Origin: Owenia fusiformis
Taxonomy: Eukaryota
Direction: 5' to 3'
DNA length: 64,000 nucleotides
Assembly (NCBI GenBank): GCA_903813345.2
Contig: CAIIXF020000001.1
Coordinates: 23,870,001 to 23,934,000, forward strand
Shown here: positions 1 through 64,000 of the stretch, in pieces
Layout: every line of letters starts with the position of its first letter
Position numbering within the stretch: position 1 is the first letter of the stretch
The notes under the pieces: model-generated
Databases searched by the model: none
What the model was told of the DNA's origin: nothing
Seen by the model: the letters and a program-made list of their open reading frames with translations, nothing else
Translations under genes and position numbers: made by a program

Positions 1-754
1 ACCAAAGACTTCATAGAGGTTTTTTAGACAAAGTGCCCTAAATTCGCAGGATTTTGCAGGACATCCACCTAAATTTTTGGGATGTCACAGGACATTCAAG
101 GGATTTGCGTGATTGGGACTTAATGTAAAAGTACTCAAATCAAACTTTCAGATACTGATTTATCAAATATAATGCACTTAACTTAAGTAAACGTCAACAC
201 AATTCCACACAATATGCATAGAAATATTATTAAACTATCAAAAAAACACGCTTTGCTTTTAGGTGTGAGTACCGTAATCCAACACGAAATTCAAAAATTC
301 TGAACAATACTTTGCACTTATGGGGTTCATGACCAACTATGAAACATTTACCCCCCATAGTGTTATACATTAAAACGTACCTATTCATATAGGGGTTTGA
401 TTAATCTACATCAAATTTTAGGGAGTCAGGTTTCTTTTCGAGATATGAGTGTCCATTTATTGGAACTCGCATTTGAGAAAAATGAAAATTGCACTCTTCC
501 TCTTTATTTTGATACCAAATAATGGCACACTAGGTACTTGAGAAGCCAACTACATGGACTATATTCTCTTTCCAAAAGCAGTCTTCGATGATCTGATTAT
601 TTAGCCTCGGGGATAGTTACAATTTTGAAAATTCACGGAGGTCAAAGCTGACATTTGCGGGACTTCGCGGGACATTGCTGGACACGCGAATGAGCCAAAT
701 TTTGATCAAATTCTCGGGTTAATCCCGCCATTCGCGGGACATTCGACAGCTCTG
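1..754. mobile_element. Probable right end of a DNA transposon (hAT-like); left end outside the window
   Basis: Repeated GGGACA/GCGGGAC subterminal motifs at 50-120 and 655-745, ending in ...CGACAGCTCTG (reverse complement CAGAGCTGTCG, a CAG-type terminus). Partner TIR and TSD not visible. Confidence 0.35.
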
Positions 755-926
755 GTTACACCTTAAAGGCGTGGTGCAAGGAAACACTAGCACTCATATA
801 GATGCCAACCACCGAACCAACTGACATCCACCTCAACATACTAGCCATCCAACCAATCAAGTAACCAGCTAACCAACCATTCCGATACTGAAACATACTC
901 AATATTATGAGGCATACATGTATGTA

Positions 927-1029
927 ACCAAACCCGTCTGGCCCAGTTATCTACTCCCGAAGTCGTAGATCTACGACATCGGGAGTACTATGACGTCGGG
1001 AGTAGATAACTGGCCCACACGGGTTTGGT
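927..1029. mobile_element. Small palindromic MITE with TA flanks
   Basis: ACCAAACCCGTCTGGCCCAGTTATCTACTCCCGA ... TCGGGAGTAGATAACTGGCCCACACGGGTTTGGT are imperfect inverted repeats. TA at 925-926 and 1030-1031. Confidence 0.65.
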
Positions 1030-1099
1030 TAATGTATGATATAGTGTTCTGTGATCTGAGCCTTTGATTGAAACACTATATTTTTTATTAAATATCGAG

Positions 1100-3120
1100 C
1101 ATAGGAGACAGGTTACCTGAAAAGGAAGATAGATATCATTAGAGGTCTATCTCTTATCTAAACAAGGACTGAAACTGAGGCAAGTCTACCCTGGCTGAAA
1201 TCAGCTCTGAAATAACAATTACTGCATGTCAAGCCGTCATTCAATGCTGATTTTGTAGAAAACAGATCTGTCCATCCTTCTACATGTGAGTTTTTCCCAT
1301 AAAGATGCTTAATTAAGTAGAAATTCATCAAATTATACCCCTAGAATATCAAAGTTCAACTGTACATCAATCGCGTGAGGAAAAAAAACAAATCCATTCT
1401 TCACCTTCTGTTCACAAACCCTTCTTCTTCTTCTTGGAAAAGTTGTCCCTCATTTGACTAACAGCAAATGTGTATGTTTATGCAGCAATATATGTTAGTT
1501 TAGAAAATGATTAATTACAATCTTACCTGTACTTCACAGAAACATCCTAAGTATGAAAATATTTCACTAAAAATACATGCTTCCATTTTGTCACATGTTC
1601 ATAATAATTTACATATTGACCATGTGATGTTGACAGGGAGTGTAAACGAACCTAGCGTACAGGAAATATGTTATGATATTTATTAAGAAATTAGGTATGG
1701 TAATCATTATTAATTAAGCATTAAGTATTAAGCCCCCAACCCACTTCACAAAGTTCATGAAGTACCAAGGAAAGACCAAATATTAAATAAATTAGAAAAA
1801 TTGGAATTTCCCAAAAAATCAAGTGGGCGATAATAGAGTCTCTGAAACATTAAATTTTTCCTCCATTAACTTATTACATACATTATTATTAGATAATATT
1901 AGTTTGATATGGTGTGGAAAGCACACAATGATAGATAATTATCGGGAGTATGCATTGAAAATTACAAAATATGTCACTTTTGCCATGTTTCAGAGGCTCT
2001 ATTATCGCCCACTTGATTTTTTGGGAAATTCCAATTTTTCTAATTTATTTAATATTTGGTCTTTCCTTGGTACTTCATGAACTTTGTGAAGTGGGTTGGG
2101 GGCTTAATACTTAATGCTTAATTAATAATGATTACCATACCTAATTTCTTAATAAATATCATAACATATTTCCTGTACGCTAGGTTCGTTTACACTCCCT
2201 GTCAACATCACATGGTCAATATGTAAATTATTATGAACATGTGACAAAATGGAAGCATGTATTTTTAGTGAAATATTTTCATACTTAGGATGTTTCTGTG
2301 AAGTACAGGTAAGATTGTAATTAATCATTTTCTAAACTAACATATATTGCTGCATAAACATACACATTTGCTGTTAGTCAAATGAGGGACAACTTTTCCA
2401 AGAAGAAGAAGAAGGGTTTGTGAACAGAAGGTGAAGAATGGATTTGTTTTTTTTCCTCACGCGATTGATGTACAGTTGAACTTTGATATTCTAGGGGTAT
2501 AATTTGATGAATTTCTACTTAATCAAGCATCTTTATGGGAAAAACTCACATGTAGAGTCCATTTCACTGCTTCAGTTCGTCAGTAGAACGGCAAAAATAA
2601 GAAATTGGGAGACCATTGTGCAATAATATATGGAAAAGTATATTCATAATGTACATGAATGACATTTGTATATTTCAGATTTTTTAGTTTTTTGTGCAAT
2701 AAGCCTGTGCCGTCTTGTAATTTGAAGAATTTCAGCCATGTTAATCTTATTGAAAATAACATGGCAGAGAAGCATCCAAATATAAGAGCTCACACACTTT
2801 ATAAGCCAAACTAGAAGCAATCCAAGATATACAAATGTCATTCATGTACAATAGGAATATATTTTTCCATATGTTATTGCAAAATGATATTTTGATTTCT
2901 TATTTTTTAGCTTTTACTGACGAAGTTCAACAGTGAAATGGACTCTAGAAGGATGGACAGATCTGTTTTCTACAAAATCAGCATTGAATGACGGCTTGAC
3001 ATGCAGTAATTGTTATTTCAGAGCTGATTTCAGCCAGGGTAGACTTGCCTCAGTTTCAGTCCTTGTTTAGATAAGAGATAATGATATCTATCTTCCTTTT
3101 CAGGTAACCTGTCTCCTATG
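1100..3120. mobile_element. Foldback DNA transposon with ~750-bp inverted arms and 8-bp TSD (P/Galileo-like; hAT possible)
   Basis: Left arm 1100-1850 is the reverse complement of 1985-2554 plus 2948-3120. Spacer is 1851-1984. Termini CATAGGAGACAGG...CCTGTCTCCTATG. ATATCGAG duplicated at 1092-1099 and 3121-3128. Confidence 0.9.
2555..2945. mobile_element. MITE (TA TSD, Tc1/mariner-type) nested in the right arm of the foldback
   Basis: TIR GAGTCCATTTCACTG...CAGTGAAATGGACTC with imperfect symmetry over ~120 bp. TA at 2553-2554 and 2946-2947. The left arm shows the empty site (CTTC-TA-CATG) with a single TA. Confidence 0.9.
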
Positions 3121-3752
3121 ATATCGAGCAGATAGACGTGTACACTAACAAGCTAAAGCTAATGGTTCAGGATGCAATAGACAACAATTTATTTCCAGAT
3201 ATATTGTTTCATATAAAAAGATGATTCAACAGATTTGATATGAAAGGAAATGCTGACAAATTGACTGAACGAGAAGGGCTAAAACTGGAAAATAAAAAAA
3301 TTTAAAACAAACCTCTAAACTCTGACATCATCATGACAAGACTTGTTCATAAGAACTCAAAAAAGGAATGGCCTGGATTTTATCATTTAAATTACAGTAA
3401 TTTTAAGATTAAAAATAAGATGAAAAGCAGGTAATATAAATTATGACTCTAATTCTTAGTATTAGAGTATAAAATTAAGCTACGAATTCAAAATAGTCTG
3501 TATTTTTATTGACATGATGCATGCAATAAATGAACATAATTAATTTACAATGAGTTCATTCTTCAAAAGTACATGATTGTTAGATCCTAACTTTGTAAGA
3601 TTCACCATACCTTGATCATATTGATCATTTACAATTCAAGAGGATACCACTTAAATATTAAATGGTTCCGTCCTTACAATATTAATAATTTGCGAACATA
3701 CGTAGTCCGAAACGAAATAAGTATCGTTTGAAAAACTCGTGCAATTTTCAAA

Positions 3753-6700
3753 ATGGCTGGCAGTGATAAAATGGAAAAGGTTGATATGACCAAACAATTT
3801 GGTCAATTAAAGGACTCTGACAAACATTTCATTCGAAAACTCGAGCAGATGAATGCAGAAAGAGCAAAGGAAATCAAAATGCTCAGAAGAAGAAATCTTC
3901 TTACAGGATTTTGTCTTGCAGGAGGTGTCGTAGGAATTTGTATCCTTTCAATTTCGTAATTTCTTGCTTTTTAGTTTCACTTTCACTGTTGATATAACGC
4001 TTTTTGATATCACGGATTATGGGAAGTTCTCCATATTATCTATAGAATAATCCAGGTTAGGCATCTTGAATCACATAAATACTGACTTCAGTCCTGAGGT
4101 ATCGTCATTCATTTAGCCAGAGAGTAGTAAAACAATGGAATTGTATACCAGAATGGGTAGTAAATGCCCAAAGTGTGAATCAGTTCAAAAACAGATTGGA
4201 CCCCCACAGGTACAATCACCCAATGAAATACGATCATACAGTGGACTATCATTTTATACATCGTTACTAACCTAAGTATTGATCGGTTAAGGTACAGCTG
4301 GAAAGTAACATTTTGGTAAAAAATTGCTATACCAGCACATGTTATTTTCTGGTACAAAATAAAGTATGAAGACATGTGTCAATTGCCTTGCTTTTTTCAG
4401 GAAAGTATCATTACATTGTCTTCTTTTAGAATATCTGGTAGGAGTTCAATGGGAACTCCAGGAAATTCTGATATTTCACACTTTCTATTTTTCCAAATTT
4501 TCTTTCAAAGTTTCCAGACAACACAGGCGCTGCCATTGACCTGTTTCCAGGTTTATTAAAAGTAGACAGTGTAACTTTCCAGCTGAACCTTAAAGGTTGA
4601 GTAAATAGTGCAGAGACGTATCCAACGATCATGGTCCGGGTGTCAAAATATATCGAATTTTGAATATTTCATCAAGGCTAACATCTATTTTCATTAGCTA
4701 CAAAGAAAACCCCCGAATGTACCTAATTTCTGCCGATATTCACAATCACTGGCATCCTAAATCCCCGAGAATCTTCTCCCGACATCGACAGAAAAAATGC
4801 TCACATACCTTTTAATGATTTCCCGGTTATATTGTCATTGGATTCCAGCCCCGTTTTCACATAACGTTCAGTCCAACATTCTGTTTCCTTTATACCATGC
4901 GCGTGTCAAGAAGACCTTGAATATGGGCAGATTTGAGGTGTTTTAATCTTAGATTTTTTTTTATTTTTCTTCGTCAGTGGATCAAATTAACTGCAAGAGT
5001 CGCCGGTAATAGACCGTCAACGGCGGTCATATCGTGTACCATGCATACGGTTATATTAGACAACCGCGGTTATACTGTAACATGCGGTCTTACCTCTCTC
5101 AGCTGCAGCAAGAATTTTAAATGGCGGAGATTTAGAAATGTTTCAAAAAACAAATTGCGGGACGTCCAACCTTTCAATAGCTTATTTAGAAGTATATTTG
5201 CAAGTCTGATTGGTGGTATTCGTCGACAAGTGCATATATTTTAAGAAAATAGGTATGGCGAAGAAGACACTAGGCCAAACGTTGCACTAATAGCTCGGGA
5301 AAGGTAAAATGACTCCCAAATTTCTTCTATAGTCTTTATTCAACCTTTAAACAGGCAAAATATGCCTATAAACCGTAATCATCTTATAATCTTATAAAAA
5401 TCTTCACTTTCATTACAACTGGCTATTACTCTAATTCATAATCAGCTCTATCGAAAGGTTTATCTAAAGATAAAACACTTAGTCTATTGAGAAGTTCATA
5501 TGGTTAAAATAACAAAATAATGAAATGTTACCCTGTGTCTACTTAGCAGTTTGTTCTGTGTCATCCCTCCTGCTACATTACATTGTGGAACTCAGCCAAA
5601 CACGACGTCAATTACCTTTTATTTGTTTTGAATTTTTTGTTCTGGAATAAGATCAAATCTGATGATTCAAAATCTGAGATGGAAAAATATTCAAAATGGG
5701 GGCATTTGAATTTGTTATTACGACATCCTTTAGATCGGCCTATTCACTCACCACAGGCGGAGCACGGATCAATTCTAAATTTTGAGCAACACCTCTGATT
5801 TAGTTCATTATCTGTCCAATAATAAGCCAGTTTGAAGTGAGAAATCAAAAGGTGGTTTTGATGAAGTAAGGTTCAATATTCCTGGAGAATCCTGAATGAA
5901 CTTTAAAAACTTCTGGTAGCTTTCAATCGCATTCGTAGATCAACAGAGCATATTTCCATGTAGGTGCCATTTATAATTCATTCATTATAGATTTCAAAAT
6001 CTGCTTTGAGAATCAATACATGACATGTACATGTATGCACAAAAAATAGTTTTGTTGATCAGAGATGTTTCAATTCATGTCTCTGGTAGAAATAATATTT
6101 GTATGCATAAATAGATGGCAGCATTGTACAAGTGTTGAAATACTGTTGGTTTTATTTTGGTTTCTAAAATTGTATTTTTTAATTTTATCAGCCTAGTTTA
6201 CAGGCGTACTAATGTCTCAAGATGATTTGTTGTTCTAAATAAGGAAGTATACAAAAAAGCTTTGTGGAAGAGTACAATGTAGTATTTTTAAATTTTGCAT
6301 GATATTTGCCAAAACTGTCAAAAAGCTCACCCTGGCAAAAACTCTTTTTAAATAATACTAGTACAGGCCCCTAGCCAGGGGTAAGCGGAGGGACCACATT
6401 CTGAGCACTTTTTGCATGATATTTGCCAAAATTGTCAAAAACAACTGGCAAAAACTCCCCCTTGGTAAAACCGCTCTCCCAGTAGATCCTGGCTATGGGC
6501 CTGTAGTATGTAATTTCTGAATTTTTATTATTGGTCATCTCATTGATTCAGAATCAGTGATACTATAAAGTATATTTAATATTGAAAATTATGTGTCATT
6601 ATCTTACATAACTGAACAACATAATATGTGTTTTCTACCTGCAGATTTATGCAGTAGCATAATATGATCATACTTTCCTTAACACTCTCAAAGATATTTA

Positions 6701-6779
6701 CTCAATGTATGCTGTCAAACAAGAGAAGTTTCTGGATGATTTCGACCATGTTCCTGATCCATCACAAACAAACCGATGA
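3753..6779 (+). CDS. COA3: Cytochrome c oxidase assembly factor 3 (CCDC56), 2 coding exons, 90 aa
   Basis: Exons 3753-3939 and 6694-6779 join in phase 1 to give ...RRRNLLTGFCLAGGVVGIYIYSMYAVKQEKFLDDFD...NR*. The single TM segment followed by Y-x-Y-x-x-Y-x-x-x-QE-x-FLD matches the COA3 family. Confidence 0.93.
4594..5346. mobile_element. Kolobok-like non-autonomous DNA transposon (TTAA TSD)
   Basis: TTAA|AGGTTGAGTAAA ... TTTATTCAACCT|TTAA. TSD at 4590-4593 and 5347-5350. Purine-purine 5' terminus. Confidence 0.65.
6364..6503. mobile_element. 140-bp MITE, CAG termini, 5-bp TSD (hAT5-like)
   Basis: CAGGCCCCTAGCCAGG ... CCTGGCTATGGGCCTG. TAGTA at 6359-6363 and 6504-6508. Confidence 0.75.
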
Positions 6780-7644
6780 CACATGCAAATAGTGATACAT
6801 TATGAAAATACTTTTATGGATTATATGGTGTCCATCATAGCAATTGAAACACTAAGTGTCAATCAGTGTGAGAATTTTGATGCAGTATTTTGTACAGCAA
6901 TTGTATTTGTGTTTTATACCAGGACTAAGCTTAAGGACTATACTATGGAACAGGCGCATAAGAAGGATGGCAATTTAGACTACTAGTATACTGAAGACAG
7001 GCGTATAATAAGAATGACAATTTACAATAGAACATTTGCATAAGATGGATGACAATTTAAACAACTAATCATAACTCAGATAATATCCATTGTCTGATGA
7101 AATAAATGAACATTGAAAGTCAGAATTCATAAAAAAAATATTGCTGATTTAATGTAAAGTCTTTCAAATGAATTTTTCCTGCATGCAACATGTTCACTGT
7201 GATAACATGTTAATAAGCATAGTAGCTAATAAATGAATAGTGATTATGTGAACGTAACATATTTTCATAGTTGATGATGAATGTTGGTTTAGACCAGGAA
7301 AATATTATATACTTTTTTATATTTATTTCAGGTAAAGATCATAAGCTTTTATTTACTTTCAGTAAACAGTATTTTTTTCAGTAAACAGAATCTGTTAACT
7401 TATTGAAAGTTGTAAGAATTTGTTTCAGTCGCCGACCACTGGACGCCAACCGCTGAACACTGTTTCAAAAAAGTGCTAATCATGGCTTGATGTTATCAAT
7501 CAATACCATTTAACACTGATATAATGAGATAACTACATGTGCTATGTAATATGATTACTTGACGTATTAAAATAATTATATTCCATTTTAAACATCGTCA
7601 TACACTGTACAAAGGTACCTTTTATGTAATACATTTAGTTCAGA

Positions 7645-7822
7645 CTGGTGTGAAAGAAATTATGGTCCCCCAGGGATTATGGTCCCCTTTCTTAATGGCC
7701 CTTACTGGCCCTGATTGTGTATAAGATAATGAGGGAAAGAGTTCAGTTGTATTTTTGTCACCATATAAATCAATGGAGAGTAGGACCATAATATTAAAGG
7801 ACCTCCTACCCTTTTACACCGG
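7645..7822. mobile_element. ~178-bp MITE, copy 1
   Basis: Short TIR C(T/C)GGTGT(G/A)AAAG. Reverse-complement copy at 8652-8824. Confidence 0.7.
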
Positions 7823-8037
7823 TACATTCTATAGGAAAATCATGTGCTTTCAACAGTCTCTTGAAAGCCCATGGAACAATGTTTGATTGGATTTTAAAAA
7901 ACATTGTTTTGAAATAGCCAATAAATTCCCTACAGCATATACAGGGTGGGTCAAAACAATACACAATTTGAAGGGAATTTGAAATTAATGTGAATTACGT
8001 ATATCCAAAACAGATCACAACAACGGCTACATGGGTT

Positions 8038-8135
8038 ACACATGGTACTAAAACTCCACGAAACACACGGTACTAAAACTCCATGGTAAACAAGGTACTA
8101 ATACTCGACAGTACACATGGTGGTACTAATAATCT
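8038..8135. repeat. Degenerate ~25-bp minisatellite
   Basis: About 4 copies of ACA(T/C/A)GGTACTAA(A/T)ACTC. Confidence 0.6.
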
Positions 8136-8651
8136 ACACCTGTGGCATGAGAACATAACCAATTATGCGAGAGAGAGAGAGGTACAAGCAAAGTATACGA
8201 TCAAATTGATTTGGAAATCATTGCATGCATAAAAATCATGATTTCAGTTGATGATAGATATGCGTCATTTGAGATACAAATTATGTCCTTTTATCAATAC
8301 TCAAACTGGCATTTGTTTCGAAGATAAAATAACGAAGGATGAAAACATGAAAACTACTACAAAAATAATATAAATGGATTTGTACAACTGATCAAGAGTA
8401 ATAATGTCAAATATGAAAATCATCCAATGTTCCGAACCCATTAACTGTTAACGTTCGGACGATCAGGTTAGGTTTTGATTTTCCATTCCTTAAATATTCC
8501 GAAAACCTAGGTAGATCTAACATGAAAAATTCTATTTATTTCTCACATGACGACATTCCTACCCCGGTTGACTTTTATGGGTAGGAAAATAACTTGCTTG
8601 AACTAAACTATGCCCCAAAGTTGATGTCTATGGAACCAACAATTACTGAAT

Positions 8652-8824
8652 CAGGTGTAAAAGGGTAGGAGGTCCTATCAAATTATGGTCCTACTTTCCA
8701 TTGATTTATATGGTGACCTATATACAACTCTTTCCCTCATTATCTTATACGCAATCAGGGCCAGTAAGGGCCGTTAAGAAAGGGGACCATAATCCCTGGG
8801 GGACCATCATTTCTTTCACACCGG
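8652..8824. mobile_element. ~173-bp MITE, copy 2 (inverted relative to 7645-7822)
   Basis: End-to-end reverse-complement similarity to 7645-7822. Confidence 0.7.
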
Positions 8825-9478
8825 CCATGATAGGTGGCGCTAGTGAAGATTTGATTCAGAGACTAGCTCCTGCCCACTGTTACTGTTTATTTAACAGTTA
8901 AAGTGGTATGACCATCGTCGAAATCATAGAAGCCGATTCCTTTAATTTTACGCTTTAAAATGATCTTACTTGTATATCCATTCCATTCAGGTAGATTCGG
9001 TTTTGAATTTGCGCATCTTGAAGTTGAGACCCAGTACAGGCCCGTGGTCGGAAACGATGCCATTTTACTCTAAACCGATGAAAATATATGAACCATGCAA
9101 GAAAACAGTGAGTTTTGAATGCTTCGATAAATCGAGATAAATTAGAAATTTGATGATTGAGGTTGAATTGTTTCAATAAGCGTAATATGCTAAAAACGCA
9201 AAATTTATATTCCATATTATGAGCAACAGTGTACGAACTCATTCGTCAGACATCGTTTACTATTACATATAAGCTAGCAGTTTGTAGTCGCTGTTTCAAA
9301 CCAAGAACTAATTAATATCAGTATTAACTGCAGCAACCTTTCCATATTCTGCATTAGCAAATCCATTCCGAGCATCATTTCAGCGGAGACACTGCTTCTA
9401 ATTTGATAAATTCATTCAAGGATTTTAAAGACAACTCATGGAACATATACTCGTATTCATCGTCTTTACGAAACTAAA

Positions 9479-12400
9479 ATGACCGACTGGCGGTTTGATT
9501 CGAGTCAGCGTTACCTCGTGGATGGATTCGACAAGAAAGGTAACTTGTTAAAACGCCAAGGGAGAACGTCGAAAAATGGAGCGCTGTTCATTGACCAAAC
9601 GTTCCCTGCGGACATCAGTTCACTTACTTACGTATATAGCGGAGACGACAAATACGAACGCATGGTGTTTAAACGTCCATTGGTAAGTTTTTGCAATTAT
9701 ATGTGTTTATATAGTATATATATTCTTACTTTATATGGAAATGAATGTCTAGCTGATAAATGATACATTGATGATCTCTTGTATCTTTCGCGTAATAAGT
9801 TATATCTGGTTCAACGTGAAATTGATTACGTAAACCTGTATGTTGCCTACGACATTAATGCATTTAGCCATATGTGAAAGACAAGATATTATTTTTACAC
9901 CGTTAGAGTACGATGACTTCAGAGGGTGGATAAGAATATCTACCTTAAGGTATTTCTGATATATTTATGATACTGTACGTACTGTACCCACAGACAGTGT
10001 CAAGGTCGTGCATTATTGAGACAGTTTATATTCCGAGTTACATCACAAGATTAAAGCATATATTGAAATTGATTAAACATATTGCATGCAGTGTCATGTA
10101 GCTCTCAACAGATACGACTGATTAATCTAACACATTTTGCTATTTTAATTGACTATCTATATTAAGTGATGATGAACTACTGTGAATTATAATTCATGCA
10201 TGGAGCACGTTAATATACTAGCACTGCTTGATAATATGTCAGATCAATATGTGAAAATATAAAAAATGAAATACACTAGAATATTGGACAGATGAACAGC
10301 ATCTATAAATACAAGGAATTCTCAATTGTTTACTATATATATTTATTAATAATAGTAATGTACGTTAAGCTGTCTGAGTATCTGGCAATCTCATGTCTGA
10401 AAAATAGTTAAGATTAAATAATTTAATGGGTGTCGATCAGGTTTAAAGGCCCCATATGAAGCTCGTTTTTATGTCTAGTGTGAACTGACGCGTAATAAAC
10501 ACAGTTCACTTCCTTATTTTGCACAGAGCTCGCTTAATTTGTGCCCTTTGTGCTATTGAGATAAGACAACTTCTTGATAACTATATCTCCAAGTCGGCTT
10601 TTTCGTCTGGGATTGGGTCTGGGAAATTAGAATAACACGTTATTTTCATAACACAGCTGAGCCTCTTATTCAATTTCCACAACTGCTTTATATTTTCTCA
10701 ATTTTATTTCCATACATACAGTATAGTTGTTTGTGGGAATAATATTGATGCCGTATACGGAAAATGTTTCTGCTCACTATACGCAATGCAGTATAAAAGA
10801 CCAACATGCCCGAAGTCATATTTCGAATAAAAAAGATCCAGTGAGTAACAATGGCGCGTTTTCTTATCAAAACAAGAACACATATTTTCCTGTTATGACA
10901 ATTTGCAAAGTTCAACGTTCCAGCTACCTTGAGCTCTGTTTAGCGAGATGAGCGTAAGCTGGCTATGATTAAATTTACCCTCAAGCCCCTTAGAATTCCG
11001 TAGAATTGACTTTTGTGCCCGCTTTTGTGTTGCTACTTTATCATGGGACTTTGCCCCTTTGACACTATTTGTGACTTCATGGAACCTTGACACGTCGTTA
11101 TTGGCTATGCTGTAATAAGAGGAGGGAAAGCCCCAGAGATTTACCGATGGCAGACGTACATGTATTACGTCTCTTACGTACCACCTTCGTTTGCGCAAAT
11201 TTTCACCAGTTAGTTTTCGAATCTAACGCGTCGTTGTGATCTTTTAATCGATGTAAGCATGTTCCTAACATCTTTCTTTATCTTGATGTGAAATAACAAG
11301 CTATGATATTGTTTAACAAGCCAGAAATTAACATAATATTATTCGAAGCGTTATTAGAAATTTTTTAATCCGCCATTTTTGTTTGTCGTTTTGACCAATC
11401 AGAGACGTGGGTCATCTCAATACAGGTTTACATTATAAGCGTATGTCATCTTTGAACTCTGGGGTTAATCCCCCTAGATCTTTGCAGTAATGAAGACGGG
11501 CATTCCAACGTCATTCGCTTGTTTCCAAGTTGTTTTTGCATGATCAGTATTTCTATTTAAAATCGCATCCTACTAACGCAAGTTCAGACATGACAATTTA
11601 GATTCAGTTAGCCTATCATTCTTTACGAAATCTTTGTCTCTGAAGATAAGTGCTGGAAACTAACAGAACGAGAATTCAATACAAGGTCACACTGGCTTTT
11701 GCAGTTGCCGTTGTCAGAGCATCCAGATAATTTGAGTTTTTAGTTAGTTAATATCGAACAATTACCTAAATATACTTAGTCAGTTAGAATTACTTATAGT
11801 TAGTGCGTTGCTAAATTACCTTTATGGAGGTGTGTGTACATTGCACAATCATATGTCGCCATGGTAACGAATCTGCAGTCACTTTGTCAGTACCATTTAG
11901 TCATTTGATTTTTAATTTAAAAGGGGCCAATAAAAAAAACAATTGCAAATGATGCCGCAAATTAAAACTTATTCAAACATGACCAGTAGAGACTCTCATT
12001 CCACGGGATTGCAGCATAGTCGTTCTCTAGATGAACGTAACGTCCGAGTGATATCTTCACCCGGGTGTCTTCATTCAGTGAAGAATTGCCCACAGTCGAC
12101 AGTGCAATAAGGAAAAGTACGCGCACTGTGTTGTATAAGCTGCTGAATTTCTTTTACAATATATATATTCTTTTTATATATAAGAGTATATAATTGGGTT
12201 CGTGGGCTTAGACCCCTCTAAGGTGAACTGGTTTTCTTCGCAAGCTCGGCAAATAATTACAAAATGATCTAATGTTCGACATTCGCACTGATGGGCGTCT
12301 TCACTTCATCTCGAGCCTTCTTCATTATCCATTTCCGTGTCACGGAAATGGCAATGACCTCGAGCTTTCCTAATCATTATTTACATCTTATATTCCAATA

Positions 12401-15400
12401 ATACTAATCCACGAAACTAATTAATCACTATAATTTTTTATCTTAGTGACAGTATGGTTTTAGACCTATTAGAGCAAATAGAAAAGCGGAATACCGATAT
12501 TCTAACCTCTCTACTTCAAACAACAATGTACATGCTGCTAGATATATCATGGAGGTCCATGATATATCGGAACAGTCAAGCACTTTAGCAAGTTATTTTG
12601 AGACAGGAAATATTCAGGAATAAAGACTCTTTGAATTCTTTGATTTCAGAATGATATCAATCATCTACATACAGCTTATTCCTTATGAGTTCCTTGCCAA
12701 GCCTGAATCTAAGTGTAACTGATATCATGAGACATTACATAGAATTTCTTTTTAGCATACCTATTTACGTCGATAATTATGTAATATTATGAGTCTTCGA
12801 GATCCACTTTCAATCATCATTTGTCATATCTCGATATGAATGAGTATTTAATTTGAGACCTGCTGGATGGTAATAAGATGGCGGGATTGCATCTGATAAC
12901 TTGATAACGATTTATGTGAAACAAAAGTAGCCAATCATTTTGATTTATCTGACCCCTTCTGTTGTTTCTCTTCGGGGGCGTGGCAAACCACAATGATAGC
13001 CAACAGTCTTGCTTCAAGACAGTTTACCCCCTGTATTATGCCCCCCCCCCCAGATCCGCCACTGGGGGGAAGGAGGGCAGTCTTGAGGCAAGACTAGATA
13101 GCCAATTCTGATTATACAAATCGTCCCATTATTTCCACGTTGTTACAATTGCATTTTTGCTGACATTGAGAAATCAGAGGTCATTGAGTCATTTTTAAAA
13201 ACCTATTTTTTCGAGATCGTCCCATTATTTCCACAATGTTATTACTATTAGTCAAGATCAAAATTATGTATCTGATTGGTTCTGCTGCCTACCCGAACGG
13301 ATATGACAAGGTGGGTCTAATTTTTTTCCTCATTTTGAACTGATGTGGCACTGGATCCATTTAAATGGACGTCAGAAATGAATTCCTCGTGAAAAATTGA
13401 GAAAGATAGTATACTTATCTCAAAACCTGTAAAAAGTGAGTTATAACAATGTCAGGCACCCTGTCTGATCAACTTATTAGGGCCTCATGTCACATTTAAC
13501 TGATCTTGAAGTTGTCGCATTAAACCAACTGACGTTGTTCGTAAATGGGTCTCATAGCTGTCACAATATGTCCACCGATGACGTACGTAAAAAAATCTGT
13601 CACATTAGGGCAAATAGCGCCGTGTGTAACCTGTAGTCTTATTCAAAGCTGTTATAAACCAGGTACACCTAAAATATTATATAAGTAAATAGAATGATCG
13701 TGCAATATCGACAATAAAAGTCGAGACGGAAAAGGTATTCAGTGTGTCAGTTGGAGACCTTTGAAGACATTGCTTGGAGTGCTTTATCCTGGTATGCTTT
13801 CTAGTGATTAATTAAATACAACGACGATGACAGAGATACGTCATTGAAGACAAAAACAAGAGATCGCCTTAAAAGTGAAGGTCTTCGCTGTCCAAAAGTA
13901 CCATCAATAGCTTTGTCCTCAGTGTTTAAAAACATGATAATCATCGAAAAACGTCAATATGTCAGTAATACGTCTGTGCTTTATCCTCGGTATATGCTTG
14001 TTCTAGTGATGAACAAAATGCGACGGCGATGACGTAATTTGAGACACAAACAAGATATCACCTTAAAATGGAGGTCTCACTGTCTATAATAACTATCATC
14101 AAGGCTTTAACATGACAAAATGTCACCACCTAGTTGCTCATAATATTATGAGTTCAATCTGAAGTCGGATTTGAACTTCTGAGAACTTGTAGATGATTTT
14201 GAAAAAATCTGGTCAATTTATTACCTTGAGAGAAGGCCAGTGAAGGTCAAATCTCAAATTTAAAGTCAGATTTGAACTTTTGAGAACTTGTAGATGATTT
14301 TGAAAAAAATTCTCAATTAGGAGCAAGTTGAAAAAATACCCTTTTGACCTTTTTTGACCTTGAGAAGGTCATTGAAGGTCAAATCTAAAGTCAGATTTGA
14401 ACCTCTGAGAACTTGAAAAATGAAGTTATTGGAAGTTTTAATAATATGTCACCACTTTTATGTAATCAGTGCTAAATGCATAATAATTGTCTAAATACTT
14501 CCAAGATACATTTTTTGTCCAACGAACACACTTATCCGTGTCAAACCTAGTATCATCGGGCGTTGCACACAGTATATTAGCTTTAGCTAGGTGATTACTA
14601 TCCCTTGATTCAGATTTGTATTCTAGTACTCATCACATTTTGCAAACACAAAATGCTCAGTTATATTCTCTATTTTATCAATCGAAAAAGAAGTTACCAC
14701 ATGGCAAACAATAGTTTACTTTGCTGTCGGTTATGTATGTGTGTATGTTCCAGTAAATATGTTAACACTAGCTATCTTTTCTAGCATACTTTTTGGAGGC
14801 ATAATGATATCTATAATTGTATTTCTTGCTTCATTCAATTCATATAAATTGTAATATATTTTTATATTATACAACTTTTGATTTTAGCACTGATATGCCC
14901 TTTTATGGGTATCAAGTGCCAACACTGCTAATGCAATACTAAATGAATATGATAATAAATAAATTAAAAAAAACAAAAAAAAATCTAATGTGGGGCTTTC
15001 CGAAAGTAATTTTAGATGCAATCTCAAATGTCTTGGTCTGTTTAATCCCCATGAACATAGCATTTTTGTCCATGATCCATGTAGTTCTAGATTGAAACGT
15101 ATCTTGTTACAATATTTTACACATAATTTGTCAAATTAAATGTCAATATCATCATAATATGGTCATGAGAGTCATCCTTCTAGATAATCGATGTGTTTTA
15201 AGCCAACTTGGCTATCCGTTAACAATTCCGTAACATTTTGCCCATAGCGTATTACTGATAGCTTAAATAGCTCATTGGTTATCATCCTGATTGATGACTC
15301 CAAAACAAATAGCAATCACATGTATAAATCGTAATGACCATAATGTAATTTCCAAGATGATTGCATTTTTATATCACAACAAATAAAATGTATAAACTTT

Positions 15401-18400
15401 TTATAATTTCATCAAACCAAGCATGGGCTTTCTAGTTGAAAGCCCATGAACCAAGCAAAGAATATCCAATACAATATGGTATATTGGCTAATAGTGTACG
15501 CACACATTTTCAAGGTTTATCACATATAGCAATTTCTTTATTTCTAAATTAATCAGAGATTCTCTGTTGGATAAAATGTACGATGCGTATTAGAATTGCG
15601 TTAACAATGTACATGTATACTTTAACTTCTCATTTTCTTCCAGGAAATCGACGAAGACGCGCAATTTAATGGTATAGATGGTACGATGAAAGTGTCATTG
15701 CCATGGCAACAGTGGAACGAGAGATTCTGGCTCCTATACGCCATAACAATCACTTCTCTCAATGCTAGATTTCTAGAAAAGGCTATTCCTGGCTACGGGA
15801 GCTTCAGACAGAGTTTTCAAAGGGATGTTTATACAGGTATTGTACTATACAGATAATGTATAGAGTGAATCAGGAATTTTACTGATTCAAAGTTTATTAT
15901 TCATGATTGGTCTCAAACTTTCTGAGATGACTAAGAATTGATGCAAGTTTTGTTCCATATCAGTCGTTTTTCTATGCATCGTGTTCAGGTGGCGGCCAAT
16001 CAAATCATCATGTTCATTTTAGTTTGAGACCAGTCATGCCAATAATAAAAAAATATGAGTTATTGCACTTTAAAATCAATAACATTTTTTGGCCCAGCCT
16101 GTATATTCAGCAATGTCTATTATTCACAACGATATCGTGAACTCATAATAGTGATAGTGATACTTTGGTTCTTTGCTAAAATGACTGTACAGTGAAAAAT
16201 ATCATTATCATTGTTGAAATATCATAGCTGTCTTATGTACCCTACTGCATATCGCGAAGTGCATATCGCGAAGTGAATAATCCTTCTATGAATTTTGTAA
16301 CTGCTAAACCTTTAGGGATATATTGGGAAATGCATAACCTGTAATAAATACTTACAGGTGACGTTGATTATCAAAAGGTATATATGCGATCGGATTGCTG
16401 TATTTTAATGAGGCATTACAGGTTACAAAAATAATGAAAACATTATACATGAATATATTATAGCGCGTTGGGGTGAATGGGGGTGCGTTGATGGTGAATC
16501 AGGGCATTTGGCCTATAAACACATGTCTTTTATATAATTCTATGTATTTATAATCTAGGTAAATTCCAATTCAAAATTTGGCGGTTTGGCGACTGGGAAG
16601 ATATCATAGTTGACGATCAGATTCCAACACTTGACGATGAACCTGCCTATTGTCCGGCACTGGGAGAATACAAAGAATATTGGCCATCACTTTTGGAAAA
16701 GGCGTATGCAAAGTAAGAAAATTCGCTAATTCGCTTCCATTTCGAATGTTCAGGAAAATTTTACCAACAGTGTCACGATTTAAGAGTACATTCTCCATTT
16801 TATAAATCTCTATGTTTTTTGTAAAAAAAACACCACTCGGTCCACTGTAAAATTTGTGTTTTTTTGTTTTAAATCCCTACCTCCCTATACATCCATTGTT
16901 AATCCCTAACACTACGTAAACATGTATGTTTTTACTTTTTAATCCCCACTACTTAAATCGTTTGTTTTAGATTTTAAATCACGAGGAAATTTTTCAATAT
17001 GTGATCCATATTACACATGCTTAATGGGATCTTCATTGTATCAACAATACGCTATGGGTTAACCCAACTAATTAATTGTTATAACATGCGTATTCCCATA
17101 CAAACGATCTGTCTTCCAGAGAAAACTAAGATTTGTGGACATATTTTGCTATCATTCCATCATACCCCAGTATGTCCTCTGTCAGTCAAAAAAGTTTGAA
17201 TCAAAACTCCCCCCGAAAATCAAAAGATCTCACCTGTTGAAGACGCCATCTATAGAAAATGTCAAAAAATGTCATTCTGATTTTGACAGATGGAGGCAGG
17301 TCAAAAAGGTCACATATACTTTTTCATTCATGTACTTACCAAAATCCAACCACTGGTGATGCTAATGTAATGACAATAATTGGACTATATTTTTGTTTTT
17401 GTAATGCCGTCTATCCTTCCCACTCGGCGGAAGGATCAATAGGTTGTGTGTCTCCTATTATATTTTTGATTGGCACAGGATGTAACGCGCCTGCAAATTA
17501 ACCCTGCAAATTAATGATTGTCATCATAACCGATGATCTATAGGAACACCAAGTAAATGATTATATATTTGGTTTCCCCTGATGGTATGTGAGGAAAGGG
17601 GTAGTACGGAATATAGATCCAAGCTAAACTACAATTGCCAATGTAAACATGTACATGACCAAAATTCCAAAACAAAAAATCAATTATCGGTGAGGTTATG
17701 ATCTTTTTTATCGAAAATAACAATGATATTTTACATCAATGTAATTTTAGGTGTTTCAAAGCCTATGAAGTCCTTGAGCTAGGCAACCCTCTAAATGCAG
17801 TAACAGACTTTACTGGTGCAATTTGTGAGATGTTCAGAATCGATCAGCTGAAGAACGAAGACCTTTTTCACCTGCTGCATAAGTCTTGTATTAACAGGTA
17901 AGGCTAATGACCTAGGACTGTCACGGTTTTTACACGTATTATCGATGACGTCCTTGGTATTATGTATAAATCAAGTTGCTCGTTCGCGCTGTTGACGTGA
18001 TTTCGATGTCATGTCATCCTCATTGGCGTCATGTGTCTTGGGACCTGGTTAAATGTATATCATGCATGTCACGTTTTTTATCTATTGTTGGATGTTTTGC
18101 ACCGGATTCAGCACTTGGTTTCCATGGTAATGAATGTTTTAATATCCTGTCACATAAGTATGTTTCATATGGGAATAACGTTACCTCAGTATTTAAGAAC
18201 TTAGAACATCTTCACTATCTAATTGTGTTTATAATTAGACGAAATAATATCACTTATCACGTCACCTTCGTGTGCACTGCAGGTTACCTGGTAATCAATG
18301 ACATTATCAGATGTGAATTGATATCATCTTGATTCACAAGGTTTCAGTTACTCCAACTTTATTGTTACATGAAGATGGATATTATCCTGTTTCATTATTT

Positions 18401-21400
18401 ATGAGCATGTGGTAGTATAATTGTCATAGGCTGGTACATCTACCTGATCCTACTGATTTAGAACCTAGTTCATTATTTGTGAATGTTCTAGCTTACGAGA
18501 GTGATATAACTTTCCCAAATACACAGCAGAAATTAAAACGGAATGCCAGATCAATGACCAAGTGTTTCTATGGTTATGCTCAAGATACCATTTTTCAGAT
18601 CTATGATAACGTGCTGGAGAAAGATATCAAAGCCTTCCCAAGACGGTGTAGAAATCCTAGCAACACCATCCAGAGTTGTTCCCATAGTAACTAAATTGTC
18701 AAATCAGAGCGGTACAGATGACAACCAGAGAGGTCATCTTCACATTATAACGTCTGCCGCTAAGGTATCTAAGAAAAAATTGATTCTGGAAAATATAAAG
18801 CACTGATAAAGAAACAATGCTCAATTTTACATATGTTTTATATACTGCCACTATCAGAGAAAGTACAAATATAGTACAATGTATAACTTTATAAAAATAG
18901 TAGTCAGTGAAGTGTTAAACAATAGCTATGGCCAAAAATATAAATTCTCTATAGAAGGTATAGGAGAAATGCAAGACATATCACACTTTAGGAAAACATA
19001 TGTATCAAGAGAATAAGGAATATTTATGAGCTATACCAACAGAAAATGATGTTGGATATACAGTTCCAATTATGCTTATTGTCTCTTTGTTTTTCAGTTT
19101 CCACTGAAGGATGGATGTGTTAAGCACATGCTCCGGATTAAGAACCCCTATGCAAAATATGTGAAGCTGCAGTCAAACTTTTCTGACAGGTAAGGTTATA
19201 CTTTCTTTGTTAAAGGTAAATGCACATTGAAATTTGAACTTCTAATACCCGTCGATAGAAAAACTAGTCACTAAACTTTTTACCAAAATGGCTACAACAT
19301 TGTACACACGTTAGGTTTTAAAACTGTATAATATAATGAGTCTAATCGTCTACAATTGTATCCAATTGAATCTTAAATATTAGGATAAGAATGAATAAAT
19401 GAAGCATGTGCTTATGATTAACATTTTACCACCCTGAAAAGTTAAGAACCCAAATCTAGGAGCAATGATTTTAAAAGCTGAAAACGATCCGTATACTTTT
19501 GTTTAATCAAGGCGTTCCACTGTTTATAGTAATAACTGTGCTTGGAGCAACTTTGACAAGGATTTCATGAGGAAGTATGACCCGCTTGGAAGTAAAGACA
19601 TCAATGAGTGCTGGATGTCATTGGAAGACTTCTATTGTCAGTTTGATGGTATTGTATTGTGTAGTTCGACTGAACCGTTTAAAGATGGGAGATATACTCA
19701 AGAGCGAAGAGTTCGAGATACAAACACTGACCTATATGAAACAGATTCTGAGGGATTTGGATGTGTAGTCGAAGACAATAATCGCCACTTTAAAGGGCAC
19801 TATACAATCGCCCAGGAGAATCCAGTAAGTTCCAGGCGGGAAAATATACAAAGACTTGCTCACGTTAAACATTGCTGGACACAGCGTAGACAATCGTCAA
19901 GTGATTTTACAGCTGTCGGTCATGAGCACACCGCCAAGAGAGCAGTTGGCGCTGCGCACATACCACAAATGTTACGAATCAGTATGGACGATTCAATGAC
20001 TAATGTATGTCAAACACCGCCCACTCCGAATAAACAGTGCCTATCACAAGGCCACTCACTTTCCTCCTTTTCCTTTGGGGGTTCAGCACAAAACCTCTTA
20101 GCTAAAGGAGAGTCTAAACATTCCGTTGGTAGTGCTCAAAGTGTTTCTCACATCTTCATGTCTTTTACCCAAAGCCCAAAATTACAGGATCAACGAGATC
20201 ATAACTCGGATGCTGCGTTTAATGACCTTCACAGTATGGAGGACACATTGAATCATACTCCACAGAGGAGGCATTCTCGACCTTGCCTAAGGCCAGTCAA
20301 GAAGGAGGAACTCTCAGAAAAGGAGCTCAAGTATAAATGTAATTCTACCTTATTTGAGTCCAGAATGGACCATTTCACTTCACACGGAAGCTGGAAACAA
20401 CTTCTGTTTCACAAAGGGGAATGGGGAAATACAGGTTGGTATTTTTCACTTATCTGCAATGATGGAGATGTTTATCATGTGTGATATTGTTTTAAAAAAT
20501 ATATATAGTTTTTATGTGCTTCAAGTATCTCCCCGAGTATTTCAAGTAAGATTCCCAAAAATACAACCCAATTTCTCCGAACGATTGTCAACATGCCTCT
20601 TATAAATGAACCGATCACCCATTGTGTATCTTACTCTTTATTTTTATGAATTAACATCATGCTCTGCTTTAAGATACACCACACGAATGTAAAATGGGAA
20701 GATTCGAGAGAAGCTGTCGCATTCTTTTGACTTTATCTAAACCAGACGAAGCACCTAGCGGCAAGACAATATCACCAAGAGTCCATTCTGCTAAAACCCA
20801 TACTATCATCTCCTTAATGCAAGACTATAGTCAAGGCAGTCGAATTGTCAACACATTTGTCTCCAAGATTGGATTTGAAGTCTATAGAGTAAGTTTTTTG
20901 CCTCATACATCCCTCTCCATCTCTGTCCCTTCATCTGCGATGCACATTGATTGATGCTACGGACATCAGAATGTTTATAAATTTACACTTTATTACAGCG
21001 GTTCAACCAAGTTATCTCACTACTCGGGGGAAACCCCATCTTCGTTTACTCGGCTCCCGTCGATGAACGCAGTGAAGACCGAGCGTGCGAAGATGGGGAA
21101 ACCCATTGAGTTGTACTTTAAAAACACTTTAAATCAATAGTACCCAGGGCAGAAGTCACGAATGTTTAATTCCCTTTTTAATTATACACATATAATATAT
21201 ATGATTAATAATCTTCAATCACATTTACACAAACTTCAAAGTATTTTTATTTGGCCCACATCTCATTTACTTCTTTAAACATGAAGATCATTTGACAAAA
21301 TTGTCTAATTGAACTTGTCCATTATTGAAAGAAATATGAAGGACGATTAAAATAAAAATTGAATAGGGGTCAAAGAAAATATTTTGAAGTTTATCCTGTT

Positions 21401-22080
21401 TAGAAATTATAAAAAGTATTCAGAAACGAAAAGGATTATTAGGAAAATAGAATCACACCACCAGTTCTGTTCTGGCTACTACTAGCTACTGCAATCTGAA
21501 TTCAACCATTCATTTTACACAGATTCACAACCCAGTAAAAGATGAAAAGAAAACTCTCCAGAAACTTCATATGGTTGCCGAAAAGACCTCACAACACGAG
21601 GAGAGAGAAGTGACTCTACGTTTAAACCTTGATCCTGGTAGTTATTTTATTGTACCATATATCAAGGGAGGCTCTAAGAAAGGCCGGTTCTTGTTGAGGG
21701 TGCTTGGGGATAGCGACCACAGCAGTTCATTGGTGCAGAATGGATGGTAAATATGAGTTTTAGCTATTTGAAAACATGTTTGAGATATCTGATCAGATAT
21801 GGACGATTTTGAAGATTTAACATGCAAAATTGGCCAAACTCACTGGCTATAGAAAGATATGTCCATCTTTTCAAACGTATTGCCACAATCGAAGAATTTT
21901 CATGGTGACATGTCGGACAAACTGTTTGTCATCTGTTAGGAATATTTGAATGTTGTCAAATTGTGACACTTAACTTTCCTCAGTCTTTTTAAAGCATCTT
22001 TAAGTTATGCCTGAATGAAAATAATTAGAAAGTTTTGCCCTAATTTTTTCATTTTTCTTCATTCCAGTGTGATATCATAG
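9479..22080 (+). CDS. Calpain-family protein (CysPc + insertion + C2-like/CBSW domain), predicted catalytically inactive, C-terminal CaaX; ~770 aa, 10 exons
   Basis: Exons 9479-9682, 15644-15836, 16559-16712, 17751-17897, 18599-18764, 19098-19189, 19530-20434, 20674-20888, 21523-21746, 22068-22080; all GT-AG and phase-compatible (2313 nt). Calpain motifs: LFIDQTFPA, FKRP, WRFGDWEDIIVDDQIP, YWPSLLEKAYAK, DFTGA, RGH, LRIKNPY, ECWMSLEDF, IGFEVY, REVTLRLNLDPGSYFIVP, GRFLLRV. Confidence 0.9.
13779..14108. repeat. Diverged tandem duplication (~197-bp period)
   Basis: GTGCTTTATCCT...TTCTAGTGAT...AAACAAGA...CCTTAAAA block occurs at ~13779 and again at ~13976. Confidence 0.6.
14150..14420. repeat. 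Degenerate tandem repeat with TGACCTTGA/GAAGGTCAA motifs
   Basis: Three copies of AAGTC(A/G)GATTTGAAC..TGAGAACTTG interleaved with ACCTTGAGA..GG.CA.TGAAGGTCAAATCT. Confidence 0.7.
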
Positions 22081-22336
22081 GAAAAATACAAAAGTCAAAG
22101 TTCGACGCTAAACAATATTTCAGAGGATGTTCCTTACGTCCAGAATTAAATTTAATATACAGTGCTGATGTAAATTGTGAATGATACTGTGAGAAAGAGA
22201 CCTAGTCTCAAATATATATTTTTATCTTGATATTCTATATAGCGGGTCCGAGCATAATGTTAGTGCAAACGCCTCTAAGAAAAGGCCCATTAGTCAAACT
22301 AGCGCGTCTCCATTGGGAGAATATAAATATATACAG

Positions 22337-22764
22337 AATATCACATCATTTTGAGTGATATCATTTTTATCGCCGAGTTGATATCAAATAAAATTATCAA
22401 CACGAGTGAGCGAAGCGAATGAGTGTTGATATTTGATATCTACGAGGCGATAAAATGATATCACGAGAAATTATGTGATATTGGGTTTATCCCATGATTA
22501 CAATCACCTTGTGATGTTCTGATCCAATTTCCAGGACACTGGCAGACCTATTTTCTCAAAGAGAATAAATTATCTGACCTATTTTCCAACAATATTGTGG
22601 CGCGAAATGCAAATGTGATATCACACGGATATGCGTGAGATAAACGATATCACACGCATATGAGTTTGATAAACGATTTTCTGGAAAATATCACACGGAT
22701 TGCAATAATATAAGAGATATCAATAGCTGTTATTGTACAGATAACACATTAATCGTGGGATAAA
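22337..22764. mobile_element. Non-autonomous hairpin element (Crypton-like architecture)
   Basis: ~145-nt imperfect hairpin at 22337-22482 with a GAGCGAAGCGAA loop. Second inverted pair TTTATCCCATGATTA (22486-22500) / TAATCGTGGGATAAA (22750-22764). Internal ATATCACACG repeats. Family label is inference. Confidence 0.5.
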
Positions 22765-23498
22765 TAAAGATATCACTTGGAATGTGATGGATAATGGATA
22801 TCCATAGAAAAATGATTAGCAATGGAATCGACAATTAAGCCTAAAGACAACGGGTATCAAATGACGTGTGTACTGTATGTACTTGGTACATTTGTGAATT
22901 GGAAAGTGAATGTGGACATAAATATCAACCGTGATGTGATGGAAGCTGCTCGTTTTGATATGAAACCAACCAAGTCATGTTTTCAAGATGATTACAATGT
23001 GGCGTATAATACTTTTATGTTCGTAATAGCATATAAATAAGCGATATTATACACTTAATTAACAGGCATACATTTGGATCACAGGGATTTTTATATAACA
23101 TAGCCTATAGATGATATTATATTCAAGATGTGTCTGCATGATTATGAGTTCAGTGTCTCTTTTACATAACGTTACTATAATGACCTTGATATATAGAACA
23201 TTATTATGTCTTTCATATCATATTCAGTAATGACCAGTTACATGAAGGTACCACATGGAGGGGACAATTATTGGAAACAATGAGGGGCCAATTATATGAA
23301 ACAATGGCATCTGTTTGACCATTGTATCTTGTGATATATTTAATAGTGATATTAGTGATATTTGGCCTAACTGGCCAAAAAATCAGCATGTCTATGTTAC
23401 CATAAATGATGAGTACAATATTACATAAAGTTATGTAAGATATAAAGTAGAAATACAAAAAGTTAAGTACCACTATCTACAGCAAGCTACATATTTTG

Positions 23499-24285
23499 TT
23501 AAATAAGTTGTATATAGCAGCAGTGCTTTCCCCTTGTTTTGAGATATTTATGGTTTAGTTGTGTTGTAATGAAATCCTGACCATTGTATTTCATTAATCT
23601 AACATTTACTCTAAAAAGAACCCACTCTTGTTCTAGGTTTTCACAAGAGAATAGATAATGTACTATATTTTCCTCTTCAACATAACATAAAGCACAAATT
23701 CTAGATTTTGTCACATGGTTTAATGTTTTAAGCCCTGTACTCAGTGCAATGTGGAAGGACCATTCCTTGAAGGTGTTGCTTTCCAAAATATGCACGAGAT
23801 ACGCAGTATCGAGTGTTGATTTTAGGAAATAACGCCTGGAAGAAATGGTCATTCCACAATGCATTGAGTCTTGAGCTTGAATTCTTCTAACACATTGTAA
23901 AATATTCTCCAGCATGTCACTTAAAAGATACGAAATCACTAAAAGAACATATTTTCAATGAAAGATTTTGCAAGTGTCAAATTTGCAAACCATCAATTTC
24001 AATATGTAGATTCAAGTTGTAACCTTGACAACCACATAAGGAGTAACCTTAGATGCGGTGATTGGGGATCTAATGCACTGCGGTTCTATGAAATAATGTG
24101 TTTGGGTTGGCTGAAATCGGACACACCTTTACTGGCTATTTGTGATAATATCAAATACAGTAACAAAATGATTTTGCTTCCAATACAGTGGATGAGGGCG
24201 TTTGATTTAAGGATTTAAGCCCTGGATTCAGTGCATTGTGTGCTGAATCATTCCATTGAGGAAATTGGACAAAATCAATAAAAGA
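23499..24285 (-). mobile_element. Degenerate non-LTR retrotransposon ORF2 3' fragment
   Basis: Minus-strand ORF 23499-23939 contains CALCYVEEENIVHYLFSC (C-x2-C-x8-H-x4-C), the C-terminal zinc-knuckle of LINE ORF2 proteins. Upstream boundary is approximate. Confidence 0.65.
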
Positions 24286-24288
24286 ACA

Positions 24289-24800
24289 CAGGGTGTCTCA
24301 AAAAAGGAATTCGAGATTGAATTACTTATTTCTCAAAGATGAAGAATATTAGGGAAGTTCCAAAGGTATCACCATTTGTGTCTTTATGTCTTCTTTCATA
24401 TAATACCAAGATCTCCTATTTTTCTCCACAGATGACTGACCAATGAGGGATTTAAGTGACCATATCAGAAATGGGTTTGTGCCACTTTCAGCCAAGTCAA
24501 TTTCACCATCATTATATAGTGACAACAAACATCAGGATATTACTCTTCTACTCATTGATTCCAATATTTAACACCCTTTTTAAATTCCAATGTCCATTTG
24601 TAAAGTTGTTTTAACCACTGTGTCCTTCAATATGACCCACATTCCTTTCAATGCAAATGTTTTCCCTAGATCCCATCGCACACCCTGATGATGTCTCTGT
24701 GTCCCCTTAGATCCTCCATTGGTGCAACAATTCTGGCTCTTAGATCATCAGCGTCTCTCGGTGATGTTGTGTAGACTTCATCCTTGAGATATCCCCAAAT
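24289..24800 (-). mobile_element. Tc1/mariner transposon remnant (3' end)
   Basis: TIR CAGGGTGTCTCAAAA at 24289. Minus strand 24630-24800 reads IWGYLKDEVYTTSPRDADDLRARI...(frameshift) ICIERNVGHIEG, the C-terminus of mariner-like transposases. Confidence 0.8.
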
Positions 24801-26104
24801 AACCATCCTGGCATGGCTATTTCAATCCATCATTGTTTATTCATTCATAAAAGTATGTACCATGTACCCCTTTCTTTACAGAGGGTAGATACATTACAAG
24901 TATATATAACATGTAAAAGAAATAGCGAATTTGTTTAATTAAAAAATGCTTATATTGTCTAAACACATATGAATTTCATCCAAAAATGAGACATACATGT
25001 TTCCTCAAGAAAAACAGACAGCGACACCAGGGCGAAGCAAATTACATCAAACATTTTGTCAAGTGGCAAACACGTATGATATACATTTTCAATAGAACTG
25101 AAATGTTGAACCAATGCATTGCTTTACAATTATACAAAATGACTGAGATATTGTGAAGATTGTTAGTTATATAAAATACACTTAAAAAACGAAATACCAT
25201 ACATTTCTTTTGATGAAATCATTCATAATTTTTGCCAACATTTCACATTCCGTCTAATAAAAAGGCATAAAACTATCACACACCCGGTGATCGTGAAAAT
25301 GGGACGGAGGGGGAGCAAGCAATTTCTGGTAGAAAAATGAACAAATCTGAAAAATTATTTTTTCAAGAAAAGGTTTATGATTTAATTGCTAAACGAATAT
25401 GGTTTGGTATGGTAAAATATGTCGAGTATTCTACGAATTTTTTTTAGCCGATTCTCTTCTTAGGTATAAGATCTATTAAAAAAGGCGCAACACCACCAAC
25501 GTGCAAAAGTCAATGTTTTTGCTTTAAATCAAGCATCAACGGTCTACACAACGTGCAATAAATATTTGTAAGTGACATTATCATCATAAAATTAATGACC
25601 TTAATGACTTTACAAAATATGTTTCCATACGTTGTATAAAAAATAATCGAAAATAATTAAAATGGGACGGAGGGGGGGGGAGGACGGAGGGGGGGGGAGC
25701 AATATGTCTATAAGATATGATATGAGATGTTACTTGATACTTTATATCCAGATTTTCCCATTATGTCCTCAATTACAAAGGGTCAGGAATTGATAACATG
25801 TTGTACTTGTTAGGTTTAGTTAGAGGGGTCAAATTAAGGTTGGCAAAATATTCCAGGAGATTGTTTATCTATAAATGTTTACCTGTCTTAACGTTTTTAC
25901 TTGCTGATTTGTAGGCATATCATACACAGCACATCACACTTTGGACATGTAAGTTTCAGCGAAAATGTAAGTTATTCACAGCGAAGTAACAATCTACTTG
26001 ATATTAATTATGCAATATATTTTAATTATGCAGAATTGAATAAATACAAGAAGCTCACGCGTCTCCAACTCACGACCTAATGGTTATGACGTCTTTGTCT
26101 AGCT

Positions 26105-26470
26105 GAATTGCAAAATGCATATGGTCGAGGACAAATGTTACAATAAATACATATATTGCACTAAATGTGAATTGCAAAATGCATACGGTCGAGGACAAAT
26201 GTTACAATAAATACATATATTGCACTAAATGTGAATTGCAAAATGCATATGGTCGAGGACAAATGTTACAATAAATACATATATTGCACTAAATGTGAAT
26301 TGCAAAATGCATATGGTCGAGGACAAATGTTACAATAAATACATATATTGCACTAAATGTGAATTGCAAAATGCATATGGTCGAGGACAAATGTTACAAT
26401 AAATACATATATTGCACTAAATGTGAGATGCATATTGCATAATAAATACATATATTACACTTAATGTGAG
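26105..26470. repeat. 64-bp tandem repeat, 5 near-identical copies plus a partial
   Basis: Unit GAATTGCAAAATGCATATGGTCGAGGACAAATGTTACAATAAATACATATATTGCACTAAATGT starts at 26105, 26169, 26233, 26297 and 26361. Confidence 0.95.
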
Positions 26471-26664
26471 AAAATATATGCAAAGTACAGAACAGTATTT
26501 GGCGTAATAGGCGATGTGCCCATGGTATGATTTGGTACACTAATTGGGAAACTTCCTGGCAGATGATTTAGTCTAAATTCTACATCTGCTGAAGACCAAC
26601 ATAATCAAAAATATTAACATATACTAGATATCTGGTAGCGAGGTTAATAATGAAACAACTTAAG

Positions 26665-28601
26665 CATAGCCGTAGGCAGCGGGGGTTCGGTGGGTTCGAA
26701 CGAACCCCCGGTCAGGATTTCTCAAAATATCATTTTGGTGAAAATAACCAGAAACATTACTGTGCTATTTGAAAACTACATATATGAGCAGTACATGAAT
26801 TGATATTTGTTATGGTGAACACGAGAGCCTTATTTTGTTAAAAACATGTCATAGTGAAGTTACACTTCCCTCAGAACGTTTGGCAACCTTAGGCACGGGG
26901 TGAGATTCAATTTTGGGAAGACCCCAGAGCATGAGATTTTACATTTAGAAATAACAATAATTTCGCACAATTAACTTAAAAGCTGCTTCTTCTCGACAAA
27001 ATAACCCATCTTGGACAATGGCTAAATCAGTCCTTTGTAGGAATTTTGTTTTAAGCCAGTTCTGGTCCAATACGAAGATATTGAAACTAATTATTGAAAA
27101 CAATGCAGACGTCCCATACTCCGAATGGTTTTTACAACATTGACGAATAAATATCTGGAAAAGTCATAATATTGATGAAACACATGTTCTTTCAAATGTG
27201 TACATCTCTGTTTTGTTTTATTTCAATTAAAATTTAAAATATTTCTTGGGACGTCCCTGGGGCTGGCGTAGTCCCCGAAACCAATTCGTTAAATAATTAA
27301 AAACGTTGTGAAATTAATTATTTAAAAGCGTATATCATTTATGAACACAAGCATTTGTTCAAATTTATTCATTCTTTCAATTGTTCAGTACTTTCAGATA
27401 CACTCCACTCATCTAAGAGATTATATAGAATTCAAATTGTTATCGTTCCAGTTTACTTGCCCTCCATTTTCATGTTAATGTCATGATATGTTTAGCGAAT
27501 AAATTACATAATAAAAAAACATTGAAAATCATATGGTATTAATCTTCAAATAGTGAAAGCTTTATTTGTTATCAAGCCGTCTGAACTTAACAAAATACGT
27601 TTTATATTCGAACAGTCGCTTGTATTTATATATGATTTATATCCACCAAAACGTTTTTATTATCAGTTGCAGTTAATCTGCTCAGGGGAACTTACCACTC
27701 CGAAGCAATATTTTTAACTTTTTAAAACAAAGCATAACCGAGACCCACTTATTTGAAGATATTTTCATCAGTAATACGACTATCCTGGATAGTTTAAAAA
27801 GCCTTCGTATAAACGTTGTGAAAAGTTATCATAGAAGAACGACCTTTCAGAGTACAGGGTGTTTGCGCCAATTTCAATAACCTTGCAGTTGATCCGAACT
27901 GGCTTCCAACAAAATTCCTGAAAAATAATGACAAGCCATTGCATGAGGTGATTTATTTTGTCCTAGATGAAGTAGCTTATAAAGAATAAATTGTGCGAAA
28001 TAGTTGATATTCCTTGGAAACGAATCATGCTCCAGGATCTTCTAGAAGTCAGACGAAATAATGCTGGATTCGGGGCAAATCACATTTCAGGATATGTACT
28101 AGTATTCAGTAAAAGATTCACCGAAATATATTTTGATGCAGAAAACTAATTGTAAGTTGTCTGACTTTTTTGAACGTTGCCTAAAGTGAACATTTAAGTT
28201 AGAAAGCTACAAGGTCATTTTTGAAAATCGTTTTTACGTCCTGTGTTATTTCAATGGGAGAGGTTTCTTGATAAAGCCTATTACTTTCAGACTTTGCTTA
28301 ACGTAAATAAAGACATCATATTTGTTAAATAAAATTCAAATTCAATTGTCTACTTAATTTAATGAAGGTATTAATATGAATTATATATTCCCCTCCTTTT
28401 CTTTACAAATTATGCATATAAAATTGAAACTTAAAGATGCTTCAATACATAATCCAATGGGTAAGTTAGGTTTGCCAAACTTTTGGAGGGAGTTTAATTG
28501 TACAAATTGCATTATTTGAGGAACCCTAATAAGGGGGGGGGGGGATTTGTGAATGATATAAAAATAGAACCCCCGGTCACCAAATCCTGGCTACGCCACT
28601 G
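26665..28601. mobile_element. hAT5-like MITE (5-bp TSD), interrupted by a Tc1/mariner-like element
   Basis: Imperfect TIR CATAGCCGTAGGCAG / CTGGCTACGCCACTG. TTAAG at 26660-26664 and 28602-28606. GAACCCCCGGTCA near both ends. Confidence 0.65.
26863..28494. mobile_element. Degenerate Tc1/mariner-like element
   Basis: TA|CACTTCCCTCAGAACGTTTGGCAAC ... TTTGCCAAACTTTTGGAGGGAGTT|TA. TIR and internal CTCTCCCATTGAAATAACACAGGA are shared with the element at 32042-32680. Confidence 0.6.
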
Positions 28602-29873
28602 TTAAGTAACTGCTTACTCGAAAACTTGCATGTCCAAATAGAAATATGATGCGATGTCTACATTTTTATGATAAGTCTTCAAAAAATAAAAACTATTATA
28701 CACATAAAAAGATAAACGCTAGATCCTCCAAGATTTTGATAATCCTAAATAAATCTAACTACGAATACAACTTGTTATCAATTCCTAACCCATTGTAATT
28801 GAGGAGAAAATGGGAAAATTTGGATATAAAGTGAAGTAACATCTCTCATCATGTCGTATAGACATTTTGCTCCCCCCTCCGTCCCCTCCCCCCCTCCGTC
28901 CCATTTTAATTATTTTCGATTATTTTTTATACAACGTATGGAAACGTATTTTGTAAAGTCATTAAGGTCATTAATTTTATGATGATAATGTCACTTACAA
29001 ATATTTATTGCAGGTTATGTAGACCGTTGATGCTTGATTTAAAGCAAACACATTGACTTTTGCACGTTGGTGGCGTTGCGCCTTTTTAATAGATCTTATA
29101 CCTAAGAAGAGAATCGGCTAAAAAAAATTCGTAGAATACGCGACATATTTTACCATACCGTGCGCCTATTCGTTTAGCAATTAAATCATAAACCTTTTCT
29201 TGAAAAAATAATTTTTGCAGATTTGTTCATTTTTCTACCAGAAATTGCTTGCTCCCCCCTCCGTCCCATTTTCACGTTCACCGGGTGTGTATCATTTTAA
29301 GACAATTTTCTCAGAACTTTTTGACAATCTACACGGTGCAATGAAAACGACAACCATATTTGGGATTTCGTCAAAAGATAAATGATTCAAAATATTTACA
29401 TATAAAATATCAAGAAAATCCTCCCATTACCTTTCGAAAATGAAGCACTTCACAAAATAGGCTCCCATTTTCAAAATGGTTCCAATATTGGTCGAATTGT
29501 GAAAAAACGCCATGCCTCCAGAATTCACGTTCAAATGTCATCTAAATCGCTCATGATAATTTTTAGATTTAACGACACGTAAAGAAATTTTTCAAAATGA
29601 CACTATATCAAATTTTGGGAAATAAAATTTCTAACTAAATCAATGTAATGAATAATTTGACTCTGACAATATTAAAATTATTTTATAATAGCAAGAACAG
29701 TAACAAATACAATTTAATGTAACAGCAATACCATTTGATGTAAACGAGTGGCCATTTTGAAAATCGGCTTCAGGGCAGAATATCCACTCCCCGTAAAGTA
29801 TGCATATAATGAACAAAACAGGGGCACCGGGATTTGTCATCCGGATGGACGGACATCTTGACATATATAAATA

Positions 29874-30598
29874 CAGGGTGACCCAAAGAAATGCAACCCT
29901 CCATTTCTTCAATATTTTTCTTAAATGGAGGTTAATTGCTCTGAAATTTGGCACACAACGACTTTACTCAATGTGGGATCCTCTGGCAAAGTTTCAATAA
30001 TCATAGTCTTATATTGATAGAGTAATGGTCGTTCCAAAATATGAGGAAGTTCTAGGCAGTTTTAGAGTGACATACAGGCTTCAATAGACAATAAGAGTGG
30101 TTCTAGAAGGATGAAGATACTCCTCACACTTCTAATGATAGCATAGCCTGGCTCACTTGTCATTTCTATGAGAAGATTATCTCTCCTAGGACGGAGAACC
30201 CATGGTCATTCCACAGTCTTGATCTCAATGCCCCTGACTTCTATATACGGGGTTATTTAGAGGATAATGTGTATGAACATAACCCTACCGCAATTGCAGA
30301 ACTCCATCAAGTAATGGCTGCAAAAATTTGAGCCATACCCATGGGGAAGAATGCCTCCGTGTTATGAACAGTTTTCCTTAAACATTGCAAGTTTGTTTTC
30401 AGCGGAATTGACGATAGCTGTGGCATATTTTGACACAACCATAACTCTACATGTATCAATATAAGACTATGATTATTTAAATTTGCCAGAAGATCCCACA
30501 TTGAATGAAGTCCTTGTGTGCCAAATTCCAGAGCAATTAACCTCCATTTAAGAAAAATATTGAAGAAATGGAAGGTTGCATTTTTTTGGGTCACCCTG
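29874..30598 (+). mobile_element. Internally deleted mariner-like transposon with ~145-bp TIRs
   Basis: TA|CAGGGTGACCCAAA...TTTGGGTCACCCTG|CA. Interior reads PWSFHSLDLNAPDFYIRGYLEDNVY, a decayed WP-x-x-SPDLNP-x-DF-x-LWGYLK-x-x-VY transposase motif. Confidence 0.9.
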
Positions 30599-32041
30599 CA
30601 TGTTTTGTTAGACGATTGTGTTTTCAATACGCCCTCTTAGCTTCGTTCAATGAGATAACTCGTATATAGAAACTATATCAATACTTTGTTGTTTTTCACT
30701 TCCTGGCACATTTGTTTGTTTATCTGTAAATAAGTCAAAATGCTTTTTACATATTATCAAACTTATATTATCAATTGGGGTCACACAGACGACAAAAACC
30801 CACTCGGGGTAAATATATGTCAAAAGATAAAACATTTAGTTAAACGCCATGACATTTTTGGAGGAGTCATATTTAATAGAACGACAGGGCAAGCATCCAG
30901 TTGGCTGTGACTTTCTGAATTTTCAGGGAACAATAGGTGTTCCCTTTGAGACGTTTTGAGATTTCAAAAGTCAAATATTCTCCATATTATTATTATTTAG
31001 AGTGTAATTTTCCCAAACTATCTAATGACATGTAGACAAAGTATAGATAATCAAAACAATATATGGCCATGAAGCTCCTGTTGATAGGCTGACACACTGG
31101 ATAAGCTCCAAGAAGATAACCTTGCGATAGTACTCCTTTACCAATTTCACCAATAAAATTGATAAATCAGAAAAATCCAAATGGGATTTCTTTCTGAAAA
31201 AATGTATACCAGCTTTGCCTACTTGTAACGAATTATGAATTCATGACATTATTTTACTGATCTGATGTGATAATTGCCAAGTTCGAAAAGTCATCTTGAA
31301 TTATGTTTTGTACTTTCTTGAATTAATTACTGAACAAGACTTAATAGTTGACCCACGAAAGGTAAATAAATTGTACCAAAGTTCATGCATCTATCAGAAT
31401 CTAGTCACAAAACGACAAGCATCCAAAGATAGCTTACATTTTAAACAAAGAATAAGATAATCTAATAAAGAATGTGGCCGCTCTTTGACCAGATGCTTTG
31501 ACACTCGAGCTCTTGGACTTTGATAAAGCCTAATTTATAATCTCAATAGACATTGGATTTTGGACCCAGCAGTGAACTTTGTAATTTGAAGTATTTTATT
31601 TTTCTGGTGCAATCTATTGATATGAACGCATGGCATATTCCGTCCACGTACACGTGACTAAGTGGTCATCAACCCCCCATTTGACACAAAAATCTAAAAC
31701 TAATCTTGTGACCCTCCTAAATTGTTATTTCCTCATTTTTTAATTCTAAAACTGAGAATCGAACTTATTTAGGAATTTACATATTGGCAGTAAAAGTAAA
31801 ACATTGATTGGCTTGAAATTCACGATAAGATTTACAAAAGAGTAAAATCCAATTATGTTTTCAATACCATTCCAAGATAAAGACACACGGTAACTATTTT
31901 GGAACGATTGGCAAACGTTTTGTTTTGAATTATTGAACTTTGGTAAAATTCTAATGCCAAAATGTCAATAGTTCGAGTAACACTAACTTATATTCCATTT
32001 CAACCACAATGTAATTCGATCAAGATACATGACAAAATTTA

Positions 32042-32680
32042 CACTAACCTCCATAAGTTTGGCAACCTTAGCTCCCCCATTGAACTACGTGTTAAGGCCT
32101 CTTTACCTTTGAATTTTTATTTACTTAACCTACTATGGAAATACTTATACTATTGATGGAAACGTAATTTGACTTTATTTCCAATACCTCCAAATTTTCT
32201 CAATTTTTTCCTTAATTACAATAAGTCGAAATTTGATGAATTTTGGAAAATCGGCATTCCCATGTTAACCAATGGGAAATGGCAGGTTTGCCGCAAGTAA
32301 TATGACAGAATATCCATCCATCCGAGTTCTTCCAAAAATACGACTTGGCAGGCAATTGAATTTTCTCACTTTATTTAACAAAATTGATATGTTACTTCAG
32401 GTTCAACAAAGTTATAGGGCTTTAAAGTCAAAATTGTCAAAAATCCTCTCCCATTGAAATAACACAGGAGGCGAAAAATGATCAAATTTATCAAAATTAT
32501 CATCAATTTTCGACCTATTATAATGGAGGAAAAAATTGAGAAAATTCGGAGGTATTGGAAATAAAGTCAAGTTACGTTTCCATCAATATTATAAGTTAAG
32601 TAAATAAAAATTCAAACGTAGAGGCTTTAACACGTAGTCCAACGAGGGAGCTAAGGTTGCCAAACTTATGGAGGGGAGTG
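32042..32680. mobile_element. Tc1/mariner-type MITE with ~200-bp inverted arms
   Basis: TA|CACTAACCTCCATAAGTTTGGCAACCTTAGCTCCC ... GGGAGCTAAGGTTGCCAAACTTATGGAGGGGAGTG|TA. Confidence 0.85.
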
Positions 32681-34943
32681 TAGATCTGCCAGACCAAGTA
32701 TTGAACGTTTCAATACAAAGTTAGTTGCTTTGTGTATATATGGAATATATTTTTTCATTTAACCATTAAATTCTTCGATTTCAACATGCTCTCAAATGTT
32801 AATAAATGGAAATGTTTCAAATATTTTTTTCATGGACCCGTCAAGTCATCAATTTGCTTCAAATTATACAGATACCTTTTTATATGATGACATTAATTTC
32901 TACAAGATGAACTGAAAATTATGTCGCAGAGATTCAAAATTGTCACCAATTTACCAAATATCGTTATCGAAACAGGGAATATGGTACTATTTCTGAGATG
33001 GTTAGATCAAGGAAGGCTAAGATATTTGAATGGAGAATTCTTCATATCCACCAATTGGATTGGAACAAAACTAAATTGGATGAGACCAGATTCCCTAAAG
33101 ATTCCTTTCCATTTCTCTAGTCCATGATATCAACACTTTCAATCTAAGTCTAAGCATGGATTTTGAAGGTACATACATACATTTAGCTGTGTTACAATCG
33201 CATTAGTCATATGACCCCAGTGCCCAAGGTACTATTTATTCATAATTGCTTTTTAGATTTAGGTATGGATTTCAAAAATGTTTTCATTAGAGAAGCCGAA
33301 GTCAACAATGCAATTGCTGATATTATGCCATCAACAGTTTTTAATTTTAGCGTATTAGATGTGAAAATACTTCATTTTCGTTGACATTTGATGGTACAAT
33401 TGATTATGATGATTTGATATTCATGTCAAACTTTCAAATATAAAAATTCAGAAATTATCAGGTTCTATTTCAGGCAAAGTTAATTACTAGTGATTGTCAA
33501 TTAGTCCCATATTGCCCTTTCAACTATTTAAAAGGATAACTTAGTATATAGATAGCTGGTCGTGGAACTTGACTTCTCCAAGTTCAAGTGGATTATCGAT
33601 AAAGAGATAATTCAATCAAATAAAATGGCTATGTTGCACTTTGTGTCGATCTTTGGTCACATTGTTTCACAAGCATAAATCATTGTTTACTCATATTCAA
33701 TATTTAAAAATAGTCACCCTAAAATGTAATAAATATTTTCTATTGCATCACAAAGTGAATGGGTTCAAGTGAAATTAGTGCATTCAACACATCTTCTAAG
33801 AATAAATAGACAAGGCAATCTCATGGTACAGCAGATATAATCGTTTTATTACATACATTTTCGAAAAACAACAATACCGTTACATTTTTTTTATTGAATA
33901 AAACATGAAACAATACATTTAACAAGGCAAAGATAAAATATTAAACCACTTTCACACCACCTCCATTCATTCAGATATTCGCAACCGTCATACCCAAAAA
34001 CTCTGGTGTATATAAAAACATAGTATTTTCAAATTGAGTCTAGCTCGTCCAGTTTGGGATTTACCTCATTAAACTGTTTTGCATATATATACTGTAATAT
34101 TTGATTACTGGTGATAGCCTATTTAGCAAAATACATATTTAGCATAACACCATATCATGGGCATTAAAATCAAGATTTACATTAAATAATTTCTCTAAAT
34201 TCTCTTTAATAGCTTTCAAAAAATCTGAACCCGCCTACACTACCAAAATTTGCGCTTTTTAAAGTGTCTCTTAGTGGACAGTCACTACAATTAGCATCAT
34301 GTTTAATTCCTATCTGCGTTAAGCAAGCCGTTACATTTTGATTATGTCTTAAAGTTGTTCATTAGATCGAGAAGAAATTCGTTTAGCGCATTAAATGATC
34401 ACAATTTTCAAAAATTGACAGAAGAACATTGTATACTTGCTTTACTCTAATCAATACTTATTCAAAAATACAACTGCTTTTGAATGTGTCCAAGTGCACG
34501 TGTATTGTTTTAAACAGAAAATGTAACTATTCATTTGCCATTAGTTCGTGAGTCTCAAAGCTCAACAAGTCACTAATAACCTACAAGAATACAATGTTCA
34601 TATGACAAATTGAATTTCAACTTGAAAGAGGAACAAAAGTACATATTATCAGTATTTTTGATATCTCCTCCATAATGCGTTAGCAAATGATTGTTTGATT
34701 GTTTTATTACTGAGCTACACGAGTCGCTCGATCACATTGCCGCTTTTAAAAGTATTTCATATTTCGATTTAAGTTCATCGAGAAACATTTTTTAGATAAA
34801 AAAGATATAAGCAAGGTGAATATTTTTTAAAAAAACTTTGAAAATTAAATTTTCAATAAGATACTGAAATAGTATCACGATAACCCAAGCCATTCCATTT
34901 CATTGCTTCTCGGAAATGAGATGCTATGATACATCAGCTTTAA

Positions 34944-35972
34944 AGACCCCTAGCAAAGTTTGAAAATATCGTTTTGTACAGCACTTTGCACTAACAGTTA
35001 TTTCTACGCTTCATTCCAAAGATTATTTCTTAAAACATCTTTAATGGTGATTGTTTGGAAAAAATCAAATTTTGCGATGGAAACTCGGACAAATTGTTCA
35101 TCAATTCCTTATGTTTTGTATCCTCCAACACATGCTCAACATATTCAATTTAGTAACTAATTCGATATAATTGAGAATTTATATATGACAATCATTTAAA
35201 TACAACATTGGATTAAACTAATTTCTGAAAATAGTTGTTTGAAATAATTATTGTGAATTGATGAAATCTTAATGTTTGGATGATACAAGATATTGGACAG
35301 CAAAACCTAGATGCACCACAAAAATAACAGTATTTTGCCTGATGTTTTCATTGTTTGTCATTTAAGAGGTAGCCCTTAAGGGCACTTTCTGGCGAAATCT
35401 TAAACAAATGATGCATCAGCAATATTACTTCAACCAGTATGTTGGAGGATACAAAATATTAGACAAATGGTATATGCATAGAAAAAGTATTTCATTGCAT
35501 GAGTAACACTCATCTAACATCGCTCTTTAAGAACTGATGTCAAACATATTTTTTATGTAGTTTGGAAAACATCAACGCAGTCGATGCTCTGTGTGAACTG
35601 TATTCCTTTGTTTTTTTGTGATGTTGTGATGACATCAAAATAGCACACAATTGAATGTTGGTATCAACCCGGGTTATCAACACAAGCGACGCAGGCTATA
35701 GTAGAACAACTGATTTTAAAAACATCAATTATCGTAAATGCCCTCTTCTTAATTTTTTCAACACAGAATAGATTATGGTTTGCGCTATTCATTGGTGTGA
35801 ATTACTACTTGTTAATAGATGCGTGTGACAAAAAAGTATCCCAATTTTTCAAACAAAATGTTATTCAAAATAACTTTCTGACTGAATTAAGAAAGGTTTT
35901 CTCAAATCAAATCTGATAACATTAGATAAACTACAACAGAAGCCAAAGTGGTTTAAACTATTCCAGGGGCCT
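34944..35972. mobile_element. Possible Kolobok-like element (TTAA TSD)
   Basis: TTAA|AGACCCCTAGCAAAGTTTGAA versus the reverse complement of the right end, AGGCCCCTGGAATAGTTTAAA (16/21). Internal inverted pair TTTTGTATCCTCCAACA / TGTTGGAGGATACAAAA. Confidence 0.45.
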
Positions 35973-36934
35973 TTAACGATCGAACAAAAAGATTAAAAAC
36001 CAACATTATTTCAAACCCACTCAAAGGGGTCGTGGAAATGAAACAAATCCAGCAAGTATACACTGTTAGAGACCTAGCATTGGGATGGATATCTCAGTTC
36101 CCACTAAATGTGAGGTCTCATCAACCACCATCATGACCATGCAATCCGCAAACAATACATTCATGGTACATATCTCATAGATCTCATATTTTATAAATGC
36201 AATTTACAAAAACGTTATTTCATTTACATATAGCCTTATGTTTATTTCTTAAATATGTAGGCTGCTTTTATGCAGTTCTTCATAATAAAAATGTCCAATC
36301 AGTCAACTAATAATACCGTGCTATGATTGTTACTATTGAAAGGGGTTCGAGGGTGTAGAGAGTATTGAATCTCCGGGAACCCGTAGTTTCTAGAACAAAT
36401 TCTCATAATCAATGATTTCACAATGGTTATGAAATTATGTTTTAAACAATTATCAAACTGTGATTTATTAAAATTAGCCATGTTGGGCCGATACGGGAGT
36501 AAACAACTATTCTCTTGACTTGAGTTCTACTTGGTGGGTTATCAGCTTAACGAGGTCAAACGTCAACAATTTGGCCCACAATCTCGATTTTCATATTTCT
36601 ATTTGTTCTTAATCAGCTGGTTTGTCGAAATCTGCGCCCGGATAGGGAGCGTGTCAAGAATAACCACTTCGCAATTGAATTCAAGAAAAATTCCATTAAA
36701 CCAAAATAGTTTGTTTCTCTGTGTCGTTTATAAAATGAGCCAAGCGTTTAGCTTAGAGCCATTACACATGCACCATATATATTTTGAACATTATGATCCC
36801 TTTCTCCCACCAGAGTTCTTAAGTGAGTGGGTTAATCTAGGGCTCTGTTAAATGCAGGTGAAGATGTCAGCAAAATTTTGCATGTTATCTCTTCAATTTT
36901 GTAACTTAATCAAAAATGGCCTATGACCCCTTGG

Positions 36935-36942
36935 TATATAAG
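36935..36942 (+). promoter_or_regulatory. TATA box of the lipoprotein gene
   Basis: TATATAAG ~109 nt upstream of the signal-peptide ATG at 37044. GATA site (TTATCT ~36885) and TGACC half-site (~36924) lie just upstream. Confidence 0.6.
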
Positions 36943-37043
36943 AGTCTGTGAGGCCCGAAAGAGGCAATTAGAACCTGTGCAGGGCTTTAGACACTAAATA
37001 CGCAGCAAATAAGGAATAAAGAAAAGAAGAGAATAAGTCCAAG

Positions 37044-40000
37044 ATGGTTTTGGCTGCGAAAGCCCTTGTTTTGTCTGCCATATTGGCAGTCATAAGCTGT
37101 GGTGAGTCAATATTTAAATTAATTTATATATTATTAAATTTATTAAAAGTGATTTTTTAAGTATATATTTTTCTCTAAAAATCAAGCTTCATTCATTTTT
37201 ATGTCTGACTATAAAACTAGAGTTTCTATTAGTTGGTAGTCATGTCAATAAACATATCACAAATTAAAAGATAAGTAAAAATGATAAGGAAATGAACTAG
37301 GAAAACTTATATATTAGTATTTTTTGGTTTTGTATATTATAAATCAAATGAATTATTGACGCCATGCAACATCTAGAGGTATCAAATTTGAAATTCAATT
37401 GTCAAACAAATAAAAGAAAACTTTAATGAATTTCAGATATATTTAAAGTTTGAAGCGTTGTTTTGCGTTTTAATTTTTTTTAGTTAGGAATTTAGAGAGG
37501 ATCAGTATCTGACATAAAATACACCAAAACTCGAAATAATTCAGATTAACACTTCTCCTTTGTTGTTGAAATGAATTGATCTATTTGCATTCGATGTTGT
37601 AATGAATTGAGCAAATTGCAATATAGAATGTTGCAAAGTACTTACGGAAAGAATTTTGTTTCAACGTCTTGTATAAATAAATCTGAAGCTTCCATGGTTA
37701 ATATTTTTAAATAAAGGATCCATTAGGGGCTGAGCCCCTTTAACTGAAATCATGTTTATTATCATACTAGTTTGGATTGTATTTCGCTCTTTTTGTATTC
37801 TCTTAATGATGGGATGTTAATTTCTGCTTGTTATTTTGTGTCCTTTGTGTACAAGTCACGGGGAATTATAAGTCCATGTGAACGGATGTTGTAAACTAAC
37901 GAAGCGGTTTTGTACAATAACGAATAGAGAATCTTGTCTCGGGATCTTTAAGACTTTATTTTTTTATTTAAGACTTCCTCTTCCTTAAGTAGAGTATCTA
38001 TAAGTATTGTCAGGACAATCAGACAAAAGCTTAAACATTGATGTGTCGTGTATCTTATCATGTTCTAGTGTTTTTGCCAACACTTATACATCCAGGGCTC
38101 GACCTTTTCAACAATTAAGATTGTCAAATGGCTTTAATTGTTTGATAAAAAGTGACATAGATAACACAGAAATTGTTTTTGAATATGATGCCATGTTTGT
38201 GTTTATACACCGAACAGGGTCTTAATTACTAGTCAAATTACAAAGTCTAATGGTATACGTGAATCCGTTTTTATTTTGCTAATTTAGTCCAGGTCATTTT
38301 TGGATAGAATTTGGAATTGTGAAATAAATGTATCAGGACATGGAGAATAAATTATCAAATGCTATAAATCATTTTCTGCTTATAAAATGTCCTTGGAATT
38401 TGGCCACATTATCAGCTGTGTAGCTTTATTTATAAATCCAGGTGAATTTTCGCACTGATTTATCATTTTATAATACTGTGACCTCAGAGTCCTAATCCTG
38501 ATTTGAACATTTTATCAAACTTCACCTTATTAAACTTCTTTGTTCTTCTATCTTGCTAAATGCTCATAAATCCCTTTGTATCCTTTACTTTTTTCCTTTA
38601 TCCTAAATTTCGTAAGTCACATATCATACATCAACGTGCTCTGAAACTCCTTTGAATAGAGCTGTTTCAATCATTTTTACAATTAACATCAGTTTAAAAA
38701 TCCAAGGATTCTAAATTGAAGTTATTGGAAAATACCATATTTTGTAGACTCCAGATCGACTTTCTCATCTAATCATTCTAGACACAATTTGTAACTTAAC
38801 TTCATAATTGTAAGAACACCGAATTGACCGATACTCAAAAATATATGAGCATTACTATTTACGATGGTCCGTTTAGATAATTATTTTTTCAAAAAGATGG
38901 TAAAACATTGGTAAAATACCTGACAAGATTGCTTTGAGAGAACAAATTCTTTTCATTTCATTTATACATTTATTTATATAATTTAAAATTATGTCTATTT
39001 ATTTAGAATCTTCCACAGATTACTCAATGACAATCCAGTTTTCTAAATCTAAACCTTAATCTTCTTTCAGGTCCAGTGGATGTCCGATTAACTTCCGAGG
39101 ACAAATGTTACACCACATGCACAGGTAAATCTAATATTTTATACCACATGCACAGGTAAATCTCATATTTTACACCACATGCACAAGTAAATCTCATATT
39201 TTACACCACATGCACAGGTAAATCTCGTATTTTACACCACATGTACCGGTAAATCTCATATATTATGTCTTCTTTAGTTTATATAAGAAACTTTTTCGAT
39301 AAATCCTGGCACCATTATGGTGAACTAAGGAAAACAGGGTATATTGGGTAGAGTTATTGTGCCAATATGTCATTCTTTTCAGGCTGCAAGGTTTTATTTG
39401 TAAACAAAATTGTACTTTTTGAAATTTTGAAAATCTGCAATTACGTTAATCGTAATTACTGCCTGAAACTGACTATTTCATGATTTACTGGATTGATCTC
39501 ATCTGAACGACGATTTTAAATGTAAGATTCGATCATGTTTTTCAGTTTTGAGGATTCCCATAGGCCCTTATATTGATTTCTGTTTTTGCATAACATGGTT
39601 TTGCTTGCTTGTACTTTCAATCAAGTGTAAGTTTAATATACACGATTATCAAATCAAATGATTTCGCAATGCCAAGAAAATTCTCTTTATCCCAAGCAAC
39701 GTGTCAAACGTTGACCAATCGCACTTAATTTTTTTACTTAAACTTGACATTCAGGACACTGATAATTGTTAAATGATAATTGATAACTGGATTTAATTCG
39801 TTATGACACATGTTCATATACATGTAAATTAATTTCGTCATTCAAATAGATCAAAAGAAAGGCGGGGTGTCATGGTCGCGAACTTTTGGAGTTTGGATAC
39901 CGGTATAGATAAAAATGTCACCACAAGCAATTGATTGTATGACATGAAGCAGTGGATGATTAGCACGCTAACAATTAAAACACGTACATTAAGTTAAGGT

Positions 40001-43000
40001 TTTTGGGTGCACCAGAACTTTGATTTTTTAAATGGCAAGCTTCATAATGTCATTTTCAGCGATGTCATCTTCAAACTTAAAGAGAGAATCAGATCTAGCA
40101 CGCAGTTAAACAAAAAATTGTTTCAATTTAAGAATATTTCTGGCTTATGTCATTCCTTTTCATGTCTATTTTCTAAAAATCCCCAAAGTGCACACTTTAA
40201 TTATTTCATTAAAACTCAGGATTTTTACAACAATATATTATTTTTCTATAAGAATGGTTACAATTCTTATTATTTTGGAGAATTTAAACATTTTTCACCC
40301 GTTTTTGCACTTTTAATCCATTATAACTTCACCAATTTATAACACAGCGTGAATCATTTGGGAGATATTGTATTTGAGGTTGTAAGGAATAGATTATTAG
40401 GTCAACTGTACACCTTGCTTGTAATTTTGTCACCCCCATATAACTGATTCTGCCTTTAATATGCAATCCAACTTCTTTATCCCAAAGATTGTTAATATCA
40501 TTATTTCTTCTATCATTCACATGCATGTCCCCATCGTGAACTAGTGCTTTGTCTTGTAACATAATTTCATACCGTGTTAGATAACAGTTCTTTTATAATC
40601 TGAACTAAATTTCATAATTCTTATTATTAGTTATCTTATTTACATTACACAGATGTACACTCCTTTACAAAAGGTTTGGTAACTCCAACTATCCCAATTG
40701 GGCGTGTTAAACTCAGTTTATGTTTGGCAATTTAAAAACTTCAAATTTGTTTATCATTTCCGACCAATGGTTATTGCAGAAAAACACGAATAGTCAAATA
40801 TGAACAGGCTTTGCATATTATATAATGGCTACTGACGTGTCGCCAAACTTTTTTGAGTAAATCCAAATCATATTGCATCATTGAAAAATTAAAATAATGG
40901 AAATTTCAATCCATTTTTTCAGAAAGTAACAAATTCAACTACCTACCGGGTAGGACATATCGATTCCAGTATGAGGGAGAAACGGTTACAACGACACAAA
41001 GCAACGAACACTCGAGTTTACATTTTAGGGCGACGGCCGATATAGAGGCCATTTCGAAATGTGAAATGGCTCTAACGGTAAGTCACCACCCAGTAAACTT
41101 CTCTAGAAAGGTTATCATTGATTTAATGAAAATCTTATACTGTCTCTGTAATAAAGAATCTATACAGTTTTGCTTCGAGAATATTACATAGAATACCCGT
41201 TATTACAAAGTTTTTTATCTCGAACAATTCTAATAATCTGATGATTTTCAGCTTTCAGACGTAACGGTGGAAGAGTCCGATCCAAGGGACTTGGCCCGCC
41301 GTTTCAGATCTGAGGGAGAGGCCGCCCTGAAGGAAGCCCTCGAGAGCAGTGCCCTGAGATTCTCTTTCCAAGATGGACAGATTGCAGAGCTTTGCCCTGA
41401 ACGTGAAGAGAGTCAAATGGCGCTCAACATCAAGAGAGGAATTCTATCGGCCTTCCAAAACAATATGGAATCTCTAGAGCGCGATCACTCTGGCTCAGAG
41501 GTAACTATTGGCCTTAATGTTTTGCAAACATGAGATTCTTGTTTAATGGACGTTGAACATCTTGAACATTCAACATTCATTCGTTTTTGTTCCTTCGACT
41601 TAATTTGAGTTCATGTCGTTCACTTTGCAATTTACCATTTTCTGTACTCATAATAGTTAATAAATGAATACATCTGTTGTTACGTAAAATTAGCTCTGAG
41701 ATGTGGGATCAACAAATTAATATTAATTACTTTTGTCATTGTAATGACACTAGTGAAATATCCTATTACCTCTCTCCATTTACTCACCTCATACTCAAGA
41801 TAACATAGTACCCAGACACGCATTTTGATCTCTATATATAACGGGTCTTCCGTTCTCAGTTATCATTAATGATAATCACTTGCTTATTAATACTAGAAAG
41901 AGTATTTGAGAGCTCAACTGCAAAGAAAGTGAACTCTAAACTAATGATACACCTGATGATACATGATACAAATATGACTTATGTTTTAAGACTGATGTGG
42001 CCGGCAATTGCCCTGCTGACTACACCGTCACTGAGAACAGTTGGGAAAAGATCGTTGTGAAGAAAAGCAAAAATCTCGTTGGTTGTACTGACAGACACAA
42101 CTATGGCAACACCTTCCATGGAGTTGCTTACAGCGTCGACTCCGTAAGTAGAAGTTATCTATTTAGTGATACCTATGATAATTAGGCAAATTAATCTGAA
42201 CGTGCCATCCCATTTATAAATTTTGATTATCATCATTTATTTCAATTCTCAAGAATATGGACATTTCAGCATCTCGATCTTCAATTGTACAGTTGAAAAG
42301 ATTTGTCATTGTCATCAACCGTTTTTACAAACAAAAATAAGGATTGTAAGGGAAACATCTCATTAGTGGGCATGTTGTCTAAACGATTGCTTCCAAATGT
42401 ATCCCTGCAGGAAATGTATACACTGTTATGTTGCAATTTCAGTATCTAAAAAAGTAAAACCAAAATTTACGATTTGTTTTAGGACATCCAATCGCTCCCT
42501 CTGATGAAGAGTACCCATGACTGTGAACAGACTTTGCACAAGCAAGGCCGTCTTCTTGCCAGTAAATGCCAGGAGAGCCATGTATTCCGACCATTCAATG
42601 ATGAAAAGACCAGCTCCAACACAACCACATCCCAGAGCTTGACCTTCGTCAAAGAACACAATGGACCAAGAACAAGAGGTATGAATAGGGCAATGTCCAC
42701 TCAATTATACAATTTATAAGATAAATCCCTTTTAAGTATCCCATTATTTAAACTATATATCATTATACAAATGAAAAATGTTCAATTCATGAGAGTCAAG
42801 AATGTGAATTCGGTTTATCGTTGTCAGGTTACAACATTGAACTCATTGTCGACCATTTATAACTTTTCACCTGGATAAGATCAATACTGGGGGTGTGTTT
42901 ACCACTGGCTACATTGAAGTAATCATGTTCTATCTATTGGACGCACTTATCCTGACACTTATGAATTAATATAAAAGTACATTAATTTACAAACTATTTT

Positions 43001-46000
43001 GCTACAATAATCAAAGTAAAATTTGCTACAATAATCAAAGTTAATGCAAACTGAACCTTCTTAAATCATTGTTCTTTCTCAATTTTTAAATAAGATCGCC
43101 ACAAGAGAATTCCCCCGATTAGTGCATTTTTGGTTCAACTTTTCGTGAAAATGTTGTATAACAGGTGACATATTTTTGATAAGCTTCATCTAGGAGAGAA
43201 CTTTGACATTTGAACCTAAAATCTTGACATAGTAATCTGAAAAGCTATCATAAGATGATAAAATTATTCCATCCATTGTATGCCAAGCTGAAGATAAAAT
43301 TCAAGGTTAAGAGAACCAATGTAATAAAATATAATTTTATTTTTCAAAAGCATCCATCAAACAATTAAATCAAAATTTATAAGGCAAAATGCCGGCATTG
43401 CAATATTATTTTAACAACCAATATTTAATTTCAATATTTATGTCACTGGCGATTCCCAAGACTGCTCTTATTGTAAAAACATCTTATTGTATAGTTCAAA
43501 TTTGCAAAAACAATTCAGACAAAAACAAAGTACGTTAATCAGTCATTGTAAATAATTTTGGCGGAAAACTGAAAATAATCGGAAATACTCACTATCAATT
43601 TAATCAAATTAAGAGGTGTTTGTAACCTTTTCAAGAGTTCTAGATGAGCCAAAATTCTTCAAAATATTATAAAAGAAAATAATTTTAAAGGCTCTTTGTT
43701 GAGCATTCCCATTTCCGACACATTTCTTAATCATGAAAGTTTACTTTTACTTTAAACGCTAAAACACTATCATTTTCAAATAGATTTGTTCGATTCTGAC
43801 ACATCTTTGTGTAACATGTATGCTGTATATTCTGTGGAAATTAATGCAAGCAGTACTTCAACCCATTACGCTGCTCCCAATTTTAGATATTATAGACATA
43901 AATATGTATTTTAAGGTCCAATCACCCGTCGCACCAACATGCTTTTCGAACACGCCGATGAAACCGAGGAAAACAACAAGGATTTCTCCGCTGCCCAGTC
44001 CAAACTCCGTGAAATCTGCCAGGCTACTTCAAGCGATGTCAGACCAGAGACCCCACGACTTTTCACTGAACTCGTCTACATCATGCGCAAATTGAACAAC
44101 TTTGGACTTAAGAATCTGCAGAAGATTGCCACCAATGGAAAACCATGCCAGCAAGCAAGGTAAACTTAGTCTAGAAAATATATAATCATCAAGTTTATTT
44201 CAAACACTCATTTATAACCCTAACAAACAATTGCTACTTCTGTACGAGGATATACTTTGTGTAGAATATCTATACTGACTAACATATATATTTCTCTGTG
44301 ACTTTACAACCATACCTACATATTATGCAATCTTAATCTTGTAGGAAATACTTTTTCGATGCCCTCCCCATGGCTGGATCCAGCGCCTCAATCAAACTGA
44401 TGAAGACCCTTTTGATCACCGGAGAAGTTACTGGACTAGAGGCTGATGCATGGTTGACCGTCATGGCTTTCGTACAAAACCCTACCCAGGAAATGATCGA
44501 TGAACTCCAGGTACTAACAAAATATAATTTTAAACGCATGAATAATGCAATAATGGTCTATCTGATTAAAAATGTCTATATTTATGTTAGCACACATATC
44601 TCATAAACTCCATCGCTCTTCAGGATATCGTATCCAGCCCTAAGACCAGCAAGAAAGCTATGCTTTCTGTATCCACCATGATCTACAACTTCTGCAAGAA
44701 CAACGGAAACTGCAAGAGCAACGGAGCTGTGAGAGAGGTGATCAGAGTCTTTGAGGAAAATCTTAACGGAGACTGCCGATTCAACAACGCTGAAGAGCGC
44801 GAGAAGGTCATCCTTTCACTGAGAGCTCTCGGAAACGCAGGACAATCCGTCAATGCTATTTCACTCCTCAACAGATGTGCTATGGGAAGAAACTCCATGG
44901 ATATCCGCGTCGCTGCCATCGATGCCTTCCGCCGTATGGACTGCTCTGAGGGAGTAAGTTTTGATTTGAAAGTTATATTTCATTCTACAATTGACATTAT
45001 TCTAAAGATATGTTGATATAATAGTTGACAAAACTGCTAATTGCATCCAGGTAATTGTTTTTCATTTAATTTTGTAGCGAACTGAGCTGATGAACCTTTT
45101 CAAGAATACAGAAGAAGATTCTGAGCTTAGAATTGGCGCCTACTTGGCTGTTATCCAATGCCCAACTGTTGACATCATTGAAGAGGTGAAGACTGTCTTG
45201 GAGAGTGAAGAGATTAACCAAGTTGGTTCCTTCGTATGGACCCACCTCACCAACCTCATGGAGACGTCCGATCCACAAAAGCAAAACATCAGAGCAATCC
45301 TTGAAGATGCTACCCTAAAGAAGGAATTTGATATGGACAAGAGAAAGTTCTCCCGTAACATCGAGTTGTCTTTCTTCTCTGAAATGCTCAACACTGGTGC
45401 CAAGGCCGATAGCAACCTCATCTGGTCTACCAAGTCATGGATCCCCCGCTCAGCTATGCTCAACATGACCGTTGATCTTTTTGGAACCCAAATGAACCTT
45501 CTCGAGATCGGAGGACGTGTCGAGGGTATGGACTACCTCCTTGAGTCTCTCTTCGGAAACAACGGCTACTTCCCCGAAATGGCTGACAATATCCGCAGTA
45601 AGAGATCTGCCAGAGATGGTATGCTCAACAGATTCAAGCAATCGGTAAGAATAAGTTCCACTGAAAAACTAAATTCCAGTTTATAATTGTTTTAATGTAT
45701 GATTACCAAGTAATTATTCAAGTAACTAACCGATTCATGGTCATTTTCTATTGGAAATTCATTGAATCCTATCACTGCATTTAATGTTTTAATTAAGCAT
45801 GTTTGCTTTTTGTTATAGTTCCAACTTGAAGACGCCAGCGAGCCAAAAGCTTCCATGTTCATGAGAATCTTCGGTAACGAAATGGCCTTCATGGATATGA
45901 CCAACTACAAGGGTGCCATGGGAGACTTCAACTTCTTGGATATTCTCATCAAACTTGCAGAGAACCACAAAGTAGACTTCACAAAGTCTGTCGTATTCAT

Positions 46001-49000
46001 GGATGTCCACTACAAAATCCCAACCATCATTGGTAAGCCAGACAAGAACTTCAAAATTATAATTTGAGTAGCCCTAAAAATATCAGAGATTAGAAGAGAC
46101 GATGCTTATGTAAATGAAACTAGAAAATATTATGTTTGTCTCTTATTTTGAAAGAGTTAGAAAGCTTCAATTCATTTTTATCACATTCTGTAGGTATGCC
46201 CCTCGGTCTTGATATCAACGGTACCGCAACAGTTGATATGAAAATTGGAGGAAAGATGGATCTTCGCCAACTTGGATCCTCACCACGCAGTGTTGATATC
46301 GACGGTTACATGCAGCCAAGGTATGCATTGAGCTTTTGACATTGACTTTCACTCCAAGGTGTTAAATTTGAAGTGCCACATCTTTGTGATCGAAGCACTA
46401 GAATATCAACGTGACAACAAGCTCTTAAACGTTTCGAGAATTGTTCTTAAAGTGGTCATAATTACATATATTTCAATGTATTTTCTAGCACTGCTGTAGA
46501 AATCTCAAGTGCAATGTACATGGACTGTGGCGTTGCCAAGACCGGTGTTGCATCAGTGTCCACCATGCACTCCAGCGCTGATGTCGAAGGAACAATCTCC
46601 CTAAAGAACGGAGAGGTCTTTGTCACCAAGTTCAACATGCCCAAGGACAAAATTGATATTCTATCAGTGGAGTAAGTATAGAGTATCCTTAATGTGTATG
46701 TTTAAGATGTGAATGTGAGTGTTGTAAATCCGTAGACTTATTACTAAATTATAATACCACACAATCAGTTGGATGTTTTGAGGTTACTAAATAGTAATAA
46801 GCACATTCGTATTTGATATTTGATATATGGATATTCAAATAAAGTAGAAGGGTCCAATTTGTACGAGCATCTTGTGGTGGTTATACTCTGTGAAACCAAA
46901 TCATGGCTGTTTCTCAGATAATACATTTATCTTCTGTTATTTATTTGCCTATTTATATTACAGCAACAAATTTTTCGTATTCCGAAAATCCATTCCCGTT
47001 GAACAAAAGATGGCCGAGCAGAAAGTAGAGGCCAGCAAATGTACCGGAGACATGATTGCTAAAGTCACTGGCTTGGAACTCTGTGGGGCCCTCAGCTACA
47101 CATCCACTGCCCCCATTACTGGCCCATCCAGCGTGAAGGTCTCACTCAACAAGCGTGATACCCACACCGGCTACGAATTCACAACAACTTTCATGGCAAA
47201 GAAGGTATACTATAACATCTGAGATTGATAAACTTTTTATTTAAACGTTTCTTCTTGTGTAATAAATACATGAAGTGGACTAACTGATCAGCCAATAGCA
47301 TGAAATTGAATATAGTGTTTAAATCAGATTTAGGCACATCGGGTCTGAATATGAGAATTTTGTTATTTCAAAGGAGAGCAAGGCCGGAAAGAGAGCTGTT
47401 ACCAACATTGCTAGCGTAGCATTTAACACCCCAGGATCAAAGGTTGACCGTGAAATGTCTGTTAACTTCCAACTCAACCGTGGCGAGAAAACCATCAATC
47501 TAGACATGACATCACCATGGAAGAAGGTGTCTGCCAAGGGTAAGTCAATTCTTTATCATATAATGAGATTCAAAGGACCAATCCAATATAAACAATGTGG
47601 CTGAAACACCCAAAACGTTAAACATTCTAATAAATACTAAATGATGAAGGCTATTTACAAGAAAAATACTTGCAAAAAAAGTTTGAATCATTCACTATAT
47701 ACGTACATTTGTACTGTGTTAGGCGGCTAATTGTTGACGCATCTGTTTATCATTATCTTTTGCAGGATCAATCGACGTTGCAAAAATCTTGAAGAAGGCT
47801 TCCACAAGCATTGTCATTGACAACAAACAAGAATATTCTGCTGTTGCTCAAATCAAGGTTTTCAAGAAGGGATTCCTTACCACGTGAGTTAATCGGGTTC
47901 CATATACATTAAAGGCCCCATGTACATTTTTGCTTATTTTAAAACTTTGCATTAGCTAAAATTACTATACGTTTTCCTATTTGCTTAGATTTTATATAAA
48001 TTAGACAACAGGAAAAATACAAGAAACCAACATGAAAAATACATTTAAACATTCAATCATTGAATTAAAACATCTTAGGCGATGAATTCAGAAATACACA
48101 ACACAATCTAACAATATAATATAAATATTCGAGCCTTCAAACACAATCTAACAATATAATATAAATATTTGCATCTGATCACGCTTACCCCATGCTAGTC
48201 AAAATGCATTAAAACTTTGAGAAATCCAGAAGACTAAGATTGGCGTTATTTCTAGGTACGCTCCAAGCGTCGTTGTGAACATCCACAAAATGAAGCCAAT
48301 CACTCTGAAGGGAACACTCCAGAACAAGAACTTCAAGAAGATGACCGCAGACCTTGCCCTCAACAACCTTTTCAAGACCCCAGTCACATTCAAGGGTAAG
48401 ATACATTCTCCTCATTGCCCTCAACAACCTTTTCAAGACCCCAGTCACATTCAAGGGTAAGATACATACTCCTCATTGCCCTCAACAACCTTTTCAAGAC
48501 CCCAGTCACATTCAAGGGTTAGATACATTCTCCTTATTGCCCTCAACAACCTTTTCAAGACCCAAGTCACATTCAAGGGTAAGATACATTCTCCTCATTG
48601 CCCCCAACAACCTTTTCAAGACCCCAGTCACATTAAAGGGTAAGATACATTCTCCTCATTGCCCCCAACAACCTTTTCAAGACCCAAGTCACATTCAAGG
48701 GTAAGATACATCCATTCTCCTCATTGCCCCCAACAACCTTTTCAAGACCCAAGTCACATTCAAGGGTAAGATACATCCATTCTCCTCATTGCCCTCAACA
48801 ACCTTTTCAAGGCCCCAGTCACATTCAAGGGTAAGATACATTCTCCTCATTGCCCTCAAATAATGTACGATGTGTCAGAAACTACTTTTAATGTTCTCTG
48901 TTTTTTGCTTGTTATGATTGGACTTTTTTTTAAATACCATTACATTTAAAACAATTCATTGTTGTAGCTGTATAATGGAGTTGCTTCCTATTGTAACACA

Positions 49001-52000
49001 GAATGCCACTTGAATGGAGGTCTTTACAATGTTTCACTTTGTTGTTATTGTTAAAGATCATATTGTTACATTTGAACGAGTTGTGATATCATCTTGTATT
49101 AGTGGGTACTATTCAAGTTTAATGTTTCGTGTGCTGTATCAATGTATTTTGTAAACCCTTAAATATTCTCTTCCAATAGGTGATATGACCAGGCTGATCA
49201 GTGGAGCCAAGGCAAGCTACAAATCAAACATTGCCCTCAGGTCCTCCTTCCTTGATGCTACCCTTAAGGGAACCGCTGATAAGAAGAAGACCAACTACAA
49301 GAGCAACGTCCAGGTGCAATACCAATTCAACAACCAAAAGGCACAGAAGATATCATTCAGTGGAAAGTTCCTCAACAAGAGTCTGAAGAACCTCGCAAGA
49401 TACATCATCAACAAGTAAGGCGTTTTACTCGTCAACAAATCTGATTTTTTTAGCCTCTTACCAAACGGTATTTATTTTTCTAAAGTGTGTTATCTTGACC
49501 TTGTATGCCAGTAAGTTACAGTGTTATTCACCATTTAGTTCTGGTTAGCTTTTGGACGTATCATATGAAGGATTGCATATTTTGGGCTTTAAATATGACA
49601 ACTTCAGAATCATAGTTTAATCAATTATATGATATCACATTCTTATTATTTAAACTATGAATTAAACTGTAACTTCTGTCGGTACCAATTATTTACCACA
49701 ATGTGCGTAACCATGTTAATTTCGAAATATTTCCATTTCTTGTAGCAATTTCCAATCCACACAGTTCCCAGAAGCCAACTACATCCTGTCAATGAATGTA
49801 CTGAAGAAGGCAACACGTCTTGAGAACACAGTTGACTTGAGATTCGGAAAAGCCATCAAATCCCCCAAAAACAAATTGGTTTTCTCCCAGGTTTTGTCAA
49901 ATACCTTGAAGGGAAAAGTGAGGAAAATCGACCATACAATGAAGTTCATGTTTCCCTGCAAGGTACAACATTATATCAATTAAAACTTTTTTCCATAAAC
50001 GATAACGATTTTATTTACAATTGGATGTATCAGATCTACAAAGTTAATCATAGTTCATAACTGCATATGTAAGTAAACTACTTCAATTGTTACTTCTATC
50101 TCAATTCAATTTTCAATTCAATTCAATTCACTTTATTTCAAATGTTTCAAATACAGTATTTTACATTGACATGAAAAGACACCCCGAGGGGTGTATAAGT
50201 TCCACGTTTATCTCTGTTACATCTGGTAAAAATCATTTCATACTTGTTTCATTTTAGGATATCAAGATGAACACTAAAGTATCTGTCACCAAGGATCCAC
50301 GCAACCTCAATACACTTGCAAGCATTGAATACAAGCCAAAGAAGATGATCACATTGACAGCAGACTTGAAGAACGAGAGCAAGAAACTGAGGAAATACAG
50401 TGGAGACATCAGCTTGACCACCCCAAGACGTGAAATGAGATTAACCGAATCCTTGGAAGAACAGGCTCCAATGAAATTCAACAACGAGATGCTCGTCCAA
50501 TGGCAAAAGGGTAGCCAGGGCAAGATGGTCACATCATTCGCTAAAGTTGGCAAGAGGGAACATACACTGGAATCTACTCTCCAGATCCCCAACTTTGACA
50601 CCATCTCCTTCTCAGGAAGAACAAAGCTATTTGCCGATGACTTCAACACCAATGCTGAGCTGACTTACGAAGGCAAGAAATACTCTACTGATGTCAACTA
50701 CAAATATGAAGGACAAGGAAAGCAATGGTCTGGCGAGGGACACTTCGAGGCTGCCCATCCATCCCGCCGTGTTACAACTGACGGTTCCTTCAGGTACATT
50801 GGTGGCAAAACCATGCAGAGTCAGATTGAAGCCAAATGGGATGCTGATCGTGATGAGAACAAGAAGGCTGGTTATGAAGCAGACTACAAAATCATTGGAA
50901 CTAAACATGAGGGTTCAATGAAGGTATTCTATCCCCGACGTGAAATCAACGCAGCCATGAATGTTGAAAAGAAGGGAGAAAAGTACACGTCTCATGCCGA
51001 GGCCAGCTGGGAAGCCGGAAAGAAGATGCAACTGGACACAGAGATGACCTTTTCTAACAGAGGATCAAGAAACTTCCAAGGAAGCACACGATTCACCAGT
51101 CCATTCGAGAAGTTCGAGAACATCTTCCTATCTGCCACACATCAAGATAACGGCCAGCAATACAACAGCAATGCTGAGTTCTCATGGGCTCCAAGAAGCA
51201 AAGTCCAAGGAACATTGACAGGAAAATTCAACAGTCTGATGGATTTGGATGGAACAGTGTCTTTGTTTACCCCACTCTCACGTTCACCAATTGTTCTCCG
51301 ACAGAAACATGCCATTAACAATAAACAAGTCACATCTCACACCGAGTTTGAGTACAGCAACAAGAAGACTGTCATGGATATGTCTGGAAAGGATGATTCC
51401 AACAGATGGAAGAGTGACATCGAAGGTACGTTCTCTCTTACTACACCATGCAGATATTTCAATACTGTTGCCATGAAATTCGACCACACAATGACCAAGA
51501 AGATGATCAGGCTCTCAGGAGAAGTGTCCAAGGATGACAAAGTTATCGGCGCCACCATCAAGGGTGTTGCAGATGTATCTTCCAATGCCAGAGATGTCGA
51601 GGGGACCTTTGAACTCAAGACACCATTCCCCAAAGTTGAAAACATCCTCCTCAGTGCATCTCACAAGGATGACAGCAGAAAGTACAACACTGACATGAAA
51701 GTAAGATGGGCTCCTAGACAGGAAATTGCTGCCAGCATGGAAATGACCAGTGGGATGAGAGGTTACAGTATCAGAAGCAATGGTAAACTAGAGGTAACTA
51801 CACCATTTACTCCATATGAATCTACCACGCTCAACTGGAACCACGACAATACCGAGACCACAATAAAACACAACTCAGATCTTACATGGGCTCGTAGAAA
51901 CAGGGTTGTCCTTGGTGTTGATGGCTCTATTGAAACCGGGCCTGAGACCAAGGTTAATGGAATGATCAGACTTCAGACTCCAATCAGGAGCTTCTCCGAC

Positions 52001-55000
52001 GTGTCAATGAAGGTCTCCCACAGCCACGATGCTGACAACTTGAAATCCGAACTGACAGGTACCTACCCATACAACAAGAATGTCAAACTTACCGTTGACT
52101 TGAGCAAGGCCAGTGACGTCCAAGGTGCTATTACATTCACAAGCCCCTACACCAACATGGAGAACCTTGCAGCTAGCTTCATTCATAAGACATCTCGCAG
52201 ACCATACACCACCCATGCCGAGGTGTCCTGGACACCAAAAGACAAGATTGCTTTCGACGGAAGTGTCAACTACTATGGTCTCCGATACCTGACTGGTGAT
52301 GCCCGCCTTACAACCCCATTCACTGGTTATGAATCAATGAGTGCATCTATCAATCACAGCAAGAGAGATCAATGGAGCACAATTGTTGAAGTAGAATATC
52401 TACCAAGACAGAAGGTTTCGTTTGAGGGAAAACTCAACACAGACACACCCAAGGGAAGTATAACCATCAGAACCCCAGAGAGAACCCTAAGGAGCTTGAC
52501 TGCCAGTTTCGAGCACTCTGGAAACTTCCCATACGTCAACACCAAGAGCAACGTGAAACTTGTAGGCACCTACCCAGCCAGTATGGACTCTTTCATCCGT
52601 GTTAGTGGAATAGATTCAGTCAATGCCAACATCCAACTTAACCTTCCAAAGATGGATAAGATATCTGTCGATATCGTGCACCGTCAGCAGGGCAGCAAAT
52701 ACACAACGGAAGCAAGCGCCAGTGCAGCAAGAACAGAAGCCAAACTTACCAGCACATTGAATATCCAAAGCATAAACAATATTGATGGGGCCATTGTGGG
52801 TACCTTTGATGAAAATGAAGTCGAAATTAACTTCAACCATAATGGTTACTTGAAAAACTTCAGAAACCATCTTGATATCGCCCATGATAACAAAAAAGTG
52901 AACTTGGATGGACAATTCTCTCTCAGAGAAATGACAGGAGAATTTAAAGTCCAGAGCAACATCCCCAAGATTAGGTTCGCTAGCGTCAAATTCAACCATG
53001 ATGGTGACTACAGTAATTTCAAGCATCACGCAGAATTTTCTTTCAACAACAGAAAATCCGAATATGATGGATCATTTACCTCCAGCCCAAATGTTGAGGG
53101 TAAATTCACACTGAAGGCCAACAGAGACATAACAACCTTGACTTTCGATCATCAAGGTGGTCTGACACGATTCACCAATAATGCTAAGCTGACATCAACT
53201 GGTGCCCAAGACATTGAATATACTGGTTTCTTTGCAAATACAAACAGAGTTGTCGGTAAATTCACCTTCACAAAAGGTCCAAAGTCCCTCAATGTTAATT
53301 TCAATCACAATGGCGACCTTAGAAAATTCAAATCCTCTGCCAAAATTCTTGGAAATGGTAAAGCAGTCGAGGCTGATATTGAGTTTGATACCGCACCAAT
53401 GAAAGGCCAAGCCACATTCAACACCCCATGGACCCGCCCAGCTGCAGCTGCATTCAATTACAATGGTGAGCCAATGAACTTCAACTCACATGCTGAAGTA
53501 AGCTACGGACTAAAGAAAATCGAAGGTGACGTAACATTCAGTAAACAATTCGGAAGCTTTGTACTGAAGACTCCATTTACAACCCTGAGTGAAGTTAAAT
53601 CTTCTTACACTATTGAGGGATCACTGCCAAAATTCCAGTTCATTGCCCATGAGGAATTCTCATACAATGGTGGAAACACCATTGCAATGAACAGTGAAGT
53701 GAGCTGGATGAAGAAAATCTCTACTGATCTTACTACACCATTTGCTGCCATCAGAACTCTTAATGCTGAGGTGACAAAGAAGGGTGACAAGGTACATGCT
53801 GAACTAACACACAACCGACGAAACAAATTCCAGACCGACCTTAACTTGGATTTAGAATCCTTCAAGAAAGCTGACCTGACCATCGAGACTCCTTTCCAAG
53901 CCCTTGAAAGTCTTAATGTTGCCTACAACCATGAGGGTGGTCTTAGGAACTTCCAAAGCCACGCTGAGTTGACACATAACAAACGTAGCAAGTTTGAGAT
54001 TGATGCCACATCCCGTCTCACTTCCGCTGATGTCACAATCAAAACTCCATTTGATGCTATGAGGACATTGAACATGGCTTATTCTCATATTGGAGGACTA
54101 TGGAACTTCAACTCACATGCTGAACTTACTCACAACCAGAGAAACAAGTTCACCATTGATGCCTCTAATAACAATTTCGAAACCACCGAGTTTGCTTTTA
54201 CTACACCATTCAGAACCCTGAGTGATGCTAAACTTACCTTAAAGCAAGAAGGCACATTAGACGACTACAGCTCCAACACTGAATTCACATACAACAGGGT
54301 TAACAACATCAAAGCGGACATTGTCTTTGCAAGCACCAAGAATATCAAGGGATCCATGATGATGACAACCACATTCCCATCTCTGAGAGACCTCAAAGTT
54401 GCATTCAACCACGCCGGACGTTGGAACAACTTCAAGAGTGATGGAGAAATCACATGGAACAGACGCCAAACCATTGCTGGTGATCTTGAATTTGCATTCT
54501 CACGTAACATTAAACTAAAGGCCGGACTAGCCACTCCATATACCAAAGACCTCAAAGTTGAATTTACAAAGAAGGGTGACAACAGCGACTTTGTCCAGCA
54601 CTTGGAAATTGCCTACCCAGATATGATCTTCCAGCAGGATACTGAATTCCAGTTGAGTCCTCTCTCTATCAAATTCAAACAAGTACAGCCTAACTTCAAC
54701 TTTGACGGACAGTTCAGCCACACAGGTGACTACAGACGATTCCAGACACACGCTGAAGGAAAGCTTAACAGCTTCCAACCAGTTGTAGCTGATCTCTCTT
54801 TCAACATGGTCGGTAAAATCGAAGGAGCCTTGAAAGTGCAGAATCAATGGGTACCAGTTGACATTTCTTTCAACCATATTGGTAGCATTGATAACTTCAA
54901 ATGCTCCGGAGAAGCAATTGTGAACAACAAAAAATATGATGGTCAATTAGAGCTCAGCAACGACAGAGTCACAGAAGGCAAACTTACCATCAATACTCCA

Positions 55001-58000
55001 CATAGGAAACTTTACAATGTCGAAGCTGCCTTTAATGCTAAGGGTAACCTGAAGAACATGAGAGGTCATGCCGAATTGAGCTACAATGGTGGAAACAAAA
55101 TGGAAGCTGATGCATCATTCAAGAACTACAGGAACATGCAAGGCGAGGCCTCAATCAAGACCCCATTCAGACAAGTGCGTGAAGCATCTGCAAGTTTTAA
55201 CCACGAAGGTGATATGTTCAACTTCAAATCTGGAGCTGAGGTTACATACAACAGACGCAACAAGATCAATGCTGACGTTGACTTCACTACCGATAGAGCA
55301 ATCAGAGGAAATGCTGTCGTGACCACACCTTTCACCAATTTCGAACGTACTGCAGTTTCCTTCAACAGTGAAGCCAAGAAGACTCATGGTGAGGTATTTG
55401 CCTACAACAAGAAAATCGAGGGAGATGTTGAGCACACTGGATACAACAATGTCAAAGTTGAAATCAAAACTCCATTTGCTGATTACGAAAATATGCAAGC
55501 TGCCTACCTTCTTGAAAAGGAACCAACAATGTTCAATGTGCATGCCGAGGTAAGCAAGAACAACAAGAAAATTGAAGCTGATGTTAACACAGACAGAGCA
55601 AGGGGATTCAGTGGCAAGGCAACAATCAAAACCCCATTCCGTGGGTATGAAGAGATGTCTGCTGCACTTGACCACACTGGTGGCCTCAGGCGTTTCCGAA
55701 ACACCGCTACTGTTCAGCTTTCACCCCGTGTCAAATACACCACATTTGCCGACTTCACTCTGAACAGGAACATCTTTAACTTCGTCACAAAAATGTCAAG
55801 CCCACTTAACAAATTTGATGCCAATGTGAAACTCGAAGGTGATGCCCATGACTTCAAGAGCAACGGCATGGTCAACTACAATGGGGAAGTCACATCTCTG
55901 GAGTGTTCCTACAAAGATATCTACGGTGTACCCAGTGAGGGAAGCATCAAATTCTCCTGCCCATATGTTGAAGATATGTCCATGATGTTCACAAATGCCA
56001 AGCGTGGTGACAAATACAACATGCACTCAGAGCTCTCGTGGAACCCACGTAGCCAGATCGCTGTTGATGGTGAGATGAAGTACAATGGACTTAACGATAT
56101 GGATGCCTCTGTTAAAGTGATGACACCTTTCAGAGCTGCCCGTCAATTCGGATTTGATCTTGACCACAAAAACAGTGGATACAACTTCAACACCAGACTG
56201 AGCACCGAGTTCAACAACGAGAAATGTTTCTCTGGCGCAGCAGGATACCGAAAGGTTGGAGATAACAACATTGCTGAGCTGACAACTGAGGTACCCCGCG
56301 CAATGTCCTACAAAGGAAGCTACATGAATACTGATACTACTACCAGCATTTCCGGAGAGGCCAACTTGAACAGCAAAGTCCGTGGAAACAACTACAAAGG
56401 AAGTTTCGTCTCTAATAAAGAAGACAGCAGGCGTGTACTCAAGAGCTCAATGGAGGCCAGAACTGAAACTCCATACAGAGTAATGTCCTTCAAGACTGAA
56501 ATGAACAAATCTCCATACAACTTGAAACACTCTGCTGAGATGAGCTGGGACGAGGCCAGAAACAAGAAGGTATCATACGATATTGACTTCAAAGACAGAT
56601 CTCGCCGCAGCAGCAGGAACTACGATCTGACTGCACAGCTTGCTACTCCAATCAGGACCATGCAAATTCAGGGAAAACACAACGATAATGGCGCCACTTT
56701 CAATAGCAACGCCGACCTCATGTGGGACATGACCAGAGACCCATCCAAAAAACTCTCCGTGAGAGGAACAGTAGAGACAGCCCCTGATACATTCAAGGCT
56801 GAAGCAGGAATCAATACCCCATCACTTCCAAAGGTAATTATAACCCATTTTCATGTCTAAACATTAGGGCTAGATGTATATATCGTATAGATCATAACAA
56901 GAACGTATAAGGAAAAGACATTTAAGCATAAACGATCAAGTTTATTCCATATTCGATTATGCTCTTTGATGGATGGATGAAATATTTGATTTTTGTATTT
57001 TTGTTGGAATGCTATACATAGATTTGATGTCACAAGACAATATAAAGGAAAATGTGTGACTTGAATTAATACAATACAACAGAGTATAATATATGAATCA
57101 TTAATAAGAAATTTAATTGAATTGTAGGAAATCACTCTCAACATTGATAACGTGATGAACCAGAGGAGGAACATACTGTCCCACAAGACTGTGTTATCCT
57201 ACAGCAGGAACCCAAGCGAGGATTGGACCGTTACTGGACTCGTGAAAGTCACAGAACCCACCAACTACACCGCTGACTTTGGACTCACTCACCCAAGAAG
57301 CAACTTGGATATTGCCCTTGGAGGACATATTGCCAGCAACAGATTGTCAAAGTCTATTGGCGCCAACATGAACTACTTGGATTCAAGAAGACAGATGCAG
57401 AGAGTTTGGGGACTTGGATACCTCAATGACAACAACATGCGTATTGAGGTAATAAAGTTGAACCTTCAACAAATAACCTTGTCAAATATATGTGATTAAA
57501 AGCTAAAATGCATGTGCTTAATTTTAGAATATGGAAGTTTTATTTTGTATTGTTTTGAATATTTTAGTTCTACGCCCCTAAAGTACCCAAGCAAATGATC
57601 ATGGCCGCAAAGACTGATGATGGCTTTAAAGTAAGCCACGGGTTCTCTAATGGCAAAACACGCAACGCTGAGTTCACTATGGATCCCGAGGCCAAGGCAT
57701 TCGACCTTAAAGTGAATTACGGAACAGGTACGAAGAGTATATCATTTCCAATAATCAGTCCTGGCGTAATATATTTATATCCTACCTGCTTTATAATAAC
57801 TAATAATGTAATTAAACATATGAAAACATGCAGCCACTGGCGTACATGTACATACACGATACGTTCTGTTTAACAGAATACCCAAGAGATCTATTCCACA
57901 TGTACGGCAAGTACGTCAATGACAAACATGTCATGGTTGAGGCCTACCGTATGGACAACAACCGTAAAATCACAGAAGGAAGTGTCTCATTGAGAATGAA

Positions 58001-61000
58001 CAACTCCCGTCTTGCTCATGGACGTCTCTACTGGAGACCATCTATGTACTGGGATATCAAGGTGATTGTTTTGTCTTTTAGATGCTAAATCATATTTACA
58101 ATGACACAAAGATTACCGTGTCTCCATAATAAAGTTTAATGATACAAACAAGTATTAATCAAACTGTTTTAAACCTCTCTTAATTCAAATACTACACCAC
58201 GATTAGATTGATACGATGACAATGATTCAGTTCAGTGGAAAATATAATCATATTTTATATTATTTGTATAATAATAATAGGTATAAAATAAGCTTCGATA
58301 ATGTTAATTCCTTTACCAGGAGAGCCTCCCAACCCAGATTAACCAGCTTCGCGCTCAGATCGCCCGACAATGGGAGGAAGTCCAAGCTGATGTGTCCAAC
58401 GAAATCCGATCCAAAACACGCCATGTCACCTACACCTTGCCCGATATGTCACCAGTATCTGACTACATCAGCAATGAAATCAACCAGTTCAACAGTGATG
58501 CTGATACCGCCACAGATGCCGCTAAAATGATGTTCAGACGCAATGAGTTCTACTCCAGAGACGCTGTTGACGGTGGTTTCGCCGCAGTTGCATACACCAA
58601 GTAAGAATCACTAACGTCATGTATTTTAACAAAATGATGCTTACATAATGATTTTACCTTTGTGCCGTCTTTTTCATATCTTGTCTCATTATTATATTAT
58701 TCAAGAATTTAAATAGTAACACAAAGCTACATCATGATTCCTAATTGATTGAAAATGATTTTTAGGGATATGGCACGTGACTTCTCTGCCAAGATGGATG
58801 AGGTCAAACGAACCGCCCAGGCTAAGATGGACCAATACAGATACATGGCTGAGAGAATGTATGAAGACTATGCCAGACGTGCTGCCTACCAATACAAACT
58901 TGCCAAGTACAACCTCAACCGGAAGTACAATGTAAGACACAATCACGCTCAGAATTAATTATCAGGCATATCACAATGTAATGAGAGCTATGAAACAAAC
59001 AGTTAAATCGTAACTTGTTAAACTTGATCAATATTCTTTAATCATTAAAAGGATTATGTATATAATCAATTTGTAATTTTCTAGGAGTATGCACCAATTG
59101 CTCAAAGATACATCGATCAAGGATACGAGATGATTGCCCCATACTACCAAACCGTCCAGACAAGAGCACAGAGACACAGACGCGATCTTTCAGGTAAAGG
59201 GACTCCCATATCAATCACATTACTCATCAATAATAAGAAATATTCACAATAATATAATTATTTGCACTTTCATTAATTAATAAAAGCAGTTAACAAAATG
59301 TTAAAACTGTCATTGGTTATTTCGCATTCTGCACTGAAGTAAATGAATTTTATCTGCTTGTAGATCTGATGTACTCCATCACATCTCACCCACAGTACAA
59401 AACCAGTTTGGAGAAGATCAGCGACTTTGCCAGTCAGGCCATGAGCCACATGCAAAACATGAAGACCAAGGCCATTGACTTGAAAGAAGCTGCCAAGAAA
59501 CACGTCAAGCTTACCAAGGCAAAAATGAACAACATGTACAATGATGCTCTTGAAACCGTCAACCAGAAGCTCGACGCTGCCATGGGTCACGATGCTGTTG
59601 TCTACACCAAGAAGGTTGCTCTCAATGCCCTTGACATGGTGAGAACCGATTGCATTTAATTAACATTCCACATTGATCATTAGATGAAGCAATTTGATTG
59701 ATTATATAGACATAAAGGTTATTTAAAAGGTAGATTATATGAGTTGATGGGGAAGACTATAAGACGCACTTTCTATTTATTGAGACCATTGCTTGGGGTT
59801 CGTTTTCTTAAGACCAGTGGTACCTTTGAACTTTCATACTTACATGTATTTCCTTACATTTTGGTCACCCGTATGACACCTATGCATTCCAATATTTTCA
59901 GGCCAAAGATGCTGCTGACTTCATCAATGTGAAGAAGAACTTCCACAAGATTGCCAGAGATATCTACAGGAATAGCAAGGTTGTTGCCACCAAGCACGCA
60001 GCCTTTTTAACCGGAGTCTACAAGAACTTGAACAAAAACAAAGTCACCGTATTCAACCCCAAACAAGGAGAGATCCAGGCACAGGTAAGACTGATACTAA
60101 TATCGATCAATAAGCAAAACGGATCTGCTAATGATGATTGTTGAATTCGTGTGTATAAATCCATCGTCTGATATTTATGAGATTAAAGGCAAACTGATGC
60201 GTCCAGACATTGAGGAAATACTTTTCCCGTTTTTACCGAGGACGTTAACAATTCATTCCTCAATATTACGTTAAGTCAGTTTTTCAGAATGTGGACACGA
60301 TTTCAAGGCTGAGCTATATTCATTTAATTTGATTACGTTGTAGGCTTACATGCCATTCGCTGTCAAGGACTTGAAAACCCTTCCAAACATCGACACAACC
60401 AATCTCCAGAAGCTGATGAACCTTTCCTTGAGCAGCCTTCCATCTCTGCCCAAGTACAACCCAATGGATGATTACTACCACTACAAACCAGCATCTTCCA
60501 ATCCTCTGGACTGGATCCCACCATTCAAAGGTAAACAGTCATATCTTGGACGTGTAAATGATAAACGCTAAAACACAGTCAAGCATAATACAGGTTTACA
60601 AACACTCCTCAGATGATTATCAATTCCTTTGCTGTATATTTTTAGCCTCTGCATTCGTTGTTGGAGCTCAACATATCAAGACCTTCGATGGAACTTATTA
60701 CGAGTTTGCCAGCCCATGCAGCTACGTTCTTACCCAGGACTTTAGCAATGATAACTTCACCGTTGTCGGAAACTTCGAGGGTGACACCAAACACATCAGC
60801 AAGAAGTCTCTCATGATCATCTCCAACAACAAGAAAATCGAAATCTTCTCTGACTTCAAGGTATGTAAGATTTGCTTCCTTCTCAATACACACGTTGACA
60901 TCGTAATTTACATTTTGAACGCTTATTTAAACAGCTTTATATGATTTTAATAAACAAGTTGATATTTGAAATTTAAACATTAGTTTTGAATTTTACTTCT

Positions 61001-64000
61001 AGGTTCTTGTTGATGGCAAGAAGGTTGAGCTTCCAGTCGAGTTCTTGAACACATCAGTCACCATCGACGGAGAGAGAATGATTGTGAAGAACAAATTGGG
61101 TCTTACCACTGAATGGGACAAGGCTAATGATATCTGGAGTGTAGAAATCTCTGGATGGTATTTCGGCAAGGTCGCTGGACTTTTCGGAACTTACGACAAT
61201 GAGCAAAGCAATGATTTCACAACCTCAAGGAACACCGTTGAGGAGCTCGAGAGATTCACCACCAGCTGGGAAGCATCTGGAGCATGCAGAGTTAGAGGAA
61301 ATCAGGCTAGAGAAGTTGAGCCACAAACACACCGCCATAGCTTCAAAACCTGTGCCCGTCTGTTCAAAGAAGAGGTGTCATTCTTCAGGCCATGCTACAA
61401 ACAGGTACAGCTCACCTATGCAATCGTTTTTATAGTTGCTAGAATTTTATTGAAAAGTATTGACATATAATATTGTTGTTGCATCACGTACAACGATATT
61501 TTCACTCATTACATTTTACAGGTCTCCCCTAAGAAATACTTCAAGATGTGCGTAAATGACGTCGAGGGATTCGAAAGAAACGCTTGCAAGATGGCTGCTG
61601 CGTACATCAAAGAATGTGCCGCTGCTGGAGTACCTGATATGAAAATGCCCAAAGGTTGCTGTAAGTGAACTTGCCATTTTATTCAAGATTGATTTCATGT
61701 ACTTTCATGGTAAACATGTTGAAAAAATTCTAGTCAATAGTTTGATTTAATAAATATTGATAATGAAGTAGATCATCCTATATCTGTAAAACCATTTTAA
61801 TCTTAAACTCTAATTAGCAGAAAGAAAAGTGACATGACAAATACAAAGGTTAATAATGTTTATGACATGTATGATGCCAAATGGTTAACACCACCAGACA
61901 CGAGATGCCACATACAATTCATAGGCTTGTTATGTCAGCAAGAAACTGATCTACATTCAATTGTTCTTATCATGTTATAACATCATAAACGAATGCACAA
62001 TTTCTGTTCTGTAGCTGACTGCAACAGCGAGGGCAAGAGACTGAGTGACATCCCACAGTCCGCTGATGTTGTCCTAGTTGTTGAGGAGAGACAATGCAAC
62101 AAGGACCTTACAGGCAAACTTGGAGCTCTCGTCGAGAGAATTGAAGAACAACTACGTGAACTCGGTAAGCAAACAACATGTTTTATTATATATAAAAGTG
62201 CCATATGATGACTATAAATATATCGTATCATTACCAACGAAGTAAATGAATTAGCTCTAGGATAATCCAATACATTATAAACTTCAAATAGAATTTTAAG
62301 TATTTGTTAAAAAGTCTCAAACAGCCTGCGATACAATCAACTCATTTCCATACTTTATATTCAAGGTCTATCCAACAACCGTTTCGGTATCGTTGGATTC
62401 GGAGGTGAGGGAGTCCACAACAAACCCCATACTCACACCGTAGGTGGAGAAATCATGGGAGATTCTCGTAGATTCTCTTTTGGAGCAGCCAATCTCGACT
62501 TCGAAGAAGATGGTGAATTCAAAGACACTCTTGGTGCTATTGAAAAAGCTGCCCACTATCCATTCAGACAGGGTGTCTCAAAGAGCATTGTCTTGGTAAC
62601 ATGCACTGAATGTACTCAACAGGAAACCCAATATACTGATATCCTAAATATGCTCACAACAAGGGACATTACACTTCATATGCTCGCTGATAGCAAATTC
62701 GAGTCCAACAGTGAATCTAAGAAGCCTTCAGTTTTCGTATTTGGTAGGTTTCTCATTCATTATTTGAATAAACAATGACCTGAATTAAAATCACAATTAA
62801 ATATGATTTATTTAAATGTAAAAACAAGGGAAATAATGTCTGTACAGAAATCGTTTGGAACATTTATTACATTCCTTGTATTTTACAATTAAAATTATCT
62901 AGATTGTTTTGATATAACGTATGTTCATTCTTTACTTTCAGGAGTTGACAGCAAATCAGCTTACAGCCGCAAATCCCTTATTGGTAAGAAACTGAGAGGC
63001 GACAAGGAACTCTTTAGCCAACTCACCGTTCCCCAGCACATCTGTGGTGATCTTACTACTCAAACCGAAGGTTCCCTATTTGATCTGAATAGACTCACAG
63101 CAGGAAATGTCCAAGCTCAAAAATCATTCTCTGAAGCTTTTGCCAAGAGAGTATCTATGTCTGCCATCCCATCCGGGTGCCAAGAGTGCAGCTGTGTCGA
63201 AGGTGAAACCGTATGCAAGACATGCACAGCTGAGGTAAAAACAGTTTGTTTATTTGTTTGTTTGTTTGTTTTGTTGTTTGTTTGTCATTATGAGAGGATG
63301 ATTTTACATATATAGTAATACTTCAAACAATATATCGTACTACACTAATTTGCTTTGAATAATAATTTGAATATTACTAGAAAATGGAAATCCAAATATC
63401 AACCCGTTGAATGATAACAAACATAACGCTGATTAAACCATATTATACCACAAGGCAAAAAGTAAAAGTGGACACTATGTTTTTTTATTTTAATTATTTG
63501 ATTGTTTCAGTCTTCAACCCTAGGCAAAAGAGAAGAGAACCCATATGCTGATGAATTCGAGCCAGCTATGGCCTCCGAGGAGGATGAGTTCAAAAATGAG
63601 CTTAAGGTAAGCCTTGTACAAACAAAAATTAATTTATATTAAAAAGTTCTATATCACTATTTCTTTGTTTCACTGATATCAAAAATCAAATACAATTCTT
63701 AAATGGTCAGAATATATTGAATAATGGAAAGTAATGAATCTAGTAACGGTATAAAAAGTTATCCCGGGCTATAACTTTTTGCGATTTTCTTTATTCTTAT
63801 TCTGTTTTGTCATTCATTCATGACATGTCATGTGGACGATGAAAGCCCTAGAAATTACAAATTGAGAGAGTTTATTTCCGTTATATATCTGGAGTGCATC
63901 ATGTAGTGTATATGCATATAAAACACCTACAAATTATGAATTGTTTTATGTCATTTCAGGAATACATGAGACGACCCATGAAAATGAAGAACATGAGGAA
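37044..64000 (+). CDS. Apolipophorin-like large lipid transfer protein (signal peptide, Vitellogenin_N/LLT module, long beta-repeat region, amphipathic helices, VWD, VWA-like C-terminus); at least 37 exons, >4,650 aa, 3'-partial
   Basis: Phase-consistent GT-AG exons: 37044-37101, 39071-39124, 40923-41077, 41252-41500, 41991-42143, 42483-42678, 43916-44159, 44345-44510, 44624-44953, 45078-45644, 45819-46032, 46194-46320, 46489-46671, 46964-47204, 47374-47539, 47766-47883, 48256-48395, 49180-49414, 49746-49962, 50258-56833, 57128-57448, 57568-57727, 57877-58061, 58320-58600, 58766-58931, 59085-59193, 59364-59638, 59902-60084, 60344-60530, 60646-60860, 61003-61404, 61522-61660, 62015-62164, 62366-62743, 62942-63234, 63511-63606, 63960->64000. 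Motifs: MVLAAKALVLSAILAVISC signal, YLPGRTYRFQY, LNIKRGILSAFQ, ETDVAGNC, LRALGNAG, SELRIGAYL, NQVGSFVWTHL, KFSRNIE, IPRSAMLN, HIKTFDG, GLFGTYDNE. Confidence 0.93.
39108..39263 (+). repeat. 31-bp tandem repeat x5 spanning the exon 2 donor site
   Basis: TTACACCACATGCACAG|GTAAATCTCATATT with GT at 39125, 39156, 39187, 39218 and 39249. Confidence 0.92.
48354..48859 (+). repeat. 61-65-bp tandem repeat x8 spanning the exon 17 donor site
   Basis: TTGCCCTCAACAACCTTTTCAAGACCCCAGTCACATTCAAGG|GTAAGATACATTCTCCTCA with GT at 48396, 48457, 48518, 48579, 48640, 48701, 48766 and 48831. Confidence 0.95.
50100..50200 (-). mobile_element. Probable 3' tail of a non-LTR retroposon
   Basis: Minus strand: stem-loop ACACCCCTCGGGGTGT, then AATAAA and a (TTGAA)n tail. 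Confidence 0.4.
50258..56833 (+). CDS. Giant internal coding exon (6,576 nt, 2,192 codons) of the lipoprotein gene; amphipathic beta-strand repeats
   Basis: Open frame (ORF track 50267-56860) bounded by TTTTAG| at 50257 and |GTAATT at 56834, phase 0-0. Recurring TPF...F-x-H-x-G...F-x-x-HAE units. Confidence 0.93.
63244..63285. repeat. (TTTG)n microsatellite
   Basis: Imperfect GTTT run at the start of the intron after the exon ending at 63234. Confidence 0.8.

What the first reader, a model, noticed from the sequence alone, without database searches (positions are those of the whole stretch)
9479..22080. Intact but catalytically dead calpain carrying a C-terminal CaaX prenylation box
Seen: ten exons splice in frame with no stops. 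The calpain active-site motif QG-x-LGDCW reads QQWNERFW, with Phe (TTC, 15725-15727) at the nucleophile position. His (RGH, exon 5) and Asn (KNPY, exon 6; conserved Trp changed to Tyr) remain. The protein ends ...VQNGCVIS* with no penta-EF-hand. Known: Cys-less calpains exist (CAPN6, Drosophila CalpC), and CaaX with X=Ser is a farnesyltransferase signal. Inference: this is a lipid-anchored calpain pseudoprotease acting as a membrane scaffold or regulator. I do not recall this architecture being described.
Basis: partly seen in the sequence, partly recalled or inferred. Interest (0 to 1): 0.8.

Follow-up and report, generated by a model that had tools for sequence, protein, structure and literature searches.

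The report
Dead calpain with conserved farnesylation tail
This annelid gene encodes a calpain-like protein that has lost its catalytic cysteine but ends in a lipid-attachment signal, and molluscs keep the same combination, which points to an undescribed membrane-tethered, non-enzymatic branch of the calpain family.

Summary
Ten GT-AG exons (9479-22080, + strand) join into one 770-codon frame. That frame contains the deposited Owenia fusiformis protein CAH1773812.1 (741 aa, 5'-partial) letter for letter. Pfam finds a full Peptidase_C2 core and one Calpain_III domain. No PEF exon and no alternative active-site exon exist in the 64 kb. TTC at 15725-15727 puts Phe at the nucleophile position. His and Asn remain, and the protein ends CVIS.

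The gene is not a one-off or a pseudogene. It belongs to a well-separated annelid and mollusc family: one clade with SH-aLRT 100, and at least 590 bits against at most 226 for other calpains. All 16 members that cover the site lack the Cys. All 11 loci with a complete C-terminus end C-x-[I/V/L]-S. Four more have Trp at the Cys position, as expected from read-through of the intron that splits the Cys codon.

Farnesylation, membrane tethering and a non-catalytic role are inferred, not shown. Owenia RNA reads were too sparse to confirm any junction. Four literature searches found no native CaaX calpain. I judge it a new variant of a known kind, with moderate to high interest.

The parts
9479..9682 (+). 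Coding exon 1, starting at the first ATG after an in-frame stop. It encodes the N-terminal region and the family-specific SSLTYVYSGDDKYE motif.
   Evidence: The motif is nearly invariant in the family alignment. The deposited model begins 5'-partial at 9566.
15644..15836 (+). Exon 2, the active-site helix region. It reads QQWNERFW where classical calpains read QG.LGDCW.
15725..15727 (+). TTC = Phe96, at the position of the catalytic Cys.
   Evidence: One search gives the coordinates. Searches give the alignment. The column is F,A,G,K,G,G,G,D,Y,K,S,G,S,T,D,K across the 16 family members that cover it.
16559..16712 (+). Exon 3, part of protease core PC1 (WRFGDW...LLEKAYAK).
   Evidence: Pfam Peptidase_C2 6.4e-14 on this exon alone..
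17751..17897 (+). Exon 4, the end of PC1. It holds the family-invariant Cys209 (TGT 17824-17826) in TGAICE, where classical calpains mostly have Ala, Ser or Thr.
18599..18764 (+). Exon 5. It encodes a low-confidence inserted loop, then RGH with His279 (18735-18737) at the catalytic His position.
19098..19189 (+). Exon 6. It reads RIKNPY, with Asn304 (19143-19145) at the catalytic Asn position and Tyr306 in place of the conserved Trp.
19530..20434 (+). Exon 7. It encodes the end of PC2, then a linker of about 224 aa predicted to be disordered and rich in Ser, Arg and Thr (19690-20361), then the start of the C2-like domain.
   Evidence: AF2 pLDDT is below 50 for P0001 residues 344-567. A linker of 173-317 aa is present in all family members where it could be measured.
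20266..20283 (+). RRHSRP, an R-x-x-S-x-P motif about 30 residues before the C2-like domain.
   Evidence: The motif sits at the homologous place in 14 of 17 family sequences. Its background rate is 0.4 per 1000 aa in the 179 fetched proteins. Reading it as a basophilic-kinase or 14-3-3 site rests on recalled motif knowledge.
20674..20888 (+). Exon 8, C2-like domain (Calpain_III).
21523..21746 (+). Exon 9, the end of the C2-like domain and a flexible tail. It ends with the TG of the CaaX Cys codon, followed by the donor TG|GTAAAT.
22068..22080 (+). Terminal 13-nt coding micro-exon. It supplies the T that completes Cys767, then Val-Ile-Ser and TAG. The acceptor is ...TTTTCTTCATTCCAG.
   Evidence: The deposited model uses the same end. 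Orthologous models end the same way.

Best explanation
The locus is an intact Owenia fusiformis gene. It belongs to an old, vertically inherited annelid and mollusc calpain paralogue family that has become a pseudoprotease with a C-terminal prenylation signal.

Architecture, in order:
- a conserved N-terminal motif;
- a calpain PC1-PC2 core without the Cys nucleophile;
- a disordered Ser/Arg-rich linker of 170-320 aa that carries a conserved R-x-x-S-x-P motif;
- one C2-like (Calpain_III) domain;
- a short flexible tail ending C-a-a-Ser.

The last 13 coding bases lie on their own micro-exon, behind a phase-2 intron that splits the Cys codon.

Shown here: the gene structure, the calpain fold, the absence of the nucleophile across the family, conservation of the CaaX box, absence of a PEF domain, and monophyly of the family.

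Inferred mechanism: protein farnesyltransferase attaches farnesyl to Cys767. The rule that X = Ser selects farnesyltransferase is recalled. The last three residues are then removed and the new C-terminus is methylated at the ER. That three-step pathway is described in passages of PMC12057185. The protein is thereby tethered to a cytoplasmic membrane face.

Once tethered, the catalytically dead but structurally kept substrate cleft and the C2-like domain would bind partners without cutting them. The protein would act as a decoy, trap or scaffold, probably under phospho-regulation through the linker motif. Retention of the last intron would give a non-prenylated ...GW form, so splicing could switch the anchor on and off.
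For: Gene model: there is a unique ten-exon GT-AG solution of 770 codons that contains the deposited protein.

Domains: Peptidase_C2 1.3e-51 over the full 297-position profile, and Calpain_III 5.7e-14.

Fold: AF2 gives a confident core and C2-like domain (179 residues with pLDDT of 90 or more). The best PDB matches are m-calpain, calpain-3 and calpain-1 (Foldseek E 1e-26 to 1e-17). phmmer's best hit is 1qxp_A at 3.9e-41.

Dead site: Phe sits at the Cys column, and 16 of 16 family members covering it are non-Cys, with nine different residues. The His column is H in 1 of 15 (Owenia), Y in 10, F in 3 and K in 1. The Asn column is N in 1 of 14 (Owenia), C in 11, S in 1 and Y in 1.

Family:
- The single-sequence search gives 7 representatives, the query included, at E of 7e-102 or better, and the next hit is 3e-65.
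- The family profile scores members at 590 bits or more and all other calpains at 226 bits or less.
- In a 55-row tree the 17 family rows form one clade (SH-aLRT 100, stem 0.92). Inside it a starred mollusc clade has the chiton as sister to the other molluscs and separate bivalve and gastropod groups, which follows the species tree.

CaaX across 17 loci:
- 11 end C-[V/L/I/K/A]-[I/V/L]-S: Owenia CVIS, Liolophura CLIS, Haliotis CIIS, Argopecten CVIS, Physella and Biomphalaria CKIS, Mytilus and Mizuhopecten CIVS, Pecten CIIS, Ruditapes X1 CILS, and an unnamed bivalve-like protein CAIS.
- 4 have Trp exactly at the Cys column followed by 0-8 residues (Patella, Lottia, Solemya, Dimorphilus). This is what reading through a TG|GT donor gives, as in Owenia itself (NGW, then stop).
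- 2 are truncated upstream.

The residues just before the box vary, so conservation is specific to the tetrapeptide. The tail (P0001 730-741) has pLDDT below 50, meaning it is flexible and accessible.

The CAIS protein is encoded whole on contigs of only 2.45-2.54 kb assembled from public runs. That fits spliced mRNA, though this is an inference from contig length.

The Owenia annotation was built from RNA-seq, Augustus and PASA, and 99.29% of its transcripts are reported as RNA-supported (passage of PMC9977687).
Against: No lipid modification, localisation or activity has been measured for any member.

In the two Owenia RNA runs laid (about 6% of each run read), mean exon depth was at most 0.42 and no junction read was listed. 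Splicing of the micro-exon in Owenia therefore rests on the deposited model and on splice signals.

Owenia lacks the Lys or Arg that most mollusc members have two or three residues before the Cys. It also has no second membrane signal, neither a polybasic stretch nor a nearby Cys. A farnesyl group alone would give only weak or endomembrane binding; this point is established knowledge, recalled.

Owenia keeps His and Asn, so a residual chemical role for the cleft cannot be excluded for this species.

The four Trp-ended models could not be checked against their genomes, because no eukaryote genomes were searchable here.

No codon-level dN/dS was computed.
Confidence: 0.68

Rival explanations
1. 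The CaaX box is present but is not used as a membrane anchor. The farnesyl, if added, would serve as a protein-protein handle, for example binding a prenyl-binding chaperone, or would target the ER or nuclear envelope only. Alternatively the conserved C-x-[I/V/L]-S is recognised by something other than a prenyltransferase.
For: There is no second membrane signal in Owenia (no polybasic run and no nearby Cys in the last 16 residues). The box is conserved, but its readout is untested.
Against: The motif meets every sequence rule for CaaX in 11 of 11 complete termini: Cys at -4, an aliphatic residue at -2, Ser at -1, exactly at the C-terminus, on a flexible tail. It does not end in a hydrophobic residue as class I PDZ ligands do (recalled).
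Confidence: 0.15
2. The true Owenia product ends ...VQNGW because the last intron is not removed, and the CVIS micro-exon is an annotation artefact.
For: The unspliced frame stops right after the Trp. Four orthologue models end with Trp at this position. No junction read was seen in Owenia RNA.
Against: The donor TG|GTAAAT and the acceptor with a long pyrimidine tract are canonical. Eleven loci from several annotation sources end with the same tetrapeptide pattern, which cannot arise by chance from intron or 3' sequence. A bivalve-like member with CAIS is encoded whole on 2.5-kb contigs. Both forms may coexist.
Confidence: 0.08
3. The protein is still a protease and uses another nucleophile, for instance the family-invariant Cys209 in TGAICE near the substrate-binding glycines, together with the retained His and Asn of Owenia.
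For: Cys209 (P0001 C180) is invariant in all 17 family rows, while classical calpains in the alignment mostly have Ala, Ser or Thr there. Owenia keeps His279 and Asn304.
Against: The His and Asn columns are replaced in every other member (Y, F or K; C, S or Y), so no shared triad exists in the family. The nucleophile column is unconstrained, with nine different residues.
Confidence: 0.05
4. The locus is a decaying or unexpressed pseudogene copy of a calpain.
For: RNA depth in the two runs examined is near zero. The catalytic Cys is lost.
Against: The locus has 770 codons without a stop across ten exons and nine canonical introns. Orthologues across two phyla share family-specific invariant residues and motifs (36 invariant columns). 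The tree follows the species tree with ordinary branch lengths. The deposited gene model passed an RNA-based pipeline (general statement only).
Confidence: 0.03

Closest known systems
Classical calpains (CAPN1/2/3/8/9-type; PDB 1qxp, 3bow, 1kfu, 6bdt)
   Same: Same PC1-PC2 protease-core fold followed by a C2-like domain III. Pfam Peptidase_C2 is matched full-length, and identity is about 27-31%.
   Different: No Cys nucleophile and no penta-EF-hand domain. A disordered insert of about 220 aa lies between the core and the C2-like domain. There is a family-specific N-terminal motif and a C-terminal CaaX.
'Truncated L' lophotrochozoan calpain family of Hastings et al. 2017 (PMC5650170; passages read)
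   Same: It is described as lophotrochozoan-only calpains consisting of a catalytic domain plus one C2L domain, which is the architecture and taxon range found here.
   Different: Identity with that clade could not be verified. AplTrunc2 is a transcriptome contig, and the accession table is a closed supplement. The main text contains no occurrence of prenyl, farnesyl or CaaX, and it does not state that this clade lacks catalytic residues.
Cys-less metazoan calpains: Drosophila CalpC-type (a tardigrade 'Calpain-C', P0027, was in the alignment) and vertebrate CAPN6 (recalled)
   Same: Calpain fold kept while the nucleophile is lost. They are presumed non-proteolytic.
   Different: The loss is independent. 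P0027 sits among classical calpains, far from this family, in the tree. It carries a PEF domain and no CaaX. That CAPN6 has a C-terminal C2 domain is recalled and was not tested here.
Kinetoplastid calpain-like proteins such as T. brucei CAP5.5 (review PMC4181241, passages read)
   Same: A proteolytically inactive calpain relative that is lipid-modified and links membrane and cytoskeleton. This is the closest functional precedent for a lipid-anchored dead calpain.
   Different: The lipid is N-terminal myristate/palmitate, not a C-terminal isoprenoid. The organism is a protist, and the domain set and origin are unrelated.
CaaX-box farnesylated proteins (Ras, lamins, PRL phosphatases)
   Same: A C-terminal Cys-aliphatic-aliphatic-Ser on a flexible tail. 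The expected processing is prenyltransferase, then Rce1, then ICMT (PMC12057185 passages).
   Different: The cargo is a calpain pseudoprotease. No such cargo was found in the literature searches.

Membership tests
Calpain superfamily (Pfam Peptidase_C2, MEROPS C2) | Full-length match to the calpain protease-core profile and the calpain fold | tested here: met
   PF00648 at 1.3e-51, profile positions 1-297 of 297. Foldseek top hits are all calpains. phmmer against PDB gives 19 calpain sequences.
Calpain superfamily, as an active peptidase | Cys-His-Asn catalytic triad | tested here: not met
   Cys is replaced by Phe96 while His279 and Asn304 are present. The protein is therefore a non-peptidase homologue.
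Classical calpains | C-terminal penta-EF-hand domain | tested here: not met
   Pfam finds no EF-hand in P0001. 172 calpain queries find no PEF-like exon anywhere in the 64 kb. A stop follows 13 nt into the last exon.
Calpains with C2-like domain III | Calpain_III domain after the core | tested here: met
   PF01067 at 5.7e-14, residues 600-723. AF2 predicts a beta-sandwich over 568-729 with pLDDT mostly above 70.
CaaX prenylation substrates | Cys exactly four residues from the C-terminus, an aliphatic residue at a2, and an X residue that selects the transferase | tested here: met
   The end is CVIS followed by a stop. The pattern is C-x-[I/V/L]-S in 11 of 11 complete orthologous termini. That X = Ser selects farnesyltransferase is recalled.
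CaaX prenylation substrates | Accessible, unstructured C-terminus | tested here: met
   pLDDT is below 50 for P0001 residues 730-741.
CaaX prenylation substrates | Isoprenoid actually attached, with -aaX cleavage and methylation | not testable with these tools
   This needs labelling or mass spectrometry.
'Truncated L' family (Hastings 2017) | Lophotrochozoan-only clade with a core plus a single C2L domain | tested here: met
   All named members are annelids or molluscs.
'Truncated L' family (Hastings 2017) | Clusters with AplTrunc2 and the other published members | not testable with these tools
   The sequences are in a closed supplement or a transcriptome. No Aplysia member was retrieved.
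CalpC / CAPN6-type dead calpains | Shared origin of the Cys loss with these groups | tested here: not met
   The family is a separate clade with SH-aLRT 100. The one CalpC-named row (P0027) lies elsewhere in the tree. CAPN6 itself was not in the data set.
Processed or decaying pseudogene | Frame disruptions, loss of introns or splice sites, no constraint | tested here: not met
   The frame is intact with nine canonical introns, and the family is conserved across two phyla. Codon-level dN/dS was not computed.

The most novel reading that the evidence does not exclude
Annelids and molluscs share an ancient farnesyl-anchored calpain pseudoprotease, already Cys-less in their common ancestor. It sits on a cytoplasmic membrane face and uses its dead cleft to capture calpain substrates or regulators, so that it locally buffers or directs classical-calpain signalling. 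A phospho-dependent R-x-x-S-x-P switch in the linker would control it, and retention of the last intron would give an anchor-less isoform. It would be the first prenylated member of the calpain superfamily and a new layer of calpain regulation in animals such as Aplysia, where calpain cleavage of PKC underlies memory.
Probability: 0.2. Interest if true: 0.8.

Novelty: new variant of a known kind. Interest (0 to 1): 0.62.

Why it matters
Calpains are studied as Ca-activated, cytosolic proteases that visit membranes transiently. A conserved branch that has given up catalysis and gained a permanent lipid-anchor signal would show that the calpain fold was re-used as a membrane-resident binding module. 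The branch is kept in at least chitons, gastropods, bivalves and two annelid lineages.

It offers a natural "substrate-trap" calpain for finding calpain partners in lophotrochozoan models such as Aplysia, Biomphalaria, oysters, scallops and Owenia.

It also carries an annotation lesson. The anchor is encoded on a 13-nt terminal exon that gene predictors miss: 4 of 17 models end in a read-through Trp instead. The feature is therefore invisible in many proteomes and is mislabelled as "calpain-3-like", "Calpain-9" or "calpain-1 catalytic subunit-like".

Tried and rejected
1. RNA confirmation of junctions. The look-up of sequencing runs listed no holder on record as RNA. On laying, the two "RNA?" contig runs X1 and X2 cover introns as evenly as exons, so they behave like DNA. 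The two raw RNA runs X13 and X14 (about 6% of each read) gave a mean depth of at most 0.42 in exon bins and no listed junction for this gene. This says nothing either way about splicing and little about expression.

2. Whole-genome search for paralogues. No genome is held for this window.

3. Alternative exon 2, or PEF exons. None were found with 172 calpain queries, so this idea is rejected.

4. A third homologue search with the family profile returned no new members beyond those already found. Brachiopod, nemertean, flatworm, Capitella, Crassostrea, cephalopod and Aplysia members were not retrieved. This is not evidence of absence, because the word-index and 50%-representative libraries are limited.

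5. Earlier findings of this scan: none share the sequence.

6. Literature. The searches were 'calpain'+'CaaX' (147 papers, top 20 listings seen), calpain/farnesylated/pseudoenzyme (73 papers, 15 listings seen), 'calpain'+'prenylation motif' (6 of 6 listings seen), and a mollusc calpain gene-family search that was unproductive. None describes a native CaaX calpain. Only titles and abstract starts were seen for these.

7. Ca-binding residues of the core. I compared the phmmer alignment with residue numbers recalled from the mu- and m-calpain core structures. Some acidic ligands appear kept (the Glu of ..EYW.., the Asp of ..FSD.., the Glu of ..NECW..) and others replaced. Because the ligand list is recalled, I draw no conclusion.

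8. ESM Atlas. The nearest cluster is a 57-member, mostly mollusc Peptidase_C2 + Calpain_III cluster. This is consistent with the family but adds nothing testable.
Full report
WHAT IS THERE

The window is from the annelid Owenia fusiformis. Exon 2 translated alone matches a deposited O. fusiformis protein at 100% identity (P0001, CAH1773812.1, 741 aa, 'unnamed protein product, partial'). A tblastn of P0001 on the window gives nine collinear blocks on the + strand between 9566 and 21744.

A script tried all GT/GC donors and AG acceptors within 25 bases of the block ends. It found exactly one way to join them that reproduces P0001. The result is ten coding exons:
- 9479-9682
- 15644-15836
- 16559-16712
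- 17751-17897
- 18599-18764
- 19098-19189
- 19530-20434
- 20674-20888
- 21523-21746
- 22068-22080

All nine introns are GT..AG, and there are 770 codons and then TAG. The ATG at 9479 is the first in its frame after a stop. It adds 29 residues to the 5'-partial deposited model.

DOMAINS AND FOLD

Pfam finds Peptidase_C2 over the whole profile (1.3e-51) and one Calpain_III domain (5.7e-14), and nothing else.

AlphaFold2 was run with a 23-row alignment. It gives a confident protease core (P0001 residues about 30-343) and a confident beta-sandwich (568-729). Three parts fall below pLDDT 50: a loop at 215-247, a 224-residue linker at 344-567, and the last 12 residues.

Foldseek's best solved matches are m-calpain, calpain-3, calpain-1, calpain-9, calpain-8 and calpain-5 (E 1e-26 to 1e-17). 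phmmer finds 19 calpain sequences in the PDB, the best being 1qxp_A at 3.9e-41.

THE ACTIVE SITE

Both the MAFFT alignment with five classical calpains and the phmmer alignment to 1qxp_A place Phe96 at the nucleophile position of the GDCW motif. Phe96 is TTC at 15725-15727. A one-residue insertion lies just before it.

His279 (18735-18737) lines up with the catalytic His of G-H-A/S-Y. Asn304 (19143-19145) lines up with the Asn of R-N-P-W. The Trp after it is Tyr306.

NO HIDDEN ACTIVE EXON AND NO PEF

These included classical ones with GDCW and PEF domains. Multi-query hits fall only on the nine known blocks.

The 6-kb first intron has one weak hit (14645-14794, E 0.053, two queries, matching residues 425-464 of the best query), which is not an active-site exon. 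Nothing downstream of 21747 reaches E below 0.11. So there is no alternative exon 2 and no PEF exon within 42 kb downstream.

THE C-TERMINUS

Exon 9 ends ...CAG AAT GGA TG | GTAAAT. The last exon begins after ...TTTTCTTCATTCCAG with T GTG ATA TCA TAG. Spliced, the protein ends ...VQNG-C-V-I-S. Unspliced, it reads ...VQNGW and then a stop. The Cys codon is thus split by a phase-2 intron, and the last 13 coding bases form their own exon.

IT IS A FAMILY, NOT AN ACCIDENT

Three searches give the same picture. They were a single-sequence search, an exhaustive phmmer over 1.84 billion representatives, and a family-profile search.

A small set of proteins scores far above all other calpains:
- 7 representatives, the query included, at E of 7e-102 or better, and the next hit at 3e-65.
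- members at 590 bits or more, all other calpains at 226 bits or less.

Named members are:
- molluscs: Liolophura (a chiton); Haliotis, Patella, Lottia, Physella, Biomphalaria and Lymnaea; Argopecten, Mizuhopecten, Pecten, Mytilus, Ruditapes and Solemya;
- a second annelid, Dimorphilus.

Two members are unnamed.

In a 55-row maximum-likelihood tree (quick search, 495 columns), the 17 family rows form one clade with SH-aLRT 100 on a long stem of 0.92. The annelid rows lie outside a starred mollusc clade. Inside that clade the chiton is sister to the rest, and bivalves and gastropods form their own groups. This is the pattern of vertical inheritance since the annelid-mollusc ancestor.

Terminal branches within the family (0.03-0.68, with one unnamed row at 1.37) are comparable to those of ordinary calpains in the same tree (median 0.44).

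CO-CONSERVATION OF THE TWO ODD FEATURES

Nucleophile column. 16 of 16 members that cover it are non-Cys: F, A, G x4, K x3, D x2, S x2, T, Y. Dimorphilus is N-terminally truncated. The variety of residues shows that the position is simply unconstrained.

His column. It is His only in Owenia (1 of 15). The rest are Tyr in 10, Phe in 3 and Lys in 1.

Asn column. It is Asn only in Owenia (1 of 14). The rest are Cys in 11, Ser in 1 and Tyr in 1.

So the family as a whole has no triad, and Owenia merely retains two ancestral residues.

C-terminus across 17 loci:
- 11 end C-x-[I/V/L]-S: CVIS x2, CLIS, CIIS x2, CKIS x2, CIVS x2, CAIS, and CILS in Ruditapes isoform X1.
- 4 end with Trp exactly in the Cys column followed by 0-8 residues (Patella ...AGW; Solemya ...TGWYV; Dimorphilus ...NAWYKTNL; Lottia ...AEW plus 8 residues).
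- 2 stop short of the tail (Lymnaea, and the MetaClust record).

A Trp there is what read-through of a TG|GT donor produces, exactly as in the Owenia DNA. I therefore read these four as models that missed the micro-exon. This is an inference, because their genomes could not be searched here.

No locus shows a complete, different C-terminus. The 10-12 residues before the Cys vary freely, so the constraint is on the tetrapeptide itself.

One CaaX-ending member (CAIS) is encoded whole on contigs of 2.45-2.54 kb from public run assemblies. That fits spliced mRNA.

OTHER CONSERVED FEATURES

The family alignment has 36 invariant columns. They include:
- a family-specific N-terminal block (SSLTYVYSGDDKYE);
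- a family-invariant Cys in TGAICE (Cys209, 17824-17826);
- CWR;
- several residues of the C2-like domain.

The linker between core and C2-like domain is present everywhere it could be measured (about 173-317 residues). It is poorly conserved, except for an R-x-x-S/T-x-P motif about 30 residues before the C2-like domain. The motif is present at the homologous place in 14 of 17 sequences (Owenia: RRHSRP, 20266-20283). Its background rate is 0.4 per 1000 residues in all 179 fetched proteins. From recalled knowledge, this resembles a basophilic-kinase and 14-3-3 mode-1 site. That reading is a lead, not a result.

HOW IT MOST LIKELY WORKS

Shown: an intact gene for a folded calpain core without a nucleophile, a C2-like domain, and a flexible tail ending in a conserved CaaX.

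Inferred:
- Farnesylation of Cys767. The rule that X = Ser selects farnesyltransferase is recalled.
- Removal of -VIS and carboxyl-methylation at the ER. These three steps are as described in passages of PMC12057185.
- Attachment to a cytoplasmic membrane face.

Because the cleft-forming parts of the core stay conserved while the chemistry is gone, the protein most likely binds calpain-type substrates or regulators without cutting them. It would act as a trap, decoy or scaffold.

The long disordered linker would let the core reach away from the membrane-proximal C2-like domain. Its conserved phospho-motif suggests regulation. Retention of the last intron would yield an anchor-less isoform. Ruditapes also has an annotated isoform X2 without the box.

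Weak points of this reading:
- No member has been studied experimentally.
- Owenia has no second membrane signal.
- My RNA sampling could not confirm the junctions.

The Owenia annotation pipeline was RNA-based, and 99.29% of its transcripts are reported as RNA-supported. I could only read that general statement (PMC9977687, methods passage), not the record for this gene.

RIVALS

- Intron-retained, non-prenylated product only: 0.08.
- Prenyl used for something other than membrane anchoring, or the box read by another system: 0.15.
- Residual protease with another nucleophile: 0.05.
- Pseudogene: 0.03.

The evidence for and against each is given in the Rival explanations section.

COMPARISON WITH WHAT IS KNOWN

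By fold and profile this is a calpain-superfamily member, but it fails the catalytic-triad test. It is therefore a non-peptidase homologue.

It is not a classical calpain, because it has no PEF domain. It is not related by descent to the CalpC-type dead calpains: the one such row sits elsewhere in the tree.

Hastings et al. 2017 (PMC5650170) described a lophotrochozoan-only 'Truncated L' clade with a catalytic domain plus one C2L domain. This may be the same family, but I could not verify that, because the sequences are in a closed supplement. The main text has no occurrence of prenyl, farnesyl or CaaX. The passages on that clade do not mention loss of catalytic residues.

The nearest functional precedent is kinetoplastid CAP5.5. 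It is an inactive calpain-like protein anchored by N-terminal myristate/palmitate (review PMC4181241, passages). That is a different lipid, a different end of the protein, and a different origin.

Searches for calpain with CaaX, farnesylated, pseudoenzyme or 'prenylation motif' returned no paper on a native CaaX calpain among the listings I saw.

VERDICT

Novelty: a new variant of a known kind, combining a calpain pseudoprotease with a CaaX lipid-anchor signal. Interest is 0.62. It would be higher if prenylation and a regulatory role were shown.

Noticed in passing
window 44591-63315 (+): A large lipid-transfer-protein gene (apolipophorin/vitellogenin-like) lies downstream of the calpain gene. 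ORFs match the end of Vitellogenin_N and Vit_open_b-sht (3.7e-29) at 45078-45686, and VWD (2.5e-12) at 61003-61470. Between them is a single 2200-codon open exon (50258-56860) that looks repetitive by eye. This explains the higher GC and the strong A-over-T skew of 50-58 kb.
   Followed up: partly
window 17824-17826 (Cys209; P0001 C180): This Cys in the TGAICE segment is invariant in all 17 family rows. The classical calpains in the alignment mostly have Ala, Ser or Thr at this place (one tardigrade row has Cys one position earlier). It lies three residues after the conserved Gly of the FTGG-like segment. Its role is unknown.
   Followed up: partly
window 20266-20283 (RRHSRP) and the homologous place in 13 other family sequences: A conserved R-x-x-S/T-x-P short motif sits in an otherwise fast-evolving disordered linker, about 30 residues before the C2-like domain. 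It is present in 14 of 17 sequences. It may be a phosphorylation or 14-3-3 site, which is a reading from recalled motif knowledge.
   Followed up: partly
window 7567-9267, 10969-11535, 13804-14937, 16639-17772, 20608-21174, 22309-22875, 23443-24000: These intronic and flanking stretches have very high summed depth in all four runs, many loose ends and internal joints. They look like multi-copy repeats or transposable elements, some of them transcribed. An ORF at 23499-23954 (-) has a weak zf-RVT (reverse-transcriptase zinc-binding) match, E 9e-4.
   Followed up: no
window 9000-22000, DNA-like runs X1 and X2: There are many single-base differences and small indels relative to the window in introns, for example a 16-base insertion after 10006 and several deletions around 12165-12177. 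Of the differences listed (40 of 299 base differences and 12 of 51 indels were shown), none fell in a coding exon. This is ordinary allelic variation.
   Followed up: no
P0029 versus P0174 (Ruditapes philippinarum isoforms X2 and X1): The annotated isoform X2 diverges inside the C2-like domain and lacks the CaaX, while isoform X1 ends CILS. This hints that anchor-less splice forms exist in the family.
   Followed up: no
P0009 (unnamed MetaClust record, 994 aa): This record contains an exact internal duplication of about 130 residues of the protease core, beginning FNIWQYGKW. It ends 12 or so residues before where the CaaX would be. It is probably an assembly or prediction artefact, and it has the longest branch in the family (1.37).
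   Followed up: no
Names given by sources to family members: Members are labelled 'calpain-3-like', 'Calpain-9', 'calpain-1 catalytic subunit-like (LOW QUALITY)' or 'uncharacterized'. None of the names reflects the missing nucleophile or the CaaX end.
   Followed up: no
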